From: Actinomycetota bacterium | GTDB taxonomy: Bacteria > Actinomycetota > AC-67 | Direction: 5' to 3' | Assembly (NCBI GenBank): GCA_046565595.1 | Contig: JBKHYG010000121.1 | Location: forward strand, 330-64,329 | Length of the DNA: 64,000 bases | Program-made: the position numbers and the translations under genes | Notes under the pieces: model-generated | The model's database searches: none | The model's input: only the letters and a program-made list of their open reading frames with translations | Told to the model about the DNA's origin: nothing | In this document: one piece after another, positions 1-64,000 of the stretch | How positions within the stretch are numbered: the stretch's first letter is position 1 | How the letters are laid out: every line of letters begins with the position of its first letter

Positions 1-862
1 CGAAGAAGCCGGGCAGCCGATCGTCGAGCATCCGGATGTTCCGGTGATCTCGTTCACCGGCTCGCTCGAGGTAGGTCGCAAGATCAACTCGATGGGCGCG
101 GGCATGATGAAGCGTGTTTCGCTGGAACTCGGCAGCAAGAACATGTTGATCGTGATGCCCGACGCGGACCTCGATCTGGCGGTGGAGGCCGGCGCATGGG
201 GTGCGTTCGCAACCAGCGGACAGCGCTGCACAGCCACGAGCCGCATCGCCGTTCACGGTGCTGTGATCGGCGAGTTCCGTGAGCGGTTCCTGCAGCGGGT
301 CAAGACGATGAAGGTAGGCGCCGGCTATGACCCGAGCGTCGAGTTGGCGCCGGTCATCAACGCCAAACAGAAGGAACGGATCCTCGACTACATAGAGATC
401 GGCCAGAAGGAAGGCGCGAAGATCCTGACCGGCGGGCATGCTTTGGACGAGGGCGAGTATTCCAAGGGCAACTTCATCGCCCCGACCGTCTTCGACGGCA
501 TGACCCCGGACATGCGCATCGCTCAGGAAGAGATCTTCGGGCCGGTCACCGGGTTCATCGAGATCAGCGGCATCGAGGAAGCCATCTCGATCGCGAACGG
601 CACCCAGTACGGGCTCAGTTGCGCGGTCTACACCCGCGACATAACCAACACCTTCAAGGCGATCGAACAACTCGAGTTCGGCATCGTCTACATCAATGCG
701 CCAACGATCGGCGCTGAGGTAGGACTGCCGTTCGGCGGCATGAAATCGACCGGCAACGGCCACCGCGAAGCAGGTCCGGTCGCCTTGGACGAGTTCACCG
801 AATGGAAGAGCGTCAGCATCGACTTCTCGGGCAAGGTGCAGAAAGCCCAAGGCATCGACTGA
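1..862 (+). CDS. aldehyde dehydrogenase family protein, 5'-truncated at the window edge
   Basis: Frame 1 is open from nt 1. The translation carries ALDH catalytic-domain motifs (FTGS.EVGRKI, ELGSKN, GQRCTATSR, EEIFGPV). Confidence 0.85.
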   Translation, partial: EEAGQPIVEHPDVPVISFTGSLEVGRKINSMGAGMMKRVSLELGSKNMLIVMPDADLDLAVEAGAWGAFATSGQRCTATSRIAVHGAVIGEFRERFLQRVKTMKVGAGYDPSVELAPVINAKQKERILDYIEIGQKEGAKILTGGHALDEGEYSKGNFIAPTVFDGMTPDMRIAQEEIFGPVTGFIEISGIEEAISIANGTQYGLSCAVYTRDITNTFKAIEQLEFGIVYINAPTIGAEVGLPFGGMKSTGNGHREAGPVALDEFTEWKSVSIDFSGKVQKAQGID

Positions 863-923
863 TCCTGGCTGCGGCGCCGAACTCGCCGAACGACCACATG
901 AACACGCCCGGATCCATCCACTC

Positions 924-2102
924 ATGAGTGAGCGCATAGCCGCCATCTGGGGCCCTGCTTACGCAGAGGCCGCGCGCATCTACGACTTCGGTCCGCAGCA
1001 TCCGCTGCGACCCGGCCGTGTGATCCTGGCAGCCGAACTTTCCCGCATCAACGGGTTGTTCGATCTGCCCGAGGTGTCGCTGGTGGAACCCCGCGTGGCG
1101 ACCCGCCGAGAACTCGAACTGGTTCACCAGCCCTCCTACATAGATGCGATCATCAGGATCGGTGAGGGCCGCTGGGAGCCGTCGGACACGAGGTCTTGGG
1201 GGGTCGGCCCTGGCGACAATCCGCCGTTCGAAGGGATGCACGATGCGAGCGCGCTGGTCGCCGGCAGTGCCGTGCTGGCCGCCGACTCTTGTTGGACCGA
1301 CGGCTTCGAACATGTCTGGTATCCGGCCGGCGGCCTGCATCATGCGATGCCGGCAAGGGCCAGCGGCTTCTGCATCTACGACGATCCGGCGATCGCGATC
1401 GCTCACCTCTTGGAACTAGGTGCCGAGAGGGTCGCTTACCTGGATGTCGATGTTCACCACGGAGACGGCGTCCAAGAGATCTTCTACAGCGACCCTCGGG
1501 TCCTGACCATCAGCCTCCACGAATCCGGGCGCTTCCTCTTCCCAGGCACCGGTTTCGTCGACGAGGTCGGCTCGGGTGATGCCGTTGGCACCAGCGTCAA
1601 TGTGCCCCTGCCGCCATACACCGGCGACGACGCCTATCTGGCCGCCTTCGACCAGGTCGTCCCGCCGCTGGTCGAGGCCTTCAAGCCGAGCGTGTTGTTC
1701 ACCCAACTCGGTTGTGACACCCATGTGACCGATCCGCTCGCTCACCTCCAGTTGACGACACATGCGTGGCGCAAGCTCGCGACGCGGATCCATCAGCTCG
1801 CGCATTCAGCGGCGCAGGGCCGCTGGATCGCCACCGGAGGAGGCGGCTATTCGGTCGCCGCGGTTCCGAGAGGCTGGGCGAACTACTTCGCCGAGATGTG
1901 CGGCGGTCGGGAACTCGCCGAAGAACTGTCTGAAGAGTGGCGCGAGATCGCCCGAGGATGGGGGCTCGAGAAGCCTCCCCGGATGCTGCATGACGAGGTC
2001 AACGAACCCGACCGATACATCCAGGAAGCCGCCGAAGAGGCGGAACGATCAGCCCGGAAGACGGCGGAACGCGTGTTCGGCTATCACGGTCTGAAGGCTT
2101 GA
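924..2102 (+). CDS. acuC: acetoin utilization protein AcuC / histone-deacetylase-family amidohydrolase
   Basis: 392 aa with an HDAC/AcuC-like arrangement (HQPSYID, DVDVHHGDG, GGGGY). ATG at 924. Confidence 0.75.
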   Translation: MSERIAAIWGPAYAEAARIYDFGPQHPLRPGRVILAAELSRINGLFDLPEVSLVEPRVATRRELELVHQPSYIDAIIRIGEGRWEPSDTRSWGVGPGDNPPFEGMHDASALVAGSAVLAADSCWTDGFEHVWYPAGGLHHAMPARASGFCIYDDPAIAIAHLLELGAERVAYLDVDVHHGDGVQEIFYSDPRVLTISLHESGRFLFPGTGFVDEVGSGDAVGTSVNVPLPPYTGDDAYLAAFDQVVPPLVEAFKPSVLFTQLGCDTHVTDPLAHLQLTTHAWRKLATRIHQLAHSAAQGRWIATGGGGYSVAAVPRGWANYFAEMCGGRELAEELSEEWREIARGWGLEKPPRMLHDEVNEPDRYIQEAAEEAERSARKTAERVFGYHGLKA

Positions 2103-2111
2103 AGGACCCGA

Positions 2112-2489
2112 TCAGTCGAGATCGCGATCACGGGGGAGGTTCGGCCGTTCCATGGTGATCATGAAGCCGCCGCTCTTCATGCGGCGACTCATGCCGATCG
2201 CGCGAGTGATGATCAGCGCGCCGATAGCGATCAGCGTGGTCGCTACGAGCGGGATACCTCGATCGTCGCCGTTCAGATCGTTCACGCCGAGCAGCACGAG
2301 CAGCAGCCCGTTGACCGACAGCAGGAAGCCCGCGCGACGGCCGACGCTTCGTCGTATCAGCGCTCCCGTGAGCAGGATCGCGCCCGCACCGATGCTCGCG
2401 ATGCCCGGATCCTCGTCGATGATCAGCATCAACCCGATCCACACGAACAGCGCGCCCCACATGAGCGGCCCGATCCGCCAAGCGTCCAT
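2112..2489 (-). CDS. hypothetical small integral membrane protein
   Basis: 125 aa with three hydrophobic helices. No family recognised. Confidence 0.4.
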   Translation of the reverse strand: MDAWRIGPLMWGALFVWIGLMLIIDEDPGIASIGAGAILLTGALIRRSVGRRAGFLLSVNGLLLVLLGVNDLNGDDRGIPLVATTLIAIGALIITRAIGMSRRMKSGGFMITMERPNLPRDRDLD

Positions 2490-3305
2490 GTGAGCATCAT
2501 ACGGAGCCGCCTAGACTCCCCGCGCATGCCTCTTCCGGATCGAGAACCGCTGCGCGCGCACCTGATCTCCAGCGGCATCAGTGGCGATACCGCCACGCCC
2601 CGCTCGAACGCCGTGAGGCATGCGGAGGCTCTAGCCGCAGACGACGCTGACAAGCATCTGGGCATCGGTCGGCGCGGGCGTGACGCCAAGGGTGTGTTGA
2701 GAGCCGTGGCTGAACTCTGCGGTTGCTCCGACGACCTGACGGACCGAGATGGTCCCGGTGTGATCGACCCGGACCAGACCCTCGCCGGACTCGAGGCGAT
2801 GGCCTTGCGGCTGAAGGTCGCAGGAACGAAGGGCGAGCGGGTGCTGTTCGCGACAGGACATCCCTCCGCGTTGACGCCCTGGTATGCGCGGATGGCCGCC
2901 GCGGTCGAAGGGCTCGGCGCGAGGATCATCGAGCCGCTAGAGGATGTGCGGCTCGACGCACCCGGGGGCAGCCGCCATTCCAGAGGTCCCAGGCTCATCC
3001 GTTACTTCGATCGGGTCGGTGTCCTCTGCGTCGGATGGGCGCTGGTTCACACCCACGAGTCGTGGCCCATGCAAGCGATGCTCGATGCCGAGACCCCTGA
3101 TCTGGTCGTCTCCGATCATGGATTCGCCGGGGCCGCCGCGGCACGGGGCATCCAGACGATCGCGGTGACCGATGTGAACGACCCCGCGATAGCGGTCGGA
3201 TGGCAGGATGGGATGTTCGAAGCGGTCGTCCCGCTGGACGACAACCTGTCTCCCAGGGTCTACCAACCCTTGGCAGACGCGGTCGTCGCGGCCCTCACCG
3301 CCTGA
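2490..3305 (+). CDS. hypothetical protein
   Basis: 271-aa ORF with coding-like composition. No family recognised by eye. Start uncertain; an alternative ATG lies at ~2526. Confidence 0.35.
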   Translation: MSIIRSRLDSPRMPLPDREPLRAHLISSGISGDTATPRSNAVRHAEALAADDADKHLGIGRRGRDAKGVLRAVAELCGCSDDLTDRDGPGVIDPDQTLAGLEAMALRLKVAGTKGERVLFATGHPSALTPWYARMAAAVEGLGARIIEPLEDVRLDAPGGSRHSRGPRLIRYFDRVGVLCVGWALVHTHESWPMQAMLDAETPDLVVSDHGFAGAAAARGIQTIAVTDVNDPAIAVGWQDGMFEAVVPLDDNLSPRVYQPLADAVVAALTA

Positions 3306-3397
3306 TCTGCGCGAAGGTCTGTTCGGGGAGGTTCTGCCGTTACCCAAGGTCGCCCAGGCAGGATGCGGGGGCGCCCAGGACGAACCCTGAGTGCCAA

Positions 3398-3406
3398 GGG
3401 GTATCC
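3398..3406 (+). promoter_or_regulatory. candidate -10 element GGGTATCCT upstream of the HTH gene
   Basis: The 9-mer GGGTATCCT contains a TANNNT hexamer ~38 nt upstream of the ATG at 3444. The same 9-mer recurs at 3674. Confidence 0.3.
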
Positions 3407-3443
3407 TCCAGCGTTGCGGAGGAAGCCCACTGGGACTGGAGCG

Positions 3444-3656
3444 ATGCAAGTGGCAGATCGAGACGAGCTGTTCATGACGCCTACGGAGGCGGCCGACAGG
3501 CTGCGCGTCTCCAAGATGACCGTCTACCGGCTCATCCACGGAGGCCACCTACCGGCGGTACAGATCGGCAAGGCCTTCCGGATCCGGTCTGCGGATCTCG
3601 ATACCTATCTAGAGTCCTGCACCGTCAGGGTCGATTCGGCCAACGGGGTCGTCTAG
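3444..3656 (+). CDS. excisionase/MerR-type helix-turn-helix DNA-binding protein
   Basis: The translation has the excisionase-family HTH signature (MTPTEAADRLRVSKMTVYRLIHGGHLPAVQIGKAFRIRSADLDTYL). An HTH gene next to bS22 is a conserved actinobacterial arrangement. Start chosen at the internal ATG at 3444; 3474 is an alternative. Confidence 0.7.
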   Translation: MQVADRDELFMTPTEAADRLRVSKMTVYRLIHGGHLPAVQIGKAFRIRSADLDTYLESCTVRVDSANGVV

Positions 3657-3673
3657 AAGCCACGGCCCCGCCC

Positions 3674-3682
3674 GGGTATCCT
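3674..3682 (+). promoter_or_regulatory. candidate -10 element GGGTATCCT upstream of bS22
   Basis: Second copy of GGGTATCCT, ~35 nt upstream of the ATG at 3717. Confidence 0.3.
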
Positions 3683-3716
3683 GTGGGTACCGGATGACCT
3701 CTACAGCAGGAGACCC

Positions 3717-3815
3717 ATGGGTTCGTTGATCAAGAAGCGGCGCAAGAAGATGCGCAAGCACAAGCACAAGAAGTTGCTGAAGAAGACCCGCTGGCAGCGC
3801 CGTCAGCAGAAGTAG
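3717..3815 (+). CDS. 30S ribosomal protein bS22 (32 aa, lysine/arginine-rich)
   Basis: Not in the ORF track because it is too short. ATG at 3717, TAG stop at 3813-3815. Translation MGSLIKKRRKKMRKHKHKKLLKKTRWQRRQQK. A strong AGGAGA Shine-Dalgarno sits 5 nt upstream. It matches the actinobacterial bS22 peptide family. Confidence 0.8.
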   Translation: MGSLIKKRRKKMRKHKHKKLLKKTRWQRRQQK

Positions 3816-3834
3816 TCCCTTCGGCCGACACGCA

Positions 3835-3865
3835 CGCGCCGCCTGGAAACGGGCGGCGTTTCGCG
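3835..3865 (+). terminator. putative intrinsic terminator after bS22
   Basis: GC hairpin CGCCGCC-(loop TGGAAACG)-GGCGGCG followed by TTTCGCG, 20 nt after the stop. Confidence 0.4.
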
Positions 3866-3884
3866 CACCTGGGGGTGTTCATCC

Positions 3885-4709
3885 TTGGCTCGCTCCTTCC
3901 GTTTCATCACCTTCCTGTCTGACTACGGGCTCCAAGATGAGTTCGTAGGTGTGTGTCGTGGCGTGATCAAGCGCTTCGCCCCACAGGTCGAGATCCTGGA
4001 CCTGGCCCATGGGATCCCGCCCCAAGATGTCGTCGCAGGGTCCACCGTCCTGGCGCAGTCGGTCCCCTATCTACCTCCGGCGGTGCACCTGGCGGTCGTG
4101 GACCCGGGCGTCGGCACGCAGAGGCGAGCCGTGGTGCTGGGCACCGGGGACGGTCCGGTCCTCGTTGGACCCGACAACGGCTTGCTCACCCCGGCAGGTG
4201 ATGCGCTCGGCGGCATCAGCCAGGCGTTCGCGATCACCAACCGAGACCTCTGGTTGGACAACCCGAGTCGCACCTTCCACGGACGAGACATCTTCGCTCC
4301 GGTGTGCGCGCGGCTCGCGCTCGGGATGTCGCCCGAGGAGGTGGGGGAGCGCATCGACCCGGAGCAACTCGTTCGCATCGAACCCAAGCGAGCCGTGGTG
4401 GACGACGACCACCTACATGCCAAGGTCGTGCAGATCGACCACTTCGGCAACATGCAGCTGAATGTCATCAGGGCAGAGTTGCACGCGATCGGCATCCTCG
4501 ACGGCGACCGGTGCGAGGTCCGGCTGAACGGCCGATCCTTCGATCCGGTCTACGGCAACGCCTTCAGCGAGGTTCGTCCCGGGGAACTCATCCTGCTCGA
4601 AGACTCCTATCGATGGATGACCCTGGCCGCCAACCAGGCGAACGCATCCGCGCTGCTGGAAGCCCGGCGCGGAGACAATGTCGTGCTCGCCCGATCCCAT
4701 CAGGGCTAG
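3885..4709 (+). CDS. S-adenosyl-L-methionine hydroxide adenosyltransferase family protein (DUF62, fluorinase/chlorinase superfamily)
   Basis: 274 aa. N-terminus ITFLSDYGLQDEFVGVCRGV and overall length match the SAM hydroxide adenosyltransferase fold family. Confidence 0.7.
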   Translation: MARSFRFITFLSDYGLQDEFVGVCRGVIKRFAPQVEILDLAHGIPPQDVVAGSTVLAQSVPYLPPAVHLAVVDPGVGTQRRAVVLGTGDGPVLVGPDNGLLTPAGDALGGISQAFAITNRDLWLDNPSRTFHGRDIFAPVCARLALGMSPEEVGERIDPEQLVRIEPKRAVVDDDHLHAKVVQIDHFGNMQLNVIRAELHAIGILDGDRCEVRLNGRSFDPVYGNAFSEVRPGELILLEDSYRWMTLAANQANASALLEARRGDNVVLARSHQG

Positions 4710-4750
4710 ACCGTCACGCTCATGCTGGCCGCACTATCCTCAGACGATAG

Positions 4751-5800
4751 ATGGCCAGACGACGCGTCCTGATCACCGGGGTCTCGAGATACCTGGGCGG
4801 AAAACTCGCTCAGAAGCTCGAGAGAGATGACGATGTCGAGGTGGTCGGCGTCGATCTCGAAGAGCCGGGCTTCGACCTGACCCGAACCGAGTTCATCCGG
4901 GCTGATATACGAAATCCGCTGATCGTCAAGGTCGTGCAAGCCACCGAGGTGGACACGGTCATCCATACCAGCGTCGTGGCCACCCCCGCCCGAGCCGGCG
5001 GTCGCGCGATGATGAAAGAGGTCAATGTCATCGGCGCCATGCAACTCTTCGGAGCTTGCCAGAAGGCAGAACATGTGCGGCGCTTCGTCCTCAAATCGAC
5101 GACGGCGGTCTACGGCGCGGACCCGAGCGAACCGAGCGTGTTCACCGAGGGGATGGTCCCGGTCGGCCATGCACGCACCGGGTACGCCAAGGACGCCTGG
5201 GAGGTCGAGAACTACGCTCGCAACTTCGGGCGTCGGCGTCCCGATGTTCAACTGACCGTTCTGCGCTTCGCGAACTTCATCGGACCCGAGATCGACACTC
5301 CGCTGACCCGATTCTTCAGGCTGCCGATCGTCCCCACAGCGCTCGGATACGACCCGCGCATCCAGTTCATACACGAGCATGATGCGGTCGAGATCCTCTA
5401 TCGAGCGGCGACGGGAGAGCGACCCGGGACCTTCAACGCTACAGGCGATGGCGTCTTGTACCTGTCTCAGGCCGTGAGGCTGGCCGGGAAGCTTGGGATC
5501 CCCATCGTTCATCCCTTGGCCACCATGGTGGGGACATTCGTGCGCCAGCTCGGTCTGGTCGATTTCTCCCCAGAGCAACTGGATTTCCTGCTCTTCGGTC
5601 GGGTGGCCGACAACAGGCGCCTCAAGGAGGCATTCGGATACACACCGAGGTATTCGACCGTAGAGGCCTTCAAGGACTTCGTCGCTCGAGCCCGGGTGGC
5701 TCGGATGTTCAGCGAGGAGCAGGCAGAGTCCTGGGAACGCAACCTGTTCGACATGTTCTCGCGGATCGCGTCTTCCGCAGGCTTGAAGGAGGCCCGATGA
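4751..5800 (+). CDS. NAD-dependent epimerase/dehydratase family protein (extended SDR)
   Basis: N-terminal Rossmann motif VLITGVSRYLGGKL, 349 aa. Translationally coupled to the next gene. Confidence 0.8.
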   Translation: MARRRVLITGVSRYLGGKLAQKLERDDDVEVVGVDLEEPGFDLTRTEFIRADIRNPLIVKVVQATEVDTVIHTSVVATPARAGGRAMMKEVNVIGAMQLFGACQKAEHVRRFVLKSTTAVYGADPSEPSVFTEGMVPVGHARTGYAKDAWEVENYARNFGRRRPDVQLTVLRFANFIGPEIDTPLTRFFRLPIVPTALGYDPRIQFIHEHDAVEILYRAATGERPGTFNATGDGVLYLSQAVRLAGKLGIPIVHPLATMVGTFVRQLGLVDFSPEQLDFLLFGRVADNRRLKEAFGYTPRYSTVEAFKDFVARARVARMFSEEQAESWERNLFDMFSRIASSAGLKEAR

Positions 5801-6792
5801 GTGCTGCGGTCGCTCGTGCCGGCGGCTCCCCGACCCGATGCGCGGGCGTGACGGCGGGCGGTACCCGATGCCGTAACCGTGCCAGCGTGGAAGGCTTCTG
5901 TCACCTTCACGCCATCCCGGTCGAACGCACCGTCGAAGCACGAGAACCGGTGCCGTCCACCCCTTTCGAGGAGCAGATCAAGGATCTGCTCGGATTCCTG
6001 CGTCGGCGGCTCACCGGTGACTACTCGGTTGACGACATGGGCCTCGACGCTGAACTGACCGAGCGATTCATCCTGCCGATGCTTCGGCTGCCTTACAGCA
6101 ACTGGTGGCGCGTCGAGCAGCGCGGCATCGAGAACCTTCCGGCGCAGGGTCCCGCCCTGCTGGTCTCCAACCATTCAGGCACTCTGCCCTGGGACGCGCT
6201 CATGTTGAAGGTCGGAGTGTTCGAGGCCTCGGAGCGCCATGTGCGGCTGCTCGCCGCGGATCTGGCGATGCGCTTGCCGTTCTCTGGAGAGATCGCACGC
6301 AAGACCGGGAATACCCTCGCCTGCCAGGAGGATTCCTATCGACTGCTTGATTCCGGAGAACTGGTCGGGGTCTTCCCAGAGGGATTCAAGGGTGTCGGCA
6401 AGAGGTTCCGCGAGCGCTACAAGTTGCAGCGGTTCGGGCGAGGCGGGTTCGTGGAGGTGGCCGTCAAGGCGAAGGTGCCGATCATCCCGGTCAGCATCGT
6501 CGGAGCCGAAGAGATCTATCCCATCGTCGGGGACATCAAGCCCCTCGCTCGGCTGTTCGGCTTCCCGTACTTCCCCGTGACGCCCTTCTTCCCGGCCCTG
6601 GGGCCGCTGGGCATGATCCCGCTGCCGAGCAAGTGGATGATCACCTATGGCGAACCGATCCCGACCGATCAGGTATCTGAGGCGGACGCAGCCGACCCGA
6701 TGTTCGTCTTCAACCTCACCGACGAGGTTTGCGAGACGATCCAGCAGATGCTCTACAAGACGCTCATGACGCGGCGCAGCGTCTTCGTCTGA
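5797..6792 (+). CDS. lysophospholipid (1-acyl-sn-glycerol-3-phosphate) acyltransferase family protein with a Cys/His-rich N-terminal extension
   Basis: ATGA overlap with the upstream stop. PlsC-like motifs present (NHSG...D, FPEG). The N-terminus carries C-x9-C-x9-C-H-x-H (RCAGVTAGGTRCRNRASVEGFCHLH). Confidence 0.75.
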   Translation: MSAAVARAGGSPTRCAGVTAGGTRCRNRASVEGFCHLHAIPVERTVEAREPVPSTPFEEQIKDLLGFLRRRLTGDYSVDDMGLDAELTERFILPMLRLPYSNWWRVEQRGIENLPAQGPALLVSNHSGTLPWDALMLKVGVFEASERHVRLLAADLAMRLPFSGEIARKTGNTLACQEDSYRLLDSGELVGVFPEGFKGVGKRFRERYKLQRFGRGGFVEVAVKAKVPIIPVSIVGAEEIYPIVGDIKPLARLFGFPYFPVTPFFPALGPLGMIPLPSKWMITYGEPIPTDQVSEADAADPMFVFNLTDEVCETIQQMLYKTLMTRRSVFV

Positions 6793-6798
6793 GGTCTG

Positions 6799-8304
6799 TC
6801 AGCGTCCGAGTGCGAAGCGACGAACCCCGACCGCTAGGCCAAGGAGCGCTAGCGCCCAGACGGCCTTGCTCTCGACACCCGTCTTCGGCACGCATGATCC
6901 GATGCAGACCGGCTTCACATTGGTCGCGGCGACCGCAGCCGTGGCGCTGGGCAGATCGACCGTGATCGACAACCCGCTCGGGGTGAAGTCGCTCTTGGTG
7001 AACTTGGGGATCACCGAGCCACCCGAGTTGATCGACATCAGCTTCTCGTAGTTCGGAAGGGCAGGCGCGATCCGCAGGCGCAGTGAGTTGGCGGTTGCCG
7101 TAGCGAGCGTTCCCGCCGGGCTGACCTTCTCTTCGTTGGCCAGCTTCTCGAGCGTGATACCAGCGGTCCCGTACGCGAGGTCGAGTGCGTTCTCGAGTTC
7201 GGTGACAGCCGCCCCGAGTCCGAGGTTCTCAAGCGTCTGACCGCCCGCGTCCTTCAGCGTCTTCGGGTCGAGCAGGCGTGCGAGATCCTCGCTTGAGACA
7301 TGGACACCAAGCAGGCCACCAACATCCAGGTTGACCACATCGGTCTTGGAATCGGCCTTGGCCGAAGCCTCACCCTTGACGCCATTGGCGAACGCGCTCG
7401 CCTTGACCTCGATCGAGTCGGCGGTCACCCAGCCGCCGAAGATCCCGAGGTCGACGATCTGCGTCAGCGAGGTCGCACGGAGACCATCGAGGGTCTTCGC
7501 GGGCTCGTCGGACAGGTTCGCGGCACCGGCCAGCACGCGACCCGAGATCAGGTCCGCGGTGCGGATGTCCGGCAGAGGCTTGATGTTGCCGACGGTGATG
7601 ACACGGTCGAGTTCGTCCTTGATCGGCTTCAAGGCGGTGATGCCATCGAGGGTGGACTTGACCGTGTCGATCGAGTTGTTGACCACCGGGAGGACGCTTC
7701 CGTTCACGGTGGTGCGAACGGTGTTCAGCGCGTTACCGACCGCTGCCAAGGCCGCTCCTTCGCCGATGAGCGACTCGAGCTTCAGGCCGATGTCAACGAT
7801 CCCGGTGGTACCTTGCGTGCGCAGGTTCCCGGTCGTGCGGCTGAGCGCGCCAGCGACATCTACCGAGCCCAGGGCCAAGGGAGCGGGGAGTTCGATCCGC
7901 GTCTTGGCAAGAGATGCCTCGTCTGCGCACGAGGTCGAGTCGCAGCGGGAGGACGACTTGGGCATGGAAGTGTCGCCCAACAGCGGAGCTGCCCACGAAG
8001 AGGCTGCGCCCGTCGCGTTGGTGCGAGTCACATCACCGTAGTTCGATGAGATGACCAGGGTCTGTGAAGTAGCCCCTAGGTCAAGGGCTGGCATCGCCGT
8101 GACCGGATACCCGGCGTCTAGGAGCGCCTGGCGAACCTGAGCCACCGAAGGGATCGTCACGACGACCTTCATGGCTTCTGAATACGCCTGCCCGTTGATG
8201 ACGGGAGGGATCGCGCTCTGCGCGGAGGGCATGGACATCGCGAAGAGACCCGTGACTGCGAAAGCCATCGTGGTCACTCGCTTGGTGAGCGAACGCTGCT
8301 TCAT
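6799..8304 (-). CDS. secreted Ala/Thr/Gly/Leu-rich protein with an N-terminal signal peptide and a sortase-like C-terminal sorting signal
   Basis: 501 aa. Signal peptide MKQRSLTKRVTTMAFAVTGLFAMSMPSAQSA. C-terminus has VPKTG, then a ~20-residue hydrophobic segment, then RRFALGR. Confidence 0.6.
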   Translation of the reverse strand: MKQRSLTKRVTTMAFAVTGLFAMSMPSAQSAIPPVINGQAYSEAMKVVVTIPSVAQVRQALLDAGYPVTAMPALDLGATSQTLVISSNYGDVTRTNATGAASSWAAPLLGDTSMPKSSSRCDSTSCADEASLAKTRIELPAPLALGSVDVAGALSRTTGNLRTQGTTGIVDIGLKLESLIGEGAALAAVGNALNTVRTTVNGSVLPVVNNSIDTVKSTLDGITALKPIKDELDRVITVGNIKPLPDIRTADLISGRVLAGAANLSDEPAKTLDGLRATSLTQIVDLGIFGGWVTADSIEVKASAFANGVKGEASAKADSKTDVVNLDVGGLLGVHVSSEDLARLLDPKTLKDAGGQTLENLGLGAAVTELENALDLAYGTAGITLEKLANEEKVSPAGTLATATANSLRLRIAPALPNYEKLMSINSGGSVIPKFTKSDFTPSGLSITVDLPSATAAVAATNVKPVCIGSCVPKTGVESKAVWALALLGLAVGVRRFALGR

Positions 8305-8523
8305 ATCTCTCCGAACTCCAGGTCCATCCCGAAGGGGTCACCTTCGAAAGGTGGTTGGTGCATACTTAGATTCGCCGCTGATGACCGCGACCCCTCCGTC
8401 GCAAATCGGGACAACAGCCCTCATGACTTCCCGGTTCTCCACGATGCCGCGGTGTGTGTGAGGCCGCTGACGGTCACAGTATGCCAAGGAATCGGGGCTT
8501 CGGGTAGTCCCATCTCGCCAGTA

Positions 8524-8551
8524 GAAACGAAAGACTCGGACCTTTCGTTTC
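8524..8551. repeat. perfect 10-bp inverted repeat (GAAACGAAAG-N8-CTTTCGTTTC) in a relatively AT-rich intergenic region
   Basis: Read directly from the sequence. It lies between the 3' end of the anti-sigma gene and the 5' region of the secreted-protein gene. Confidence 0.5.
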
Positions 8552-8671
8552 GCTCCCCAGCAGATCTTGCCAGGGAATCTCCAGGTCGTATGGGGTAGAT
8601 GGGGCTTCTCGGCCTGCCCGGTGCCCCCGAGGGAAGAGTTGTTCGACTCGTCAGAGCAGTTTATCGACTGG

Positions 8672-9820
8672 TCAGAGCGGCTGGGTGAATTCCTCGATCA
8701 GCCGCCGGAAGGGGTCTTCCAATTCGTCGTCGATGCGGCCAGGCAGGTTCGGGATCCGGTCGGGATCTGGGACCGGTTCGATCCGAGGCGGCTCGGGACG
8801 CGGGGCCGTGGTCGGGCGAGGCGCCGGCGGGGGGCTCGGCTCTGGCGGGGTTTTGGAGAAGCCTGGATCGATGCTCGGAGCCGGACACACGCCAGCGCAT
8901 CCAGGCGGGGGTCCACCGCCCAAGCCAGGTCGCGTCGGATCTTGCTCGGGGGAGCATCCGACGCAGCCGGTGGTGATCGTTGCGGTTCGCTCTGCGGCCC
9001 GCTCTATGGTCGCGATCGCTTGCAGCAACAGGGGCTTCGCGGCGGCCGGGACAGCTTCTTCAAGCCCGACCAGCCGGTCATGCTGAACCTCTAGGAACTC
9101 GGTCAAGGCGGGGAGCGCTTCTGCGGCGCCCGCGACTCCGTCTGCTTGCGCCGCCAAGATGAGGTCGGTCCCGCGCATGGTCTGGATCTCGAGGTCGTCC
9201 ACGGGTATCTGGAAGAGTGAGGCTCTCGTCTCGTTGCGCTCGGTCAGACCTTCGATCTCGTCCACTCGGGTGCCCGCGAAACTCAGCATGCGCAAGCCTT
9301 CAGGTAACCCCGACATGCCCCAGGTCTGTACGCGCTCACGGAACCGCTTCACGCCGTACAGCGGGTCACCCGGAAGGGCTGACCCGCTCGCAGCCACCGC
9401 GACCGCCGAAGTCGCCACCAACGATGAGGCGACGGCTGCCACCGCCATCATCCGGGCTGATTCGCGTGCCCTGACCAAGACGCTCTTGCGCGCTCTGGCG
9501 GCCGACAGGGACGCGACCGGCGTGCTGGCACCTGTAAGTTCGGCCCGTAGGCCTCGACGCAATCCCTGCGGCGCAGCCACCTGGATCCTCGGTCTGAGCG
9601 CGGTCGCGAACCCCGCCAGCGCCGCGGCGTCTCCGCTGACCGTCATGCCGTCTAGCGCACGGTCGAAGGCTTCGGCAGCAGATGTCTCAAGTGAGCGGGC
9701 CTCGGTCAGCAGACGCTGACGCAAGGAATCCGAGAAGCCTGCGCGAGGCGAGGTCGAACGCACCGTCTCGCCGAGCTCGGTCAGCGCGCCGTTGATCGTC
9801 CCGACCTGGTCCGGAGTCAT
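8672..9820 (-). CDS. putative membrane-spanning anti-sigma factor (non-ZAS) with a proline-rich C-terminal tail
   Basis: Overlaps the ECF sigma stop by 4 nt, so it is co-transcribed. One transmembrane segment (MMAVAAVASSLVATSAVAVAAS). C-terminal ~90 aa is Pro-rich low complexity. Confidence 0.5.
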   Translation of the reverse strand: MTPDQVGTINGALTELGETVRSTSPRAGFSDSLRQRLLTEARSLETSAAEAFDRALDGMTVSGDAAALAGFATALRPRIQVAAPQGLRRGLRAELTGASTPVASLSAARARKSVLVRARESARMMAVAAVASSLVATSAVAVAASGSALPGDPLYGVKRFRERVQTWGMSGLPEGLRMLSFAGTRVDEIEGLTERNETRASLFQIPVDDLEIQTMRGTDLILAAQADGVAGAAEALPALTEFLEVQHDRLVGLEEAVPAAAKPLLLQAIATIERAAERTATITTGCVGCSPEQDPTRPGLGGGPPPGCAGVCPAPSIDPGFSKTPPEPSPPPAPRPTTAPRPEPPRIEPVPDPDRIPNLPGRIDDELEDPFRRLIEEFTQPL

Positions 9821-10410
9821 GCATCCTCCGTAACGAGCCGGTAGAGGGCTTTGACCGCCCGGAACTGCATGGCCTTTATCGCGCCTTCGGTCTTCTCCAA
9901 CGCAGCCGCAGTCTCTGCCACTGACAGTTCCTGCATGAAGCGCAGATGGATGACCTCTTGCTGTTCCTCATTGAGTTTCGAGATCGCCCTGGCTAGCTCG
10001 GCGCGGGTCACGCTCCGGAGAGCCTCATGCTCTGGATCGACGATCTCGTCGCCACGATGCCCGGTTGGGTCGATCCCAGTGATCTCGAGGCGGACCTTGC
10101 CGGACTTGTAGTGGTCGTAGACCAGGTTGCGTGCGATCGTGATGAACCAAGCGCCGATGTCGCGGCCCTGCCAGTTGAAATCGCCGATCCGACGCAACGC
10201 TCGGATGAATGTCTCGCTGGTGAGGTCCTCAGCCAGGGCCTGGTCGGCATTGCACTTGAAGTAGATGAACCGATACACCTTGTCCAGGTATCGGTCATAG
10301 AGTTTGGCGAATGCTTCCGCGTCCCCGTCGCGCGCATCGTCGACGAGGATGATCACATCGTCCTCACCGGCTCGCATGGAGCCGGTGATGGCGACCGGTT
10401 CGACCGTCAT
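9817..10410 (-). CDS. ECF-type RNA polymerase sigma-70 factor
   Basis: 197 aa with sigma-70 region 2 and region 4 signatures (FAKLYDRYLDKVYRFIY, EQQEVIHLRFMQELSVAETAAALEKTEGAIKAMQFRAVKAL). Confidence 0.85.
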   Translation of the reverse strand: MTVEPVAITGSMRAGEDDVIILVDDARDGDAEAFAKLYDRYLDKVYRFIYFKCNADQALAEDLTSETFIRALRRIGDFNWQGRDIGAWFITIARNLVYDHYKSGKVRLEITGIDPTGHRGDEIVDPEHEALRSVTRAELARAISKLNEEQQEVIHLRFMQELSVAETAAALEKTEGAIKAMQFRAVKALYRLVTEDA

Positions 10411-10504
10411 CCCACCTCTAACATCGTCATTCGGACGCCTCGGGTTGAGCTTTCATCAACGCTGGGCCAATTGCGTCAACATCGCCGCGACCACCGCTGC
10501 TAGC

Positions 10505-10530
10505 AACGCGACCAACAACATCGCGGTTCC
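10505..10530 (-). promoter_or_regulatory. candidate autoregulated ECF promoter (GGAAC-N17-CGTT on the minus strand)
   Basis: The minus strand reads GGAACC (plus 10525-10530), a 17-nt spacer, then CGTT (plus 10505-10508). This sits ~95 bp upstream of the sigma start codon. Confidence 0.4.
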
Positions 10531-10598
10531 TTTTCGCATGTCGGACAAGGTTACGGGCGTGCCCGGTTGCCCGCAATGGCCAAATCGGGATCATTTCT

Positions 10599-12017
10599 AT
10601 GCTTTCGGGGATGCGAAGGGACATCCTCTGCGGCGACGGGGTGATGGAAGTGGTCGTTCCATCCGAATGCCGCATCTTGGGCGCGCCTGAGAGCCTGCCC
10701 GCTCTGGCGGACCCGCACGCCGCGGTTCGGGTTGCCCTCGACGATCCGATCGGTCACGACGGGTTGTCGTCAACCGTCGGTCCCGGGTCGAAGGTGACGA
10801 TCGCACTCGACGATCTGACGATCCCTGTCGTGCCCATGGAACCCGACTTCCGGCGCGTCGCTCTCGAGGTGGTCCTGGAAGAGCTCCACGGTCTAGGGGT
10901 CAAGCCTGAGGATGTGCGCATCGTGGTCGCCAACGCGCTGCATAGGCAGTGGACCCGCAGCGAGTTGGCGACCGCGCTCGGTCCGCTGCTATCCCTGTTG
11001 CCGCCCCAACGGCTGTTCAACCACGATGCATGCGATCCGGAGAGCCTGGTCTACCTCGGTGAGACCGAGCGCGGGTTCGAGGTTGAGGTGAATCGGCTGC
11101 TCGTCGAGAGCGACCAGTTCATCTACATCAACTGCACGCCGTCACCCATGAACGGGGGATGGAAGTCGCTCGTCGTCGGCATGTCCACCTTCCGATCGAT
11201 CCGCCACCACCACCGGCCGTTCCCGTTCGCGCGCGGCCACTCGATCATGGATCCGCACAAGAGCGCCTTCCATCGGCTGCTGGCCGAGATGGGAGAGGTG
11301 CTGATGAGCCATCTCGCTCCTCAGGGCCGCAAGCCGCTCTCGATCGAGTTCGTCCCGACCGGAACGGTCCCGGCCGGTATCGCGGGAGTGTTCGCCGGCT
11401 TCACCCCGGAGGTTCATGAACACACCCTCGAGCTGCTCGCGAGCCAGCAACGCGTCACCGTGGAAGGGCAGAGCGATATCGGGATCTGGGGACTGCCGAA
11501 CCGCGACCCCTACTCGGCGCACTCGCGTATCAACCCGATCCTCGTGGCCAATCTCGCTTGCTCGTACACCTTCGGTCTCTACTCCAACCAACCGCTGGTT
11601 CGAGAGGGCGGTGTCGCCATCTTCGCCAACCCGGTCGATGTCGAGTTCGAGCGGCATCACGCGTCGTACCCGGAACTGTGGGAGCTCTTGACTCGCACCA
11701 CCGACCCGGTCGAGTTGTGGGACGAGTACGCCGAGGATTTCGCCGCCCGACCCGAGTACATCTATGCCTACAGGAAACGCTTCTCGTTCCACGGTGCGCA
11801 TCCGCTGTTCCTGTGGGGCCAGACCCGATTCCCTCGCAAACACCTAGGACGGATCATCTTATGCGGTGGTAGCGACCCGGCGCCGGTCGAACGGATGGGC
11901 TTCACCCACGCGCCAGACATGGACCAAGCTCTGGCCATAGCTAGGAGCGACATCGGCGCCAACGCCAGCACGAGCCTGGTGGACCTACCACCGATATTCA
12001 TCCCCGAGGTGGTCTGA
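10599..12017 (+). CDS. LarA-like (lactate racemase / DUF2088 family) protein
   Basis: 472 aa. Its N-terminal domain resembles the LarA N-domain (DDLTIPVVP, ANALHR like GTHR). Assignment is from memory of the family, not a search. Confidence 0.45.
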   Translation: MLSGMRRDILCGDGVMEVVVPSECRILGAPESLPALADPHAAVRVALDDPIGHDGLSSTVGPGSKVTIALDDLTIPVVPMEPDFRRVALEVVLEELHGLGVKPEDVRIVVANALHRQWTRSELATALGPLLSLLPPQRLFNHDACDPESLVYLGETERGFEVEVNRLLVESDQFIYINCTPSPMNGGWKSLVVGMSTFRSIRHHHRPFPFARGHSIMDPHKSAFHRLLAEMGEVLMSHLAPQGRKPLSIEFVPTGTVPAGIAGVFAGFTPEVHEHTLELLASQQRVTVEGQSDIGIWGLPNRDPYSAHSRINPILVANLACSYTFGLYSNQPLVREGGVAIFANPVDVEFERHHASYPELWELLTRTTDPVELWDEYAEDFAARPEYIYAYRKRFSFHGAHPLFLWGQTRFPRKHLGRIILCGGSDPAPVERMGFTHAPDMDQALAIARSDIGANASTSLVDLPPIFIPEVV

Positions 12018-12044
12018 CCTCAGGCGCGCTTGATGGTCTGAACA

Positions 12045-12836
12045 TCAGTCCTTCATGGCGAGCTTCGCTCGCATGTGCTCTACCTGTTGGCTCAACACGC
12101 GCACCAGTTCCGCTGGGCGCGAGGCATGTTCACGAACATCCATCTCCAGCGCGATCGATCCGCCGAACCCGTTCTTCGCGATCTCCTCTAGTAGCGCGCC
12201 GATCGGCAGTACGCCCGTCTGTAGAGGAGAGTGCGAGTCGCGGCCGGTTCCCAGGTTGTTGGACAGGTGGATGTGTGCGATGCGGTCCTGCAGCGAGCGG
12301 AAAGCGTCGATCACATCGATGCCACTTACACCGAGGTGGCTCGTGTCCAGCGTCACATCTTCGAAGTCTGAGAGATCCTCTACCGTCGTTACCCGATGGA
12401 AGGTGAGGCCCCTTCCTCGGACCCAGACGGGGAACATGTTCTCCATGCTGATCTTGATCTCGTTGTCTGCACAGAAGGAAGGCAACTCGTCCTCGAGCCA
12501 GCGCGCGTAAGAGTTCTGCCACCGGTACGGAGGGTGTACCACGACCAGATCGGCTCCAGCGTCATGGGCCACCTCGGTGCTCCGCTTGATCTTCTCGATC
12601 GGATCTGACGAGAAGACCCCCCGGGTAAGGAGCAGGAACGGCGCATGGACGCTGCCTATCGACAGTCCCTCTCGGCCCGCGAGATCCTTCAGCGCCTTGC
12701 CATCCTGGGTGGTCTTGTCCCCGGTGACCATGACCTCTAGGCCGTCGAAGCCTGCTTTCGCGATCGATCCGACCGCATGCTCGAACGCCAACATGTAGAA
12801 GGGGCCGGTCGAGCACAGCAGGGCAGGTGATGGCAC
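12045..12836 (-). CDS. sugar phosphate isomerase/epimerase (xylose isomerase-like TIM barrel)
   Basis: TIM-barrel isomerase signatures (GFDGLEV, HAPF, ENMF, EIAKNGFGG). The track's long Pro/Arg-rich N-terminal extension was rejected. GTG at 12836 chosen; ATG at 12794 is an alternative. Confidence 0.65.
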   Translation of the reverse strand: MPSPALLCSTGPFYMLAFEHAVGSIAKAGFDGLEVMVTGDKTTQDGKALKDLAGREGLSIGSVHAPFLLLTRGVFSSDPIEKIKRSTEVAHDAGADLVVVHPPYRWQNSYARWLEDELPSFCADNEIKISMENMFPVWVRGRGLTFHRVTTVEDLSDFEDVTLDTSHLGVSGIDVIDAFRSLQDRIAHIHLSNNLGTGRDSHSPLQTGVLPIGALLEEIAKNGFGGSIALEMDVREHASRPAELVRVLSQQVEHMRAKLAMKD

Positions 12837-12888
12837 ACCCGGATGGTATCGGGTGTCACCGCGCGGCGTGGGTATGGATCCGGTTCGT

Positions 12889-13671
12889 TTACCTGAACGA
12901 TACGACCCGGAGCAACAGACCCACCGCGCGGGACGGAACCGATGTGTCTGAACCCTCTGGTTCCTCGGCCGCTGTCGGCTCAGCTCTGCTGGGTCGCTCT
13001 GCGGGCTTCCCGTCGGCCTTGTTCTCGCTTGACTCCTTAGGGGAGCTCGTCTCGGCGGGAGCCGGTTCACGCCGATGATCGGCGTCCGACTTCTTGCTGG
13101 TGTCACCCTTGGACCGCTGGGCTCCGCCAGCCGATGAGTCGGCCGGGTCGGATCCACCCCCATGGGAGCCGCTACGGCTGCTGCCGCTGCTGGGCGACGA
13201 TGACGAGGATGACGAGGATGACGAGGATGACGAGGATGACGAGCGGGCTCGCCTGACGAACACCTGGGTTACATAGGTCTCCCCAGACTCATCGACCACC
13301 ACGCCCACACCTATCTCGGTATATCCGCCGAGCATGTTCGCTCGGTGCTGCGGCGAAGCCATGAAGGCTTCGTGAAGCATGTATATGTCGCCGCCGACGC
13401 CTACATTCTCGCCGGCTGCCTCCCAGGATCCGGGGATCTCATCACCGAGGTTCTTGTTGTGATAGATCTCGCCGCGCTGCTGCATCCGCTTCGAATGCCT
13501 CTCGGCGATCTGCGACAGATCGTCTCGCAGGATCAGCGCTCTGTACCCGCGCTGGGCGCGTTCCTGGTTGATCATCTCCGCGACCTGGCTCTCTGGGGTC
13601 GCCGCTCGTGCGGCGTTCGGAACCCCGATGAGCCCGATCAGCAAGCATGTGAGTGTGACCGTCCTTCTCAT
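12889..13671 (-). CDS. secreted CAP-domain (SCP/PR-1, YkwD-like) protein with a poly-Ser/low-complexity C-terminal tail
   Basis: Signal peptide present. CAP motifs NQERAQRG, SPQHRANML, GENVGVGG. Followed by a 17-Ser run and a Ser/Glu/Lys-rich tail. Confidence 0.75.
   Translation of the reverse strand: MRRTVTLTCLLIGLIGVPNAARAATPESQVAEMINQERAQRGYRALILRDDLSQIAERHSKRMQQRGEIYHNKNLGDEIPGSWEAAGENVGVGGDIYMLHEAFMASPQHRANMLGGYTEIGVGVVVDESGETYVTQVFVRRARSSSSSSSSSSSSSSSSPSSGSSRSGSHGGGSDPADSSAGGAQRSKGDTSKKSDADHRREPAPAETSSPKESSENKADGKPAERPSRAEPTAAEEPEGSDTSVPSRAVGLLLRVVSFR
13196..13243. repeat. tandem repeat: five perfect copies of the 9-bp unit GATGACGAG, encoding the poly-Ser tract of the CAP protein on the minus strand
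   Basis: Read directly from the sequence: unit copies at 13199-13243, plus a partial copy upstream. Confidence 0.85.
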
Positions 13672-13714
13672 CTTCCCCTGCCCTGTCGCCCGTGCCGCGC
13701 AGGAGGTATCGGAT

Positions 13715-15409
13715 GTGGGTGGTGCGGTCTTGACTCGGAATTCCTATGCCTTCTCGGGCACAAGAGTCGGAATCGGGCGCGCCGTGTCGGAAGTTGTCCG
13801 GTTCTGGGAAGGAAGTCGTTTCGCGGCTCATCCTCCGCTTGACCTAGGCTCGGCTCGGCACACCGGGACAGGAGGGACGACCCTGAGCAAGGAACAGCAA
13901 GCCAGCAACGCCGCCGCGCCGCTCCGCAGCAGCGCCGCGGGTGATGGCTCGCATATCGCCTTGATCTATCAGGACCGCTCCATCTCGTACGCGGATCTGG
14001 ATAGCCGGGTCGATCGGGTCACAGCGGCGCTGACATCGGTCGGCGTCCGCAAGGGAGACCGTGTTGCGCTGATGATCCAGAACATCCCGGCGTTCGTCGA
14101 GACCTACTACGGGATCTTGCGCACCGGTGCCGTAGCGGTCCCAATGAACATCGGCTACACGCCAGACGAGGTTGCTCACATCCTGAGCGACAGCGAGGCT
14201 CGTGCCCTGATCGTCGCCGATCCCTTCGCGGGGGTCGTCGACGGGCTACGTGAGACCCTGCCGATGCTCGAGCATGTCGTGGTGGTAGGTGGCACGCGCA
14301 CGGGAACCATCTCTTACGACCAGTTCCTCAACATGGGGGACACCGCTACGGATGCCGATTGCGCCGAGGATGACCTCGCGTGTCTGGTGTACACCAGCGG
14401 GACCACCGGCAGGCCCAAGGGCGCGATGCTCTCGCATGGGAACCTGCTGTCCAACCTCGAACAGATGTCGCAGGTGCCTTTGCTTCAAGCACAGGAGAGC
14501 GATGTGGTGTTGCTCGTCCTGCCGCTGTTCCACATCTACGCGCTGAATGTGTGCCTCGGGCTGGCGATCCGGGAGGGCGCGACCGCTCTGCTGCTGGAGC
14601 GATTCGACGCGGTCGGTTCACTGGATCAGGTCGAGAAGCACGGAGTGACCGTGCTCTATGGCGCGCCGCCGATGTACTCGGCCTGGCTCAACACCCCGGG
14701 GACAGAAAGCAGGGACCTCTCCAAGGTCCGGCTGGCGGTTTCGGGAGCTGCCGCGCTGCCCGCGTCGGTGATGGAGGCATTCCGCGATCGACTCGGGATC
14801 ACGATCTGGGAGGGATACGGCCTCACCGAGACTTCGCCGGCGTTGACCAGCAACGCCATGGGTGATGAGGCGAAGCCCGGATCGATCGGCAGGGCGCTAC
14901 CCGGTGTAGAGATCAGGCTCGTTGACGAGGACGGCGAAGATGTCGTCGAGGGCGACCCTGGCGAGATCGTCACCAGGGGTCCGAACATCTTCCAAGGCTA
15001 TTGGCGACGCGATCAGGACACCAAGGAAGCCTTCAGATCCGGATGGTTCCACACCGGTGATGTCGCCTATCGCGACGAGGATGGGTACCTGTTCATCGTG
15101 GATCGCAAGAAGGATCTCATCATCGTGAGCGGGTTCAATGTGTATCCGCGCGAGGTCGAGGAGGTGCTCTTGCGACACCCCAAGGTGGCCGAGGTCGCTG
15201 TCGTCGGCGTGGCGCATCCATACTCTGGAGAGGCCGTCAAGGCCGTGATCGTCTTGACCGAAGGAGCCAGCGCGACGGAGGAAGAGTTCGACGATTTCAG
15301 TCGTCGCCACCTCGCGCGCTTCAAGTGTCCGTCCGTGATCGAGTTCGCTAGCGCGTTGCCTCATACCATGACGGGCAAGGTGTTGCGTAGGGCGTTGCGC
15401 GAAGACTGA
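13715..15409 (+). CDS. long-chain-fatty-acid--CoA ligase (AMP-binding enzyme)
   Basis: AMP-binding motifs present (YTSGTTGRPKG, GYGLTETS, DGYLFIVDRKKD). The start was moved to GTG 13715, which sits 8 nt after a strong AGGAGG. The track's start at 13568 would overlap the divergent CAP gene. Confidence 0.75.
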   Translation: MGGAVLTRNSYAFSGTRVGIGRAVSEVVRFWEGSRFAAHPPLDLGSARHTGTGGTTLSKEQQASNAAAPLRSSAAGDGSHIALIYQDRSISYADLDSRVDRVTAALTSVGVRKGDRVALMIQNIPAFVETYYGILRTGAVAVPMNIGYTPDEVAHILSDSEARALIVADPFAGVVDGLRETLPMLEHVVVVGGTRTGTISYDQFLNMGDTATDADCAEDDLACLVYTSGTTGRPKGAMLSHGNLLSNLEQMSQVPLLQAQESDVVLLVLPLFHIYALNVCLGLAIREGATALLLERFDAVGSLDQVEKHGVTVLYGAPPMYSAWLNTPGTESRDLSKVRLAVSGAAALPASVMEAFRDRLGITIWEGYGLTETSPALTSNAMGDEAKPGSIGRALPGVEIRLVDEDGEDVVEGDPGEIVTRGPNIFQGYWRRDQDTKEAFRSGWFHTGDVAYRDEDGYLFIVDRKKDLIIVSGFNVYPREVEEVLLRHPKVAEVAVVGVAHPYSGEAVKAVIVLTEGASATEEEFDDFSRRHLARFKCPSVIEFASALPHTMTGKVLRRALRED

Positions 15410-16116
15410 TGTTGATATTCCCTGCCGCCGCTACAGTCATCAGCGCCCTGTTCTCGTGGTCCTTGTTCCGGGCTTACGGCCGCACGAAGCGGCTCCAATC
15501 CTTCGCATGGGGCGTGTCCCTGGCGATGTACGCGGTCGCGAGCGCGATGCTGCTCCTAGCCGATGTCTACGGCTGGGGAGGCATCTCGTATCGGCTCTTC
15601 TGGTTGTTCGGGGCGCTGCTGAATGTTCCCTGGCTAGCCGCTGGAAGCTTCGCCCTCGCCTTCCCGAAACTGGCTCGCGTCGGGATCGCGGTCGTGGCCG
15701 TCGCGAGCGCTCTCATGATCGGTGCGACGCTCGCCGCTGATCCCGATACCGCCTTGCTCGCTCTGGAAGATGGGATCCCGCGCGGTAAGGAGATCTGGCC
15801 AGCGGGCTCCAACATGCTGTCGATGGTCCGCTGGGCATCGATCGGAGGATGGCTGATAGTCGTCGGTATAGCGCTGTGGACCTCTCGTAGTCGAGGGGGG
15901 ATGCGTCCGTCGAAGGACCGAAGGCTCGGCAACACGCTGATCGTTATCGGAGTCTCGATCGTCGCCGTCGGTGGATTCGCGCTGGGAAGGCTAGGAGGGA
16001 CCGCGGCTTTCTCCGCGACCCTGGCCATGGGGGTCGCCTTCATGTACGCGGGCTTCCGCGCTGCGAGCAGAGCACCTAGGTTCGAGGTGACCGATCCCGG
16101 TGAACAGTCGACCTGA
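15409..16116 (+). CDS. hypothetical polytopic membrane protein
   Basis: TGATG overlap with the ligase stop. About six hydrophobic helices. Confidence 0.5.
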   Translation: MLIFPAAATVISALFSWSLFRAYGRTKRLQSFAWGVSLAMYAVASAMLLLADVYGWGGISYRLFWLFGALLNVPWLAAGSFALAFPKLARVGIAVVAVASALMIGATLAADPDTALLALEDGIPRGKEIWPAGSNMLSMVRWASIGGWLIVVGIALWTSRSRGGMRPSKDRRLGNTLIVIGVSIVAVGGFALGRLGGTAAFSATLAMGVAFMYAGFRAASRAPRFEVTDPGEQST

Positions 16117-16333
16117 CCCTCCTCGCGTCGTCCTGTACTCGAAGGATGGCTGTCACCTGTGTGAGGATGCCGCCGAGATGTTGCGGGCACTCGGCATCGA
16201 GTTCCTAGTAGCGCACGATCCAGCGTTCGATGAGCGCATCCCGGTCATCAAGGTGGACGGACGGATCGTCACCGAGGGTCGGGTCAGCATGCGCCCGGTG
16301 CGCGCCGCATTGAAGCGCCAACCTAAAGGCTGA
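16100..16333 (+). CDS. glutaredoxin-like small redox protein (CxxC)
   Basis: 77 aa with VVLYSKDGCHLCEDA; thioredoxin-fold glutaredoxin family. Overlaps the upstream gene by 17 nt. Confidence 0.65.
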   Translation: MNSRPDPPRVVLYSKDGCHLCEDAAEMLRALGIEFLVAHDPAFDERIPVIKVDGRIVTEGRVSMRPVRAALKRQPKG

Positions 16334-16357
16334 GGGCCGGCCTGAAGGCCGACCCTC
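16332..16357. terminator. putative bidirectional terminator hairpin between convergent genes
   Basis: GAGGGCCGGCC-(TGAA)-GGCCGACCCTC, an 11-bp stem with one mismatch. Confidence 0.35.
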
Positions 16358-16381
16358 GAAGTCCTGTTGCTCATCCGGAGA

Positions 16382-16834
16382 TCAGTTGCCAGGTACCGTC
16401 GAGGTGACGATGATCTCGCCCTGTAGTCCGACGCCCGGAGAGGTGCCCAGGCAGTCGATCGGGCCGAGAGCGGCGTCCACATAGACCGCGAGGCTGAACG
16501 CGCCATCGGGTACCTCGATGTCGGCGGTCGAACCGCAGAAAGAGCCGTTCGCGAGGCTGTTTCCGTCCAGGCCGATGGCATCCGACAGGTCCCAGTAGCC
16601 GCCAACGGGTAACCCACTGACATCCTCGATCGTGATCTGCACGCTCGTCTCGTCGCCGATCAGATCGAAGCAAGCCCCGCCGAGGCCGCCAAGGTCAGGG
16701 TCGGATGCGTCGCACTGCAGCACGATCGCGTCCCCGGCTAGTTGTGTGTAGAGCTTGGTCTCTGTACGCGTGTCAGCCTGAGCGCTGCCCATGGCCATCA
16801 GTACGGCCATAGCGGCCAGCAGGATCCTTCGCAT
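16382..16834 (-). CDS. secreted hypothetical protein (signal peptide, three Cys)
   Basis: 150 aa. N-terminal signal peptide MRRILLAAMAVLMAMGSAQA. Confidence 0.5.
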   Translation of the reverse strand: MRRILLAAMAVLMAMGSAQADTRTETKLYTQLAGDAIVLQCDASDPDLGGLGGACFDLIGDETSVQITIEDVSGLPVGGYWDLSDAIGLDGNSLANGSFCGSTADIEVPDGAFSLAVYVDAALGPIDCLGTSPGVGLQGEIIVTSTVPGN

Positions 16835-16895
16835 CGTCCCTCCATGAGTATGGACCGGCGGGAGCCGGGGTGCCTAACGATTCGCCGCGGGGGCG

Positions 16896-17936
16896 TCACT
16901 TCCTCTGTAGCACGGGTACGACCTCATGCTGGAAGCGCTCGAGCGATCTCCTGGCGCGGTCCTTCGGCATGCCGACGGGAGCGAGGATCCCGCTGATGAA
17001 GGCTTCTCGTAGCGGAAGGTCTGCGAGCCCATCTACCAGCGGCCTCAGTTGTGTGGCGACCTCCTCGGGCGTGCCGATGACGGTGCCCGCTCTGACGGCA
17101 TCTTCCCACTGCGCTGCCTCTTCGTCGCATCCCTCTAGATCGCTGCGCCCCTGAGCCCACCGCAGGTAGGAGCCCCGCGTGTGGAGGACGCCTCGCCGGA
17201 TCGATGCCCAGGCGTCGTCGGCGTCATCACCGATCCCGATGGGCAGGAAACACCCGAACGAGAACGGAGCCGTCACGCCGTGGGCGCCGCGTATGGCGAG
17301 TACCTCCTTGACCTTCTCGAGCAGTTGTTCGGGTCCGCCTGCGGTGGAGGGTGGGAAGTAGCCGTCCGCCTCGAGAGCGGCCCGCTTGATCGCGGGTTCA
17401 CTCGCGCCGCCGAGGAAGATCGGGATCTGATGGCCAGGTACCGGCGTGATCCGGATGTCGTCATACCTCAGTTGGTCGCCATCGGTCGAGAACCGACCAC
17501 CCGACCAAGCGTCGCGCAACATCGAGACGAGTTCGCTCATGCGCTTACCGCGTGCTCGCTTCTCGACCCCGAACATGCGGTATTCCTCTTCGCTCCAGCC
17601 GAGTCCGAGTCCGAGTCGGAGCCTCCCTCCCGAGATGAGATCCACGACGGCGGCATCCTCTGCGATCCGGATCGGGTCATGCAGCGGAGCTAGTAGGACG
17701 CCGGTTCCTATCCCGATGTTCTGCGTGCGCGCGGCGACGGCCGCCAGGAAGGCAAGCGTCGACGGGATGTATCCATCCTCGCTCCCATGGTGCTCAGCTA
17801 GCCAGAATGAGTGGTATCCCAACTCATCGGCGTACTGGGCCAACTCGAGCGCGTCGGCATACAGCTCTCTGTACGAGCGGGTCTCCCAGGACGGCCGCTG
17901 CAGTGTCATCTGCCCGAAGGCGAAAGAGACGGTCAT
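16896..17936 (-). CDS. LLM-class (luciferase-like) flavin/F420-dependent oxidoreductase
   Basis: 346 aa with luciferase-like monooxygenase signatures (FWLAEHH, GGRLRLGLGLGW). Confidence 0.75.
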   Translation of the reverse strand: MTVSFAFGQMTLQRPSWETRSYRELYADALELAQYADELGYHSFWLAEHHGSEDGYIPSTLAFLAAVAARTQNIGIGTGVLLAPLHDPIRIAEDAAVVDLISGGRLRLGLGLGWSEEEYRMFGVEKRARGKRMSELVSMLRDAWSGGRFSTDGDQLRYDDIRITPVPGHQIPIFLGGASEPAIKRAALEADGYFPPSTAGGPEQLLEKVKEVLAIRGAHGVTAPFSFGCFLPIGIGDDADDAWASIRRGVLHTRGSYLRWAQGRSDLEGCDEEAAQWEDAVRAGTVIGTPEEVATQLRPLVDGLADLPLREAFISGILAPVGMPKDRARRSLERFQHEVVPVLQRK

Positions 17937-17960
17937 GACTGCGACGCTACCGTCGCACGG

Positions 17961-18887
17961 TCACTTCGCGTAGGAATGCAAGCCAGCGATCCAGAGGTTC
18001 ACCGCGAAGTAGGTGAACATCACCGCAGCGAACCCGACCGTGTTGATGACCGCAACGCGCGTGCCCTTCCATCCAGCCGTCGAACGGGCGTGTAGTTCCG
18101 CTGCGTAGATGACCCAGGTCACGAAGGCCCAGGTCTCTTTAGGGTCCCAACCCCAATACCGCCCCCACGCTTCGTGCGCCCAGACCGCACCGGCCAGGAC
18201 AGCGAAGGTCCAGATCGGGAAGGCGAATGCCACTGTGCGAGCCGACATGCGATCGAGAGCGAGCGACGATGGGAGGCGTGCCATCAGGCCGCTTCGCCTC
18301 GGTTCCGGGGGCAGGGCTGGGTCGATCTCGGTCTCCGGCTCGAATGTCGAAACATGGGCTGCTCCGACGGTGGATCCGATGGTCCGCCGCTCCCAGCGTC
18401 TCTTGGTGACCGTGAGCACGGTGAATAGGAAGGAGATGCCGAAGAGGGTCGAACCGATGATCGCAGCGATCACATGGAACTTCAGCCAGATCGAGTTCAG
18501 GGCGGGCACCAATTCGCGCGCCGGTACATAGACCATCCTCGCGAAGGCGAGAGAGAGGACCGCGGCGCCTAGGGCGAATCCGGCGAACTCGCGCAGTCCG
18601 AGGCGCCTATCGATCCAGAGTAGATAGACGAGCACCAACAGCAAGCCGAGCAACGATGAGTACTCGTACATATTGCCCCAAGGGACCCTGCCAGCAGCCA
18701 GGCCTCTTGCTGTGACGGATCCGAGATGGACCGCCGCTCCGAGCCAGGTGACCCCTACTGCGAGGGAACCCAGTCGGTCCTTCTTGAAGGCCAGGAACGC
18801 GAAGCTGGCGACCATCGCAACGCCGTAAGCAGCCAACGCCCACCAGAACAGCGAATCCGATAGCGCAGCCAGTCCGGTGTCGATCAC
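17961..18887 (-). CDS. ccsA: cytochrome c-type biogenesis protein CcsA/ResC (System II heme handling)
   Basis: C-terminal W-rich heme-handling motif WGWDPKETWAF. Start set to GTG 18887, which overlaps the resB stop as GTGA and follows a GGAGGG Shine-Dalgarno. The Arg-rich extension in the track was rejected. Confidence 0.8.
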   Translation of the reverse strand: MIDTGLAALSDSLFWWALAAYGVAMVASFAFLAFKKDRLGSLAVGVTWLGAAVHLGSVTARGLAAGRVPWGNMYEYSSLLGLLLVLVYLLWIDRRLGLREFAGFALGAAVLSLAFARMVYVPARELVPALNSIWLKFHVIAAIIGSTLFGISFLFTVLTVTKRRWERRTIGSTVGAAHVSTFEPETEIDPALPPEPRRSGLMARLPSSLALDRMSARTVAFAFPIWTFAVLAGAVWAHEAWGRYWGWDPKETWAFVTWVIYAAELHARSTAGWKGTRVAVINTVGFAAVMFTYFAVNLWIAGLHSYAK

Positions 18888-20353
18888 GGTACCTTCACCC
18901 CTCCTAGTGCTCGTTCGTGCCCGATCACTCGATCGATCTCCTCGACCAGCCCATCGAACTCTTCGCTGGCGGCCTGCTTGCGTTGGAAAGCGTGTCCTGC
19001 GATCTCGAGGACGGTCATGTAGCCGTCCGTCGTGGCTCGCAGCCATACACGGCGGCGGAAACCATACAGGCCTGGGATGAGCCCGACCAACATGGCGACC
19101 GCCCCTGCGAACAGCATCCAGGCGCCAGGGTTGTACCCGATCTGGAACACCGAGTATTGAACCATGTCGGAGAAGGTGATCGTGATGCCGTTGGTCAGCT
19201 CGTCGCTTCGTCCTATCCCCACGATCGAATCACCGACTCGGGTCAGTCCGGCAGGGTCGAGAGCGTAGACATTCTGCGGCTTGTCCAAACCCAGGTCACC
19301 GAGCAGCACCTGCGAGACGATGACAGGGTCGCGGGGCGCTCGGTTGCGGTCTCGCAACCCTCCCTCGGGCCCCTCGAACGGGTCGACGAAGAGTTGCATG
19401 GCGAGACCTAGTTGCTGCGGCTGTGTTCCCGGCACCTTGGCTACCCCGGTCCATGCGCCGTTGTTGGGCAGGAATACGGTGGGGCCGTCATACAGGACCC
19501 GACCCTCCTGTTCGACCTTGATCACCGGAGCCCAGCCCCAGGCGATCTGGTAGATCCTTCGGCCCTCGTACCGCAGGGGATAGTTGACGGTGATCTTCTC
19601 GTCTTCCACGATGACCTGGCCATCGGCGTCGCGCAGGGTGACGGTCGACTCGAAGTGCTTCGGGATCCCGGATGGGAACCACTCGACATCGAACTCCTCT
19701 AGACGGAGTTGGAACCCGGTATGGCGTGAGCCGAAGAAGCGTCCGGGAGAGATGGTGTCGTATTCGGTAGGCGTGTCGGTGAAGGTCGCTCCTTCGACCA
19801 CGAGGACCTGGCCGCTCGCTCCGAAGAGTCTCCCAAGGGCAACCCCGAGCAATATGACGAGGATGGAGGTGTGGAACAGCAGACTGCCCGACTCGCGCAG
19901 GTGCCCACGCTCAGCGGCTACGCCGTCGTCGATATCGACGACCTTGAATCGCCTTCGGAGCAGCACCGAGCGCGCGGACTCGAGGACCTCGCTGGGCGAG
20001 CGGGTCGTGCGCGCGCGCACATACCGTTCCTGACGCTCGAGGTCTCCGGTCGCGTGCGGATCACGACGCAGCCGTCGAAGTTGGACCCGGTATCGGCTCG
20101 TCAAGCAGCCGATCAAGGAGACCAACAGGAGCAGATAGATGGGAGTGAACCACCAAGAGCCGTAGACATCGAACAGATCGAAGAACTCCGCGACAGGCGT
20201 CCAACCCGGGTTCTTGCTCTGCCACTGGCTGACCGAACGCGCCGAGATGGCTCGCTGAGGGAACAGCGAACCCACTGCCGATCCGGCAGCCAAGAAGAAC
20301 AGCAGGATGATCGCCGTACGCATCCGCGTCAGCCCCTGCCAGGCGCGTCTCAT
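18884..20353 (-). CDS. ccsB: cytochrome c biogenesis protein ResB/CcsB
   Basis: 489 aa. N-terminal transmembrane segment, large periplasmic domain, C-terminal transmembrane segment; ResB-like. Confidence 0.8.
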   Translation of the reverse strand: MRRAWQGLTRMRTAIILLFFLAAGSAVGSLFPQRAISARSVSQWQSKNPGWTPVAEFFDLFDVYGSWWFTPIYLLLLVSLIGCLTSRYRVQLRRLRRDPHATGDLERQERYVRARTTRSPSEVLESARSVLLRRRFKVVDIDDGVAAERGHLRESGSLLFHTSILVILLGVALGRLFGASGQVLVVEGATFTDTPTEYDTISPGRFFGSRHTGFQLRLEEFDVEWFPSGIPKHFESTVTLRDADGQVIVEDEKITVNYPLRYEGRRIYQIAWGWAPVIKVEQEGRVLYDGPTVFLPNNGAWTGVAKVPGTQPQQLGLAMQLFVDPFEGPEGGLRDRNRAPRDPVIVSQVLLGDLGLDKPQNVYALDPAGLTRVGDSIVGIGRSDELTNGITITFSDMVQYSVFQIGYNPGAWMLFAGAVAMLVGLIPGLYGFRRRVWLRATTDGYMTVLEIAGHAFQRKQAASEEFDGLVEEIDRVIGHERALGGVKVP

Positions 20354-20404
20354 CCGGGTCTACAGGGTACGCGCCTTCGGAGGGCGGCGCATCAGGCCTC
20401 GCTC

Positions 20405-21154
20405 TTAGATGGCGGGCACGAAGTTGTTGGACCAGCGCAGGATCGGAGCCATCAACGAGGTCCAGAGATCGGTCACGAGCAGGATGCCGATCGCGACCAT
20501 GAAGGTGCCGCCTACGACCTGGATCTTGCGGAGGTTCCTCTTGAAGAACGAGCCACGGAGGATGCGTTCTGCTCCCAGGGACGCGAGCAGGAACCACAGA
20601 CCGAAACCGAGCGAGAAGAAGATCAGCAGAAGCGTGCCTCGGACGACCGAGCCCTCGTTCGCTGCCAGCGTCAGGATGACCCCGAGGCCCGGTCCCACGC
20701 AGGGTGTCCATCCAGCGCCGAAGGCCATCCCGAGAGGGAACGCACCGGCCATGCCGGGCTTTACGCTCTTCAAGAATGGACGCTTCTCGCGTTCCAGGAA
20801 CGGGAAGAGTCGTGGGAGGATGAAGGCCATCCCCATCACTATGACGATCACGCCGGCGATGCGGGTTATCGCCTTGAGATTGCGGGTCAGTACGGATCCC
20901 AAAGCGCTCGCCGAAGCGCCGAGCGCAGCGAAGATGACAGTGAACCCCAGGATGAACAGCAGGGTTGCGAAGATCAGGCGTTTACGGCCTTGGCCCGGTT
21001 GAGCCGCGAGTTCCTGGCCGCCAACGCCTCCCATGTACGAGAGGTATCCCGGCAACAACGGCAAGACGCAGGGCGAGAAGAACGAGACGGTGCCGACGAT
21101 GAAGGCGATCAGCGGCCCGATCGGTCCGAGCAGTGCATCCTCGACGCCGCTCAC
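20405..21154 (-). CDS. ccdA: cytochrome c-type biogenesis thiol-disulfide transporter CcdA
   Basis: Two conserved Cys in transmembrane segments (FSPCVLPLLP, GWTPCVGP). Confidence 0.8.
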   Translation of the reverse strand: MSGVEDALLGPIGPLIAFIVGTVSFFSPCVLPLLPGYLSYMGGVGGQELAAQPGQGRKRLIFATLLFILGFTVIFAALGASASALGSVLTRNLKAITRIAGVIVIVMGMAFILPRLFPFLEREKRPFLKSVKPGMAGAFPLGMAFGAGWTPCVGPGLGVILTLAANEGSVVRGTLLLIFFSLGFGLWFLLASLGAERILRGSFFKRNLRKIQVVGGTFMVAIGILLVTDLWTSLMAPILRWSNNFVPAI

Positions 21155-21750
21155 GCCTGGACCTCTCTGATCAGCCCGACCAGTTCGTCGGCAGAACGAA
21201 CCGCCCCCAGAACCTGTGCCGCGATCCTCCCCTCGGCGTCGATCACGAAGGTCGCCGGCATGACCCGAACCCCGTACGCGAACGCGATGTTGGAGTCGGG
21301 GTCGTAGATGCTCGGGTAGGACACTTCGAACTCCTCGAGGAACGCGATCGCGGCGGCCCGTTGATCGCGCCTGGTGTTGACGCCTACGAATACAACGCCC
21401 TCAGGCTCGAGACGCTTCCATGCTTCTTCCAGCCGGGGCTCTTCGAGCCTGCAGGGTCCGCACCAGGAGCCCCAGAAGTTGACGACCGCCACCTTGCCTT
21501 CGATCTGGGAGGCTGCGAAGTATCCGCTCTGAAGGGTCTCGCCTTCCAAGGCCGGAGCTTCTCGGCGATCAGATGGCGCGATCCGAGAGATGTTCGTGCC
21601 CTCGGCTACAGATATGCCAGCGATCTGGGTTCCAGAAGAGCAACTCGCCAAGGCGAGCAGCAGGAGCGCGGCGGGGCGCGGTCGGATCACACCTGGAAGG
21701 CTAACCAGGACCGGCAGTGGGCGCTCTCGGGTGGTTGGATGAGGGGTCAT
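21151..21750 (-). CDS. TlpA/ResA-family thiol:disulfide oxidoreductase lipoprotein
   Basis: Lipobox LASC and WGSWCGPC active site. Start is ATG at 21750; a GTG at ~21690 is an alternative. Confidence 0.7.
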   Translation of the reverse strand: MTPHPTTRERPLPVLVSLPGVIRPRPAALLLLALASCSSGTQIAGISVAEGTNISRIAPSDRREAPALEGETLQSGYFAASQIEGKVAVVNFWGSWCGPCRLEEPRLEEAWKRLEPEGVVFVGVNTRRDQRAAAIAFLEEFEVSYPSIYDPDSNIAFAYGVRVMPATFVIDAEGRIAAQVLGAVRSADELVGLIREVQA

Positions 21751-22288
21751 GCAGCGTTGGTTGGCGATGGTTCTGCTGGTCCTGGCGGCGTGCGCTACGG
21801 GAGGTCCGGTGGCGGACGAACTCGGGGACTGCTCCGCGCCCAAGCTCTTGAAGGAGGGCGATCGGCTGCCCGAGTGCCGCTTCGAGACGCTCGACGGATC
21901 GGAGGTCGTGGCTACTTCCGACCTGTTGGGCAAGCCGACCTTGCTGAACTTCTGGGCATCCTGGTGCCTGGCATGCCAGAAGGAGATGCCCGCACTTGAC
22001 CGGTACGCCTCGGAGACCCCGGAGGTGAGGGTGCTAGGGGTCGATGTCATCGGGCTTCAGGGCGAGTCACTCGAAGCCGGCCGCAGGTTCTTCGAGTCGA
22101 TGGGGGTTTCCTATGAGAGCCTTGCCGACCGTGACGGACGCTTCTACGGCCTCTTCGGAGCTACGGCCCGCCCCATCATGCCGTTCACGATCGTCGTAGA
22201 TGCCGAAGGGACGGTCGCCGCTCGACGATTCGGTGAGTTGACCTTCGAGGAGATCCGGACCTTGGTGGACGAAGCCCTAGCCGCCTGA
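21749..22288 (+). CDS. TlpA-family thiol:disulfide oxidoreductase lipoprotein (second, divergent paralog)
   Basis: Lipobox LAAC and WASWCLAC active site. Confidence 0.7.
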   Translation: MQRWLAMVLLVLAACATGGPVADELGDCSAPKLLKEGDRLPECRFETLDGSEVVATSDLLGKPTLLNFWASWCLACQKEMPALDRYASETPEVRVLGVDVIGLQGESLEAGRRFFESMGVSYESLADRDGRFYGLFGATARPIMPFTIVVDAEGTVAARRFGELTFEEIRTLVDEALAA

Positions 22289-22389
22289 GGCTTCACTTCT
22301 TCACGAAGGCCCGACCGCCATGTCGACGCGCCGTCGCCAAGCGAGATAGTCTCGCGCTCGAACCGCACCGATCCGGGGAGTTACTGACG

Positions 22390-22812
22390 GTGAACATCAC
22401 CTGGGACCCGCTCGACCCGATCCTGCTGCTGTTCGAGGGCGTTTACATCGTCATCGCCGTCGGACTGCTGCTCTGGTCGTCGAGGGTCAAGAGCGAATGG
22501 GTCCGCGCCACGCTGGCCGGACTGGGGATCTCGATCCTCGGCTTCCGTCTGCTGGCGATCATCCCCAGTTGGTGGCTCTACTTCGCCGAGGGTCGCATGG
22601 GGTGGGGCGGTCAAGGTTGCATCGAGATCACCCCGAACACCCCAGACGGCATCCAGTGTTACAAGCAGGTCGGCAAGGATCTCGTCGTCGTGATCCAGAA
22701 CGCAGTCGTCCTTGGAGGGTTCGTGGCCGCGTTCGTGTGGTGGCAGAAGAAGCACCCGAAGCAACTCGCCCCCGGTGAAGAGAAACTCGAGACCACGGGC
22801 GGATACAAGTGA
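22390..22812 (+). CDS. hypothetical membrane protein, first gene of the cytochrome b6c-like operon
   Basis: GTG start. Three to four transmembrane helices. Its stop overlaps the ferredoxin GTG start as GTGA. Confidence 0.5.
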   Translation: MNITWDPLDPILLLFEGVYIVIAVGLLLWSSRVKSEWVRATLAGLGISILGFRLLAIIPSWWLYFAEGRMGWGGQGCIEITPNTPDGIQCYKQVGKDLVVVIQNAVVLGGFVAAFVWWQKKHPKQLAPGEEKLETTGGYK

Positions 22813-23147
22813 GCGCCAAGAGCAACAAGCCGCAGTTCTACGATGACTACGACCTGCAGGTCGTCGATCCTGGATGGCTGCAGAAGCGCGTCAAGCCCAA
22901 GCGCCACATCGGTCTCGAAGCCGACCTGTGCATCCTGTGTCGCGCATGTGAAGATGTCTGTCCGTGGGATTGCATCTACATGCTCTCTGGCGACATCGTG
23001 GCGACCGCGGACCAGCCCGCGATCAAGGACGCCGCCGGCCAAGCTCATGCTGTGTTCGTGATCGATGACACCGAGTGCACGCGTTGCGGGATCTGCGTTG
23101 ACCGCTGCCCTTCTGACGCGTTGTTCTACATCCGGATGGCCCAGTAG
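22809..23147 (+). CDS. 2[4Fe-4S] dicluster ferredoxin-domain protein
   Basis: Two CxxCxxCxxxCP motifs (CILCRACEDVCP, CTRCGICVDRCP). Confidence 0.7.
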   Translation: MSAKSNKPQFYDDYDLQVVDPGWLQKRVKPKRHIGLEADLCILCRACEDVCPWDCIYMLSGDIVATADQPAIKDAAGQAHAVFVIDDTECTRCGICVDRCPSDALFYIRMAQ

Positions 23148-23177
23148 GGCTGCTGATAGAGGCAGGGGAACCGAACC

Positions 23178-23966
23178 GTGTCGACCAAGGAAGACAAGCC
23201 GCTCCTCCAGGAGCAGTTGACGCTTCTCAAGGAGAAGACGCAGGACTCACAGGTCTGGAAGTCGATCTTCCGGCCGGGGTCCTTCCTGCGCAAGGGCTAC
23301 CGCGACACCTCTCGCGATCGCGCTCTGGCGACCATGAACAATGTCCTGTACCACCTCCATCCGACCAAGGTGCGGAGGCACGGGCTCAAACTGACCTACA
23401 CCTTCTGCTTGGGTGGGCTCTCGTTCTTCCTGTTCGTGCTCCTGACCATCACGGGCATCTATCTGATGTTCTTCTACCGTCCCGCGGTGGATCTGATCAG
23501 TGCGCCGGTCTTCCAAGATATGAAGGACCTGTCGCAGGCCATCACCTTCGGCCAACTCGTTCGAAACATGCACCGTTGGGCTGCTCACCTCATGGTGTTC
23601 AGCGTGTTCCTGCACATGGCTCGGGTCTTCTATCACGGCGCGTACAAGCCCCCGCGCGAGTTCAACTGGGTGGTCGGCGTCAACCTGTTGCAGATCACCT
23701 TGCTGCTGAGTTTCACCGGCTATCTGCTGCCCTGGGACCAGTTGGCGATCTGGGCCGTGACCGTTGGTACGAACATGATGGGTTACACCCCGGTGTTCGG
23801 AAGGCAGGTGAAGTTCGTGCTCGTGGGCGGGCTAGAGGTAGGGCCCCCTACCTTGATCCGATGGTATGTGCTTCATGTGTTGGCGTTACCGTTCGTAGCC
23901 GTGTTGCTGATGGCCGTGCACTTCTGGCGCATCCGCAAGGACGGCGGGATCTCAGGTCCGCTCTAG
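23178..23966 (+). CDS. qcrB: cytochrome b6-type subunit (N-terminal four-helix half of a split cytochrome b)
   Basis: Heme-ligand His residues in helices B and D. Conserved GYLLPWDQ motif. Sized like b6 (262 aa). GTG start with an AGGGGA Shine-Dalgarno. Confidence 0.85.
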   Translation: MSTKEDKPLLQEQLTLLKEKTQDSQVWKSIFRPGSFLRKGYRDTSRDRALATMNNVLYHLHPTKVRRHGLKLTYTFCLGGLSFFLFVLLTITGIYLMFFYRPAVDLISAPVFQDMKDLSQAITFGQLVRNMHRWAAHLMVFSVFLHMARVFYHGAYKPPREFNWVVGVNLLQITLLLSFTGYLLPWDQLAIWAVTVGTNMMGYTPVFGRQVKFVLVGGLEVGPPTLIRWYVLHVLALPFVAVLLMAVHFWRIRKDGGISGPL

Positions 23967-23996
23967 GCCGATGTTGATGTATACGGGAGACTCGCT

Positions 23997-24839
23997 ATGA
24001 GCGATGAAGTCGGTCTCGATCAAGAGGTATTCGATAAGGCGATCGCCGATGGGAAGAGCGAACGCGTGGCTCGCGCGTTGGCGAAATCTGCGTGGGTTCG
24101 TAAGACGCGCGGTCCGGCCGACCCCGGCACCCCGAAGGCGGCAGCGGCCGAAGCTGGCACCCCTGAACCATCGAGCGCGGCACCCGCAGCCGGGGCGGGT
24201 GCAGCCCCTACCGCGACCGCGGTGGCTGCTCCTGCAGCCGGCTCGGTCGAGAGACTGACGCCCGAGCAGCGTGCCGCCCGCGTGGCCGCCGCGACAGGGC
24301 GCAAGGTCGACGAGAACGGCGGGGGCGGCCGCGGCTTGACCGGTGAGCAGACCCAGCGACTCCTCGCGGTGGTCCCGCCGGCCGGTATCCAGCGTGTCTC
24401 CAAGCGGCAGGACGACAAGGTCAACACCTGGCCGCATCTGATCCTCGCCGAGTTCGTCGCGATCCTGGTGATGACCGCCTTCGTCCTGGTCTTCTCGAGC
24501 TTCAAGGACGCACCCTTCCGGGAACTCGCGAACCCGAGCCTGACCCCGAACCCTTCCAAGGCTCCGTGGTACTTCCTGGGCCTGCAGGAGTTGCTGCGCT
24601 ACTTCCACCCGATGGTCGCCGGTGTGACGATCCCCGGTCTGGGCTTGTTCGCTCTTATGGCGGTTCCGTACGCGGACAAGAATCCGAGCATGCGGCCCGA
24701 CCGGCGCAAGTTGGCGATCATCTTGTTCACGATCTTCATGATGTTCTGGGCCGTCTTGACCATCGTCGGTGTCCTGTTCCGTGGCCCCGGCTACAACTTC
24801 ATCTGGCCGTGGAACGACGGCGTGTTCTTCGACCTCTAG
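23997..24839 (+). CDS. subunit IV-like (C-terminal half of split cytochrome b) with a ~140-aa Ala/Pro-rich N-terminal extension
   Basis: PEWY-region motif present as KAPWYFLGLQELL. Three C-terminal transmembrane helices. Confidence 0.8.
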   Translation: MSDEVGLDQEVFDKAIADGKSERVARALAKSAWVRKTRGPADPGTPKAAAAEAGTPEPSSAAPAAGAGAAPTATAVAAPAAGSVERLTPEQRAARVAAATGRKVDENGGGGRGLTGEQTQRLLAVVPPAGIQRVSKRQDDKVNTWPHLILAEFVAILVMTAFVLVFSSFKDAPFRELANPSLTPNPSKAPWYFLGLQELLRYFHPMVAGVTIPGLGLFALMAVPYADKNPSMRPDRRKLAIILFTIFMMFWAVLTIVGVLFRGPGYNFIWPWNDGVFFDL

Positions 24840-24849
24840 GAGTGGATGG

Positions 24850-25578
24850 ATGTTCGCGCTGACCAAAGTTCAATGGGCCGTCGCCGGGATCGCGATCCTG
24901 GTTGCGCTCGCTGGTCTAGCCCTGATGGCCGTGAACGCTCTGGCCATCCTCAGGCCACGCAAACCCGGTGAAGAGAAGACCCCCCGCAAGTTGCTGGGTC
25001 GTCCCCAGCAGCTGTCTCGTCGTGCGTTCTTCAGGCGCGTCCTAGGAGCGGGTTTCGCTCTCGCCATCACCGAAGGTTTGGCGCTGACCTCGCTGGCCTA
25101 CCTCTGGCCGAGCCAGTCAGGAGGCTTCGGCGGGAAGATCCGCCTGCCCGACAGCGCGACGACGATCAAGGAAACCATCGCACAGACCAAGCAGCCCTAT
25201 TACTTCGCACCGGGACGCGTCTATGTGGTCCGGTACGACGCCGCTGACGACGCCAACGGCATCTATACCGATGCCGGCCTGGTGTCCGACGGCCTGATGG
25301 CGCTGTACCAGCGATGCGTGCACCTCGGATGCCGCGTGCCCTTCTGCGAGACTTCCCAGTGGTTCGAGTGCCCTTGTCATGGATCGAAGTACAACAGGGC
25401 CGGAGAGTTCCGTGCCGGCCCTGCGCCCCGGGGATTGGACCGATTCCCGATCGAGGTCGCCGACGATGTCGTCACCGTCAACACCGGCGTGATCGTGACC
25501 GGCCCGCCACGAGGCACCAACACCACCGGCCAGGACCCCGAAGGCCCCTTCTGCGTCGGCGTTGGCGCAGCGGAGTGA
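24850..25578 (+). CDS. qcrA: Rieske [2Fe-2S] iron-sulfur subunit with Tat signal
   Basis: Tat motif SRRAFFRR. Rieske boxes CVHLGC and CPCHGS. Confidence 0.85.
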   Translation: MFALTKVQWAVAGIAILVALAGLALMAVNALAILRPRKPGEEKTPRKLLGRPQQLSRRAFFRRVLGAGFALAITEGLALTSLAYLWPSQSGGFGGKIRLPDSATTIKETIAQTKQPYYFAPGRVYVVRYDAADDANGIYTDAGLVSDGLMALYQRCVHLGCRVPFCETSQWFECPCHGSKYNRAGEFRAGPAPRGLDRFPIEVADDVVTVNTGVIVTGPPRGTNTTGQDPEGPFCVGVGAAE

Positions 25579-25588
25579 GGTAGACCTG

Positions 25589-26464
25589 ATGACGATCCTC
25601 GCACTCTCCTCCCGCACGACCATCGCTTTGACGGTGGCGATCGTGCTCCTGCTGATCGGCGGGCTGCTCTATGTGACGGCCCGCGGAGAGATAAAGGGCA
25701 AGCGTAAGGCTCGCATCCCTGCTGCGATGCGACCGGGTTCCTCCGATGCGGATCTCGAGAAGTCGGTCATCGAGCGGTACCTGTTGGTAGGGGCTTTGAC
25801 CGCGCTCGGTATCGCGATCTGGATGCCGCTGTACTGGCTGAAGGAGCCCTCACGGCTCGCCGGCAAGCAGCAGTTCTTCCTCGAACGCGAGGTCGCCGAA
25901 GGACAGGATCTGTACCTGAGTCTGTGTTCGACCTGCCATGGGCAGGAGGCTCAAGGCAGTCCCAGGACGGTCTTCATCGACGGCAAGCAGTTCCAGTACG
26001 CGGAGCCGCCACTCAAGTACGCCTACTCGCGCTACCGCCAGGCCGGGCGCAACGAGGAAGACATCACCCAGTTGCTTCACGACGCGATAGCACGCGGCCG
26101 CCCGGGTACCCCGATGCCTACCTGGAGCCTCGCCTACGGAGGCCCGTTGAACAGTGCTCAGGTCGAGAACATCATGCTCTGGCTGCAGAGCATCCAAGAA
26201 GACTTCCCGAAACCTGATGCGGGTGCCACTGGTGAGCAGTTGTTCGCTGCCAACTGTGCGATCTGCCACGGTAAGGAGGGTCAAGGCGCGATCGGCCCCA
26301 ACCTTCAGGTCGCCTTCGATCGACTCACGCGCGAGCAGGTCAGGACTGCCATACATGAGGGCCGCTTGAACACGAACAGGCCATCGATGCCTGCCTGGGC
26401 GGGGCTCGGAGACAGGGCTATCGAGAAGCTGATCGACTTCATAGCGAGCATCCAGAAGGGTTGA
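25589..26464 (+). CDS. qcrC: membrane-anchored diheme cytochrome c subunit
   Basis: N-terminal transmembrane helix and two CxxCH motifs (CSTCHG, CAICHG). Confidence 0.8.
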   Translation: MTILALSSRTTIALTVAIVLLLIGGLLYVTARGEIKGKRKARIPAAMRPGSSDADLEKSVIERYLLVGALTALGIAIWMPLYWLKEPSRLAGKQQFFLEREVAEGQDLYLSLCSTCHGQEAQGSPRTVFIDGKQFQYAEPPLKYAYSRYRQAGRNEEDITQLLHDAIARGRPGTPMPTWSLAYGGPLNSAQVENIMLWLQSIQEDFPKPDAGATGEQLFAANCAICHGKEGQGAIGPNLQVAFDRLTREQVRTAIHEGRLNTNRPSMPAWAGLGDRAIEKLIDFIASIQKG

Positions 26465-27264
26465 TGACGATGATCGCAGCGCTCACTCAGTTCTTCCCGC
26501 TCGCGTGCGACGGGTGTTTCAAGGGGTTCCCCGCATGGGTCGGCCTCTTCCTGCTGGTGGTGAGTCTCATCGGCAGCATCTGGGTTCTGCTCTGGTCGAA
26601 CCTTGGAGCACGGCTGGCTTATCTGGTCGTGATGGTCTCGTTGTCGGCGTTCATGATGATCTTGAGCTTGCTCTGGATGATCGGAGGACCGGGGACCACG
26701 ACCATGACGGGTCCGCGTGGACGAGAAGTGTCATGGGTGCCTTTCCTGCCGAACTCTGAATTCGCGAACGATTTCAGGGCAGAGATCGAGTCGTTCCCGA
26801 GCGGTGGGGGATGGGAACCGATCGGTACCGTGTTCCCGGGCAATGTTGACACCAACGGCGAATTCGAGGTCGTCCGTAACGATGTCGCCACCGCGCTGGC
26901 GGATCTCGCCGTCGTTCAAGGACTCGAAGCGACCGAACCGAGCGACTGGCTGTTCTACGACCAACAGAAGGGTCCTCTAACCCCGGACGAAAGGGATAAG
27001 GCGGCCGCGGCCACGGTCAAGTTCAATCAGGCCGCTTCGACCAAGCTGATCGCGGGGATCCAGATCCCGGCTACCGACAAGCATCGCGGCATGACCGTGT
27101 TCGTCTACAGGGACAAGGGTCTGGTGTTCCTGCCCTCGCTGCTGTTCCTGATCGTCAGCGTGCTCGGGTTCGTCCTTCATACCTGGCTGCTCGCACGGTA
27201 CGAGGAGGAAGAGCGCCAGCGCGAAGAGCAGATGGGAGAAGCACCCGAGCCAGCGATGGCTTAA
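26464..27264 (+). CDS. hypothetical membrane protein, last gene of the b6c-like operon
   Basis: TGATG coupling to the cytochrome c stop. Transmembrane helices at both ends with a soluble middle domain and an acidic C-terminus. Confidence 0.5.
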   Translation: MTMIAALTQFFPLACDGCFKGFPAWVGLFLLVVSLIGSIWVLLWSNLGARLAYLVVMVSLSAFMMILSLLWMIGGPGTTTMTGPRGREVSWVPFLPNSEFANDFRAEIESFPSGGGWEPIGTVFPGNVDTNGEFEVVRNDVATALADLAVVQGLEATEPSDWLFYDQQKGPLTPDERDKAAAATVKFNQAASTKLIAGIQIPATDKHRGMTVFVYRDKGLVFLPSLLFLIVSVLGFVLHTWLLARYEEEERQREEQMGEAPEPAMA

Positions 27265-27284
27265 CCGGGGCCAGGTACATCCGG

Positions 27285-27310
27285 GAGGCCTCGCCGTTCG
27301 GCGGGGCCTC
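27285..27310. terminator. GC-rich hairpin between convergent operons (candidate bidirectional terminator)
   Basis: GAGGCCTCGCC-(GTTC)-GGCGGGGCCTC, an 11-bp stem including one G-U pair. Confidence 0.4.
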
Positions 27311-27315
27311 TCTCG

Positions 27316-28794
27316 TCACGGGCGTATGCCGGCCTGGTCGAGCCAGGCGCGTGCGGCTGCCGCGAGGCTCGATGCGCTCGCGACCTCTGCTACGCCAACC
27401 ACGGGGAAGCCCTCGGACCTCGCCGCCTCGGCGGTTGGGGGCCCCAGGCAAACCGCTGGCAGGTGCGCTGGTTCCGAGCCGTGCGACCTCATCAGTTCCG
27501 CCGTCGAGCGTGCTGTCTCTGCGCTTGCCAGCAGAACGGCTCGGACCTGGCCGCGCTCGATCATCTGCAAGAGCTGGTCAGAGAGGGCTTCAACTCGCGC
27601 GGTTGTGTACGCATGGCGGTGTTCGACCGTCCAGCCTTTGGCTTCCAGCGCGATCGCTAAGCCCGGGTCCGTCATGTTCCCTCCGACGATGGCGACGGTT
27701 CCCTTTCCTCGAGGGAAGCCCGCGGCGAGATCCGCTACGGAGTAGGCCTCGGGCACGAGATCGGGTCTCCCGATGAGCGGACGCAGAGGTTCGCCGGTCG
27801 CAGGTCCGATGCAGGCGAATCCGATCCCCGCGAGTTCCCTACCTCCCCTGCCTTGCGAACGCATGGCAGAGGCGAAAGCCTCGGAGCCGTTGCGGCTGGT
27901 GAACACGAACCAGGCGATCCCCTCGGCCCGAGCTATGGATCCGTCGTTGGTGGGTGCGATCTTTATCGTCGGCTCGATGTGCGCTGCGATGTGACGATCG
28001 GCCAACTCCTTGACGAGCCTCGAGACCTGGCGGATCGGTCGCGTCACCCAGACGATCGGGCGTGGATCCCTTGGTTCCGCGAACCGGACGGTTGCGCCGA
28101 CGACGATCGTTACCGGAGCTTCCAGGTGGCTCGTTGCTCCTGGAAGTTCTGCGAGCGTCGTCACTACCGTCTGCTCGAGAGGAGTCGTTGCCGCCTGGAT
28201 GGCTGCCGCCGGTTCGTCCGGCTCTCGTCCTGCGTCGATCAACCCCCGGCTGACATCACGGACCGATGCAAGTCCCATGAGCACGACGACGGTGTCGGCT
28301 GCAGACGCCGCGGACCAGTCGCGCCGCGGGCCGTCGGCTTCGGTGGCGGTCAGCACGCAGAAGGACGACGCGGCACCCCGGTGGGTCACCGGTATCCCTG
28401 CCGAAGCGGGAGCCGCCAGGGCGGAACTGATACCGGGAACCACGACGCACTCCGTTCCCTCTTGGATGAGCCGCGAAACCTCTTCGCCGCCGCGCCCGAA
28501 GACGAAAGGGTCGCCTCCCTTCAGTCGCACGACGCGGCGTCCCCTCCGCGCCTGATCGACCAGCGCCTGGGTGATGTCATCCTGCTGGGGTCCAGAGCCA
28601 GGAGCCTTGCCGACCTCGACCACCTCAGACGTCGGTGCGATCAGGGCTCTGATCTCAGCTCCCACGAGCCGATCGATGTAGACGATCTCGGCTCTGCGGA
28701 TCTCCTCCAATGCTCGCAGCGTCAACAGATCGGCGGCTCCGGGGCCGGCGCCGACGATGGCGACGCGACCGCGCGCACCGCCGCCTGAGGTCAT
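27316..28794 (-). CDS. bifunctional uroporphyrinogen-III C-methyltransferase / uroporphyrinogen-III synthase (CobA-HemD fusion)
   Basis: N-terminal CobA domain (VAIVGAGPGAADLLTLRA, GGDPFVFGRGGEE) plus a C-terminal HemD-like domain. Start set to the ATG overlapping the hemC stop as ATGA. The track's Arg-rich extension was rejected. Confidence 0.8.
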   Translation of the reverse strand: MTSGGGARGRVAIVGAGPGAADLLTLRALEEIRRAEIVYIDRLVGAEIRALIAPTSEVVEVGKAPGSGPQQDDITQALVDQARRGRRVVRLKGGDPFVFGRGGEEVSRLIQEGTECVVVPGISSALAAPASAGIPVTHRGAASSFCVLTATEADGPRRDWSAASAADTVVVLMGLASVRDVSRGLIDAGREPDEPAAAIQAATTPLEQTVVTTLAELPGATSHLEAPVTIVVGATVRFAEPRDPRPIVWVTRPIRQVSRLVKELADRHIAAHIEPTIKIAPTNDGSIARAEGIAWFVFTSRNGSEAFASAMRSQGRGGRELAGIGFACIGPATGEPLRPLIGRPDLVPEAYSVADLAAGFPRGKGTVAIVGGNMTDPGLAIALEAKGWTVEHRHAYTTARVEALSDQLLQMIERGQVRAVLLASAETARSTAELMRSHGSEPAHLPAVCLGPPTAEAARSEGFPVVGVAEVASASSLAAAARAWLDQAGIRP

Positions 28795-29690
28795 GACCTG
28801 AGCAGAGCGTCCGCGCCGCGCGCACGCAGGCGCTCGGCAAGTTCGATGCCAGCTTTCTCTGCGTCGGTGTGTTCGACCTGATCGGTGAGCACCGTCGTGC
28901 CGTCTTCGGAGGCGACCAATCCTCGTAGACGAACGGTGTCGTCTCGGATCTCGGCGAGCGCGGCGATGGGAAGGTGACAGTCCCCTCCCAGTGCAGCTAC
29001 CAGTGATCGCTCTGCATCCACGGCTCGACGGCTCGCCTCGTCCTCGATCTTGCCCAAGGCCGCCCGCATGTTCCGGTCCGTAGCGCGACATTCGACCGCC
29101 AGCGCTCCTTGGCCTGGCGCGGGCAGCATCGTGGTGATGGGCAGGATCTCTGCTGACGCCATCGAGCGCCGAAGTCTCTTCAGGCCGGCCACCGCCAGGA
29201 CGACCGCATCGACCTCTGCGTCGGTCATCTTCTTGATGCGCGTATCCACATTGCCTCGGATGGGGACCGGACGCAGACCCTTTGGCAATGCTCGCAACTG
29301 TGCGCTGCGACGCAGGCTCGATGTCCCCACCGTGGATCCGGTGGCCAGACCTCCCAGTCCCTTACCTGTCCGGGTGAGGATGCAATCCCTCGGGTCCTCT
29401 CGCTTAGGCACGCCGCCTAGGACGATGCCCCGAGGTGAGTCGACCGGGAGATCCTTCACCGAGTGAACTACCAGGTCCACCTTGTTCGAGGTCAATGCCT
29501 CCTGAAGTTCCGCAACCCAGGCTTCCTTGTTGGCGGCAGGGTCGTCACCTCGATCGCCGGCGGTGGACATCGGCACCAACTCGAAGCTCCGATGGGTGAT
29601 CACCTGTGAGACCTGTTGGCGAACCAACTCGGCCTGGGCGAGCGCCAGGGGAGAGGTCCTGGTGCCTATGCGTAGGACGCTTCGCGGCAT
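28791..29690 (-). CDS. hemC: hydroxymethylbilane synthase (porphobilinogen deaminase)
   Basis: HemC signatures IGTRTSPLALAQ and the C-terminal cofactor Cys region (GGDCHLPIA). Confidence 0.9.
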   Translation of the reverse strand: MPRSVLRIGTRTSPLALAQAELVRQQVSQVITHRSFELVPMSTAGDRGDDPAANKEAWVAELQEALTSNKVDLVVHSVKDLPVDSPRGIVLGGVPKREDPRDCILTRTGKGLGGLATGSTVGTSSLRRSAQLRALPKGLRPVPIRGNVDTRIKKMTDAEVDAVVLAVAGLKRLRRSMASAEILPITTMLPAPGQGALAVECRATDRNMRAALGKIEDEASRRAVDAERSLVAALGGDCHLPIAALAEIRDDTVRLRGLVASEDGTTVLTDQVEHTDAEKAGIELAERLRARGADALLRS

Positions 29691-29742
29691 GAGGCGAGTC
29701 TACGGTCGCTGCGGCGTGCGTGATGCCGTGTGTGAGCGGGTG

Positions 29743-30390
29743 TCAAGCGTGCTCTTCGAGCGCCTGCTTGCGCTGCTCGTGGAAGGACAGGATCTGCAAC
29801 TCCATCGAGAGGTCCACCTTGCGGACCGTGACATCTTCGGGTGTCTGCAGCGTCGTCGGCGCGAAGGACAGGATGCTCTTGACGCCCGCCGAGACGAGCC
29901 GGTCGCACGCATCCTGCGCAGATTCGGCGGGCGTTGCGATGATGCCGATCACGACCTCGCGTTCCTTGACGGTGCGCTCTAGGTCGTCGAGATCGTCCAC
30001 GACGACACTGCCGACACGGGTTCCGATGGTCTCGCTAGAAACATCGAACGCTGCTACCAGGCGGAAGCCTCGTTCATCGAATCCCGGATACGAGGCCAGG
30101 GCTCGGCCCAGGTTGCCCACGCCGACGATCGCGCAGCGCCATTGCTCGGTCAGGCCGAGCACCCGCTCGATGTGGTGGATCAGGTAGGGGATGTCATATC
30201 CGACCCCGCGGGTCCCGTACTGGCCGAGGTAGGAGAGGTCCTTCCGCACCTTGGCCGCGTTGACGCTGGTCGCCTCGGCAAGTTCCTGGCTGGAGGTGGT
30301 GTGCGCGCCGCCCTGGAGCATCTCGGTGAGAGCCTCCAGGTAAGCCGGGAGGCGGGAGACGGTTGCCTCGGGGATGGGACGGTCCCGCAT
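29743..30390 (-). CDS. rex: redox-sensing transcriptional repressor Rex
   Basis: Winged-helix N-terminus plus Rossmann fold (IVGVGNLGRAL); 215 aa. Confidence 0.9.
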   Translation of the reverse strand: MRDRPIPEATVSRLPAYLEALTEMLQGGAHTTSSQELAEATSVNAAKVRKDLSYLGQYGTRGVGYDIPYLIHHIERVLGLTEQWRCAIVGVGNLGRALASYPGFDERGFRLVAAFDVSSETIGTRVGSVVVDDLDDLERTVKEREVVIGIIATPAESAQDACDRLVSAGVKSILSFAPTTLQTPEDVTVRKVDLSMELQILSFHEQRKQALEEHA

Positions 30391-30408
30391 GAGGTTCAGG
30401 ATACGACC

Positions 30409-30426
30409 TCGTGAACGCGTTCACAA
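30409..30426. promoter_or_regulatory. Rex operator (ROP) site 1: TCGTGAACGCGTTCACAA
   Basis: 17 of 18 positions match the actinobacterial Rex consensus TTGTGAA-N4-TTCACAA. It lies 19 bp upstream of the rex start codon. Confidence 0.6.
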
Positions 30427-30535
30427 ACCCTCGACCGGGGGAGAGCTGTCGCCCTCGGCGGGCCGAGATATGGAACCTCGGGCGAAGCGGGACGCAGATG
30501 AGGTGACCAGATCGGTAGAGAGGACTAGGCTGCGC

Positions 30536-30553
30536 TAGTGAAGCCGTTCACAA
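30536..30553. promoter_or_regulatory. Rex operator (ROP) site 2: TAGTGAAGCCGTTCACAA
   Basis: One mismatch to consensus. It lies 29 bp upstream of the geranylgeranyl reductase ATG that heads the nuo gene string. Confidence 0.55.
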
Positions 30554-30581
30554 GCGTTAGCGGTGCGAAAGCGATAGGGGG

Positions 30582-31898
30582 ATGGTGGTCCGAGAGGTCG
30601 ATGTGATCATCGCCGGGGGAGGACCCGGCGGGTCCACCGCTGCCTACCATCTGGCCGTCCGCGGCAAGCGCGTACTGGTGATCGAGAAGAGCGCCTTTCC
30701 TCGCGAGAAGGTCTGCGGTGACGGACTCACTCCCAGGGCGGTCAAGGCGCTCCACCACCTCGGCCTGGACACCACCGGCCCCGAATGGGCTCGTTCCGAG
30801 GGGCTCAGGATCATCGGGGCTGGGCATACCCTCGAGCTCCCCTGGCCAGAGTTGAACGGATGGCCGGGCTATGCCTTGGTGCGCGCGCGCCTCGATCTAG
30901 ATGAGCTATTGCTGCGCCACGCCGAGAAGGCGGGTGCGACGGTCTGGACCGAGACCGAGGTCGTGGATCCCATCCTTGACCCTGACGGCGTCGTGATCGG
31001 GGTGCGGTGCCGCTCGGTGCAGTCGCCAGACGACGATCAGCCCAGCCTGTTCGACGGCCACGCTAAACGGGGTCGGGTCCGCGGCGAGATCCTCGAGGTT
31101 CGAGCTCCGGTCGTGATCGCCGCGGATGGCGTGGCGAACAGGTTCGGACAGGCCCTCGGGATCAGACGGATCGAGAAGCGCCCCATGGGCGTCGCGGTAC
31201 GAACCTACTTCCGCTCTCCTCGGGCCAGCGATAACTACCTCGAGAGCTACCTGGAACTGTGGCGCGGCGACGATCTGCTGCCAGGCTACGGGTGGATCTT
31301 CCCGACCCCAGACGGGACCGTGAACATCGGGCTGGGATTGTTGAACTCCTCCGCGCACTTCCAGCAGGTCGACTATCGAGGGCTGCTGACCGACTGGGTG
31401 GCGAACCTGCCGCCAGATTGGGAACTGGACCGGGACAACCAGGTCGGCCAGATCAGGGGAGCCGGCCTGCCGATGGGCTTCAACCGGACCGCTCTGGCCA
31501 AGCCCGGGCTCATGCTCATCGGAGACGCGGCGGGAGCGGTGAACCCCTTCAACGGCGAGGGGATCGCCTACGCGATGGAGACCGGCGAGTTGGCCGCCGG
31601 TGCCGCTATCGAGGCCTTGGCTTCGGGCTCTCCTCACGCCTTGCGGGTCTACCCCGATCGACTGAAGGAGACCTACGAGGGCTACTTCATCTTGGGGCGT
31701 GCGTTCGTCAGGTTGATCGGCGAGCCGAAGGTCATGCGCTTCCTGACCCAACATGGTTTGAAGCGCCGAGATCTGATGCGCTTCGCCTTCAAGGTCTTGG
31801 CGAACCTGGCGGAACCTCGTCGTGGTGACTCTCACGACCGGTTGTTCAACGCGATGGTCAAGGTCGCGCCCACCATCAACAAGGTGGTGGGGATCTGA
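30582..31898 (+). CDS. FAD-dependent geranylgeranyl reductase family oxidoreductase (MenJ-like)
   Basis: FAD-binding GxGxxG (VIIAGGGPGGSTAAYHLA). Length and motifs fit the geranylgeranyl reductase family. Confidence 0.75.
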   Translation: MVVREVDVIIAGGGPGGSTAAYHLAVRGKRVLVIEKSAFPREKVCGDGLTPRAVKALHHLGLDTTGPEWARSEGLRIIGAGHTLELPWPELNGWPGYALVRARLDLDELLLRHAEKAGATVWTETEVVDPILDPDGVVIGVRCRSVQSPDDDQPSLFDGHAKRGRVRGEILEVRAPVVIAADGVANRFGQALGIRRIEKRPMGVAVRTYFRSPRASDNYLESYLELWRGDDLLPGYGWIFPTPDGTVNIGLGLLNSSAHFQQVDYRGLLTDWVANLPPDWELDRDNQVGQIRGAGLPMGFNRTALAKPGLMLIGDAAGAVNPFNGEGIAYAMETGELAAGAAIEALASGSPHALRVYPDRLKETYEGYFILGRAFVRLIGEPKVMRFLTQHGLKRRDLMRFAFKVLANLAEPRRGDSHDRLFNAMVKVAPTINKVVGI

Positions 31899-31992
31899 TG
31901 CATCTCGAGTGTGCGCTCGTGAAGCCCCGGGGTGTTTGCGAACCCCAGCAAGCGGTCCATAGCCTGCGGTCGTCCCGGGGGAGGACCACTTC

Positions 31993-32442
31993 TTGACGCT
32001 CGTTGATTACCTGCCCATCTTGATCCTGCTCGCGATCGCAACCGCGTTCGCGGGTCTGTCGATCCTGGTCGCCTCCAAGACCGGCCCAAGGGCTCCATCC
32101 CCCGAGAAACTCGCGCCTTACGAGTGTGGCATCGAACCTGAGCGGGAGCTGGTCGAACGGTTCCCCGTGAAGTTCTACGGGATCGCGATGCTGTTCATCA
32201 TCTTCGACATCGAGATCATCTTGTTGCTGCCCTACGCGGTCATGACACGCGAGCTCGGCATCTTCGGGCTGATGGAGATGGGTGTGTTCCTGCTGCTGCT
32301 GCTCGGGGCTTACCTGTACATCCGCCGGGCGGGCGGCTTGGAATGGGAAGAAGAAGAGACCACCCTGCGGCGGCGTGTCTCGGCGCAGCTCATCCAGCGG
32401 TACAGGACACAGTCGGACAGCGGTGAGAGGCTGGGCGCCTGA
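31993..32442 (+). CDS. nuoA: NADH-quinone oxidoreductase subunit A (with a ~30-aa C-terminal extension)
   Basis: TTG start after a GGGGGAGG Shine-Dalgarno. Three transmembrane helices and the PYECG motif. Confidence 0.8.
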
Positions 32443-32921
32443 TGGGCTGGGAGCAGAACCTCCCCAACGGGATCCTCCTTACGAGCGTAGAGAAGTTCGT
32501 CCAGTGGTCTCGCGCGAATTCCCTCTGGCCGGCGACCTTCGGTCTGGCCTGCTGCGCCATCGAGATGATGGCTACCGGCGCAGCGACCCATGATCTCGCT
32601 CGGTTCGGGATGGAGGTCTTCCGGGCATCGCCGCGCCAAGCCGACCTGATGATCGTCGCCGGCCGCGTCAGCCAGAAGATGGCGCCGGTCCTCCGTCAGA
32701 TCTACGACCAGATGCCCGAGCCCAAGTGGGTCATCAGCATGGGCGTGTGTGCCACCAGCGGAGGCATGTTCAACAACTATGCGATAGTCCAAGGCGTCGA
32801 CCAGATCGTCCCCGTGGACATGTATGTGCCCGGGTGTCCCCCACGGCCCGAGATGCTGATGGACGGCATCTTGAAGTTGCACGAGCAGATCAAGGCGACC
32901 CCGCTGAAGGCGGACCGATGA
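32442..32921 (+). CDS. nuoB: NADH-quinone oxidoreductase subunit B
   Basis: Cluster N2 ligands present ([20 protein letters not shown]). Confidence 0.9.
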
Positions 32922-33478
32922 CGAGCGAAGAGTTGCTAGCGCTTTGCGCACGAGCCTCGTCCGAGGTCGGAGGCTCGCTTGAACCTGTGGATGAGCGAGG
33001 CGTGACGAGCCTGGAAGTGGCCGCGGATCGTTTGGTCGAAGTCGTCACCTGGTTCAGGGACAACGGACCCTTCGAACTTCTAGCCGACCTATCGGTGATC
33101 GACTGGCTCGGGATCAATCCTGACGAGAAGCGCTTTTGCGTGGGGTACATGCTCGCATCGCCACAGCATCCCGCACGGTTGCAACTGCGCGTCTACCTCG
33201 GGTCGCAACAGCCTAAGGTCGCTTCCTTGACCGGTCTGTGGCCGGGTGCGGATGCGCTGGAACGCGAGGCGTACGACTTCTTCGGGATCGGGTTCGAGGG
33301 CCATCCGAACCTGCGTCGCATGTTCATGCCCGACGATTGGGAGGGTCACCCTCAGCGCAAGGACTATCCCCTCGGCGGGATCGATGTTCGTTACGAGCAT
33401 GGGCAGGCTGTCACCCCACCCGATGACCGTGCGAAGCGTTCGACGACCACCTCTGGCTATCCGGGCAGGACCGCATGA
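32918..33478 (+). CDS. nuoC: NADH-quinone oxidoreductase subunit C
   Basis: ATGA coupling. NuoC 30-kDa subunit motifs. The upstream extension in the track was rejected. Confidence 0.85.
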
Positions 33479-34743
33479 GCGAGGTCTTCACCACCGGACA
33501 GGATTGGAGCGCCGCGGTCTCCGAGATCAGCGACGAGACGCTGGTCATCAACATGGGGCCGCAGCATCCGTCCACCCACGGGGTGCTCCGGTTGGTTCTC
33601 ACCCTCGACGGTGAGACGGTGATCGACGCCGACAGCGTCATCGGGTACCTACATACCGGCATCGAGAAGAACGCCGAGGTTCGTACCTGGGTCCAGGGCG
33701 TCACCTTCGTGACTCGTATGGATTACCTGTCGCCGTTCTTCAACGAGGTGGGTTACTGCCTTGCCGTCGAACAGCTGCTGGGGATCGAAGCTCCGCCACG
33801 CGCGCAGGCCATCCGCGTCCTGCTGATGGAGTTGAACAGGATCAGCAGCCACCTGGTCTGGCTGGCGACGACAGGCATGGAGCTCGGAGCGTTGTCGATG
33901 ATGCTCTACGGCTTCCGCGAGCGCGAACAACTCCTGGACATCTTCGAGCACATAACCGGCCTACGGATGAACCACGCTTTCATCAGGCCGGGCGGTCTCG
34001 TGACCGATCTTCCTGAAGGGTCGGTCGAGAAGATCGAGGAGTTCCTGGCCTCGTTCCCCGACCGTCTCGCAGAGTACGAAGGGTTGCTGACCCAGAACCC
34101 GACCTGGATCGACCGCAACCGCGGGATCGGGATCCTCGACGCTCCTACCGCTCTCGGACTCGGCGTGACCGGTCCGCTTCTACGCGCAGCAGGCGTCGAC
34201 TGGGATCTCCGCAAGCAACGCCCATACTGCGGTTATGAGAACTACGAGTTCGATGTCCCGACCGACACCGACGCCGACTGCATGGCCCGGTACCGGGTGC
34301 GTCTGGAAGAGATGCGCCAATCGATGAGGATCGTGCGGCAGGTCCTCGATTCCCTGCCCGCCGGACGGATCATGATCGAGGACCCGAAGATCGCTTGGCC
34401 AGCGCAACTGTCGCTGGGCCCGGACGGGCTCGGGAACGCTCAGGAGTACATCCGCCGGATCATGGGCGAATCGATGGAAGCGCTGATCCAGCATTTCAAG
34501 CTGGTTACCGAAGGCTTCAGCATCCCGGTCGGCGAGACGACCGTCGCGGTCGAGTCGCCCCGCGGTGAGACCTCGTTCCGTGTGGCGAGCGGAGGCAAGA
34601 ACAGGCCTTGGCGCGTCCATGTACGCGACGCCTCCTTCGTGAACCTCCAAGCGATGCCGCACATGGTCCGCGGGTTGCTGGTGGCAGATGTGATCTCGGC
34701 CGTCGCGTCGATCGACCCGGTGATGGGAGGTGTGGATCGATGA
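33475..34743 (+). CDS. nuoD: NADH-quinone oxidoreductase subunit D
   Basis: 49-kDa subunit. N-terminus [14 protein letters not shown] and C-terminus DPVMGGVDR. Confidence 0.9.
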
Positions 34744-35369
34744 GCGGTGGTGGCAAGGCGGATACATCGCTGATGGGGGTACCCCTGATCAGACCGGCCG
34801 TTGCGCCTCTCTCGGATCGGTTCCGTTCCGACGCCGACGAGGTGATCGCTAGATACCCCAAGGGCCAGGAACGCAGCGCGCTACTTCCGCTGCTCTACCT
34901 GGTCCAGGGTGAGCACGGCTTCGTCTCGAGCCAAGGCATCAGCGCCATCTCGGAGATGCTTGGCCTGACCCGAGCCGAAGTGGCGGGCGTGGCCAGCTTC
35001 TACACGATGTTCAAACGGTCGCCGCAAGGAAGATGGTTGATCAGCGTGTGTACCCAACCCGCGTGCGCGTTCGCTGGCGGGACCGAACTCATCCGGAGGT
35101 TGGAGGAGACGCTGGGCGTCGAGCGTGGAGGCACGAGCCCTGACGGCACGATCTCCATCGAAGAGGTCGAGTGTCTATGCGCCTGTGACGGCGCACCGGT
35201 GTTCAGCGTCAACTATGAGAACTACGAACGCATGGCCGTCGAGGACGCCGTGTCGATGGTCGAGTCCTTGAGATCTGGCGGCGAGCCTCCTGCGGGTGCG
35301 CGCGGTGAGATCCCGGCGGACTTCAAGACCGTGTCGCGCCGCATGAGCGGAGTGGAGGCGCCGCGATGA
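34740..35369 (+). CDS. nuoE: NADH-quinone oxidoreductase subunit E
   Basis: Thioredoxin-like [2Fe-2S] Cys ligands ([14 protein letters not shown]). ATGA coupled. Confidence 0.85.
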
Positions 35370-36649
35370 GCGCGACGCTTCAAGAGACCAAGATCCTGTC
35401 CGCCAGATGGGACCGGCCCGACGGCAACACGCTGGCCGGATACCTCGCGACCGGAGGGTACGAGGCGCTGCGCACGGCCCTCGAGATGCAGCCCGACCAG
35501 ATCATCGAGACCGTCAAAGAGTCGAACCTGCGGGGCCGCGGAGGCGCAGGATTCCCGGCTGGACTGAAGTGGTCCTTCATCCCCAAGGACCGTAGACCGT
35601 CCTACATAGTCTGTAATTTCGACGAAGGCGAGCCTGGAACTTTCAAGGACCGCGAACTGGTCGAGCGTGACCCGCACCAGATGATCGAAGGCATGGCCAT
35701 CGCATCCCTGGCGATCGGCGCACACGAGATGTACATCTTCTGCCGAGGTGAGTTCGCCTACGCCGCCCGTGTCCTCGAGCGCGCGATCGCCGAGGCGATG
35801 CAGGAGGGATATCTGGGGAAGGGGATCCTGGGAAGCGACTACGACCTGGATTGCATCCTCGTGCGCGGTGCAGGCGCATACATCTGTGGCGAGGAGACCG
35901 CGTTGCTCGAGGCGATAGAAGGCCGTCGAGGTCAACCTCGTCTCCGCCCACCGTTCCCGGCCACCCACGGACTGTTCAACCTGCCGACCGTCGTCAACAA
36001 TGTCGAGACCTTCGCATGCGTCCCCCACATCATCTCTCGGGGAGCGGAGTGGTTCCGTTCGCTGGGTACCGAGAAGGCGTCGGGAACCAAGATCTTCAGC
36101 ATCTCTGGCGATGTGGAGAAGCCGGGTAACTACGAGGTGCCCTTCGGCACATCGGCTCGAGACCTGATCGAGGGCTTCGCCGGCGGCGTTAAGGGCGGGA
36201 AGGGATTGAAGGCCTTCACCCCCGGTGGCGCATCCTCGACACCCTTCTTCGGCCCCGAGGAACTGGATGTCGGCATGGATTGGGAGTCCGTCCAAGAGGC
36301 GGGGTCCCTCCTTGGTACCGGCGCGATCATCGTCTTCTCCGAGGACAGGTGCATGGTACGAGCGGCCCATCGTTACACGCGTTTCTACGCGCACGAGTCA
36401 TGCGGCAAGTGCACGCCATGCCGCGAAGGGACCTACTGGCTCGAGCAGACGCTCCGTCGGTTCGAGGCAGGCGGAGGACGGGAGGATGACCTCCCGATCT
36501 TGCTGGATGTCGCCAACAGCATCCCGGGGCGTTCGTTCTGTGCGCTCGGTGACTTCTCTGCCGCACCGGTCACTTCGACCGTGAGGCGCTGGGAGGCCGA
36601 TTTCCGCAAACACATTGGCAGCGGGGGAGGCTGCCCGATCGAACCATGA
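35366..36649 (+). CDS. nuoF: NADH-quinone oxidoreductase subunit F
   Basis: FMN/NADH motifs (GRGGAGFP). 4Fe-4S ligands CGKCTPCREG. Confidence 0.9.
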   Translation: MSATLQETKILSARWDRPDGNTLAGYLATGGYEALRTALEMQPDQIIETVKESNLRGRGGAGFPAGLKWSFIPKDRRPSYIVCNFDEGEPGTFKDRELVERDPHQMIEGMAIASLAIGAHEMYIFCRGEFAYAARVLERAIAEAMQEGYLGKGILGSDYDLDCILVRGAGAYICGEETALLEAIEGRRGQPRLRPPFPATHGLFNLPTVVNNVETFACVPHIISRGAEWFRSLGTEKASGTKIFSISGDVEKPGNYEVPFGTSARDLIEGFAGGVKGGKGLKAFTPGGASSTPFFGPEELDVGMDWESVQEAGSLLGTGAIIVFSEDRCMVRAAHRYTRFYAHESCGKCTPCREGTYWLEQTLRRFEAGGGREDDLPILLDVANSIPGRSFCALGDFSAAPVTSTVRRWEADFRKHIGSGGGCPIEP

Positions 36650-38979
36650 GCAACGGCACGGTGACGCTCACCATCGACGATCGCGAGATCACGGTTCCTG
36701 CCGGAACCCTGGTGATCCGCGCCGCCGAGCAACTCGGGATCTACATCCCGCGCTTCTGCGACCATCCGCTACTGGATCCAGCGGGAGCGTGTCGCCAGTG
36801 CATCGTGGATGTCGAAGGGCAGCGCAAACCCCTGACCAGTTGCACCACCGTGTGCACCGAAGGCATGGTCGTGCGCACCCAGCTCTCTAGCGACGCGGCG
36901 GCCGAGGCGCAGCGCAGCGTCCTCGAACTGTTGCTCATCAACCACCCCTTGGACTGCCCGATGTGCGACAAGGGCGGTGAGTGCCCGCTGCAGGATCAGG
37001 CCCTCGAGTATGGCCCCGGCGGCTCGCGCTACATCGACACCAAACGGCGTTTCACCAAGCCCGTAGCCATAAGCCCGCTGATCAAGTTGGATCGAGAGCG
37101 GTGCGTCCTGTGCGCGCGCTGCACACGCTTCAGCGATCAGATCGCCGACGATCCGTTCATCGAGTTGTTCGAACGAGGCGCCCTGGAGCAGGTAGCGATC
37201 TACGAGGATGAGCCCTATCGCAGCGAATACTCGGGCAATGTGGTCCAGATCTGTCCGGTCGGAGCGCTGACCTCGAGCGAGTTCCGCTTCCAGGCTCGAC
37301 CCTTCGACATGACCACGACGGTCTCGACCTGCAACCGTTGTGCGTCTGGCTGTCAGACCCTCGTGCAAGAGCGCCGCGGCCAACTCGTACGGGTACTCAG
37401 CTCGACCGATCCGACCGGGCAGGATGAGTGGATCTGCGACAAGGGCAGGTTCGGGTATCTGTACGCACAGACCCCCGAACGCGTGACCGAACCGCTGGTC
37501 CGCAAAGGTGACGGCTTCGTGGCCGTCTCGTGGGCCGAGGCCATCTCCACGGTGGCAGCGGCGATCCGCGAGACCCGCGATTCGAGGCTCGGAAGTGCCG
37601 TTCTGGGAGGATCGATCTCGACCGATGAGGACGCGTATGCGCTCTCCAGGTTCGCTCGCGTCGTGCTGGCGACCAACGACATAGATCACCGTCTGGGCGG
37701 GTCGACCCCTGAGGACTACGCGGCGCTGGGACAGATCGCCAGCGGCGTCGAGACCGCGGGCTTCGCCGACATCGATGCAGCCGACACCATCGTCATCGCT
37801 GGAGCGGACCTCCGAGAGGTGTCGCCCATCGTTGCTCTACGGATCCGCAAGCGTCTCCACGCGGGCGGCGTCAGGGTCATCGAGGTAGCGCCGCGAGCAT
37901 CTCGGCTGATCGAGAACGGCGCTAGCTGGGTTCCCGTCAAGACGGGAGCAGAGGCCGCAGCACTCCGGAGCCTCGAGTCCGACGGTCGCACCATCCTGCT
38001 GGTCGGTGACGCTCTGATCGGAGACGGCTCCTTCGCGCACGCCTGGAACCTGGCCCTGGATCGGGGTTGGAAGTTCGGGTGGGTGCCGCGTAGAGCGAAT
38101 GCCCGAGGCGCTGTGGCCGCGGGCTGCTTGCCGACCGCTCTGCCGGGAGGTCGCTCGATCACCGAACCCGAGGATCGAGCAGCCGTGCAGAAGGTCTGGA
38201 ACAGCGTTCCGCCCGATCAGCCTGGCAGGGAAGGCGCCGCGATCCTGCGCGAAGCCGCCGAGCTCGGTTTCCTCCTGATCGTCGGCGCAGACCCGGTTGC
38301 TGACGCGGCGGGATCGCTGAAGGCAGCCTCGGGGATCGACGCTGCCGGCTTCGTGGTGTCGATCGACATGTTCCTGACCGAGACCGCGAGGCGCGCAGAT
38401 GTTGTGCTGCCTGCGGCGGCCGTCTACGAGCGGGCGGGTTCGATCACCTCGTGGGAGGGACGGCGCTCGCGGGTGAGAGCCGCGATCGACCCTCCTGGCC
38501 TTGCCCAAGAGGACCGCGAGATACTCGCTCAGATCGCAACCGAGCTCGGACACAGCGGGTTCCCTCGAACGGCACAAGCCGTGCAGGACGAGATGGCGCG
38601 GCTATCGCCCGACGGTGGCGCACCACGACCCGTTCCGACCGAAGCACTCGATCAGACGCCAGCAGAGATGGTGTTGTGCACCTACCCGCTGCTGATCGAT
38701 TCGGGCGCGATGATGCACGGATCCGACGCGCTGGCTGCAACGGCTCATCCGGCCGCCATCGAGATCTCACCCGATGACGCAGCGCGCCTGAACCTGACCG
38801 ACGGGCAACTGGTTCGCGTAACGAGCTCTCACGGGTCGCTGAAGGGTCCGATCAGGGTCGAGGGTCGTGTCGCTAACGGAGTCGTCTTCATCCCGGCGCA
38901 ACATTCCTCCCTCGAGGGCGTGGATCTCCAGGCCGCGAGTGGCGTGACGACCGTCCGGATCGAGAAGGAGGGGCCATGA
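36646..38979 (+). CDS. nuoG: NADH-quinone oxidoreductase subunit G
   Basis: 777 aa. N-terminal 2Fe-2S and 4Fe-4S Cys clusters, followed by a molybdopterin-like domain. Confidence 0.9.
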   Translation: MSNGTVTLTIDDREITVPAGTLVIRAAEQLGIYIPRFCDHPLLDPAGACRQCIVDVEGQRKPLTSCTTVCTEGMVVRTQLSSDAAAEAQRSVLELLLINHPLDCPMCDKGGECPLQDQALEYGPGGSRYIDTKRRFTKPVAISPLIKLDRERCVLCARCTRFSDQIADDPFIELFERGALEQVAIYEDEPYRSEYSGNVVQICPVGALTSSEFRFQARPFDMTTTVSTCNRCASGCQTLVQERRGQLVRVLSSTDPTGQDEWICDKGRFGYLYAQTPERVTEPLVRKGDGFVAVSWAEAISTVAAAIRETRDSRLGSAVLGGSISTDEDAYALSRFARVVLATNDIDHRLGGSTPEDYAALGQIASGVETAGFADIDAADTIVIAGADLREVSPIVALRIRKRLHAGGVRVIEVAPRASRLIENGASWVPVKTGAEAAALRSLESDGRTILLVGDALIGDGSFAHAWNLALDRGWKFGWVPRRANARGAVAAGCLPTALPGGRSITEPEDRAAVQKVWNSVPPDQPGREGAAILREAAELGFLLIVGADPVADAAGSLKAASGIDAAGFVVSIDMFLTETARRADVVLPAAAVYERAGSITSWEGRRSRVRAAIDPPGLAQEDREILAQIATELGHSGFPRTAQAVQDEMARLSPDGGAPRPVPTEALDQTPAEMVLCTYPLLIDSGAMMHGSDALAATAHPAAIEISPDDAARLNLTDGQLVRVTSSHGSLKGPIRVEGRVANGVVFIPAQHSSLEGVDLQAASGVTTVRIEKEGP

Positions 38980-40142
38980 ACGAGGGCCTGCTCATCTCGA
39001 CCATCAAAGCCGTGATCGTCTTCGGAGCCCTGATGGGATCCGTACCTCTGGCCGTATGGGCTGAGCGCCGGGTCGTCGCCTTCATGCAGCAGCGGCTCGG
39101 ACCTAACCGCGTAGGGCCTTTCGGCATCCTTCAAGGCCTCGCCGATGGCGTGAAGCTCTTCTTCAAGGAGGACATCCGGCCGACCAATGTGGACAGAGGC
39201 ACCTACATCGCGGCGCCCATGATGTCGGTGATCCCGGCCTTCCTGTCAGCAGCGGTGATCCCCTTCGGTCCAGACATCACGATCGGCGGCCGTGTCGTCT
39301 CGATGCAACTGGCCGAACTGAATGTGGGCGTGTTGTTCTTCCTGGCGATGGGAAGCATGATGGTCTACGGCGTAACGCTGGCCGGTTGGTCGTCTGGCTC
39401 GGTCTATCCGCTGCTCGGTGGCGTCCGCAGCGCCGCACAGATGATCTCCTACGAGATGGCGCTTGGCCTCTCGGTGGTCGCTGTGGTGATGCAGTCGGGA
39501 ACCTTGTCGACCTCGGGGATCGTGGACGCCCAAGCGGGCTCCTTCCTGGGAGTCCTTCCTGCGTGGAACATCTTCACCCAGCTGCCGGCTTTCCTGATCT
39601 TCTGCGTGGCGGGTCTGGCTGAGACGAACCGAGCTCCCTTCGATCTGGCAGAAGCCGAGAGTGAGCTCGTCGGCGGCTTCCATACCGAGTACTCGAGCAT
39701 CAAGTTCGCGATGTTCATGCTGGCCGAGTACCTACATGTCATCACCACGAGCGCGATCGCGGTGACCTTGTTCCTCGGCGGCTGGCGCGGACCCACGCTG
39801 CCCTTCCTGACACCGCTGTGGCCGCTCGTCTGGTTCGGGCTGAAGCTCGGCTTCATGGTGTTCCTGTTCATGTGGGTGCGCGCAAGCCTTCCACGGGTCC
39901 GCTACGACATCCTCATGCGGTACGGATGGAAGACCCTGCTGCCCGCATCGCTGGGCTGGGTTGCCATCACCGCGGTCCTGCTGGTCCTGAGTTCGGAACT
40001 CGATCGGCCAACGCTCGCCTCCGTCCTCGGCTTGATCGCGGCACTGGTGATCCTGGGGCGTGCCGCGCTTGTGACCTGGCGTCGGTTCGGCACGCTAGGA
40101 CCCCTAGCCCTGATGAGGAAGGTGCGTCATGGCGTTCAGTGA
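38976..40142 (+). CDS. nuoH: NADH-quinone oxidoreductase subunit H
   Basis: NuoH/ND1 signature ([23 protein letters not shown]). Confidence 0.9.
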
Positions 40143-40695
40143 CATCGCAAGAGGGATGTCGATCGTCGCACGGCACCTCTTCAAGAAGCCGGTGACCAAG
40201 AGCTATCCCGAAGACCCCAAGGACCCGTCCCCGCGTTACCACGGTCGTCATGTCCTGAACAGGTATGAGGATGGCCTCGAGCGCTGCATCGGGTGCGAAC
40301 TGTGCGCTTGGGCATGTCCGGCCGACGCCATATTCGTGGAGAGCGCCGAGAACTCTCCGGAGGAGCGGTACTCGCCAGGCGAACGGTACGCGATCGACTA
40401 CCAGATCTCTTACGCGCGGTGCATCTTCTGTGGCCTGTGCATCGAAGCCTGCCCGACGCGCGCACTCACCATGTCGACCGAGTACGAACTGGCCGGACCG
40501 AGCCGCGAGGCTCTCGTCTACACAAAGGGCATGTTGCTGGCCGCACCCAACGAGGGAGCGGCGCCGACACCTCACACCGACGCCGAGGTCCAGGCGAGAG
40601 GCATCGACTACTACGGCGGACCGCAGGCGACCGACCCCCTGGCGTCTTCTGAGCGCGCAGAGCATCTACCTCCGCCGGAACCGGGGGCGCCCTGA
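40129..40695 (+). CDS. nuoI: NADH-quinone oxidoreductase subunit I
   Basis: Two CxxCxxCxxxCP motifs. Confidence 0.9.
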
Positions 40696-41231
40696 TGGAA
40701 CAGTGGGTCTTCTGGCCGATGGCCGTGTTCGCTCTGGCGAGCGCGATGATCGTCATCGTCACTCCCAACGCGGTGCATGCTGCCCTGGCCCTGGTTGCGA
40801 ACCTGTTCTCGATCGCGGTGCTGTACCTGCTGTTGGACGCACACTTCCTGGCTGCGGCTCAGGTGGTGGTCTACGCGGGAGCGATCGTCGTCCTCTTCCT
40901 CTTCGTGATCATGTTGCTCGGCGTGGATCGGCGAGAGGACCTTGCCGAGAAGGTCCCGGGTCAGCGCGCGATCGGCTTGGCATCCGTGCTGGGGATCGGC
41001 GCGATAACCGTCCTGGTCGTCCGTGCGGTCTACGCGACCACGACCTTCGGTGACCTATCTGCTGCGAACGAGAGTGGGAACATCGAGGCGCTCGGTCGGC
41101 TGCTCTTCAGCAGTTACCTCTGGCCCTTCGAGGTCGTATCGGTCCTGTTGGTAGTCGCAGCGATCGCTGCCATGGTCCTTGGGCGCAAGCGTCCAACCAG
41201 GGAACTCACTCATCAGGATCGTGACGCATGA
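40695..41231 (+). CDS. nuoJ: NADH-quinone oxidoreductase subunit J
   Basis: Five transmembrane helices, ND6-like. TGATG coupled. Confidence 0.8.
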
Positions 41232-41530
41232 TCCAGCCCGCACAGTTCTTGGCATTGGCCGCCATGCTCTTCGCGGTCGGTTCGGCTGGCGTGATCCTGC
41301 GTCGGAACCCGCTGGTGATGTTCATGGGGATCGAGCTGATGCTGAACGCGGTCAACCTGACCCTGGTCACCTTCGCCAAGGTGCATGGGACGCTCGACGG
41401 TCAGGTGCTCGCCTTCTTCGTCATCGTCGTCGCTGCTGCCGAGGTGGTTGTCGGACTCGCGATCATCGTGCAGATGTTCCGACGGGTCCGAGGCGCCGAT
41501 GTGGATGATCGGAGTTCGCTCAGATGGTGA
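41228..41530 (+). CDS. nuoK: NADH-quinone oxidoreductase subunit K
   Basis: 100 aa, three transmembrane helices, ND4L-like. Confidence 0.85.
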
Positions 41531-43437
41531 TAGCCCACCAGAGCACACCCGCGATCATCGAGAACGCGTGGATCGTCGTCGCCTTCCCCCTCCTAGGTGC
41601 AGCCTTGTTGTTCGCCTTCGGGCGGAGGATCGGCCGCGGTTCCGGACCTATCGCGACGATCATGATGATCGGATCGGCGGTGGGCTCGCTGATGATCTTC
41701 GGCGAGTTGCTGAAGCGACCGAGCGAACAGAGATCCTTCGTCGAGCCTCTATGGCAGTGGTTCAGCGCGGGCGATGCGAGCGTCAGCATCTCGACCCGTA
41801 TCGATCCTCTGACGGTCATGATGCTGCTGGTAGTGACCTGCGTGGGGGCGCTGATCCACCTCTACTCGGTCGGCTACATGAGGGGCGACGCGCGCGAACC
41901 GCGCTTCTTCGCCTACCTCAATCTCTTCGCGGCCTCGATGCTTGTACTGGTGCTGGCTGACAACTTCCTGGTGCTGTTCCTCGGCTGGGAGCTGGTCGGC
42001 ATGTGCTCGTACCTGTTGATCGGATTCTGGTTCGAGGATCGAGGCAACGCCGCTGCGGCCAAGAAGGCGTTCATCACGAACCGTGTGGGAGACGCGGCCT
42101 TCCTGATCGCGCTCTTCCTGATGCTGTCGACCTTCGGTTCCTTCTCGTTCGAGGTGATCGGGCAGGCTTCCGGCGCGGTCCTGTCCGCGGGCACCGCGCT
42201 GGCGATCGCGCTGCTGCTGTTCGTGGGGGCAGCCGCCAAGAGCGCCCAGATCCCGCTGTATGTGTGGCTGCCGGACGCCATGGCCGGGCCCACGCCGGTG
42301 TCGGCTCTCATCCATGCCGCCACCATGGTCACTGCCGGCATCTATCTGGTGGTGCGTGCGGCCCCCATCTTCGAGGTATCTCCGCTGGCCTCCGATGTGG
42401 TCGCATGGGTCGGTGTCGCGACGATGCTCCTGGCTGGGTTGATGGCGATCGTCCAGGACGACATCAAGAAGATCCTCGCCTACTCGACCGTCAGCCAGCT
42501 CGGCTACATGTTCATCGGGGTCGGAGTTGGAGCCAGCGCCGCTGGTCTCTTCCATCTCGTCACACACGCCTTCTTCAAGGCGTTGCTGTTCCTGGGCGCG
42601 GGGAGCGTCATGCATGCCCTCTCCGGGCGCACCGACATCACCACGATGGGTGGCTTGTTCCGCAAGATCCCGTGGACCTCGGTCACCTTCATCGCTGGTT
42701 GGCTAGCGATCATCGGCTTCCCCTTGACTGCGGGCTTCTTCTCCAAGGACCAGATCCTCGAGGGCGCCTATGTCGCCGACCAGCAGGCCATCTGGATCCT
42801 CGGTCTGGTTGGAGCAGTCATCACCGGGTTCTACATGACCCGCCTGGTTGTGCTGACCTTCTTCGGCAAGCCACGAGATCCGGATCTACATCCTCACGAG
42901 TCGCCTCCCTCCATGGTCTTCCCGCTGGTGTTGCTGGCGGTCGCGAGCCTCGTCGGCGGTTGGCTGATCAACGCGCATCCCGAGGATGGTCGTCTCGTCG
43001 GCTGGCTCGCTCCAGTCCTTGGCCAGCACGAGGCCGCCCACGGGGCACTCTCTGCGACGACGCTGTCGATCATCGCCTCTGGCGCCGGCCTCATAGGAGC
43101 CCTGGTAGCCATCGTCGCGTACGGCTTCCGCCGCTTCGACTGGCAGGCCCGCCGCGAGAGGCCGGGGATCCTCTGGCGGGTTGCCCGCGACAGGTTCTAT
43201 GTCGACCACGCGTACGAGTTCATCTTCACCGGCCTCGGGAAGGTTGGCGCTACCGCGCTTGCCTATGTCGTCGATGCGCGATGGATCGACGGAGCGGTCG
43301 GGTCGGTCGGAGCTGTGTCCACCAGGGTCGCGCAGCTCGCTCGGCGCCTACAGAACGGCCTGGTACGGACCTACGCGCTCGGGATCCTGGCGGGGACGGT
43401 CCTGATGCTCGCGTACATGGTGGGGAGGAACTGGTAG
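41524..43437 (+). CDS. nuoL: NADH-quinone oxidoreductase subunit L
   Basis: 637 aa, antiporter-like ND5 family. Confidence 0.9.
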
Positions 43438-44931
43438 ATGGGCTGGCTGTCGGTGACCCTCTGGGCGCCTGTCGTGGGGGCTCTAGTCATCGGGTTCCTT
43501 CCGCGTCGGTACGGTGCCGCTGCCAAGGGGCTCGCCCTGGCCGCTTCCTTGACAGCCTTCATCTCGTCGCTGGTCGTGCTCGGGCTGTTCGAGACCGGAG
43601 TGGCCGGCTATCAACTGGCCGAGAAGGCCGAGTGGATCCGGTCCTTGGGCGCTTCCTATGGACTCGCCGTCGACGGGATCAGTCTCTGGCTGGTCATCCT
43701 CACCGCGTTCCTGACACCGATCTGCATCCTTGCCTCTTGGGACAACATCAACGAGCCCAAGCGCTTCTTCGCGTTGCTGCTCGTCCTCGAGACCGCAGTC
43801 ATCGGCGTGTTCATGGCTACGGACCTGCTGCTGTTCTACCTGTTCTGGGAAGCGATGCTGATCCCGATGTACTTCCTGATCGGGATGTGGGGTCACGAGC
43901 GGCGGATCTACGCGGCGATCAAGTTCTTCCTCTACACGCTGCTGGGAGGTCTGGTCATGCTCGCGGGGGTCGTCGTGTTGGCCTTCAGCGCGAAGGGCCA
44001 GCTTGGTGGCATCACCTTCGATCTCGAGCAACTCCAGACCGCGACGATAGGACTTGGCACGCAGCGGTGGTTGTTCGCTGCCTTCATGCTCGCCTTCGCG
44101 ATCAAGATCCCGATCTTCCCCTTCCATACCTGGCTTCCCGATGCGCACACCGAAGCGCCGACGGCAGGGTCGGTCATGCTGGCCGGAGTGCTGCTGAAGT
44201 TGGGTGCCTACGGGATGCTGCGTTACGGGCTGGGGCTGTTCCCGGAAGTGGCGATCGAGGCGGGTCCGATACTTGCGGTCCTTGCGATCATCGGTATCGT
44301 CTATGGCGCTCTGGTCGCAACGATGCAGACCGACCTGAAGCGTCTGGTCGCATATTCGAGCGTCAGCCACCTGGGTTTCGTGGTCCTGGGGATCGCCGCT
44401 CTGACCACCACCAGTCTGCAAGGCGCGACCCTGCAGATGATCAATCATGGACTGTCGACCGGAGCCTTGTTCCTGGTGGTCGGGATGGTCTACGAGCGAC
44501 GCCACACCAGACAGATCGAGGAACTCGGCGGCCTCGCGTCGGCTGCGCCGTTGATGGGAGGAGCGATGCTGTTGGCGAGCCTCGCCAGCCTTGGCCTGCC
44601 CGGCTTGAACGGCTTCGTGGGCGAGTTCCTGATCCTCGCCGGCAGCTTCGGGGTGAACAAGCTCTACGCGATCGTCGGTGTCAGCGGCGTGATCCTCGCG
44701 GCTCTCTACCTGTTGTGGGCCTACCAGCGGAGCTTCCAAGGACCTATCGAGCGACCGGAGAACCGCATCGTCGACCTCACCGGCCGAGAGCGTCTGGTGT
44801 TGGCACCGGTATTGGCTCTGCTGATCGTCTTCGGCCTCTTCCCGCGTCCGATCCTCGAGCGCAGCGAACCAACCGTGCGTTCGCTGCTCGAGCGGGTTGA
44901 ACAGATCCGCGCTGCGCAGGAGGCCCGCTGA
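43438..44931 (+). CDS. nuoM: NADH-quinone oxidoreductase subunit M
   Basis: 497 aa, ND4 family. Confidence 0.9.
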   Translation: MGWLSVTLWAPVVGALVIGFLPRRYGAAAKGLALAASLTAFISSLVVLGLFETGVAGYQLAEKAEWIRSLGASYGLAVDGISLWLVILTAFLTPICILASWDNINEPKRFFALLLVLETAVIGVFMATDLLLFYLFWEAMLIPMYFLIGMWGHERRIYAAIKFFLYTLLGGLVMLAGVVVLAFSAKGQLGGITFDLEQLQTATIGLGTQRWLFAAFMLAFAIKIPIFPFHTWLPDAHTEAPTAGSVMLAGVLLKLGAYGMLRYGLGLFPEVAIEAGPILAVLAIIGIVYGALVATMQTDLKRLVAYSSVSHLGFVVLGIAALTTTSLQGATLQMINHGLSTGALFLVVGMVYERRHTRQIEELGGLASAAPLMGGAMLLASLASLGLPGLNGFVGEFLILAGSFGVNKLYAIVGVSGVILAALYLLWAYQRSFQGPIERPENRIVDLTGRERLVLAPVLALLIVFGLFPRPILERSEPTVRSLLERVEQIRAAQEAR

Positions 44932-46385
44932 TGCCGGTAGAGCAGGCTCCCGAGATCATCTGGCACGCGCTCTCGCCGATGCTGATCCTGCTGGCTGGCG
45001 GCATGCTGCTGCTCCTCGTTGGAGTGTTCGCTCCCGCCCTTCCCCGTCGCTTCCTGGCGATCGGATCGTTCCTGACCGTCGTGCTGTCGGGCATCTTCCT
45101 CGCCGCTCAGCTCCCTTCCCAACCTCGCATCACCATGAACGACATGGTCATCATCGATGGTGTGGGCCTCTTCGCTTCGATGGTGATCCTCGCAGCTGCG
45201 GCGTTCGTGATCCCGGTGACCCATTCGTATCTCCGCGAACATGGATGGAACCGGGTCGAGTATCAGCCGCTGCTGTTGTTCGCGACCCTCGGGATGGTCA
45301 TGCTCGCCACGGCGAACGATCTCATCATGGTCTTCATCGCCATCGAGGTCTTGTCGCTCGCGCTGTACACGATGGTGGGCATCGCCAAGAGAGAACGCAC
45401 GGCTCAGGAAGCGAGCCTGAAGTACTTCCTCCTCGGTGCCTTCTCCAGCGCGATCCTGCTCTACGGAGTGGCCTTGTTGTTCGGCGGTACCGGATCCACT
45501 CGGATCCCCGCCATCGCCGACACGATCGCTGCGGGCGGAGCTGACGGCAGACTGGTCTTCGCCGGGCTCGCCTTGCTCATCACCGGTTTCGCCTTCAAGA
45601 TCGGCGCGGTGCCGTTCCACGCTTGGACACCAGATGTGTATCAGGGCGCTCCCACCGCTGTGACGGCATTCATGGCTGCGGGGACCAAGGCCGCCGCCTT
45701 CGCAGCGTTGCTCCGCACGCTGCTGGTGTCCTTCGGAGCGATCGCGTGGGATTGGCGTCCGGTGCTCTGGGCCATCGCCATCGCAAGCATGGTCCTCGGA
45801 TCCGTGGTCGCGATCGTCCAGACCGACATCAAACGGATGCTCGGATATTCGAGCGTCGCACATGCGGGTTTCATCCTCATCGGCGTGGTCGCGGCCGATC
45901 GTGACGGGCTCGCCTCCTCTCTGTTCTATCTGGCCGTCTACGCCCTGATGACCATCGGAGCGTTCGTGTCGGTGATGGCCAGTGGTAGGGGAGACGATGA
46001 GCGAAGCGACCTGGCATCCTGGGCTGGGCTCGGGCACGCCGAGCCGCTGTTCGCGGGCGTCATGACCTTCTTCCTGTTGTCGCTCGCAGGGATCCCGCCT
46101 ACGGGAGGTTTCGCCGCCAAGTTCCTGGTGTTCGCCGCCGCCGAAGGCCAGGGTGAAACAGGACTGGTGATCGTGGGTGTCTTGAGCAGCGTCGTAGCGG
46201 CGTTCTTCTATCTCCGCGTGATAGTCCTCATGTGGCTGCAGGACCCGCTGGACATGCAGCGATCCGCGCTCGATCGGGTCAGTGCCTGGACGCTCGGCGC
46301 AGCAGCAGGTCTCGTCGCGATCATCGGCATCTACCCACAGGCGTTGATCGACCTCGCCCGCAACGCCGCGACGCTGGCAGGCTGA
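44931..46385 (+). CDS. nuoN: NADH-quinone oxidoreductase subunit N
   Basis: 484 aa, ND2 family. Confidence 0.9.
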   Translation: MPVEQAPEIIWHALSPMLILLAGGMLLLLVGVFAPALPRRFLAIGSFLTVVLSGIFLAAQLPSQPRITMNDMVIIDGVGLFASMVILAAAAFVIPVTHSYLREHGWNRVEYQPLLLFATLGMVMLATANDLIMVFIAIEVLSLALYTMVGIAKRERTAQEASLKYFLLGAFSSAILLYGVALLFGGTGSTRIPAIADTIAAGGADGRLVFAGLALLITGFAFKIGAVPFHAWTPDVYQGAPTAVTAFMAAGTKAAAFAALLRTLLVSFGAIAWDWRPVLWAIAIASMVLGSVVAIVQTDIKRMLGYSSVAHAGFILIGVVAADRDGLASSLFYLAVYALMTIGAFVSVMASGRGDDERSDLASWAGLGHAEPLFAGVMTFFLLSLAGIPPTGGFAAKFLVFAAAEGQGETGLVIVGVLSSVVAAFFYLRVIVLMWLQDPLDMQRSALDRVSAWTLGAAAGLVAIIGIYPQALIDLARNAATLAG

Positions 46386-47365
46386 TGGGCCTGAAACTGC
46401 CCGCGCTCCCTCGGCTAGAGGCTGAGCTGCGAGAAGATCTTGAGGCGGTCGAGTCGCTCCTCAGGTCCTCCGTCGCCTCGGATCTGCCACTGCTGGACGA
46501 AGCTTCGCGCTTCTTGATCGAGGCCGGAGGGAAGCGCTTCCGCCCTCTCCTGGTGCTCCTGTCGGGACGCTTCGGGAAACAGGACGCGCCCGAGAGCCTG
46601 CGTGCGTGCGCGGCGGCGATCGAACTGACGCATCTCGCGACGCTGTATCACGACGATGTGATGGATGAGACCATGACCCGTCGCGGGGTCGACACGGCCC
46701 ATCGCAGGTACGGCAACGCGACCGCGATCTTGGTCGGCGACTTCCTGTTCGCGCGAGCCTCGAAACTGTCCGCACCGCTCGGGGTATATGTATCAGAGAG
46801 ATTGGCTTCGACGATCGGGGACCTGGTAACCGGTCAGGTCATGGAGACCGAACTCTCCTCCGGTGGAGACCAGCGTGTGCCTACCGTAGAGGAACACCTC
46901 GAGGTGCTGCGGTTGAAGACTGCCGTGCTGATCGAAACCTCATGCCACCTCGGGGCCTATCTAAGTGGAGCAGACCACGGGACAGTCCAGGCGCTGACGA
47001 GGTTCGGCGCACAGATCGGCCTTGCCTTCCAGTTATCCGACGATCTGCTCGACCTCGTTGGGGACGAGAGCGAGACAGGCAAGCGGCCGGGAACGGACCT
47101 GCGTGAAGGGGTCCTGACCCTGGCGCCGCTGCTGACCTTGTCCAGCGACTCCGAGTCAGCGAAGCGTCTGCGGTCGGCCCTTCAGGAGGCGGATCTGGAT
47201 ACGGCGATCGAACTGTTGCGGCAGGACGGCAGCATCGATCTTGCGCGGGAAAAGGTACGCGCCCATCGAGACATGGCGCTTCAGGCCTTGGAGCAACTTC
47301 CTAGGTCCGACGCGGCTGACGCGCTCAGATGGATGGCCGAGACACTCGACGATCGGACGCTGTGA
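46385..47365 (+). CDS. polyprenyl diphosphate synthase (trans-isoprenyl diphosphate synthase family)
   Basis: DDxxD motifs (LYHDDVMDE, FQLSDDLLD). Start overlaps the nuoN stop as TGATG. Confidence 0.8.
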   Translation: MGLKLPALPRLEAELREDLEAVESLLRSSVASDLPLLDEASRFLIEAGGKRFRPLLVLLSGRFGKQDAPESLRACAAAIELTHLATLYHDDVMDETMTRRGVDTAHRRYGNATAILVGDFLFARASKLSAPLGVYVSERLASTIGDLVTGQVMETELSSGGDQRVPTVEEHLEVLRLKTAVLIETSCHLGAYLSGADHGTVQALTRFGAQIGLAFQLSDDLLDLVGDESETGKRPGTDLREGVLTLAPLLTLSSDSESAKRLRSALQEADLDTAIELLRQDGSIDLAREKVRAHRDMALQALEQLPRSDAADALRWMAETLDDRTL

Positions 47366-48513
47366 TGCGGGTCGCGATCATCGTTCACTCCTACTACCTG
47401 CGAGACACCCGTCCTCGCCGTCACGCCGCCATCCTCTCTCGCGCCGGACACCAGGTCGAGGTCATCTGCGCGCGCGATGTCGACGAATCTGCCTCCGAGG
47501 AGATCGGGGGAGTGAAGATCCGCCGGCTACCTGCTAGACGCAAGCGCGGATCCAAGCTCCGATACATCTTCGAGTATCTCTCCTTCACGCTCATGGCTTC
47601 GCTGGCGCTGCTACGGAGAAGAGGCCGCTACGACGCGATCATCGTGCTCGGCATCCCGAACTTCCTGGTGGCTTCCACGCTCGTCCTGCGACCCCGCAAG
47701 CAGCAGCGTCCGAGGATCCTGCTCGACATGCGTGATCCATTGCCCGAGTTCTTCCAGGCCAAGTATCAGATGCCGGCTGGGTCCCTGGCGCATCGGCTCT
47801 TGCTCGCCGAGGAGCGTTTCTCTTGTCGCCTTGCCGACCAGATCCTGACGGTGGTCGGTTCGATGGCTCGGCTGTATGCGCGCAGTGTCGATCCATCCAA
47901 GATCAAGGTCGCGATGAACGCGCCCGACACGAGGCTCTTCAAGGTGACCGATGTCAGACGGGACCCCTCTGATCGGACCATGCTCTACACCGGCACGGTG
48001 GCAGAACGCTATGGCGTGGATCTGGCGGTTCATGCGGTCGCGCTCCTCAAGGCAGAGATCCCTGGTCTGCGCCTGCGGATCGTCGGGGATGGCGATCTCA
48101 TCGAGGACTGTCGCGCGAAGGCAACATCCCTGGGGGTATCCGACAGGGTCGAGTTCCTCGCCCCGGTGCCGCTGGATCAGGTGCCTGGGCTCATCGCGTC
48201 GGCTTGGATCGGGGTGCAGCCCAACCGTAGCGATGCGCTGATGGATCACAGCCTGTCGACCAAGATCCTCGAGTGGGCGAGCCTCAGGCTGCCCGTCGTG
48301 GCTGGTCGAACCGATGCACTCGAGGCGGTGTTCGGATCGGACTCGATCTGGCTGCACGAACCCGGCGATCTAGAGGACCTGTGCCGCTGTATCCGCGAGG
48401 TCCAGGCCGGCCAAGACACCGCTCGTCGCCTAGAGCTGGCGCAGCAGCGGGCCGAGGCGGTCGACTTCGAGTCACAGGCCAAGGTCCTCCTGGCGGCGGT
48501 CGAGGGGGCGTGA
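47365..48513 (+). CDS. glycosyltransferase family 4 (GT-B fold)
   Basis: GT4-like C-terminal domain. TGATG coupled to the polyprenyl synthase. Confidence 0.7.
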   Translation: MRVAIIVHSYYLRDTRPRRHAAILSRAGHQVEVICARDVDESASEEIGGVKIRRLPARRKRGSKLRYIFEYLSFTLMASLALLRRRGRYDAIIVLGIPNFLVASTLVLRPRKQQRPRILLDMRDPLPEFFQAKYQMPAGSLAHRLLLAEERFSCRLADQILTVVGSMARLYARSVDPSKIKVAMNAPDTRLFKVTDVRRDPSDRTMLYTGTVAERYGVDLAVHAVALLKAEIPGLRLRIVGDGDLIEDCRAKATSLGVSDRVEFLAPVPLDQVPGLIASAWIGVQPNRSDALMDHSLSTKILEWASLRLPVVAGRTDALEAVFGSDSIWLHEPGDLEDLCRCIREVQAGQDTARRLELAQQRAEAVDFESQAKVLLAAVEGA

Positions 48514-48580
48514 TGCTGCAGAAGAGCGTCATCGTCGTTGCTATCCTCGCCGCGGAGGCCGCCCAACGCAGGCGGGACCG

Positions 48581-49408
48581 ATGAGCACCAAGACCGACAG
48601 CGTCGTCATAGAGAACGACTCGAGACTCGCGTCCTATGGGGCCTACATCAACGAGATGTGGGAGCGCAAGGGGCTCGTCCGGGTGCTCGCCAGTCGCGAG
48701 TTGAAGTCGTCCTACGACATGAATGTCGTCGGCTTCATGTGGTGGCTGCTCGAGCCCCTCACCCTGACCGGGGTCTACTTCATCCTCTTCAGTGTGATCT
48801 TCAACAACCGCCGTGAGAACTATCTACTCGTTCTGCTCACGGCTCTGCTGCCCTTCAAGTGGTTCAACCAGACGATCGTCCAGTCCATGGGTACGGTCCG
48901 GTCGCACGCGAGCCTGATAACCGATGTGTACTTCCCGCGGGCTCTACTACCGATGACCGAGACCGTCATCGGGCTCGCGCATTTCTCGGTGGGTCTGTTG
49001 GTCGTTCCGGTGCTCATGATCATCATGGGTGTCCCGGCGACCTGGAACCTGCTCGCGCTGCCCGGGATCATGTTGGTTCAGTTGATCTTCGGCCTCGGCC
49101 TCGCCTATCCGATGTCGGTCCTCGGCTTGAACTACCGCAACCTGCCGAACCTCATGGGCAACATCCTGAGGCTGTGGTTCTATCTCTCTCCAGCGATCTG
49201 GAGCATCGAGAGGGTGCCCGAGAGGTACCACTGGCTGGTCAGTCTCAATCCCTTGAGCGGGCTCTTCCAGGGATATCACTCGGCGATCCTGGGTGATCCA
49301 TGGCGGGTCTGGGATCTGATGTGGACCCTCACGCTGGGCACCGTGCTGCTGATCGGCGGCACCTATTACTTCACGCGCCGAGAAGCGCAGTTCGGGAAGA
49401 TGTTGTGA
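48581..49408 (+). CDS. ABC-2 type polysaccharide/teichoic acid export permease (Wzm/TagG-like)
   Basis: 275 aa with six transmembrane helices in an ABC-2 exporter layout. Confidence 0.8.
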   Translation: MSTKTDSVVIENDSRLASYGAYINEMWERKGLVRVLASRELKSSYDMNVVGFMWWLLEPLTLTGVYFILFSVIFNNRRENYLLVLLTALLPFKWFNQTIVQSMGTVRSHASLITDVYFPRALLPMTETVIGLAHFSVGLLVVPVLMIIMGVPATWNLLALPGIMLVQLIFGLGLAYPMSVLGLNYRNLPNLMGNILRLWFYLSPAIWSIERVPERYHWLVSLNPLSGLFQGYHSAILGDPWRVWDLMWTLTLGTVLLIGGTYYFTRREAQFGKML

Positions 49409-50298
49409 GCAACGAGTTTGCGATCCAAGCGCGCGATGTCGGCGTCCGGTTCTTCATCCGCCATCACACCCCGACGGTCCACTCGGGCCTGGTGCGGTTC
49501 ATGAAGGGGAAGGTCAAGCCTGACGAGTTCTGGGCGTTGCGACACATCGACTTCGACATCCCGAGGGGGAGCGTCTTCGGATTCATCGGGGCGAACGGAT
49601 CTGGCAAGTCGACCATGCTGCGTACCATCGCGCGCATCTACCATCCCGACGAAGGATCCCTGAAGGTCCGTGGCAAGATCTCGAACCTGATCTCGCTGGG
49701 GGCAGGTTTCCAGAAGACGCTGTCTGGCATGGAGAACATCACCTTCAACGGCATGTTGCTCGGACTGTCGCGCCAAGAGATCGAGCGCAAGAAGGAAGCG
49801 ATCATAGAGTTCGCGGACATCGGGAAGTTCATCCACGCCCCCGTCCGAACCTATTCGAGCGGTATGCGAGCACGGCTGGGTTTCGCTATCGCGGTCCATG
49901 TCGATCCCGAGATCCTGGTCGTGGACGAGGTGTTGGTCGTCGGCGACGCGCAGTTCCGTCAGAAGTGTTCGGACAAGATCCGCGAGTTGTTCACCAACGG
50001 TGCGACGGTCGTCATGGTCCAGCACAACATGGATGTCATCGTCGACATGTGCCAGCAGGTCATGTGGCTGGACAAGGGCAAGGCCCGGATGCTCGGAGAC
50101 CCGGAGACCGTCGCCAACGAGTACCTCGCAAGCAAGGGCCTACCACCTCTCGAGCCAAAGGCCGCTGACGCCGCTGATCCAAAGGCCGCCGGCGGCGCTG
50201 GCCCTAGGGACGCGGGTGGCGCGGGCCCTAAGGACGCGGGTGGCGACGGTAACGCAACCGAGGGCGACGGCCCCAGGGTTCAGGCCAAGCGTTCGTAG
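49405..50298 (+). CDS. ABC transporter ATP-binding protein (Wzt/TagH-like) with a low-complexity C-terminal tail
   Basis: Walker A GANGSGKST, signature SSGMRARL, Walker B ILVVDE. GTG start overlaps the permease stop as GTGA. Confidence 0.8.
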   Translation: MSNEFAIQARDVGVRFFIRHHTPTVHSGLVRFMKGKVKPDEFWALRHIDFDIPRGSVFGFIGANGSGKSTMLRTIARIYHPDEGSLKVRGKISNLISLGAGFQKTLSGMENITFNGMLLGLSRQEIERKKEAIIEFADIGKFIHAPVRTYSSGMRARLGFAIAVHVDPEILVVDEVLVVGDAQFRQKCSDKIRELFTNGATVVMVQHNMDVIVDMCQQVMWLDKGKARMLGDPETVANEYLASKGLPPLEPKAADAADPKAAGGAGPRDAGGAGPKDAGGDGNATEGDGPRVQAKRS

Positions 50299-51494
50299 AC
50301 ACCCAGGAGTTCCTTCGCCTGGCCGTCCCAGGTGAAGTTGCCAGCCAGCTTCGAACTTCGCTCTTTCAGTGGCCCCAGGTCGGCACCGATCAATCGCGCC
50401 AGAGCCTGCTTCATGTCGCTCGCGTCGCCAGGCCTGAACACCTCACCCAGCTTCTCTCCGCGGACGATCCTCGCGATATCAGGCAGGTCCGATGCGCAGA
50501 TCGCGAGGCCGGCATGCATGTACTCGAAGAGCTTGTTCGGTGCGGCGAGCTCGTTGTTCAAACCCACCGGTTCGTAGCTGACGATCCCGATGTCCGCAGC
50601 CGCCGCGGCGTTCACTACCCCGTCGGGTTCCACCGAGCCTGCGAAGACCACACGGTCGCCGGCAGGTTGAGCGAGTTGACGGAGCTGGTCCTCGATCGGG
50701 CCCCAACCCAGCATCACCAGCCTGGCTCCGGTCAGATCAGCCATCGCCGATACGAGGGCCTCGAGTCCACGGTTCGGAGTGAAGCCTCCCGCATAGATGA
50801 GCAGCCGTTCGTCGCCTCGGCGAAGCTCGACGATCCGGGGATCGGGCTGGATCTGCGCGGGCGGATCGGGACAGTTCATGACCACCGTCGGCTCTGGGAT
50901 ACCGTAACGCTCGACGAGTATCTGTCCCCTGGCGGCTGTTGGCACGATCGTCGCCTGGGCGTGCGAGATGTACCTGGCTTCCACCGCTCGCCAAGCGCGC
51001 CGTTCGAGTTTCGTCAGGCCGGTGAGATCGGGATACAACTCATGAGCGTCGTACACCAGGTGCGCTCGCGAATGATTCGCGACGGCAGCGCCAGCGGCCA
51101 GGGTGTTCAGGTCGTGGGCATGCACCAGTTCCGGCATCGGCAATCGGCTGGCCGCGCGGACGAACGCCCTATCCAGCCAGAGATCCCTCGCCAGGATGCC
51201 GGTAGCGATCAGTCCGCGAGGCGGTCTGATCCCTATCCGGCTGTGGCCATCGGCTTCGCCCGCGCTCGAGGCAGATGCCCTTCCAGCCGTGCCCGTGATG
51301 GTGGGTCCCGCCCAACGACCCGTCCGGACTCCTCTCACCACTCGGATCCGATCTACCAGATCGTCCTTCGGAAGGTCTCCCGCTTGCAGGCAGAGGATCG
51401 TCACTTCATGGCCGGCTTGTATAGCGCTCCTTGCCTCCCGCAAGACGCGAGCGTCCCGGGTGAAGGGGTTGCGAAGCAGCATCAGGACGCGCAC
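50280..51494 (-). CDS. glycosyltransferase family 4
   Basis: 404 aa. GT-B fold with an EX7E-like C-terminal region. Confidence 0.7.
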   Translation of the reverse strand: MRVLMLLRNPFTRDARVLREARSAIQAGHEVTILCLQAGDLPKDDLVDRIRVVRGVRTGRWAGPTITGTAGRASASSAGEADGHSRIGIRPPRGLIATGILARDLWLDRAFVRAASRLPMPELVHAHDLNTLAAGAAVANHSRAHLVYDAHELYPDLTGLTKLERRAWRAVEARYISHAQATIVPTAARGQILVERYGIPEPTVVMNCPDPPAQIQPDPRIVELRRGDERLLIYAGGFTPNRGLEALVSAMADLTGARLVMLGWGPIEDQLRQLAQPAGDRVVFAGSVEPDGVVNAAAAADIGIVSYEPVGLNNELAAPNKLFEYMHAGLAICASDLPDIARIVRGEKLGEVFRPGDASDMKQALARLIGADLGPLKERSSKLAGNFTWDGQAKELLGVYERLA

Positions 51495-51532
51495 TCCTTC
51501 AGCCTACGCAGACCGGAGGCCCGCGAAGCCCG

Positions 51533-54500
51533 GTGATAGCCTCGCTGCATCTCATGACGGACGCCAACCCCGCCGACCTTGACGCCATCGGCGTCCTACG
51601 ACGCACCCGCGACACGCTAACTCTTCGAGCCGAGATCGAAGAGGCCCGTGCGCGCGCCGCCAACGAGCGGCTCCAGATGTTCGGCAAGAGCATCTGGGGA
51701 TTGCTGGGGATCATCTTGTCGGCTGGATGGAAGCGTCCCTGGAAGCTGCCGAAACTCTTCTATCTGCTAGCCCGTACGCGCTTCGCTGGCCCGAAGCGCC
51801 GCCGCGCCTTCTCCGAGGCACGGCGTTGCTTCGAGGATCGACGATACGAGGATGCGCTCGCGAGGTGTGACGAGATCCTTCGAGACAACCCCGCGGACCT
51901 TCCGGTGTTGCGCTTCAAGCGAGAGATCCTCGGCAAGATGGGTGACCTCTCAGGCATGCTCGCCACCGTTCGGCAGGCGCGCGCACTGGGCGAACTCGAG
52001 AGCCTGCGTCGGTCAGAACGCGTGCTCGAGAGCCGCCTGAAGGAACTCGATCCCACCTGGCTGCCGCCGATCCCGGGTCGTCCCGAGCGGTACGAGGCCG
52101 TTCCCGGCCGGGTCTTGCATCTGCTGAAGAACTCGATGCCCCAACACACCTCGGGGTACACCGCTCGTAGCCGTTACACGATGCTCGCCCAACGCGGCGC
52201 TGGGCTCGATCCGGTCGTGGTCACATCCTTGGGCCAGCCGAGGCTCGACGGGCTGACCGACTTCCCGCTCGTCGAGGCGGTCGATGGGATCGAACACCAC
52301 CGACTCGACCTCGGGGACCTGCCCTACCTGGGTCTGCCCCCTCACGAATATCTCGAGCTGTTCGCTTGGACCGCGGCCGAGAAGGTCCGGGCGTTGAAGC
52401 CGGCCGTCATCCACGCCCGCTCTGGCTTCCGCGGCTACGAGATACCGCTGGTCGGCTTGGCACTGTCGAGGCACTTCGGGATCCCTCTGGTCTACGAGGC
52501 TTCGATGTTCCTCGAGGGAACCTGGACCGACGATGTCGAGTGGATGGAGCGGGGCGAGCTCTATCGCTTACGCACCGAACAAGAGAACCGGTGCATGCGT
52601 GAGGCCGACCATGTCGTGACGATCGCCGAAAGCATGAAGCAAGAGATCGTGGGTCGCGGGATCCCCAGTGACCATGTCACGGTCATCCCGAACGGTGTCG
52701 ATCCAGAGAGGTTCCAACCCCGTCCCAAGGACCCTGAACTCCTGCGATCACTCGGCCTAGAGGATCGAGTGGTGCTCGGCTACATCTCTAACATCGGTTA
52801 CCGGGAAGGCCTCGACATCATGGTGCGAGGCCTGGCTGAACTGATCTCTCGCGGAGAGGATGTCGGCGGCCTGATCGTCGGAGACGGTCCGCAGTTACCC
52901 GCCCTGCGTGAACTCGCCGAGGAGTTAGGTATCACCGATCGTGTGGCGATCACGGGACCGGTCTCGCATGAGGTTGTCGCGGACTACTACGCGGCGATCG
53001 ACCTGTTCGTGATCCCTCGCCGCGATGAGCGCGCCGCGAGGCTCGTGACGCCGTTGAAGCCGTACGAGGCGATGGCTCTCGGCAAGCCGCTACTGGTTGC
53101 AGGTTTGCCGGCGCTCCTGGAGGTTGCGGAGCCGCCCCTCCGCGGAGCCGCGTTCACTCCGGAAGATCCGATCTCGATGGCGGACGCCGCCACGCCACTG
53201 ATCCGCGATCATGCCGAACGCGAACGCCTGGGGGAAGAGGCTAGACGCTGGGTCCTGTCCGAGAGGACCTGGGACAGGGTCGGTCCGATGTATAGGGATG
53301 TCTATGCGCGAGCATCCGAGGTGGCCGCTAGCCGGAGTACGCCGGTTGGCGATCCGGCGCCGGCGGCACTAGGAGAGGCGGAAGCCTTACGCGTCGAGAT
53401 CGAGCAACTCGGGACCCGGATCGCCAAGGCCCGTTCCAGGGCTGCGGCCACAGAAGAGAAGTATTGGAACGATCCGATGCGCAAGGTTCGAAAGGGGGTC
53501 CGCGAGGTCTTGAAGGCGTCCGGTCCGATCGGAAAACTGAAGCAGTTGGTGCGCGTGGCGAGACGGTGGAGAGCAGCCCGGCTGGAAACGCCTGACCGTT
53601 TCCCGCCGCAGAGGATCGTCGCGCGCAAGACGCAAGCCCTGCCGAGCCTCGCCTCGGAGGGAAGCGAAGGGTCTCTGCTCGAACTCGCCAGGACCGCTCT
53701 TGCCACGCTACCCAAGGGAGGCGACCGGCCTCCGGGCATCCTCTTGTACGCGCCACTGGTCCGCAACAACCCGTTCCAGGCTCTGCTGTACAGCGCATGT
53801 TGGGAGTCCGGGATCGCGCCGCTGCCGCTGACCGATCTGGATGTCGCTGACGAGGCCAAGGCGCTGCCTGGTCTCGGCGTCGAGACCTGGTTCCACATCC
53901 ACTGGACCGGTCAGGTGCTGCAAGGTGCGACATCCAAGTCGGACGCGGCCGAGAGACTGAAGGCCTTCACCGAACGGCTGGAGGGGCTCGTGCACGCGGG
54001 TGTGCGGATCGCTTACACGGTCCACAATGCCTTGCCTCACGAACACGAGTTCCCAGCTCTGGAAGCAGGCGTGGTCAAGGCGATCTTGGATCGCGCCAGC
54101 CTCGTTCACTGCCTGACCGAGGATGCCCCCGATCTGGTGAAGCCGACCATCGATCTGCCCTCAGACAAGATCGAGGTCATCCCTCATCCCTCGTACATCG
54201 GCGTCTACCCCGAGCATCTCTCCAAACTGCAGGCTCGTTTCGAACTCGGGCTCACAGACGATGATCTGGTCGTAGCCACGCTCGGAGGCATCCGGGCCTA
54301 TAAGGGCATCGGCCCGCTCCTGGAAGCCTTCGAACAAGCTGCCGAGCAAGAGCCACGCCTCCGTCTGATCGTCGCAGGCAAACCGATCGCTTTCCCAGAG
54401 GCCAAGGCGCTGCGCGGACGCTGCGAAGGCGATGATCGGATCATCTCCTTCTTCGGACGGGTCCCCGAGGATCAACTGCAGCGCTACGCGAAGGCCGCAG

Positions 54501-54793
54501 ACGCCATCGTGCTAGCCCACGATGCCGTGTTGAACTCTGGCGTACTGCCGCTGTCGCTGACCTTCGGCCGCCCTGTGATCGCTGCCAAGCGCGGGGCGCT
54601 TGAGCGGCTGGTGACCTCTGACATCGGGATCACCTACGACCCCGACGAGCCGGGTGGCCTGAAGCGCGCCCTCTTACAGGTTAAGGATCTGCGAGATCCG
54701 AACTACGAGGCGGCAGCTAGGAAGCGGGCGGAAGAGATCGCGCCCGACCGGATCGCTGCCTCGTTCGCGGAAGCCTTGCGCCGCCGCTACTGA
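51533..54793 (+). CDS. large multidomain glycosyltransferase: N-terminal amphipathic/TPR-like region, GT4 domain, coiled-coil spacer, second GT-B domain
   Basis: 1086 aa. First GT4 domain at ~aa 190-600. Predicted coiled coil at ~aa 600-680. Second GT-B domain at ~aa 700-1086. The true start may lie downstream of 51533, because only 38 bp separate it from the divergent gene. Confidence 0.6.
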   Translation: MIASLHLMTDANPADLDAIGVLRRTRDTLTLRAEIEEARARAANERLQMFGKSIWGLLGIILSAGWKRPWKLPKLFYLLARTRFAGPKRRRAFSEARRCFEDRRYEDALARCDEILRDNPADLPVLRFKREILGKMGDLSGMLATVRQARALGELESLRRSERVLESRLKELDPTWLPPIPGRPERYEAVPGRVLHLLKNSMPQHTSGYTARSRYTMLAQRGAGLDPVVVTSLGQPRLDGLTDFPLVEAVDGIEHHRLDLGDLPYLGLPPHEYLELFAWTAAEKVRALKPAVIHARSGFRGYEIPLVGLALSRHFGIPLVYEASMFLEGTWTDDVEWMERGELYRLRTEQENRCMREADHVVTIAESMKQEIVGRGIPSDHVTVIPNGVDPERFQPRPKDPELLRSLGLEDRVVLGYISNIGYREGLDIMVRGLAELISRGEDVGGLIVGDGPQLPALRELAEELGITDRVAITGPVSHEVVADYYAAIDLFVIPRRDERAARLVTPLKPYEAMALGKPLLVAGLPALLEVAEPPLRGAAFTPEDPISMADAATPLIRDHAERERLGEEARRWVLSERTWDRVGPMYRDVYARASEVAASRSTPVGDPAPAALGEAEALRVEIEQLGTRIAKARSRAAATEEKYWNDPMRKVRKGVREVLKASGPIGKLKQLVRVARRWRAARLETPDRFPPQRIVARKTQALPSLASEGSEGSLLELARTALATLPKGGDRPPGILLYAPLVRNNPFQALLYSACWESGIAPLPLTDLDVADEAKALPGLGVETWFHIHWTGQVLQGATSKSDAAERLKAFTERLEGLVHAGVRIAYTVHNALPHEHEFPALEAGVVKAILDRASLVHCLTEDAPDLVKPTIDLPSDKIEVIPHPSYIGVYPEHLSKLQARFELGLTDDDLVVATLGGIRAYKGIGPLLEAFEQAAEQEPRLRLIVAGKPIAFPEAKALRGRCEGDDRIISFFGRVPEDQLQRYAKAADAIVLAHDAVLNSGVLPLSLTFGRPVIAAKRGALERLVTSDIGITYDPDEPGGLKRALLQVKDLRDPNYEAAARKRAEEIAPDRIAASFAEALRRRY

Positions 54794-55905
54794 GCGGCAA
54801 GCGTCGTTGAGACGACCTCGGCGATCCGCTCACCGGCCCGGCCATCCCACAGCGGAGGCCGCTTGGGATCAGGTGATCGACCCGCGCGGATCGCATCTGC
54901 GCCTTCCTTGCGGATCGTCTCTGGGTCGGGGCCGATCAGACGGTTGGTCCCCATGGAGCAGGTGATCGGCCTCTCGGTGTTCCAACGCAGCGTCAGACAA
55001 GGCACGCCCAGGACCGTGGTCTCCTCTTGTATGCCTCCCGAGTCGGTGAGTACCACCCTCGCATCGGCCATCAACTTGAGGAAATCCAGATAGCCGACGG
55101 GTTCTATGACGCTGACCCGTCCGCTGACCACATGACCAGAGCGCAGATCGACCAGATGGTCCAAACCGAAGGACGCCATCATCTTCACCGTGCGCGGATG
55201 AGCCGGGAACAGGATGGGCACTTCGCGAGCAAGATCAGCAAGGGCTTCGAGGATGCCCTTCAGCGTCTCTGGATCATCGACATTGGACGGGCGATGCAGG
55301 GTCACGAGCCCGTAGGCGTGGGGATCAGCCCCCAGGTTGCTGACGATGTTCGAGGAGTTGGCACGATCCAGATGCCTGAGCAGCGAATCGATCATCGGGT
55401 TGCCTACGAAGTGCACCCGCTCCTTTGCGACACCCTCGGCGACGAGGTTGTCCAAGGCTTCCGGGGAGGTCGTGAACAGCAGATCCGAGATCTGGTCGGT
55501 GAGTACCCGGTTGATCTCTTCTGGCATCTCTCGGTCGAAGGAGCGTAAGCCTGCCTCGACATGTGCGATCGGCAGCCGCTCCTTGGCGCACACCAACGCG
55601 GCTGCGATCGTCGAGTTCACATCACCTACGACGATGGTCAGGTCGGGGCGATGCTCGAGTAGCACCGGCTCTATGGTCTCCATGATCCGGGCGGTCTGAT
55701 ACGCATGGCTCCCGCTGCCGACCTCTAGATGGTGATCTGGCTCGGGCAGATCCAGATCGTCGAAGAAGGCTTGAGACATCTTGTGGTCGTAATGCTGGCC
55801 CGTGTGAACCAGGATGTTGGAGGCGCCACGCTCCTTCAGGGCTCGAAGGACCGGAGCGACCTTCATGAAGTTCGGGCGTGCTCCGGCGACATGTAGAACC
55901 TTCAC
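54787..55905 (-). CDS. wecB: UDP-N-acetylglucosamine 2-epimerase (non-hydrolysing)
   Basis: N-terminus MKVLHVAGARPNFMK..HTGQHYD and overall WecB/MnaA architecture. Confidence 0.85.
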   Translation of the reverse strand: MKVLHVAGARPNFMKVAPVLRALKERGASNILVHTGQHYDHKMSQAFFDDLDLPEPDHHLEVGSGSHAYQTARIMETIEPVLLEHRPDLTIVVGDVNSTIAAALVCAKERLPIAHVEAGLRSFDREMPEEINRVLTDQISDLLFTTSPEALDNLVAEGVAKERVHFVGNPMIDSLLRHLDRANSSNIVSNLGADPHAYGLVTLHRPSNVDDPETLKGILEALADLAREVPILFPAHPRTVKMMASFGLDHLVDLRSGHVVSGRVSVIEPVGYLDFLKLMADARVVLTDSGGIQEETTVLGVPCLTLRWNTERPITCSMGTNRLIGPDPETIRKEGADAIRAGRSPDPKRPPLWDGRAGERIAEVVSTTLAAQ

Positions 55906-56001
55906 GATGCTTCGAGTACCTCCGATGGGCCTGCCTCGCCCTGCGCTAGTGTTCGAGCGAGTCTACGAGCCGCACGGTGCGGCCCGTCCCGGAGGCTGTA
56001 G

Positions 56002-57306
56002 GTGACCGTCGAAGCGCTCCTTTCCCGTCTAGAGAACTCCCAGAGCAAGGCTGCGGTGCTGGGCCTGGGCTATGTCGGCTTGCCTCTGGTGATCAGCCTC
56101 GCCCGCACCGGCGTGCCGGTGATCGGTTTCGATGTGAAGCCCGATGTCGCGAGCCGCCTGGGCAGAGGTGTCAGTCACATCGACGATGTCTCCGATGCCG
56201 ACCTCGCCGAGGTCTCCGCGCTGACCCGGTTCACCGCCGACATCCAAGACATCGAGGTTGCCGATGTCATCTTCATCTGCGTTCCGACCCCGCTCGCCGT
56301 CGGGAAGCAGCCGGATGTGTCCTACATAGAGCGCGCCGCCCACCTGATCGCGACGGTCATGAGGCCAGGCCAACTCGTGATCCTCGAGTCGACGACATAT
56401 CCCGGCACGACCGACGACGCCGTGCTACCGATCCTCGAAGGATCGGGCCTGAAACTCGATAAGGATTTCCTGCTCGCCTATTCGCCCGAGCGCGTGGATC
56501 CAGGCAACAGCTCGTTCCACACGATGAACATCCCGCGCGTCGTCGGTGGCGTGACACCCCTATCGACCCGGGCTGCAGAGCTCATCTACTCGAGGATCGT
56601 GCCGAAGATCTTCACCGTCAGCAGCGCGCGCACCGCCGAGATGGCCAAACTGCTCGAGAACACCTTCCGGTGGGTCAACATAGCTCTCGTCAACGAGTTG
56701 ACCTTCGTCGCGCGAGCGATCGGCGTCGACATCTACGAGGTCATCGACGCGGCGGCGACCAAGCCGTTCGGCTTCATGCCCTTCTATCCCGGCCCCGGTG
56801 TGGGCGGACACTGCATCCCACTCGACCCGTTCTACCTGCAGTGGGTGGCCAAGGTCACCGGCGAGGGGACGCGCTTCGTCGAACTTGCCGAGTCGGTCAA
56901 CTCCTCGATGCCGCGCGTGGTGGTCGACCGTGTGACGGAAGCTCTGAACGACAGGAGCAGATCGGTACGCGGCTCGAACATCCTGGTTCTGGGGGTCGCC
57001 TACAAGCCGGATGTGAGCGATCAGCGCGAGTCGCCTGCGGCCGCCTGCATCTTGAGGCTCCAGAAGCTCGGCGCGCGCGTCACATACTCAGATCCGCACG
57101 CACCCACCTACCGAGAGCACGGTGTCGATCTGGCCTCCGTCGAACTGAGCGAAGAGGCCATCCGGGGGGCGGACTGCGTCCTGGTGCTCACCGATCACTC
57201 GGCTTTCGACTACGACATGGTCCTGGCGACTGCAGACCTGATCGTCGATACCCGGAACGCCTTCGGTCGTCGTGGTCTACGCGACGACAAGATATCCACC
57301 CTGTAA
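56002..57306 (+). CDS. wecC: UDP-N-acetyl-D-mannosamine dehydrogenase / nucleotide-sugar dehydrogenase
   Basis: GTG start after a GGAGG Shine-Dalgarno. NAD-binding GLGYVGLPL and catalytic-Cys region GGHCIPLDP. Confidence 0.8.
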   Translation: MTVEALLSRLENSQSKAAVLGLGYVGLPLVISLARTGVPVIGFDVKPDVASRLGRGVSHIDDVSDADLAEVSALTRFTADIQDIEVADVIFICVPTPLAVGKQPDVSYIERAAHLIATVMRPGQLVILESTTYPGTTDDAVLPILEGSGLKLDKDFLLAYSPERVDPGNSSFHTMNIPRVVGGVTPLSTRAAELIYSRIVPKIFTVSSARTAEMAKLLENTFRWVNIALVNELTFVARAIGVDIYEVIDAAATKPFGFMPFYPGPGVGGHCIPLDPFYLQWVAKVTGEGTRFVELAESVNSSMPRVVVDRVTEALNDRSRSVRGSNILVLGVAYKPDVSDQRESPAAACILRLQKLGARVTYSDPHAPTYREHGVDLASVELSEEAIRGADCVLVLTDHSAFDYDMVLATADLIVDTRNAFGRRGLRDDKISTL

Positions 57307-57430
57307 CCGCACTATTTCGCCCCGCTTTGGGCTGATTCGTAGTGGTTGCGTATCCGGTGTGGTCCCTGTGAACTACCGGAGGTCCTTGACCTGCTTCCGC
57401 ATGTCCTTAAGCATCAGTCTCCCTCCCCGT

Positions 57431-60325
57431 ATGCGACGCGCCGCTGCATGTGTCGTGGCGGCGGCGTTAACGCTCACGCTGCCGGCCGTGGCTGCGCGCG
57501 CACAGACCCCGCTCCCGCCTGACGCCGTCCTCACGATCCCCGGTCATGGTTGGGGCCACGGCCGGGGGATGGGCCAGTGGGGAGCCAAGGGCATGGCCGA
57601 CCAGGGTAAGAACTACCGAGAGATCCTGTCCTACTACTACTCCTCGGTCGAGTTCGGAGACAGAGGCGATGAGTGGTTGCGGGTGCTGGTGGAAGCGTCT
57701 CCCGATGTCGTCATCACGAGCGAGTCGAGCTTCAAGATCAGTTACTCAGACGGCGAGGTCTTAGCGACATCTGGCGATGCGAAGCCCTTCTGGCGTGTCA
57801 TCTACACCGGGGGCGCGCATCGCGCTCAGCGATCCGAAGCCTGGAACGGCCCCTGGGAGACCGTCGCCACCGATACCCGGTACATGATCTTCGCGCCGCA
57901 GGGCTCATTGCTCGAGGTCGTCTTCGGCAACGGAACCGTGCGGCGCTATCGGGGGAACATCATCGCCCGCTACGCGAGTGTCGATGGTATGCGCACGATA
58001 AACAGCCTCCGGATGGAGGACTATCTGCGCGGCGTCGTGCCTCGCGAATCTCCCTCGGGTTGGCCGGCAGAACAGTTGAAGTCTCAAGCGGTCGCTGCAC
58101 GCACCTATGCGTACCGCAAGCGCGACGACTCGAGATCGCGCGGCAACACCTTCGACATCTGTGCGACTACCGCGTGTCAGGTCTACGGAGGCGCAGGCCA
58201 ACGCTCCCGCCCCGGCGGGGCCATCAGCAGCCTCGAGGCATCCTCAACCGACGGGGCGCTCTCGGCGACGAAGGGGACCGTCCTGAACTACGCCGGAAAG
58301 GCCATCCTGGCGGAGTATTCGAGCAGCACGGGTGGCTACACAGCCCCTGGCTCGGTCCCATATCAGAAGGCGGTCCCTGACCCGACCGATGCCGTGAGCC
58401 CACACCATGAGTGGACCGCGAAGGTATCGGTCCGCGAGATCGAGTCCACCTGGCCCGCCATCGGTCGCCTGGTCCGCATCGAGGTGACCGAACGCAACGG
58501 CTTCGGCGAGTGGGGTGGCCGCGTGAAGCGTCTGAGGATCGTCGGGTCGTCGAAGACGATCGAGATCTCTGGGGACGCCTTCCGAGGAGCCTTCGCCTGG
58601 CCTTCCAAGTCCGACGGCCTCCGTTCGAGTTGGTTCACGATCGGCTACTGGGCTTCCGAACGGGTCCTCACCCCCGGCTCGACGACCATCCCGAGAGGCC
58701 AATCGAAACAACTGACCTACCGGTTCCGCAACCTCGGCACCGAGCCGTGGCCGGTCGGCGGGACGGTCGGCTTCTCCACCGATGCCGGAAGCAGCCTGCA
58801 AGCCGCCTCCTGGCCGTCACCGACCCGCCCCGCCTGGATCTCTCGCAATGTGACCCGCCCCGCCGCATCGAGCATCGCCGAGGGGGAGGTAGCCGAACTG
58901 ATCGTCGCGCTCGACACATCGTCTGCCCCGGTGGGCAGCGTGACCCTGCCCCTACGGCTAGAGGTCGAGGGCGGCACGCGGCTGGATGCGATCAACCTGA
59001 AGGTAGATGTCGTGCCGTCCTGGTTCGAGTTGGCTCCCAACATCCTGTCGAACGGTTCCTTCGAGAAGGGACTCTGGGCTTGGAGCGCTGACCGTGCTTC
59101 GCTCGTCGATGGCCGTGACCTGACCCGAGGCGTGTCAATGCAGCCCGGAGGCTCGATCACCCAGACCGTGAACCTGGCTGGCGGTTCCGGGCGTCGTTTC
59201 ATGTGGGGAGCCTGGACGAGCGCGGACCAGGGCGCAGACCTCGAGGTCAAGGTGCTTGTGACCTTCGCGGACGGACGCAGCTACATCAAGCGTCTCGCCG
59301 TACCGGGTGGTCCTCACGACTGGACATACACCGAGCAGGGGTTCCGGACCGCTGCGGACCGGCAGGTATCGAACATCCGTTTCGAGGCCAGGTCCGTCGG
59401 GGGATCTGCCCGCCTGGACGCTGTCAGACTGATCGAGGATCCGGTCGCCAACTCGAGCTTCGAGCAGGACGAGCTGACCGCCTGGTCGATCCCTTTGGCT
59501 CCTGCGGACGCGCCGTTCGCGCGCACCGCGACTTGGACCGCCTCCGACGGAGATCAGGCCCTGATCATCCCCGGTCGGGTCGAACCGATCCTCGTCGAAC
59601 AGCGGTTCGCTCTGGACGCTCCGGCATGGGAACGCTACTCGTGGCGCTTCAGCCATCGGTCCTACCAGTCCACGGCGGGCCAGGGATCGTGGCTGGCTTC
59701 GCTGACACTCGTGCATCCCGACGGCACCGAGACCGTCTCGGAGATCCCGATAGACACAGCGCAACATCCTTGGGAGAGCGCGCGGGCCGAGCTGGTGGCT
59801 CGAAAACCGGTCACCGAAGGGATCCTCCGATTCCGGGCCGAGGGCCAGACGGGCTCTCTCTATATGGATCAGATCCGAGTCTTCCGCTCGAGGGTCAGCG
59901 ACGCCAGTTTCGAGGCAGGTGACCTGTCGGCGTGGAACACCGGCGGTCTCCAACCAGACGACCAGGTCGCCACTTGGGCCGCTCGGGACGGCGACCTGGG
60001 CCTGCGCCTGACCGGGCCGGCCAGATCCTTCGTCACCCAGAACCTCGTCCTGCGGGGCACCCCCAGCCGGACCTTCCGTCTGGCAGCCTGGAACAATTCC
60101 AGCAGGGCCAGATCGGGCCGCGTGGATGTGGCGGTGACCTTCTTCCACACCGACGGCACCCGTTCAGCGCAGGTGTTGGACTTCACAGGGCCAGATCACG
60201 CCTGGACCTACCGCGAGATCCGCATCAGCTCGGCCAAGCGCTTCGACGGCGTCCGGGTGGCTGTGATGCTGGACGGCCCATCTGGCTGGACGAGTTTCGA
60301 CTCGATACGGCTGATCGACGCCTAG
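57431..60325 (+). CDS. secreted SpoIID/LytB-domain protein with three tandem CBM4_9-like modules
   Basis: Signal peptide MRRAAACVVAAALTLTLPAVAARA. SpoIID hallmark GHGWGHGRGMGQWGA. Three ~140-aa repeats begin NGSFEKGLWAW, NSSFEQDELTAW and DASFEAGDLSAW. Start chosen at ATG 57431; an in-frame ATG at 57401 is an alternative. Confidence 0.7.
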   Translation: MRRAAACVVAAALTLTLPAVAARAQTPLPPDAVLTIPGHGWGHGRGMGQWGAKGMADQGKNYREILSYYYSSVEFGDRGDEWLRVLVEASPDVVITSESSFKISYSDGEVLATSGDAKPFWRVIYTGGAHRAQRSEAWNGPWETVATDTRYMIFAPQGSLLEVVFGNGTVRRYRGNIIARYASVDGMRTINSLRMEDYLRGVVPRESPSGWPAEQLKSQAVAARTYAYRKRDDSRSRGNTFDICATTACQVYGGAGQRSRPGGAISSLEASSTDGALSATKGTVLNYAGKAILAEYSSSTGGYTAPGSVPYQKAVPDPTDAVSPHHEWTAKVSVREIESTWPAIGRLVRIEVTERNGFGEWGGRVKRLRIVGSSKTIEISGDAFRGAFAWPSKSDGLRSSWFTIGYWASERVLTPGSTTIPRGQSKQLTYRFRNLGTEPWPVGGTVGFSTDAGSSLQAASWPSPTRPAWISRNVTRPAASSIAEGEVAELIVALDTSSAPVGSVTLPLRLEVEGGTRLDAINLKVDVVPSWFELAPNILSNGSFEKGLWAWSADRASLVDGRDLTRGVSMQPGGSITQTVNLAGGSGRRFMWGAWTSADQGADLEVKVLVTFADGRSYIKRLAVPGGPHDWTYTEQGFRTAADRQVSNIRFEARSVGGSARLDAVRLIEDPVANSSFEQDELTAWSIPLAPADAPFARTATWTASDGDQALIIPGRVEPILVEQRFALDAPAWERYSWRFSHRSYQSTAGQGSWLASLTLVHPDGTETVSEIPIDTAQHPWESARAELVARKPVTEGILRFRAEGQTGSLYMDQIRVFRSRVSDASFEAGDLSAWNTGGLQPDDQVATWAARDGDLGLRLTGPARSFVTQNLVLRGTPSRTFRLAAWNNSSRARSGRVDVAVTFFHTDGTRSAQVLDFTGPDHAWTYREIRISSAKRFDGVRVAVMLDGPSGWTSFDSIRLIDA

Positions 60326-60337
60326 GTAGGCCGCGCC

Positions 60338-60353
60338 GCGCGCACGAGCGCGC
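60338..60353. terminator. GC hairpin GCGCGC-ACGA-GCGCGC downstream of the SpoIID gene
   Basis: Perfect 6-bp GC stem, 13 nt after the stop. No clear U-tract follows. Confidence 0.3.
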
Positions 60354-60478
60354 ATGCCTGATGCGCCGCTTTGAAGAGCGCCCGGAATGCTGGGTTATGA
60401 TGCCGCGCGCCGTGGGGAGATCCGCGGTCCGCGCCGGTGCGCGCGGCGACGCAAGGCGACCGGGGGGCGCCAACGGCA

Positions 60479-60850
60479 GTGACCGACTACTTCTGGCAGT
60501 ACGGAACCCTTGGGGCTCTCGCGGTCCTCGCGGTCGGGTTCGTCGCGGTCGGATTCACGGTCAACCGCATCATGAGGCCCAAGAAGCCTCGCCCCGAGAA
60601 GCTCACGACCTACGAGTGTGGCGTGGATCCCGTCGGTGACGGTTGGTCTCAGACGCAGATCCGTTACTACGTCTTCGCCTTCCTGTTCGTGATCTTCGAT
60701 GTTGAAAGCGTCTTCCTGTTCCCGTTCGCGACCATCTTCGAGACCTTCCCGAACCCCGGTCTCGTGTTGGTCGAGATGATCATCTTCATCCTCATCCTGG
60801 CGGTCGGCCTGCTGTATGCATGGCGCCGCCGCGTCCTCGAGTGGCTCTGA
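60479..60850 (+). CDS. nuoA: NADH-quinone oxidoreductase subunit A, second paralog
   Basis: Start uncertain. GTG 60479 aligns with the N-terminus of the first NuoA (VTDYFWQYG against TLVDYLPIL); GTG 60437 is an alternative. ECG motif and three transmembrane helices present. Confidence 0.7.
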
Positions 60851-60851
60851 C

Positions 60852-61397
60852 ATGGGTCTGATCGACAAGGTCGATTTCCCGCAACCGGCGAAGTTCATCT
60901 TCAACTGGGGCCGGCGGTATTCCCTTTGGGTCATGAACTTCGGCCTGGCTTGCTGTGCGATCGAACTGATCGCGGCTTCCACCAGTCGTCATGACTTCAT
61001 CCGCCTGGGCGTCATCCCCGTGGCGCATGGTCCCCGCCAGGCGGACCTGCTGGTCGTGGCTGGCACGCTGACCGACAAGATGGCTCCTGCCCTGAAGCGC
61101 GTCTATGAGCAGATCCCCGAGCCCAAGTATGTGATCAGTTTCGGCTCCTGCTCCAACTGCGGGGGTCCCTTCTGGGACTCGTATTCGGTCACCAAGGGGG
61201 TCGACCAGATCGTTCCCGTGGATGTCTATGTACCGGGTTGCCCTCCGCGTCCCGAGGCCCTGCTCGAAGGCATCCTGCTGCTGCAAGACCGCATCAAGGA
61301 CGAGTCCTTGAAGGAACGCTTCGAGCGGCGCGCCGCGACCGAACCGATCGTGGTCGGTGGCGGCTCCATCAACGACACGAGCATCGACGACGGATGA
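60852..61397 (+). CDS. nuoB: NADH-quinone oxidoreductase subunit B, second paralog
   Basis: N2 ligand motifs [20 protein letters not shown]. Confidence 0.85.
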
Positions 61398-61879
61398 ACG
61401 CTTCCGAACTAGCCACCTACATCACCGGCCAGACCGACGCGGTCTCCCGGCACGAGGAATCGTGCGGGCAACTGTCGATCTGGGTAGACCCCTCGCGCTG
61501 GGTCGACGTCGCGACGCTCCTGCGGGACGACCCGCGATTGCACTTCGACTTCGTGACCTTCCTGACCGCTGTGGATCTTGAGACCGACGGCTTCGAGATC
61601 GTGGCGAACCTCTACTCTGTGCGTCGCATCCACCGTGTGCTGCTGAAGACGATCGTCGGTCGCGAGGCACCGCGCTTGCCGACCCTTTCTCAGGTCTGGA
61701 AGGGCATGAACTGGTGTGAGCGTGAGACATGGGAGCAGTTCGGGATCCAGTTCGACGGACACCCGAACCTCGTGAAACTGCTGCTTCCGGTCGAGTTCGA
61801 CGGCTATCCGCTCCGTAAGGACTTCCTGCTCATGACCCGCGAGGCCAAGGAATGGCCGGGGGAGAAGGAGCCGGCATGA
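61394..61879 (+). CDS. nuoC: NADH-quinone oxidoreductase subunit C, second paralog
   Basis: ATGA coupled. 161 aa, 30-kDa subunit family. Confidence 0.8.
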
Positions 61880-63057
61880 GCATGGACACCTCTGAACTCG
61901 GCATGCTCCCTGGCGGTCCAGGCGAAGGCGTGCAGGTGATCATCGCCGGCGATGACGACTTCGCGACACAAGAGATGACGCTGTCCATCGGGCCGCAGCA
62001 CCCTGCGACCCACGGGGTCCTGCGTGTCGTGCTGACCCTCGACGGAGAGGTCATCAAGGAAGCCGTGCCCGTCATCGGCTACATGCACCGCGGGTTCGAC
62101 AAACTTGCCGAGGTCCGCGACTACCGCCAGATCATCGCGCTCAGCAATCGCCACGACTGGCTCTCGGCGTTCGGGAACGAGGTCGGCGTCGCGCTGGCGG
62201 TCGAACGCCTGATGGACCTCGAGGTTCCCGATCGGGCGCAGTGGATCAGGATGCTGTTCTGCGAGTGGAACCGGATCCTGAATCACCTGATGTTCATCGG
62301 CTCCTTCGGGCTCGAGCTCGGAGCGATGACGCCGATCTTCCTGGCTTTCCGTGAACGCGAACAGATCCAGGCACTCCTCGAGATGGCAACCGGCGCGCGG
62401 ATGCACTACACCTACTGCCGCGTCGGCGGGCTGAAGGAAGATCTTCCTCGCGGGTTCCTCAAGCGGTCCGAGCAGATGGTCAAGACGATCCGTAGCCGCC
62501 TGGTCGATTACGAAGGTCTGCTGCTCGGGAACGAGATATTCAAGAAGCGCACCGTAGGTATCGGCGCCCTGGCGCCCGAGATCGCCAAGGCCTACGGCGT
62601 GACGGGTCCGATCCTTCAGGCCACCGGCGTCGCAGAGGACTCACGCAAGACCGACCCATATCTCAAGTACGACCAGATCGACTTCGAGGTTCCGGTCGGA
62701 GACAACGGCGACTCGTTCGATCGGTTCTTCGTGCTGTACCGCCGCGTCCAGGAATCGCTGAAGATCATCGAGCAGATCCACGACAAGATCCCTGCCGGCC
62801 CGATCATGCCGGGCAAGATGCCGAAGAACCTCAAGCCGCCGGAAGGTTGGGTCTATCAGCGCACCGAGAACTCGCTCGGCGAGACCGGCTACTACCTGGT
62901 CAGCCGCGGCGAGAAGGAGCCATGGCGCTTCAAGATGCGCACACCCAGCTTCCACAATGTTTCGATGATCCCCGAACTACTCGAGGGCATCCTGTTGCCC
63001 GACCTGATCAGTGTGTTGGGTAGCGTCTTCTATGTCGTGGGGGATGTCGACAGGTGA
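61876..63057 (+). CDS. nuoD: NADH-quinone oxidoreductase subunit D, second paralog
   Basis: ATGA coupled. 49-kDa subunit motif LSIGPQHPATHGVLRVVL. Confidence 0.85.
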   Translation: MSMDTSELGMLPGGPGEGVQVIIAGDDDFATQEMTLSIGPQHPATHGVLRVVLTLDGEVIKEAVPVIGYMHRGFDKLAEVRDYRQIIALSNRHDWLSAFGNEVGVALAVERLMDLEVPDRAQWIRMLFCEWNRILNHLMFIGSFGLELGAMTPIFLAFREREQIQALLEMATGARMHYTYCRVGGLKEDLPRGFLKRSEQMVKTIRSRLVDYEGLLLGNEIFKKRTVGIGALAPEIAKAYGVTGPILQATGVAEDSRKTDPYLKYDQIDFEVPVGDNGDSFDRFFVLYRRVQESLKIIEQIHDKIPAGPIMPGKMPKNLKPPEGWVYQRTENSLGETGYYLVSRGEKEPWRFKMRTPSFHNVSMIPELLEGILLPDLISVLGSVFYVVGDVDR

Positions 63058-64000
63058 TCTTCGAGCACTTCTTCGACAACGCTTGGGTCGTGCTCGGCCT
63101 CAAGTTGGGCGCGGTCTTCGGCTTCTTCCTGACCGCGCCGTTGATCATCGGTTACGCCGAGCACAAGGTCCTGGCGCACATGCAGTCACGGCTTGGTCCG
63201 ATGGAGGCGGGCAAGTTCCACGGTTGGGCACAGCTGATAGCCGATGGCGTGAAGTTCGTCCAGAAGGAAGACATCATCCCGGCGGCCGCTGACCGCAAGG
63301 TCTTCGCCTTCGCGCCGGCGGTCGCGCTCCTTCCGGTGATGCTGACCTTCCTGGTGCTGCCCTTCGGCCCCGGTCCCGCAGGCAACGAAGCCGCGGGGTA
63401 CTGGGGCGAGAACCTGGATCTGTCCCTGTTCTTCGTGCTAGCCATCAGCGCGGTCGGAGTCATCGGGATGCTCATGGCCGGATGGTCCAGCGCCAACAAG
63501 TATTCGCTGATCGGCGCCCTGCGTGGAGCTGCGCAGCTGATCGCATACGAGCTTCCTCTGGTCCTGGCAGCTGCCGCGGTCGCGATGATGGCCGGAAGCG
63601 TGTCTCTGGTCGAGATCGCCGCCGCGCAAGAGAACACCCTTTGGTTCGTGGTTCCCCAGTTCGCCGGTTTCGCCATCTTCGTGATGGCATCGCTCGCCGA
63701 ACTCTCCCGCCCTCCCTTCGATATGCCGATCGCCGATTCCGAGATCATCTTCGGTCACATGACCGAGTACACCGGCCTGCGGTTCGCGTTGTTCCTGCTC
63801 GCCGAGTACGCAGGCATCGTCGCGCTCTCGGCGGTTGCGGTCGTGCTGTACCTGGGCGGCTGGAACGGCATCTTCGGTCTTCCCATCCCCGCTCCGCTAT
63901 GGACGCTGGCCAAGATCGGCGCGCTTAGCTTCTTCGTCATCTGGTTGCGGGCGACCATGCCGCGTCTCCGCGAGGACCAGTTGCAGAAGCTCGCATGGAA
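63054..64000 (+). CDS. nuoH: NADH-quinone oxidoreductase subunit H, second paralog (3'-truncated at the window edge)
   Basis: Absent from the ORF track because no stop is reached. GTG 63054 overlaps the nuoD2 stop as GTGA. The translation is unambiguously NuoH-like (GYAEHKVLAHMQSRLGPMEAGKFHGWAQLIADGVKF). Confidence 0.85.
   Translation, partial: MIFEHFFDNAWVVLGLKLGAVFGFFLTAPLIIGYAEHKVLAHMQSRLGPMEAGKFHGWAQLIADGVKFVQKEDIIPAAADRKVFAFAPAVALLPVMLTFLVLPFGPGPAGNEAAGYWGENLDLSLFFVLAISAVGVIGMLMAGWSSANKYSLIGALRGAAQLIAYELPLVLAAAAVAMMAGSVSLVEIAAAQENTLWFVVPQFAGFAIFVMASLAELSRPPFDMPIADSEIIFGHMTEYTGLRFALFLLAEYAGIVALSAVAVVLYLGGWNGIFGLPIPAPLWTLAKIGALSFFVIWLRATMPRLREDQLQKLAW

Follow-up and report, generated by a model that had tools for sequence, protein, structure and literature searches.

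The window, meaning the whole 64-kb stretch of DNA that we analysed, carries two divergent gene strings that share an intergenic region of 191 bp. On the minus strand, rex (29743..30390) encodes a redox-sensing repressor of 215 aa (NCBIfam equivalog NF003992, 330 bits, cut-off 226). It is followed 52 nt downstream by hemC (28791..29690), which encodes hydroxymethylbilane synthase (TIGR00212, 302 bits), and then by a cobA/hemD fusion (27316..29091) that combines uroporphyrinogen-III C-methyltransferase (TIGR01469, residues 108-338) with uroporphyrinogen-III synthase (HemD models, residues 344-580). Since the domain match begins only near residue 107, the true start of cobA/hemD probably lies near the hemC stop, at ~28790. 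On the plus strand, the gene of a geranylgeranyl-reductase-family flavoprotein of 438 aa (30582..31898; TIGR02032, 234 bits, cut-off 158.8) precedes nuoA-N (31993..46385), which encodes a complete 14-subunit NADH:quinone oxidoreductase, including the NADH-oxidising NuoE, F and G. Profile matches bore out both strings described in the initial annotation, rex-hemC-cobA/hemD on the minus strand and the reductase followed by nuoA-N on the plus strand.

The Rex protein is intact. It aligns end to end with the Thermus Rex structures 1XCB and 3IKT (E ~2e-51), and the recognition helix VRKDLSY, the wing GTRGVGY and the Rossmann GxGxxG motif (GVGNLG) are all aligned to these two structures. As judged from the sequence, the locus thus encodes a cognate Rex whose DNA-binding and NAD(H)-binding domains are both intact. 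The likeness to the Rex of Thermus aquaticus and Thermus thermophilus (T-Rex; 1XCB, 3IKT, 2DT5) is one of protein, with the winged-helix recognition segment and the Rossmann fold conserved.

For comparison we used 80 rex loci, fetched by Rex similarity from GTDB one-genome-per-species contigs. All of them come from uncultured Actinomycetota or Acidimicrobiia and share 56-64% protein identity, which indicates that the lineage of the window is poorly sampled; the best Rex match has 63% identity. The spacing between rex and hemC is 1.3-2.4 kb in nearly all 80 relatives (L002-L081), versus 52 nt in the window; the longer gap is consistent with room for hemA, matching the order rex-hemA-hemC-hemD. 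No hemA-like gene was found between rex and hemC in the window or elsewhere among the window ORFs scanned. One relative, the MAG contig L007, contains at 1-621 a further, divergent rex-like reading frame (~30% identity) as well as an additional cobA-like segment. These extra segments lie 3-4 kb upstream of the main rex, there is a run of N just before the box, and the extra copies could reflect either a duplication or a join made during assembly.

Two palindromes in the rex/reductase intergenic region

The 191-bp region holds two 18-bp inverted repeats of the form TTGTGAA-N4-TTCACAA, which we refer to as Rex operator 1 (ROP1) and Rex operator 2 (ROP2). ROP1 lies at 30409..30426 (plus strand TCGTGAACGCGTTCACAA, rex strand TTGTGAACGCGTTCACGA) and spans -19 to -36 counted from the A of the rex ATG. 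ROP2 lies at 30536..30553 (TAGTGAAGCCGTTCACAA) and ends 29 nt before the reductase ATG. Re-reading of the sequence reproduced exactly what the initial annotation had reported: the coordinates and letters of both 18-mers, a single mismatch in each to the consensus TTGTGAANNNNTTCACAA, and distances of 19 nt from ROP1 to the rex ATG (30390, minus strand) and of 29 nt from ROP2 to the reductase ATG (30582). The mismatch falls at box position 2 in ROP1 and in ROP2 alike, and this is the least conserved half-site position among 32 unique boxes of relatives (T in 18, C in 12, A in 2).

When at most two mismatches to TTGTGAANNNNTTCACAA were allowed, the only matches in the 64-kb window were ROP1 and ROP2. 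Both are intergenic and lie beside a start codon; 100 dinucleotide shuffles gave an expectation of 0.01 matches, and no shuffle contained as many as two. Allowing three mismatches added a single match, at 40795, within nuo coding sequence. A weight matrix 24 nt wide, built from 75 boxes of relatives, scored ROP1 at 27.7 bits and ROP2 at 25.0 bits, at least 22 bits above the next-best site in the window (3.0 bits), and scanning the 64 kb with it revealed no further Rex site; across 100 Markov-simulated windows the per-window maximum had a mean of 6.1 ± 3.4 and a top value of 15.0. These figures argue against both palindromes being functionless chance matches, and their conservation at orthologous positions, described below, effectively refutes this explanation, to which we assign a negligible probability.

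Apart from the two boxes, a repeat search of the intergenic region returned just two repeats, both short and weak, and Rfam at gathering thresholds gave no RNA family anywhere in the window. The centres of ROP1 and ROP2 are 127 bp apart (30417-30545), or ~12 helical turns, so that both boxes face roughly the same side of the helix. We know of no precedent for an interaction of two Rex dimers at operators paired in this way.

Conservation of the palindromes and predicted promoters

Neither the exact consensus TTGTGAANNNNTTCACAA nor the core GTGAANNNNTTCAC had a match in the 80 rex loci. The resulting idea that site 1 is not conserved was dropped once a looser GTGA-N6-TCAC search revealed TTGTGA-N6-TCACAA at the same position in the relatives: in an alignment of the 90 nt upstream of rex, this palindrome stands, perfect, 17-23 nt before the rex ATG in 20 of the 22 closest loci, and most of the remaining loci of the set of 80 have a variant box within 200 nt. 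The 16-nt core of ROP1, GTGAACGCGTTCACAA, is identical to the DNase-footprinted cydA1 operator of Streptomyces avermitilis, ATGTGAACGCGTTCACAA (PMC5355995). In the Acidimicrobiia-type loci (L022-L081), a drifted, asymmetric box, TTG(A/T)GAA-N4-GTGCACAA and sometimes GTGAACAA, is found 20-130 nt before rex, a pattern that suggests co-drift of the operator and of Rex specificity in these relatives.

On the other side of the region we examined 80 metagenome loci containing the reductase, counting the 77 that have at least 120 nt of upstream sequence. A box of the form TTGTGAA-N4-TTCACAA with at most two mismatches lies within 300 nt upstream of the reductase in 68 of the 77 and is absent in nine. 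Measured against TTGTGA-N6-TCACAA, 48 of the reductase-side boxes are perfect, 16 have one mismatch and four have two; elsewhere in 374 kb, only six such boxes were found. The reductase-side box of several relatives, TTGTGAAGCCGTTCACAA, is near-identical to ROP2. Conservation before orthologous genes, the check by which the initial annotation was prepared to see its proposal refuted, was therefore found on the rex side and on the reductase side alike.

The core TGTGA-N6-TCACA is also the core motif of CRP/GlxR-type regulators, and the palindromes could in principle be bound by a CRP/FNR-family (Crp/GlxR-type) protein rather than by Rex. The GTGA-N6-TCAC core is common to both motifs and is contained in the Rex box, and in the closest relatives position 7 of the boxes before rex is T or G, not A, as such an assignment would allow. 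The reductase-side boxes point the other way: every one of the 32 unique boxes has A at position 7 and T at position 12, both of which were free in the search pattern, so the Rex-type TTGTGAA-N4-TTCACAA was recovered at positions that had not been constrained, and the outer T1 and A18 are, like A7 and T12, invariant or nearly so. In addition, dozens of genomes have the box at a fixed offset from rex itself, and the genes behind the boxes are those of the experimentally defined Rex regulon (PMC5355995). We consider binding by a CRP/FNR-family regulator very improbable.

A generic sigma-70 and terminator scan of 30200-32200 returned no promoter and no terminator. Conservation of TANNNT hexamers was therefore our sole basis for calling promoters, and the hexamers that we propose agree with the E. 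coli consensus at just 3-4 of 6 positions. Upstream of rex, the alignment consensus of the closest loci reads TCACAAGC..TAGGATG..ATG, that is, the box, then a conserved TAGGAT-type hexamer, then the ATG ~8 nt further on. A TANNNT hexamer follows the box by 5-7 nt in 25 of 31 unique rex-upstream contexts, compared with a background of 0.28 per offset. In the window, the conserved hexamer corresponds to a predicted rex -10 element, TATCCT (30398..30403, minus strand), which is separated from ROP1 by 5 nt and from the ATG by 7 nt, and the left half of ROP1, TTGTGA (30421-30426), is a candidate -35 element at 17-nt spacing. With this geometry ROP1 would cover the -35 element and the spacer of the rex promoter. 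Because the predicted -10 element is only 7 nt from the ATG, the rex mRNA is apparently leaderless, with a predicted start at ~30390.

The predicted reductase promoter (30503..30531, plus strand) consists of a -35 element GTGACC (30503-30508), a 17-nt spacer and a -10 element TAGGCT (30526-30531) that ends 4 nt before ROP2. Within the clade of the window (L083-L088) the corresponding hexamer is TAGGCT, TAGCCT, TACGCT or TAGACT; at most 3 nt separate its end from the box, and in L087 the two overlap by 1 nt, at the first base of the box. Across the wider set, TANNNT (mostly TAAACT or TAGACT) is found at a fixed offset of -19 from the box in 38 of 59 unique contexts, which would place the operator immediately past the start point. 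In the window the predicted start point, at ~30538, would fall inside ROP2, a classical occlusion arrangement.

Taken together, we regard it as very likely that both palindromes are functional operators of the adjacently encoded Rex, with autoregulation of rex and control of the reductase/nuo string as the initial annotation had proposed. By analogy with the Rex proteins of Streptomyces and Thermus, from which we take the direction of regulation, a low NADH/NAD+ ratio would leave a Rex dimer on both ROP1 and ROP2. On ROP1, Rex would cover the -35 element and the spacer, leading to auto-repression of rex-hemC-cobA/hemD; on ROP2, 4 nt downstream of the -10 element, it would cover the start point and block initiation at the reductase promoter. 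A rise in NADH would release Rex from the DNA and derepress both divergent units.

The reductase-nuoA gap and the probable reach to complex I

The reductase gene and nuoA are separated by 94 nt. Pattern and weight-matrix scans found no full Rex box in this gap of the window, no terminator-like site was detected in the scan between the two genes, and shuffled sequences fold as stably as the RNA of the gap (z = 0.07), a value on which we rejected a structured attenuator or terminator. Given the lack of both a terminator-like site and a stable fold, read-through from the reductase to nuoA is likely, and the reductase transcript probably extends across the gap into nuoA-N.

The gap also contains a conserved element (31917..31965, plus strand) made up of a half-site TCGTGAA (31917-31923), a -35-like TTGCGA (31936-31941) and, after an 18-nt spacer, a -10-like TAGCCT (31960-31965); it is followed by the Shine-Dalgarno sequence GGGGGAGGA and by the TTG start codon of nuoA at 31993. 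We read this element as a putative separate nuoA promoter without a full Rex box, with a predicted start at ~31972. A long-spaced palindrome, TCGTGAA-N11-TTTGCGA, was also considered in the gap and rejected, as its right arm is lost in relatives and its spacing is unfit for a Rex dimer.

The conservation of the element raises the possibility that ROP2 controls the reductase only and that nuoA-N, driven from its own promoter in the gap, is not meaningfully Rex-responsive here. The blocks CGTGAA, GTTTGC and TAnCnT, and with them the -35-like and -10-like sequences at their 18-nt spacing, are invariant in the window and its five closest loci at a mean column identity of 58%, and a CCTAGGATGA block at least 80% conserved stands ~30 nt before nuoA in 59 further gaps; both observations, like the missing full box, fit such independent control. 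It would nevertheless have to be reconciled with two genes that no terminator-like site or stable structure separates, and with a synteny that is near-universal in the reductase set, where the order reductase-nuoA-nuoB-nuoD is seen in nearly all loci that are long enough. Moreover, in two loci with a long reductase-nuoA gap, L151 and L152, the box stands immediately in front of nuoA, and its sequence, TTGTGAACTGCCTCACA(A/T), is close to the footprinted nuoA1 operator of S. avermitilis, TTGTGACCTGCTTCACAT (PMC5355995); this placement on the nuoA side, shared with S. avermitilis, suggests that nuo is the selected target. Conversely, the box is missing from L082, a reductase homologue (66% identical) whose downstream flank, fetched over 2.5 kb, gave no nuo match. 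Finally, the Rex-like half-site TCGTGAA, 12 nt upstream of the gap -35, belongs to the sequence that is invariant in the window and the five closest loci. On balance, we consider it rather unlikely, though the strongest of the rival readings, that ROP2 controls the reductase alone.

The half-site itself has a counterpart in S. avermitilis, where an operator beginning TCGTGAA (wblE) is footprinted by Rex and half-sites are protected weakly (PMC5355995). As this protection is weak, a weak second Rex input at the gap half-site is possible by analogy. In L085 and L086, two directly repeated half-sites occupy the same position.

The reading that we favour thus keeps complex I under Rex in a restricted form: it is probably Rex-responsive through read-through only, and read-through across the 94-nt gap would add an NADH-inducible component to the output of the separate nuoA promoter. 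The initial annotation had predicted NADH/NAD+-responsive control of both the heme-branch operon and complex I. The conservation of both boxes and the precedent of S. avermitilis speak for this prediction, which we retain for the heme branch and qualify for complex I, where read-through would be added to the activity of a separate predicted nuoA promoter and ROP2 would not be the sole control.

The reductase and the window among known Rex systems

The reductase has its best match in the metagenome search at 68% identity, and its best solved relative is 3OZ2, a digeranylgeranylglycerophospholipid reductase. MenJ (Rv0561c) is the mycobacterial menaquinone side-chain reductase, and the protein of the window belongs to the same geranylgeranyl-reductase flavoprotein family; at 247 bits versus a cut-off of 700 for the MenJ equivalog NF045655, it is by the NCBI criterion no MenJ equivalog. 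We regard it as a candidate menaquinone side-chain reductase. In L109 (1433-2287) and L114 (1139-1876), a ubiE/menG-type methyltransferase gene lies directly upstream of the reductase orthologue in the same orientation, with a Rex box between the two genes. This neighbour supports a menaquinone-related role of the reductase, as far as gene context can indicate one.

The closest point of comparison is S. avermitilis, in which Rex represses nuoA1-N1 and rex-hemAC1DB through TTGTGAA-N4-TTCACAA operators and is released by NADH; its regulon comprises rex-hemAC1DB, nuoA1-N1, cydA1B1CD, the atpI operon and wblE (PMC5355995). For Streptomyces coelicolor, the Rex targets quoted there from Brekasis and Paget (2003) include rex-hemACD and cydABCD. 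The window shares with the Streptomyces regulon the 18-bp operator, the association of rex with heme-branch genes, autoregulation and complex I as a target (both predicted here), and the box-bearing operons, which serve NADH re-oxidation and respiration, are the same as those that are direct Rex targets in S. avermitilis (PMC5355995). The predicted position of the operator over the -35 element and spacer of rex is likewise similar: Rex footprints in S. avermitilis extend from -39 to -17 at the rex promoter, a region that "encompasses the -35 region", and from -42 to -16 at nuoA1 (PMC5355995), and the rex-side box of the window extends from -36 to -19.

The window differs from Streptomyces in four respects. 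First, it has no hemA between rex and hemC. Second, its complex-I-side operator lies before the reductase gene, the commonest complex-I-side placement across the metagenomic set, and not at the nuoA promoter, as studied in Streptomyces. Third, its two target units are divergent and share one common 191-bp region. This divergent rex/reductase-nuo arrangement was seen in none of the 80 rex loci, none of which has a reductase-nuo string upstream of rex, nor in any of the 41 reductase loci whose upstream sequence extended over the full 2.5 kb; elsewhere it was seen only in an identical Logan contig (L001), and sample SRR23730085 contains the identical locus. Fourth, it has a second nuo cluster, described below, that lacks nuoE, F and G and has no box.

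We conclude that the window contains a known actinobacterial redox circuit in an uncultured lineage and not a new kind of system. The reductase-side operator leaves the understanding of how Rex works unchanged. Its distribution suggests that the reductase is a widely conserved, so far unreported Rex-regulon member in Actinomycetota outside Streptomyces, and in the literature searched we found no mention of Rex together with a geranylgeranyl reductase. If the reductase does saturate the menaquinone side chain, redox poise would also govern the tailoring of the quinone pool. That Rex couples the NADH/NAD+ ratio to menaquinone side-chain tailoring and complex I dosage, using a compact divergent 191-bp region in this lineage, is a proposal that we put forward tentatively.

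The two sites also provide a confident regulatory annotation of which respiratory genes of the window would respond to NADH/NAD+ poise. The heme branch, the reductase and the complex I string that contains NuoE, F and G have a box, whereas the second nuo cluster, without these subunits, and a b6c-like complex do not. The second cluster (60437-64000), nuoA-B-C-D followed by nuoH, runs off the end of the window and is without nuoE, F and G, that is, without the NADH-oxidising module. Both pattern and weight-matrix scans agreed with the initial annotation that no box precedes this cluster (60437 onward) or the b6c-like cluster (22390-27264). Restriction of the box to the nuo string with NuoE, F and G fits an NADH sensor that controls only the NADH-oxidising enzyme.

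The b6c-like cluster is itself unusual. It comprises an unannotated 140-aa ORF, a 2x[4Fe-4S] ferredoxin, a Rieske protein, a c-type cytochrome, an unannotated 267-aa ORF and a split cytochrome b made up of a b6-like part and a petD-like C-terminal part, and it is adjoined by a cytochrome c maturation set on the minus strand (ResB, CcdA-like and thioredoxin-like proteins), the region as a whole spanning 18884-27264. Directly after nuoN, at 47329-57306, lies a glycan-synthesis block with several GT4 glycosyltransferases (one of 1086 aa), an ABC-2 exporter pair, a UDP-GlcNAc 2-epimerase and a UDP-sugar dehydrogenase. Behind this block, a 1017-aa protein combines a SpoIID domain with a carbohydrate-binding module.

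Follow-up and report, generated by a model that had tools for sequence, protein, structure and literature searches.

The interval 47365-60325 was found to carry a genuine, if rather ordinary, cluster of genes for the synthesis and export of a ManNAcA surface polymer in an uncultured actinobacterium. The window, as the term is used here, is the whole 64-kb stretch of DNA that was analyzed. The main value of the cluster lies in the candidate genes that it suggests for the teichuronic acid synthase of Micrococcus, which has been studied for a long time. The locus probably directs an ABC-transporter-dependent route to an anionic ManNAcA heteropolysaccharide, a teichuronic-acid-like envelope polymer assembled in the cytoplasm on a polyprenyl carrier. 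Profile searches recovered all eight genes of the first-pass annotation at the positions given for them. Coding density was close to 100%, with intergenic gaps of 38-124 bp, and the interval therefore conceals no additional gene.

The cluster is flanked by two complex I operons, nuoA-N upstream (31993-46385) and a second nuo operon, nuoA2/B2/C2/D2 from 60437, downstream. A gene for a trans-type polyprenyl diphosphate synthase (46385-47365, forward strand; PF00348, E=4e-63), missing from the first-pass annotation, separates nuoN from the cluster. Its best NCBIfam matches were nonaprenyl and heptaprenyl synthases, with every score under cutoff, and the product is probably a menaquinone-tail enzyme. 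TGATG overlaps were observed at 46383-46387 (nuoN and the synthase gene) and at 47363-47367 (the synthase stop codon and the ATG of the first cluster gene, GT4a), and translational coupling extends from the nuo-polyprenyl synthase genes to GT4a-Wzm-Wzt. The synthase gene follows nuoN in the related loci L001, L002, L003, L084 and L085 as well. The cluster had been described as inserted between the two operons. Its location is correct, but "inserted" is too strong a word in view of this coupling, the conserved position, a flat G+C content around the cluster and the lack of any tRNA or mobility gene at it.

The exporter consists of the ABC-2 permease Wzm (48581-49408, forward) and the ABC ATPase Wzt (49405-50298, forward), whose GTG start overlaps the Wzm stop codon (GTGA). 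Wzm contains multiple hydrophobic segments and matched PF01061 (ABC2_membrane) with 28.4 bits against a cutoff of 26.9. The closest NCBIfam model was the galactan-export permease Wzm/RfbD, scored under cutoff, and orthologues in related loci were 50-76% identical. The best PDB matches of Wzt were A. aeolicus Wzt (6amx, 205 bits), TagH (7dd0), TarH (6jbh) and M. tuberculosis RfbE (9qfx), which place the nucleotide-binding domain at residues 38-241 of 297. Glycan exporters thus being the best matches, and no Wzx- or Wzy-like membrane protein being found in the cluster, the assignment to the ABC-transporter-dependent systems holds. The C-terminal tail of Wzt, some 55 residues in which A, G, P, D and K are abundant, is of low complexity and contains no carbohydrate-binding module (CBM), as had been noticed. 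A non-canonical chain termination had been suggested on this basis. This does not follow, because the Wzt orthologues in L001, L002, L003, L084 and L085 (257-283 aa) lack the tail, and the CBM-less TagH/TarH and mycobacterial RfbE already form a standard class. The Wzm/Wzt pair of K. pneumoniae O2a is a further CBM-less example. The class of exporters with a CBM-linked terminator has been reviewed (PMC11231755).

Two enzymes for the sugar precursor were identified. WecB/MnaA, a non-hydrolysing UDP-GlcNAc 2-epimerase (54787-55905, reverse; PF02350, E=5e-107), passed the TIGR00236 equivalog with 333 bits against a cutoff of 210. The WecC-like NDP-sugar 6-dehydrogenase (56002-57306, forward) scored 412 bits with TIGR03026, cutoff 190. 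The best specific matches of the dehydrogenase were UDP-ManNAc dehydrogenase equivalogs, yet these remained under cutoff (281/750 and 252/459). In the PDB, it was closest to the UDP-ManNAcA dehydrogenase of P. horikoshii (4r16, 249 bits) and to Cap5O (3ojl, 223 bits), compared to only 134 bits for UDP-Glc dehydrogenase. Judged by sequence, the enzyme is most likely a UDP-ManNAc dehydrogenase, and the pair accordingly makes ManNAcA the most likely uronic sugar, in line with the original prediction.

The largest glycosyltransferase (start at 51533 or 51554, end at 54793, forward; 1079-1086 aa) was correctly predicted to be a dual enzyme, with two GT-B modules in one protein. The AlphaFold2 model (mean pLDDT 87) has an N-terminal helical region (51533-52102, residues 1-190) formed by a helix at 14-51, two basic/hydrophobic helices at 54-84 and five TPR-like helices at 86-171, and a conserved RLRELDPxWLP motif precedes the GT module. 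No Kyte-Doolittle transmembrane segment was found in the protein. Module 1 (52103-53332, residues ~191-600) is an stp3-type GT4 by profile and Foldseek searches, scoring 317.6 bits with TIGR04063 against a cutoff of 442. Its top Foldseek matches were the retaining GT4s MshA and GlgM, with a target-normalised TM-score of about 0.8. Module 2 (53738-54793, residues ~736-1086; pLDDT 95.4) is GT-B/GT4-like and lacks the EX7E glutamates. Foldseek and profile searches of the PDB matched it to MshA, HepE, PimB' and BshA, and its stretch LNSGVLPLSLTFGRPVIA was aligned opposite NESFGLVAMEAQA of MshA. The residues H56, W59, T97, H99, N100, H153, K192, D258 and S270 are invariant in module 2, which belongs to a large family and is often the C-terminal module in proteins of 600-1150 aa. 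Both modules were modelled with confidence as GT-B folds, with GT4 enzymes as their nearest matches. Of the two, module 1 would be the more likely ManNAcA transferase; its proximity to WecB/WecC also holds for loci without module 2.

The region between the modules (53333-53737, residues ~601-735) had been called a coiled-coil spacer. In the AlphaFold model it consists of one 33-residue helix (613-645), two short helices (648-661 and 665-684) and a disordered stretch of about 30 residues (685-714), and is a helical linker rather than a demonstrated or extended coiled coil. A role as a molecular ruler of the WbdD/WbbB type was rejected, as the linker is too short. It was found only in the fused forms of L001-L004, where the modules share a reading frame across a gap of approximately 410-450 bp; outside these loci they are separate adjoining genes.

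Two further glycosyltransferases flank the exporter genes. GT4a (47365-48513, forward, ~382 aa), a GT-B/GT4 enzyme with Glyco_trans_1_4, Glycos_transf_1 and Glyco_trans_4_4 matches, may act as an adaptor or primer glycosyltransferase on the lipid-linked primer. In L001-L003, L084 and L085, its orthologues (52-75% identity) are next to Wzm, and this includes loci with a different polymerase. GT4b (50280-51494, reverse, 404 aa; Glyco_trans_1_4 and Glyco_transf_4 matches) has orthologues of 48-61% identity in L001-L004, and was not found in L084 and L085, where the two-module protein is missing too. GT4b thus appears to travel with the two-module protein, possibly as a second adaptor.

The last gene of the cluster encodes a SpoIID/CBM protein of 964 aa (57431-60325, forward). 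The open reading frame begins at 57272, but the probable start at 57431 gives a signal peptide, MRRAAACVVAAALTLTLPAVAARA|Q. The SpoIID/LytB domain was matched by TIGR02669 (181 bits, cutoff 83) and PF08486, and corresponds to SpoIID 4rwr and 5i1t; in the alignment, the Glu in VVPRE falls opposite that of the VVASEM/LAGEM motif in both chains. Three C-terminal CBM_4_9/CBM16-like repeats (PF02018) start near nucleotides 59051, 59450 and 59900, each with N/D-x-SFE, and residues 821-941 match the CBM of the S-layer endoglucanase 2zex. Orthologues with 40-55% identity were found in L002, L083, L084 and L085, and none in L004; the gene forms a conserved 3' boundary of the locus.

Related uncultured Actinomycetota have the gene set conserved at this site, and a lack of co-conservation, which would have spoken against the cluster, was not observed. 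The same genes occur in the same order in the independent metagenomic contigs L001, L002 and L004 and partly in L003, with 48-65% identity, and because the order is repeated in independent contigs the cluster is more than a chance arrangement. In L003 the fused glycosyltransferase is kept and WecB/WecC were not found in the visible 9 kb downstream. GT4a, Wzm, Wzt and SpoIID-CBM are all retained in L084 and L085; L084 has other glycosyltransferases and methyltransferases in exchange, and L085 holds a complete five-gene UDP-ManNAc3NAcA set. The region from nuoN/polyprenyl synthase to the second nuo operon is thus a variable glycan island in this lineage, with GT4a-Wzm-Wzt ... SpoIID-CBM as its fixed frame, and the window holds the variant with ManNAcA plus a fused co-polymerase. 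A wider survey covered 79 GTDB loci, 42 of which had 8 kb or more on either side and were counted as fully flanked; they come from Chloroflexota, Acidimicrobiia and Micrococcales, and a Micrococcus locus with a matching gene complement is among them. Within 10 kb of the stp3-like GT4, a WecB-like gene was present in 32/42, a WecC-like gene in 33/42 and either one in 37/42. Wzt was present in 27 of the 42, and WecB-like, WecC-like and Wzt genes all together in 23. In several Arthrobacter and Kocuria loci the glycosyltransferase pair was present and WecB/WecC were not found nearby.

From these genes the following pathway may be proposed. UDP-GlcNAc would be epimerised by WecB to UDP-ManNAc, which the WecC-like dehydrogenase would then oxidise to UDP-ManNAcA. 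A lipid-linked primer, made by an initiating phosphoglycosyltransferase encoded outside the window, would be lengthened by the adaptors GT4a and GT4b, of which GT4a is kept across all island variants. The 1086-aa protein may be a peripheral-membrane co-polymerase in which module 1 adds ManNAcA and module 2 another sugar, the two alternating in a disaccharide repeat. Wzm/Wzt would export the finished chain; as Wzt has no CBM, export is presumably not gated by a terminal cap, and chain length would be set by the balance of polymerase and exporter activities and not by a terminator or ruler. After export, an LCP enzyme with its gene outside the window would probably attach the polymer to peptidoglycan. 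The conserved synteny suggests that the secreted SpoIID-3xCBM protein cleaves peptidoglycan glycan strands, and that its CBMs may dock it on the ManNAcA polymer. Neither an initiating phosphoglycosyltransferase nor an LCP ligase was found within the 64-kb window, so the lipid-linked start and the wall attachment are assumed. Several findings count against this pathway: the scores of the dehydrogenase under the UDP-ManNAc dehydrogenase equivalog cutoffs; the resemblance of both modules to retaining GT4s, whereas Micrococcus teichuronic acid requires beta-ManNAcA transfer; the imperfect fit of the masses predicted for Micrococcus to the subunits of its teichuronic acid synthase; the loci that have the glycosyltransferases but no WecB/WecC nearby (L003 and several of Arthrobacter and Kocuria); and the absence of SpoIID from L004 and from the vicinity of the glycosyltransferase pair in the 79 GTDB loci.

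The same biosynthesis and export could also serve a product that is not linked to peptidoglycan, such as a capsule, a slime exopolysaccharide or a lipid-anchored glycan (lipoglycan). This is a possible, though rather unlikely, explanation. It would fit the absence of an LCP ligase from the annotated islands of the relatives as well as from the window, the origin of module 1's closest NCBIfam model in exopolysaccharide (PEP-CTERM/XrtA) loci, and the match of the full-length two-module model to the capsule-polymerase multienzyme 8qoy. However, the genes for LCP enzymes commonly lie apart from polymer loci, the island consistently contains a SpoIID-CBM protein that is secreted and peptidoglycan-active, and Micrococcus, which has a wall-linked ManNAcA polymer, has the same toolkit. 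It is improbable that the lipid-linked glycan, once exported, serves as the donor in protein glycosylation or in GT-C extracytoplasmic decoration of an S-layer/glycoprotein-like kind. PMT/PMT_2 GT-C enzymes do adjoin Wzm/Wzt in L001 and L084, with DUF6311 also in L001, but these PMT genes belong to the variable part outside the conserved frame, and the window contains no GT-C, oligosaccharyltransferase-like or S-layer gene.

The genes could instead be mere neighbours, with WecB/WecC feeding a linkage unit or polymer of some other locus and SpoIID-CBM being an unrelated wall enzyme beside nuoA2. The SpoIID-CBM gene is always at the nuoA2 edge and is carried near the glycosyltransferase pair by 0/79 of the more distant GTDB loci, and L003 has the glycosyltransferase without WecB/WecC nearby. 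Against this stand the frequent association of WecB or WecC with the stp3-like GT4 (37 of the 42 loci above) and the position of the SpoIID gene in L001, inside the cluster, upstream of WecB/WecC and in reversed orientation, so that separate pathways are hardly probable. A cytoplasmic small-molecule or storage glycoside (mycothiol-, trehalose- or glycogen-like), named in the first-pass annotation as the outcome that would overturn it, is very improbable indeed. The best structural matches, MshA, GlgM, sucrose-phosphate synthase and BshA, would suggest it, but they reflect the generic GT4 fold at 17-22% identity; the MshA equivalog gave 108 bits (cutoff 462) and BshA 78 (cutoff 274), and a dedicated Wzm/Wzt exporter lies beside the genes in most related loci.

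As a proposed ManNAcA wall polymer system, the cluster resembles several known pathways. With TagGH/TarGH (wall teichoic acid) and the mycobacterial Wzm-Wzt/RfbE (galactan) it shares an ABC-2 permease with an NBD-only ATPase, the best sequence matches and probably an export ungated by a terminal cap. It differs in scoring under all equivalog cutoffs, in the extra, non-conserved low-complexity tail of Wzt and in its cargo, as it lacks a TagF/TarL-type polyol-phosphate polymerase and a GlfT-type galactan glycosyltransferase. B. subtilis tuaA-H, which also includes a UDP-sugar dehydrogenase, likewise makes a uronic-acid wall polymer of the kind proposed here, but the scores were low (TuaC and TuaH 58.6 and 48.8 bits against 550, TuaD 142 against 700). 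Bacillus teichuronic acid is composed of GlcA/GalNAc and made by a Wzx/Wzy-type route, not Wzm/Wzt.

The coiled-coil-ruler polymerase-terminators WbdA-WbdD (E. coli O9a/K. pneumoniae O3), WbbB (K. pneumoniae O12) and ORF6 (O7) are also multi-module glycosyltransferase polymerases of ABC-transporter-dependent systems, and WbdA is likewise a dual GT4 polymerase (PMC11231755). In contrast, the cluster has only the 33-residue helix and a Wzt without CBM, the window encodes no terminator of the kinase, methyltransferase or Kdo-transferase type, and the cluster therefore falls outside this subclass. Streptomyces utr loci, which are species-variable, direct teichuronic-acid-like polymers with ManNAc3NAcA that are appended to wall teichoic acid by TarS/TarM-like glycosyltransferases (PMC13274773). 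The product of the cluster is predicted to share with them an actinobacterial origin, an anionic character and manno-configured 2-acetamido uronic acids, and the precursor set of L085 is the same as that of utr; the stp3-like GT4 pair is unrelated, and the sugar predicted here is ManNAcA and not its 3-acetamido derivative.

The M. luteus teichuronic acid synthase (TUAS) is a membrane complex of two glycosyltransferases, with subunits of 52.5 and 54 kDa, that makes the wall polymer [-4-beta-D-ManNAcA-(1->6)-alpha-D-Glc-1-]n (PMC3005890). The encoding genes are not named in that study, and homology to TUAS itself is therefore inferred; the Micrococcus gene products, predicted at 44-46 kDa and at most 64 kDa, are not a clean match for the two subunits. 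Unlike in TUAS, the two glycosyltransferases of the cluster are fused in one polypeptide by the helical linker. In both, UDP-ManNAcA would be required and two different glycosyltransferase activities would cooperate at the membrane, and the Micrococcus locus L068 groups homologues of the same components: two pairs of an stp3-GT4 (module 1) and a module-2 glycosyltransferase, WecB, a sugar dehydrogenase, Wzm and Wzt.

Every gene that the first-pass annotation had listed for the cluster, from GT4a to the SpoIID-CBM protein, was found again by profile searches. On the forward strand lie the single-module GT4 enzyme GT4a (47365-48513), Wzm (48581-49408) and Wzt (49405-50298), a pair recognized by PF01061/PF00005 matches, a two-module glycosyltransferase (51533 to 54793, with the NCBI start at 51554), an NDP-sugar dehydrogenase (56002-57306) and the SpoIID/CBM protein (57431-60325). 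A second single-module GT4, GT4b (50280-51494), and WecB (54787-55905) are encoded on the reverse strand. The ORF of the SpoIID/CBM protein opens at 57272, and the Met at 57431, which heads a typical signal peptide, is a plausible start. An NCBI protein entry is 100% identical to the 1086-aa glycosyltransferase. Intergenic gaps of only 38-124 bp leave no further gene in the interval. Convergent 3' overlaps were observed for Wzt/GT4b (19 bp, 50280-50298) and for the large glycosyltransferase and WecB (7 bp, 54787-54793). GT4b and the large glycosyltransferase start divergently, only 38-59 bp from each other, which leaves scant space for two promoters, and their transcripts may be leaderless. 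Upstream of the cluster is nuoA-N (31993-46385), a trans-type polyprenyl diphosphate synthase gene (46385-47365) lies between nuoN and GT4a, and a second nuoA/B/C/D set starts at 60437. The remainder of the window holds respiratory, cytochrome-c-biogenesis and haem genes. In the region covered by 6799-8304, 8672-9820 and 9817-10410, two sizeable ORFs, of 501 aa and 382 aa, without a Pfam match were noted; a same-strand ECF sigma factor gene has its 3' end within an overlap with the 382-aa ORF, which may encode an anti-sigma factor.

WecB scored above the cutoff of the equivalog model for non-hydrolysing UDP-GlcNAc 2-epimerases. The dehydrogenase passed only the nucleotide-sugar dehydrogenase subfamily model, the UDP-ManNAc dehydrogenase equivalogs scoring below cutoff. 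Its best solved relatives were the Pyrococcus horikoshii UDP-ManNAcA dehydrogenase (249 bits) and Staphylococcus aureus Cap5O (223 bits), and UDP-glucose dehydrogenases reached at most 134 bits. Since the nearest solved relatives are UDP-ManNAc dehydrogenases, UDP-ManNAcA is most likely the product.

An ABC-2 permease gene next to an ATPase gene, both of the Wzm/Wzt-TagG/TagH type, bears out the proposal of an ABC-transporter-dependent glycan cluster. The nucleotide-binding domain of Wzt spans residues 38-241 of 297, with A. aeolicus Wzt, TagH, TarH and mycobacterial RfbE as the nearest PDB matches. Among the cluster proteins multiple hydrophobic segments were seen in Wzm alone, and with all ORFs of 47365-60325 assigned, no Wzx flippase or Wzy polymerase was found there. 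The gene calls of the 64-kb window included no LCP wall ligase and no MraY/WecA-type or Bac_transf-type match for an initiating phosphoglycosyltransferase; the latter enzyme was absent also from the relatives' islands examined. As is common, the initiating enzyme may be encoded elsewhere in the genome, so its absence here is compatible with membership of the Wzm/Wzt pathway.

The large glycosyltransferase was modelled with AlphaFold2 at a mean pLDDT of 87. Its N-terminus was predicted to form a long helix (residues 14-51), two helices of basic/hydrophobic character (54-84) and a set of five that are TPR-like (86-171), followed by a GT4 module (190-600), a linker and a second GT-B module (735-1086). 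The protein has no hydrophobic transmembrane segment and should therefore be soluble or peripheral to the membrane. Modelled alone, module 2 gave a pLDDT of 95.4 and a GT-B fold that superposed best on the retaining GT4 enzymes MshA, HepE, PimB' and BshA. Both glutamates of the EX7E motif are missing from module 2, where ...LNSGVLPLSLTFGRPVIA... aligned with NESFGLVAMEAQA of MshA. S270/G271 is invariant or nearly so in the module-2 family, and HxHW, TVHN, PHxxY, YKG and NSG form an invariant set. From its modelled fold, module 2 appears to be GT4-like without the EX7E of CAZy GT4. The family is large and often forms the C-terminal module of proteins of 600-1150 aa, and none of the curated NCBIfam models covers it.

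Several other identities were considered for these proteins. An MshA, BshA or glycogen/trehalose-type GT4 was rejected on scores of 108 bits against 462.5 for MshA, 78 against 273.7 for BshA and 32 against 328 for GlgA. The N-terminal helices (14-90) and the linker (605-690) are alike in architecture alone; BLASTP gave no alignment between them, and an internal duplication was discarded. Polymerase-terminator-ruler systems, known from E. coli O9a and from K. pneumoniae O3, O4, O7 and O12, combine a CBM-bearing Wzt with a terminating enzyme and a ruler formed by an extended coiled coil (PMC11231755). The region between the two modules had been described as a coiled-coil spacer, a description that did not hold: in the AlphaFold2 model the longest helix has 33 residues and is accompanied by two shorter ones and a disordered stretch of about 30 residues, with no extended coiled coil. 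A WbdD/WbbB-type ruler was ruled out by this length and by the lack of a terminator and a CBM. No terminating kinase, methyltransferase or Kdo-transferase was present in the window, and Wzt consists of its nucleotide-binding domain and a low-complexity tail, with no CBM. The cluster thus differs from the WbdD/WbbB-type systems in wanting ruler, terminator and Wzt CBM alike, which places it with the CBM-less exporter group. The tail of about 55 residues, from which a non-canonical mode of chain termination had been proposed, is missing from the orthologues (257-283 aa), and no new mechanism is needed.

The genes fit the scheme of ABC-transporter-dependent glycan assembly, and the core interpretation of the first-pass annotation was supported. 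In such a pathway WecB and the dehydrogenase would supply UDP-ManNAcA, and an unlinked initiating enzyme would form a lipid-linked primer to be lengthened by GT4a and GT4b. GT4a was kept in all variants of the island, as expected of an enzyme acting on a common primer, and GT4b accompanies the large glycosyltransferase. The fused two-module enzyme would then build a polymer of disaccharide repeats for export by Wzm/Wzt; the product may be attached to peptidoglycan, or may instead be a capsule, a lipoglycan or a protein glycan. The system is of a known type, built from glycosyltransferase families without prior characterization and with lineage-specific peculiarities.

The last protein of the cluster scored 181 bits with the SpoIID/LytB model TIGR02669 (cutoff 83). 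The Glu of its VVPRE motif aligned on the Glu of VVASEM/LAGEM in the SpoIID structures 4rwr and 5i1t, which we take to be the catalytic residue. The protein is a member of the SpoIID/LytB lytic transglycosylase family, with the corresponding activity predicted. The order of its SpoIID segments (57533-57673 and 57989-58420) is swapped relative to 4rwr and 5i1t: the GHGxGMxQWGAxGMA...YY motif, C-terminal in SpoIID, is N-terminal here (residues 35-81), and the catalytic part (residues 187-330) follows an insert of about 100 residues. A circular permutation may account for this arrangement. Three divergent CBM_4_9/CBM16-like repeats, each opening with N/D-x-SFE, are also present. One idea, prompted by synteny conserved within one lineage, is that these CBMs tether the protein, as an enzyme that cleaves peptidoglycan, to the polymer encoded alongside it.

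The description of the cluster as inserted between two nuo operons found no support at the site itself, where neither a tRNA nor a mobility gene was detected and G+C remained at 63-66% across the whole window without a compositional break. Promoter and terminator scans gave nothing informative. The stop and start codons of nuoN and the polyprenyl synthase gene overlap as TGATG (46383-46387), as do those of the synthase gene and GT4a (47363-47367), and Wzm and Wzt overlap by 4 nt (GTGA, 49405-49408). The tight synthase/GT4a junction was retained in the related uncultured Actinomycetota loci L002, L003 and L084. These overlaps suggest that GT4a-Wzm-Wzt prolong the nuo transcription unit at its 3' end and share a transcript with the 14-gene complex I operon. 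By default the trans-polyprenyl synthase, translationally coupled to nuoN and to GT4a, is read as serving menaquinone; a part in making the glycan carrier is the alternative. An FAD-dependent geranylgeranyl-reductase-like gene (30582-31898) lies just 5' of nuoA, and with the polyprenyl synthase after nuoN, isoprenoid-quinone side-chain enzymes flank the complex I operon. In relatives the second nuo operon (L083 6750-16614; L085 13120-22949) comprises nuoA, B, C, D, H, I, J, K, L, M and N without nuoE/F/G, and would correspond to an 11-subunit complex-I-like enzyme without the NADH-oxidising module. The window covers this operon only as A2-D2 (60437-63057) before its end.

Co-conservation in relatives was confirmed, as the same genes were found in the same order and at the same site in independent metagenomic contigs, with large glycosyltransferase homologues of 48-65% identity. 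The closest syntenic relative, L002, carries nuoMN, the polyprenyl synthase, GT4a, Wzm, Wzt, GT4b, the large glycosyltransferase, WecB, WecC, SpoIID and nuoA2-D2. A UPF0182 membrane protein gene (898 aa; L002 6028-8724), absent from the window, lies there between Wzt and GT4b. L001 has the same gene set plus PMT_2, a methyltransferase, a Pel9A-like protein and DUF6311, and L004 has GT4b, the large glycosyltransferase, WecB, WecC and nuo2 without SpoIID. L003 matches the window up to the large glycosyltransferase, after which WecB/WecC are replaced (12090-20369) by a 1073-aa GT2/GT4 multidomain protein, dTDP-sugar (rml-type) isomerases and methyltransferases. A second search, seeded with the SpoIID-CBM protein, gave about 60 full-length homologues of 34-71% identity in uncultured Actinomycetota and added three loci. 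One of these, L083, carries WecB, WecC, SpoIID and nuo2. Between the polyprenyl synthase and nuoA2, the other two, L084 and L085, have orthologues of GT4a, Wzm, Wzt and SpoIID-CBM, and neither carries GT4b or the large glycosyltransferase. L084 (3135-22241) holds PMT, several methyltransferases, an acyltransferase and other glycosyltransferases including GT2. L085 (1758-9826) holds an epimerase, an acetyltransferase, an aminotransferase, a dehydrogenase and a GFO-type oxidoreductase, with GT4a as the sole glycosyltransferase; these five enzymes are the set given for UDP-ManNAc3NAcA (PMC13274773). As L084 and L085 keep the frame and differ inside it, the site is a variable glycan island with the conserved frame GT4a-Wzm-Wzt ... 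SpoIID-CBM, and by gene content it behaves as a hypervariable one in this lineage. Variable O-antigen and capsule loci of other bacteria are an analogous arrangement.

A GTDB genome scan with the single 1086-aa query gave no matches. With seven aligned full-length homologues as the query, 79 loci were obtained, and these were searched by tblastn with the window's proteins. An alignment mixing stand-alone module-2 homologues with full-length proteins was discarded because it misplaced the former onto module 1; the full-length model was built from a different alignment. The module-1 type, an stp3/TIGR04063-like GT4 following TPR-like helices, occurs in Chloroflexota (Limnocylindria, Anaerolineae), Acidimicrobiia and Micrococcales, the last including Arthrobacter, Citricoccus, Kocuria, Micrococcus, Janibacter, Ornithinimicrobium and Serinicoccus. 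A module-2 homologue follows directly in 45 of the 79 loci, mostly in another frame and hence as a separate gene; same-frame fusion through a linker of about 430 bp was seen in L001-L004 only. Many module-1 homologues (P0011, P0025-P0050, P0040-P0048) end in sulfotransferase (PF13469, PF00685) or methyltransferase domains with no second glycosyltransferase, which suggests variants sulfating or methylating the polymer. Neighbouring genes within 10 kb were counted for the 42 loci that had 8 kb or more of sequence on each side. A WecB-like gene was present in 32 of these, a WecC-like gene in 33 and one or the other in 37; Wzt was found in 27, and all three together in 23. Because the WecB/WecC linkage holds in loci without module 2, module 1 is the better candidate for the ManNAcA transferase. 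SpoIID was found in 0/42 loci, and having SpoIID-CBM as a partner is peculiar to the lineage of the window.

Wall polymers with uronic acids have been described as poorly characterized in Actinomycetota (PMC13274773). The cluster and its widespread homologues provide concrete candidates, namely the glycosyltransferase pair (a single fused protein in this lineage), the WecB/WecC-like precursor pair and the Wzm/Wzt exporter, which are testable in tractable Micrococcus or Arthrobacter strains. Uncultured Actinomycetota also maintain a variable surface-glycan island at one fixed chromosomal site, and such islands are expected targets of phages, toxins and lectins. In the most far-reaching reading, the stp3-like GT4 and the EX7E-less GT-B, a pair that accompanies WecB/WecC and Wzm/Wzt in lineages ranging from Micrococcales to Chloroflexota, would represent the genes of the Micrococcus-type teichuronic acid synthase, an alternating ManNAcA/hexose co-polymerase that is a single-chain fusion here; in the window's lineage the exporter genes would share a transcript with complex I, and the conserved secreted SpoIID-3xCBM protein would dock on the polymer to remodel peptidoglycan. 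That all of these parts hold together is rather unlikely. Should no reading survive, the cluster would merely be another ABC-dependent polysaccharide locus.

The cluster does not match the Bacillus tuaABCDEFGH operon, for which orthologues of TuaC, TuaH, TuaG and TuaD would be expected: its proteins scored at most 58.6 bits against 550 for TuaC, at most 48.8 against 550 for TuaH and 142 against 700 for TuaD. The wall teichuronic acid of Micrococcus luteus, [-4-beta-D-ManNAcA-(1->6)-alpha-D-Glc-1-]n, is elongated by a purified 440-kDa membrane complex with two different glycosyltransferases, for which no genes were named (PMC3005890). By analogy, this polymer would be the nearest biological precedent. 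Its ManNAcA linkage is beta, whereas both window modules look like retaining enzymes, and for the predicted Micrococcus products, at 44-46 kDa and no more than 64 kDa, there is no clean fit to the 52.5 and 54 kDa of the teichuronic acid synthase. Two GT-B modules are joined in one protein in the window, and the homologous adjacent gene pair is present in the Micrococcus locus L068, where two such pairs of stp3-GT4 and module-2 glycosyltransferase are found with a sugar dehydrogenase, WecB, Wzm and Wzt. As L068 has the same toolkit, the fused glycosyltransferase plausibly corresponds to a Micrococcus-type teichuronic acid synthase.

Follow-up and report, generated by a model that had tools for sequence, protein, structure and literature searches.

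A dual glycosyltransferase from an Actinomycetota bacterium: a rare fusion of a conserved gene pair and a putative teichuronic-acid-type backbone synthase

Within the window (the whole stretch of DNA that was analysed, 64,000 nucleotides), we identified a gene whose single product carries two GT-B glycosyltransferase (GT) modules and which, based on comparison with its homologs, is a rare fusion of two genes that are conserved as neighbours. The product is probably a bifunctional peripheral-membrane synthase for a teichuronic-acid-like wall polymer that contains ManNAcA, of which it would make the backbone. In Actinomycetota, wall polymers of the teichuronic acid type have been described as poorly characterised (PMC13274773).

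Architecture of the dual glycosyltransferase

The sequence-only reading described a 1086-aa protein; the frame is indeed open over its whole length, and full-length homologs match it. The sequence GGAGG lies 12 nt 5' of the GTG start at 51533, whereas the NCBI-annotated form begins at an ATG at 51554 and is 1079 aa long. Residue numbers below refer to the 1079-aa form unless ORF aa is stated. The architecture is a helical, TPR-like N-terminus followed by two GT-B modules:

51533..54793, plus strand: dual glycosyltransferase ORF, 1086 codons, uninterrupted (GTG start 51533, stop TGA 54791-54793)
51569..51685, plus strand: N-terminal long helix, residues 6-44, net charge 0 (AlphaFold2 H6-44, pLDDT 80-89)
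51686..51793, plus strand: cationic, aromatic-rich amphipathic segment, residues 45-80, net charge +7, SIWGLLGIILSAGWKRPWKLPKLFYLLARTRF (AlphaFold2 H47-60 and H62-77)
51794..52045, plus strand: TPR-like helical repeats, residues 81-164 (AlphaFold2 helices, weak TPR_14)
52109..53335, plus strand: GT module 1, GT4-type GT-B, residues 186-594, stp3-like subfamily (Pfam, NCBIfam, Foldseek)
53369..53467, plus strand: linker helix with a short heptad-like pattern, residues 606-638, EAEALRVEIEQLGTRIAKARSRAAATEEKYW (AlphaFold2, heptad scan)
53468..53593, plus strand: cationic amphipathic helices of the linker, residues 639-680, net charge +10 (hydrophobic moment, charge conservation)
53594..53674, plus strand: disordered, poorly conserved tether, residues 681-707 (pLDDT 32-44, variable in the alignment)
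53675..54790, plus strand: GT module 2, divergent GT4-like GT-B, residues 708-1079 (Pfam, alignment invariants, AlphaFold2, Foldseek)

The structure was predicted as two separate monomer AlphaFold2 models; a joint MAFFT alignment misplaced C-half homologs onto the N-half GT domain. Both proposed GT domains were recovered by Pfam matches, by GT-B folds in the models, and by likeness to GT4 crystal structures. Module 1 (ORF aa ~193-600) matched Pfam Glyco_trans_4_4/Glyco_transf_4 and Glycos_transf_1 with E values of 1e-21 to 1e-33, scoring 76.5 bits for Glyco_trans_4_4 (cutoff 29.7) and 116.5 bits for Glycos_transf_1 (cutoff 26.4). AlphaFold2 predicted a GT-B fold with pLDDT 88.9, and Foldseek matched this model to MshA, GlgM and BshA with target-normalised TM of ~0.8. 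Module 1 thus shows what CAZy asks of a GT4-type GT-B enzyme, namely both Rossmann halves over the Pfam threshold and structural likeness to GT4, and a retaining-type GT4 enzyme is the best explanation of its predicted features. Among the fused homologs, its mean pairwise identity is 64%.

The whole of the TIGR04063 model, which describes the "stp3" GT4s of the PEP-CTERM/XrtA system, could be aligned to module 1 (model positions 1-395 of 397, E 1e-94), albeit with a score under the curated cutoff (317.6 vs 442.05 bits). Unlike the stp3 systems, the dual GT comes from Actinomycetota, lies outside any exosortase/PEP-CTERM context, and has a helical N-terminal extension of ~190 aa.

Module 2 (ORF aa ~735-1086) matched Glycos_transf_1 at 1.6e-11 (44.5 bits vs a cutoff of 26.4), whereas its N-domain fell under the Glyco_transf_4 threshold (20.5 bits vs a cutoff of 28.5). 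In a profile alignment to MshA, the EX7E glutamates are absent, both being replaced within VLNSGVLPLSL; module 2 therefore lacks the N-domain match and the EX7E motif expected of a CAZy GT4-type GT-B enzyme. A search of the PDB with the module 2 profile nevertheless identified MshA at 4e-24, and the AlphaFold2 model (GT-B, pLDDT 88.1) matched GT4 crystal structures with TMt of about 0.7 in Foldseek. Because the GT4 N-domain and EX7E fail while Glycos_transf_1 passes and the fold is GT4-like, we regard module 2 as a divergent GT4 relative of unassignable stereochemistry. The family has the motifs NPYQ, HxHW, TVHNxLPH, PHPSYxGxY and LNSG, and its stand-alone members are 350-430 aa long. For the donor sugar and chemistry of module 2, sequence and fold searches yielded generic GT4 structures only; the sole source name for the family is the JGI label "beta-1,4-mannosyltransferase," behind which no characterised enzyme could be traced.

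The TPR-like region that had been proposed at the N-terminus also held up. AlphaFold2 predicted eight helices in the first ~185 aa, four of them TPR-like pairs, and the TPR-like helices (H79-94, 98-111, 116-129, 132-145 and 149-164) have pLDDT >90. The Pfam signal here is a weak TPR_14 match only (E 0.5); however, TPR matches are significant in several homologs, including P0011 and P0064, at the position of residues 81-164. Ahead of these repeats, residues 45-80 are a candidate interfacial membrane anchor. A transmembrane anchor in the N-terminus was ruled out, as Kyte-Doolittle values reach no more than 1.25 over 19 aa and homologs do not conserve the segment.

Gene neighbourhood

The gene lies in a cluster with the order GT4, ABC-2 permease, ABC ATPase, GT4, dual GT, wecB and NDP-sugar dehydrogenase:

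47329..48513, plus strand: stand-alone GT4 glycosyltransferase GT4_a (syntenic in L083 and L084)
48581..49408, plus strand: ABC-2 (Wzm-type) permease (Pfam ABC2_membrane; NCBIfam galactan export permease Wzm/RfbD, 3.5e-11)
49300..50298, plus strand: ABC ATPase (TagH/Wzt-like) with no C-terminal carbohydrate-binding module (nucleotide-binding domain at residues 77-275 of 332)
50280..51494, minus strand: GT4_b, a second stand-alone GT4 glycosyltransferase, which diverges from the dual GT (likewise arranged in L003, L083 and L084)
54787..55905, minus strand: non-hydrolysing UDP-GlcNAc 2-epimerase WecB/MnaA (TIGR00236, 333 bits vs a cutoff of 210)
56002..57306, plus strand: NDP-sugar dehydrogenase, closest to UDP-ManNAc dehydrogenases (TIGR03026, 412 bits)

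The true start of the ABC ATPase is probably 3' of 49408; its orthologs have been called as genes of 260 and 269 aa. For the NDP-sugar dehydrogenase, the best equivalog matches are UDP-ManNAc dehydrogenases, all under their cutoffs. We found neither an initiating phosphoglycosyltransferase nor an LCP ligase within the 64-kb window. The two further GT4 genes in the cluster could be the polymerase instead, which would speak against a synthase role for the dual GT.

Synteny is kept around fused homologs (loci L003, L083 and L084), and the cluster of exporter and nucleotide-sugar genes also occurs at many loci where the pair is split. At L084, rhamnose-pathway and GT2 genes lie downstream of the fused homolog, and wecB and the dehydrogenase do not appear on the contig read, which stops about 9 kb downstream, so that different lineages may use different sugars.

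Homologs and origin of the fusion

We identified seven full-length homologs of the dual GT, at 48-65% identity. Among 1.84 billion (1.84e9) representative proteins, only three matched the full-length profile end to end, and the next match (924 bits) covered the N-half alone. The two halves are otherwise found as neighbours: in a Cellulomonas sp., the gene for a 646-aa N-half homolog ends 4 bp ahead of that for a 387-aa C-half homolog, in a locus that also holds LCP ligase genes. A GTDB scan with a trimmed alignment gave 81 loci that hold a relative of the C-module. At 45 of these an stp3-like GT4 is encoded as a separate ORF directly upstream, and at one it is fused. The sequence-only reading would have been refuted if all homologs were single-domain proteins and the linker disordered, which holds by about half: homologs are overwhelmingly separate genes with one GT module each, but not exclusively, as fused ones exist.

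The gene pair is widespread in Actinomycetota and Chloroflexota, usually near wecB, a gene resembling UDP-ManNAc dehydrogenase, and an ABC transporter of the Wzm/Wzt or TagGH type. WecB or the dehydrogenase is encoded within 8 kb at 58 of the 81 loci (44/55 of those with the GT4 partner and 14/26 of those without it), a distribution that points to neither module as the user of ManNAcA. In Micrococcus and Citricoccus genomes, the pair stands beside wecB and ABC transporter genes and is tandemly duplicated.

Since the window sequence comes from a MAG and most loci by far have split genes, a chimeric assembly, a frameshift or the loss of a stop codon could in principle have mimicked a fusion, with two genes in the organism itself. 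This is effectively refuted, and we give it hardly any credence: the unbroken architecture and the linker layout are common to seven distinct proteins, all from independent samples, at 48-65% identity, and locus L003 from the GTDB scan holds an eighth such fused ORF. Nor is the fusion a simple read-through, because the linker adds about 70-110 residues that the split loci, which have no linker between the halves, lack.

The linker between the modules

An ~80-aa heptad-rich coiled coil had been proposed between the modules. Based on a home-made heptad scan and the monomer AlphaFold2 models, there is instead one helix of 33-36 residues, followed by cationic helices and then by ~30 disordered residues. 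The helix spans H606-638 (33 aa, pLDDT >90) in the first model and H16-51 (36 aa) in the second, and the scan flagged residues 608-639 alone. Behind it come helices 641-654 and 658-677 (pLDDT 44-79) and a stretch of ~30 residues (678-706) that both models predict as disordered (pLDDT 32-44). Most of the linker is therefore of low confidence or disordered, as expected if the coiled-coil claim were wrong, but the one conserved helix with pLDDT >90 is not.

The helix is 30-33 aa long in all seven full-length homologs, and the heptad-like pattern recurs at the matching position in six of them; judged from this alignment, it therefore exceeds chance. The cationic segment that follows is 42-46 aa long with a net charge of +9 to +12 in 7/7 homologs, despite 27% identity (27-31% for the helix and the cationic segment among the seven), and both GT modules are net acidic. 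The top hydrophobic moment of the whole protein also falls in the linker (residues 635-680, muH 0.78, >99th percentile), and we consider residues 639-680 a second candidate membrane-docking element. By eye, the linker might be a duplicate of the coil-plus-amphipathic motif of the N-terminus; statistically, however, their likeness is weak (E 0.06-0.08 in BLASTP; probability 12% and E 0.0025 in hhalign), which counts against the explanation favoured here.

The sequence-only reading had made of the linker a molecular ruler. In WbdD and WbbB, a coiled coil between polymerising and chain-terminating modules sets glycan length, and the dual GT resembles these enzymes in having a conserved heptad-like helix between two catalytic modules, followed by an amphipathic segment that may associate with the membrane, as that of WbdD does (PMC11231755). 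In some relatives of module 1, a sulfotransferase or methyltransferase even stands at the N-terminus, with a heptad region of ~70-110 aa behind it, the classical order of terminator, coil and GT. However, the WbdD trimer has a coiled coil of about 200 Å (PMC6286764), whereas the helix in the dual GT, at 33-36 aa, would reach about 50 Å, and its length is invariant across homologs. We found no methyltransferase, kinase, Kdo-transferase or sulfotransferase in the dual GT with Pfam and NCBIfam, which identified GT-B domains only, so that no recognised terminator stands on either side of the helix. The ABC ATPase also lacks the C-terminal carbohydrate-binding module (CBM) that is present in every terminated system (PMC11231755), and the two modules are mostly encoded by adjacent genes with no coil between them. 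A ruler is thus very improbable here, and the dual GT brings no new principle of chain-length control. Because a helix and a cationic segment can be read as a membrane-docking element ahead of each module, the linker looks like a membrane tether rather than a device that measures length.

The relatives P0043, P0055 and P0011 do carry terminator-type modules, and those with a sulfotransferase or methyltransferase have a far longer heptad region where helix 6-44 stands in the dual GT. It is conceivable, though doubtful, that the succession of helix, cationic amphipathic segment, TPR and GT4 is a Gram-positive/Chloroflexota counterpart of the Gram-negative O-antigen terminator/ruler machinery, with the window protein as a derivative that lacks a terminator. 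If so, relatives in which a coil of 70-110 residues bears a sulfotransferase or methyltransferase would be true rulers with a new sulfate-cap terminator chemistry. The window protein would then have duplicated the membrane-proximal part of the device ahead of its second GT, its short helices would fix the geometry of the two active sites relative to the membrane, and it would act as a self-contained single-chain teichuronic-acid synthase.

Comparison with known polymerases

WbdA, the multi-module GT4 mannosyltransferase that polymerises O-antigen by the ABC-transporter-dependent route in E. coli O9a and K. pneumoniae O3 and O5, shares with the dual GT several GT-B modules per chain and a nearby Wzm/Wzt-type transporter gene; for GT4 class, the likeness holds by Pfam only. 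Both presumably devote one module to each linkage, and WbdA is peripheral to the membrane (PMC11231755), as predicted for the dual GT. In contrast, WbdA makes a homopolymer (mannan) and is brought to the membrane by WbdD, whereas the modules of the dual GT come from two different subfamilies, each with its own helix and cationic segment ahead of it, and no WbdD-like partner is encoded nearby.

The combination of a polymerase and a ruler in one polypeptide, which the sequence-only reading called unusual, has precedents in WbbB (K. pneumoniae O12 / Raoultella terrigena) and in ORF6 of O7, each of which joins a terminator, a coiled-coil ruler and two polymerising GT modules (PMC11231755). Like the dual GT, these are large multi-module proteins of an ABC-transporter pathway that combine two GT modules with a helical element (PMC11231755). 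They differ in that their extended coil lies between the terminator (a Kdo transferase or methyltransferase-kinase) and the GT pair and their Wzt has a CBM, whereas the dual GT has a ~33-aa helix between its GT modules, no terminator, and an ATPase without a CBM.

The teichuronic acid of M. luteus, [-4-beta-ManNAcA-1,6-alpha-Glc-1-]n, is the product of a membrane-associated complex of two glycosyltransferases (PMC3005890), and two GTs acting alternately have been proposed for Streptomyces TUA (PMC13274773). Both the M. luteus synthetase (TUAS) and the Streptomyces utr system involve alternating alpha-hexose and beta-ManNAcA-type residues and two cooperating GTs in tight association with the membrane (PMC3005890, PMC13274773), features that the dual GT would share. 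In M. luteus, separate subunits of 54 and 52.5 kDa assemble into TUAS, a hetero-oligomer of 440 kDa, whereas the dual GT would combine both activities on one chain; the Streptomyces enzymes are TarS-like and TarM-like, and TUA there is built on wall teichoic acid. We found no gene assignment for the M. luteus synthetase in the literature (PMC3005890). The masses of its subunits (54/52.5 kDa; PMC3005890) do not match the roughly 70/43 kDa expected from the gene pair, an observation that speaks against the synthase reading.

Proposed function

From the observed architecture, fusion, context and linker properties, we infer donor sugars, polymerising activity, membrane binding and the linkage made by each module. 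At the cytoplasmic membrane face, the two modules would alternate on an acceptor linked to undecaprenyl phosphate, and would jointly make the disaccharide-repeat backbone of the ManNAcA-containing, teichuronic-acid-like polymer. One of them would transfer a neutral sugar, the other ManNAcA supplied through the adjacent WecB and dehydrogenase, and the completed chain would leave through the adjacent ABC transporter. Ahead of each GT module, a neutral or acidic helix and a strongly cationic amphipathic segment may form a membrane-docking, possibly oligomerising, tether; these tethers would keep both acidic catalytic modules on the anionic membrane surface.

The dual GT has two of the features of a WbdA-type polymerase, namely at least two GT modules on one polypeptide and a cluster that also encodes a Wzm/Wzt (ABC-2) exporter and nucleotide-sugar enzymes. 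Because this two-GT enzyme lies in an ABC-transporter glycan cluster with genes for the UDP-ManNAcA precursor, WbdA-type backbone polymerisation, as originally proposed, is plausible by context.

Alternatively, each module may add a single residue, as in a linkage unit, an adaptor or a side-chain disaccharide, with the stand-alone GT4s building the repeat. The two GT4 genes (47329-48513 and 50280-51494) are kept in synteny with the fused gene, and relatives of them accompany the pair at many loci. Work of the Anderson laboratory reportedly found a linkage unit with ManNAcA in M. luteus TUA, for which non-polymerising GTs are needed, and this would also fit. However, the pair of N-half and C-half is the most constant GT component beside the wecB, dehydrogenase and ABC genes, it is duplicated in tandem in Micrococcus and Citricoccus, and the fusion of two enzymes is a known pattern of alternating co-polymerases such as WbdA and WbbB (PMC11231755). 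We consider a non-polymerising role unlikely, albeit one to be taken seriously, and we favor the backbone synthase. The widespread gene pair is likely the backbone synthase of teichuronic-acid-type polymers, and the dual GT, as its rare natural single-chain version, would be handy for expression, structure determination and in-vitro polymerisation.

Domain composition and predicted structure

The dual glycosyltransferase (GT) is a rare fusion form among multi-module GT polymerases, a class already known, and it belongs to a widespread gene-pair family that is so far uncharacterized. Its gene (51533..54793, +) is an uninterrupted ORF of 1086 codons counted from a GTG, with GGAGG located 12 nt upstream of that start. 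The publicly annotated gene on this contig starts at ATG 51554 and encodes 1079 aa (P0001, recorded as “MAG: glycosyltransferase [Actinomycetota bacterium]”); residues are numbered here by this 1079-aa form, and ORF numbering is 7 higher.

Both halves of module 1, the first GT module, match Pfam GT4 models (E = 4e-21 and 1.2e-33). The top NCBIfam match of this module is TIGR04063 “stp3,” with the whole model covered at 317.6 bits, which is below the cutoff of 442. When the C-terminal third was scanned alone, Glycos_transf_1 passed (44.5 bits; cutoff 26.4), and the GT4 N-domain model fell below threshold (20.5 bits; cutoff 28.5). The domain scan returned only a weak TPR_14 match for the N-terminal 192 aa and no match for the linker between the two modules. 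The full-length protein was modeled with AlphaFold2 using a 60-sequence alignment (pLDDT 88.9).

Features of the dual GT in the full-length AlphaFold2 model
Residues 6-44: long N-terminal helix of 39 residues
Residues 47-77: two helices rich in Trp, Leu, and Lys/Arg
To residue 164: TPR-like helix pairs
Residues 186-594: GT-B domain, module 1
Residues 606-638: linker helix (pLDDT >90), preceded by a loop
Residues 641-654 and 658-677: two linker helices, low confidence
Residues 678-706: disordered stretch (pLDDT 32-44)
Residues ~708-1079: second GT-B domain, module 2

A second model, covering ORF residues 595-1086 with 35 sequences, is concordant and places a 36-residue helix, two short helices, ~30 disordered residues, and a GT-B domain in that order. 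Foldseek matched both modules to GT4 structures such as MshA, GlgM, BshA, and HepE, with target-normalized TM scores of ~0.8 for module 1 and ~0.7 for module 2. The family profile of module 2 matches MshA at 4e-24; based on this profile comparison and the alignment, the family is missing both EX7E glutamates of the GT4 motif, and its invariant motifs are NPYQ, HxHW, TVHNxLPH, PHPSYxGxY, GxIRxYKG, and LNSG.

Linker between the two modules

The sequence-only reading described two GT modules, an amphipathic or TPR-like N-terminus, and a central coiled coil of ~80 residues; the modules and the N-terminus are borne out by the model, and the long coil is not. A heptad scan of the whole protein flagged only residues 608-639, with a flag at the equivalent position in six of the seven full-length homologs, and the linker helix is 30-33 aa long in all seven. 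The segment that follows it spans 42-46 aa with a net charge of +9 to +12 in every homolog; both GT modules are net acidic. The helical hydrophobic moment of the protein peaks at residues 635-660 (0.78; 99th percentile 0.655). The charge of residues 45-80 is +7, and no segment of the dual GT qualifies as a transmembrane helix. Among the fused homologs, identity reaches 64% for module 1 and 52% for module 2, whereas the linker has only 27-31%. Based on the heptad scan, helix length, charge, and hydrophobic moment, the linker is a short conserved helix followed by a cationic amphipathic element and a flexible tether.

Relatives and origin of the fusion

Among the 120 matches listed, only P0001-P0007 cover the whole length of the dual GT (48-65% identity for P0002-P0007), and the remainder share only the N-half, that is, the helical N-terminus and module 1. 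In >100 of these relatives, the GT4 core occupies the very C-terminal end, with a helical stretch of at least 140-240 aa before it in every case; any additional modules are N-terminal to the helical region. One homolog, P0008 (1197 aa), carries the whole helical region plus stp3-like GT4 module duplicated in tandem (cores at 235-641 and 791-1190), a sequence arrangement showing that the helical element and the GT4 core travel together as one unit.

Homologs of the C-half (module 2, here the C-module) are stand-alone proteins of 350-430 aa with the JGI name “beta-1,4-mannosyltransferase.” In a Cellulomonas sp., homologs of the N-half (646 aa) and the C-half (387 aa) are encoded by neighboring genes separated by a 4 bp gap, without the linker helix; the locus also contains an NDP-sugar dehydrogenase, an Epimerase_2 (wecB-like) gene, an ABC transporter, a pyruvyl transferase, and two LCP genes. 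Scanning a single genome from each GTDB species for the C-module identified 558 relatives, and the loci of the best 80, together with the Cellulomonas locus, were analyzed.

Position of the GT4 partner at 81 C-module loci
Directly upstream, separate ORF: 45/81
Fused in one ORF: 1/81 (L003, another Actinomycetota MAG)
Downstream: 2/81
No partner within 700 nt upstream: 31/81
Upstream region cut off by contig end: 2/81

WecB or a dehydrogenase lies ≤8 kb away in 58 of the 81 loci. Searching a full-length profile against 1.84 billion representative proteins gave three end-to-end matches, all >1700 bits; the next best match (924 bits) covered the N-half alone. Loci with fused homologs share the order nuoN, polyprenyl synthase, GT4, ABC-2 permease, ABC ATPase (260-269 aa), GT4 (−), and fused gene, and the fused gene carries ~70-110 residues that are absent from split loci. 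Given this shared neighborhood, the three end-to-end matches, and the locus counts, the fusion is real, rare, and clade-restricted.

At four Acidimicrobiia/Microthrix loci (L019, L051, L061, L074), the C-module forms the C-terminus of 1089-1128-aa stop-to-stop ORFs in which the preceding ~740 residues match none of the query domains used; these ORFs either join the “NPYQ” GT (the C-module) to a further fusion partner or are over-extended in high-GC DNA.

Gene neighborhood and proposed function

The dual GT gene lies in a glycan cluster (~47.3-57.3 kb) consisting of GT4, ABC-2 permease, TagH/Wzt-like ATPase, GT4 (−), dual GT, wecB (−), and NDP-sugar dehydrogenase genes. The wecB product scores above the curated cutoff, and the nearest relatives of the dehydrogenase are UDP-ManNAc dehydrogenases. 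Domain scanning and ortholog lengths indicate that the ABC ATPase has no carbohydrate-binding module (CBM), and neither an initiating transferase nor an LCP ligase is present within the 64-kb window. Housekeeping genes make up the remainder of the window, including those for a nuo operon, cytochrome c biogenesis, and haem synthesis.

Because beta-ManNAcA-type transfers are ascribed to GT4-like enzymes such as S. aureus CapL and P. aeruginosa WbpH/WbpJ, module 2, also GT4-like, would be compatible with a role as ManNAcA transferase. A lipid-dependent two-GT complex synthesizes the teichuronic acid of M. luteus, [-4-beta-ManNAcA-1,6-alpha-Glc-1-]n (PMC3005890), and synthesis by two alternating GTs has been proposed for Streptomyces teichuronic acid (PMC13274773). 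The best-supported reading is that the dual GT would act as a peripheral-membrane enzyme with two activities that together build the backbone of a teichuronic-acid-like wall polymer containing ManNAcA; the finished polymer would be exported by the ABC transporter of the cluster. The dual GT is chiefly of value for pointing toward the genes of actinobacterial teichuronic-acid synthesis and as a handy single-chain target for biochemistry.

Two tandem copies of the helical-GT4 and “NPYQ” GT gene pair occur in Micrococcaceae, in Micrococcus sp. Bu38 (L076, ~1159-13702) and Citricoccus (L038, L047, L071, L082); wecB and an ABC transporter are also present at L076 and L071, and a dehydrogenase fragment at L076, L047, and L082. 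These pairs are candidates for encoding the teichuronic acid synthetase biochemically purified from M. luteus; however, their predicted products are ~70 and 43 kDa, which does not fit the 54 and 52.5 kDa reported for the synthetase subunits (PMC3005890).

The locus of the fused homolog P0006 (L084, 12090-21154) differs downstream of the fused gene, where it encodes a 1073-aa GT2/GT-B protein, two dTDP-sugar isomerases (RmlC-like), methyltransferases, and a kinase-like protein; no wecB or dehydrogenase gene was found on the contig stretch read. Because of these differences, polymers within the fused-gene clade may differ in sugar composition.

Chain-length control

The polymerase part of the earlier proposal, a polymerase carrying its own WbdD-type length ruler, is plausible; the ruler part fails on three defining features (coil, terminator, and CBM). 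In WbdD-type systems, an extended coiled coil (~200 Å in WbdD) lies between the terminator and membrane-proximal polymerase modules, and in characterized ruler systems Wzt invariably has a CBM, which recognizes the cap (PMC6286764, PMC11231755). In contrast, the coil of the dual GT is ~50 Å and invariant in length, and the system has no terminator and an ATPase without a CBM. Nor would joining polymerase and ruler in one chain be unusual, as had been supposed, since both already occur together in WbbB and in ORF6 of K. pneumoniae O7 (PMC11231755). Without terminal modification, chain length is set by the stoichiometry of glycosyltransferases relative to the transporter (PMC6286764), and such control is the likelier mode for the dual GT system.

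Four relatives of module 1 (P0043, P0055, P0040, P0011) begin with a sulfotransferase (Sulfotransfer_3, as in P0043 and P0055) or methyltransferase, followed in turn by a 70-110-residue heptad-like region, the same aromatic-R-x-S/T-x-W-R / RPW cationic motif, TPR repeats, and a C-terminal GT4 core. This layout is the classical terminator-coil-polymerase order, and the sulfotransferase may be a chain terminator of a new type; the literature searched contained no link between sulfotransferases and coiled-coil terminators. At locus L066 (4885-9056), a stand-alone C-module GT follows such a relative.

Other features of the window

The ABC ATPase ORF as listed overlaps the permease by 108 nt (49300-49408); because its orthologs are 260-269 aa long, the listed start is probably too far upstream. 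A 340-aa ORF (50514-51536, +) without family matches runs antisense to the GT4 gene (50280-51494); it is almost certainly one of the spurious ORFs typical of high-GC DNA. The gene immediately following the glycan cluster (57272-60325, +) encodes a 1017-aa protein with SpoIID/LytB and CBM_4_9 carbohydrate-binding domains, which may be a wall-remodeling enzyme tied to the polymer; a 1134-aa counterpart is syntenic in L083, a locus with a fused homolog. Two complex-I-type gene sets occur in the window: a full nuo operon (33475-46385; 49-kDa, 51-kDa, and G subunits through H-N) and, downstream, a nuoB-like/nuoD-like pair (60816-63057). Between them lie the glycan cluster and a trans-polyprenyl diphosphate synthase gene, and the nuoN-polyprenyl synthase-GT4 junction is kept in L083 and L084.
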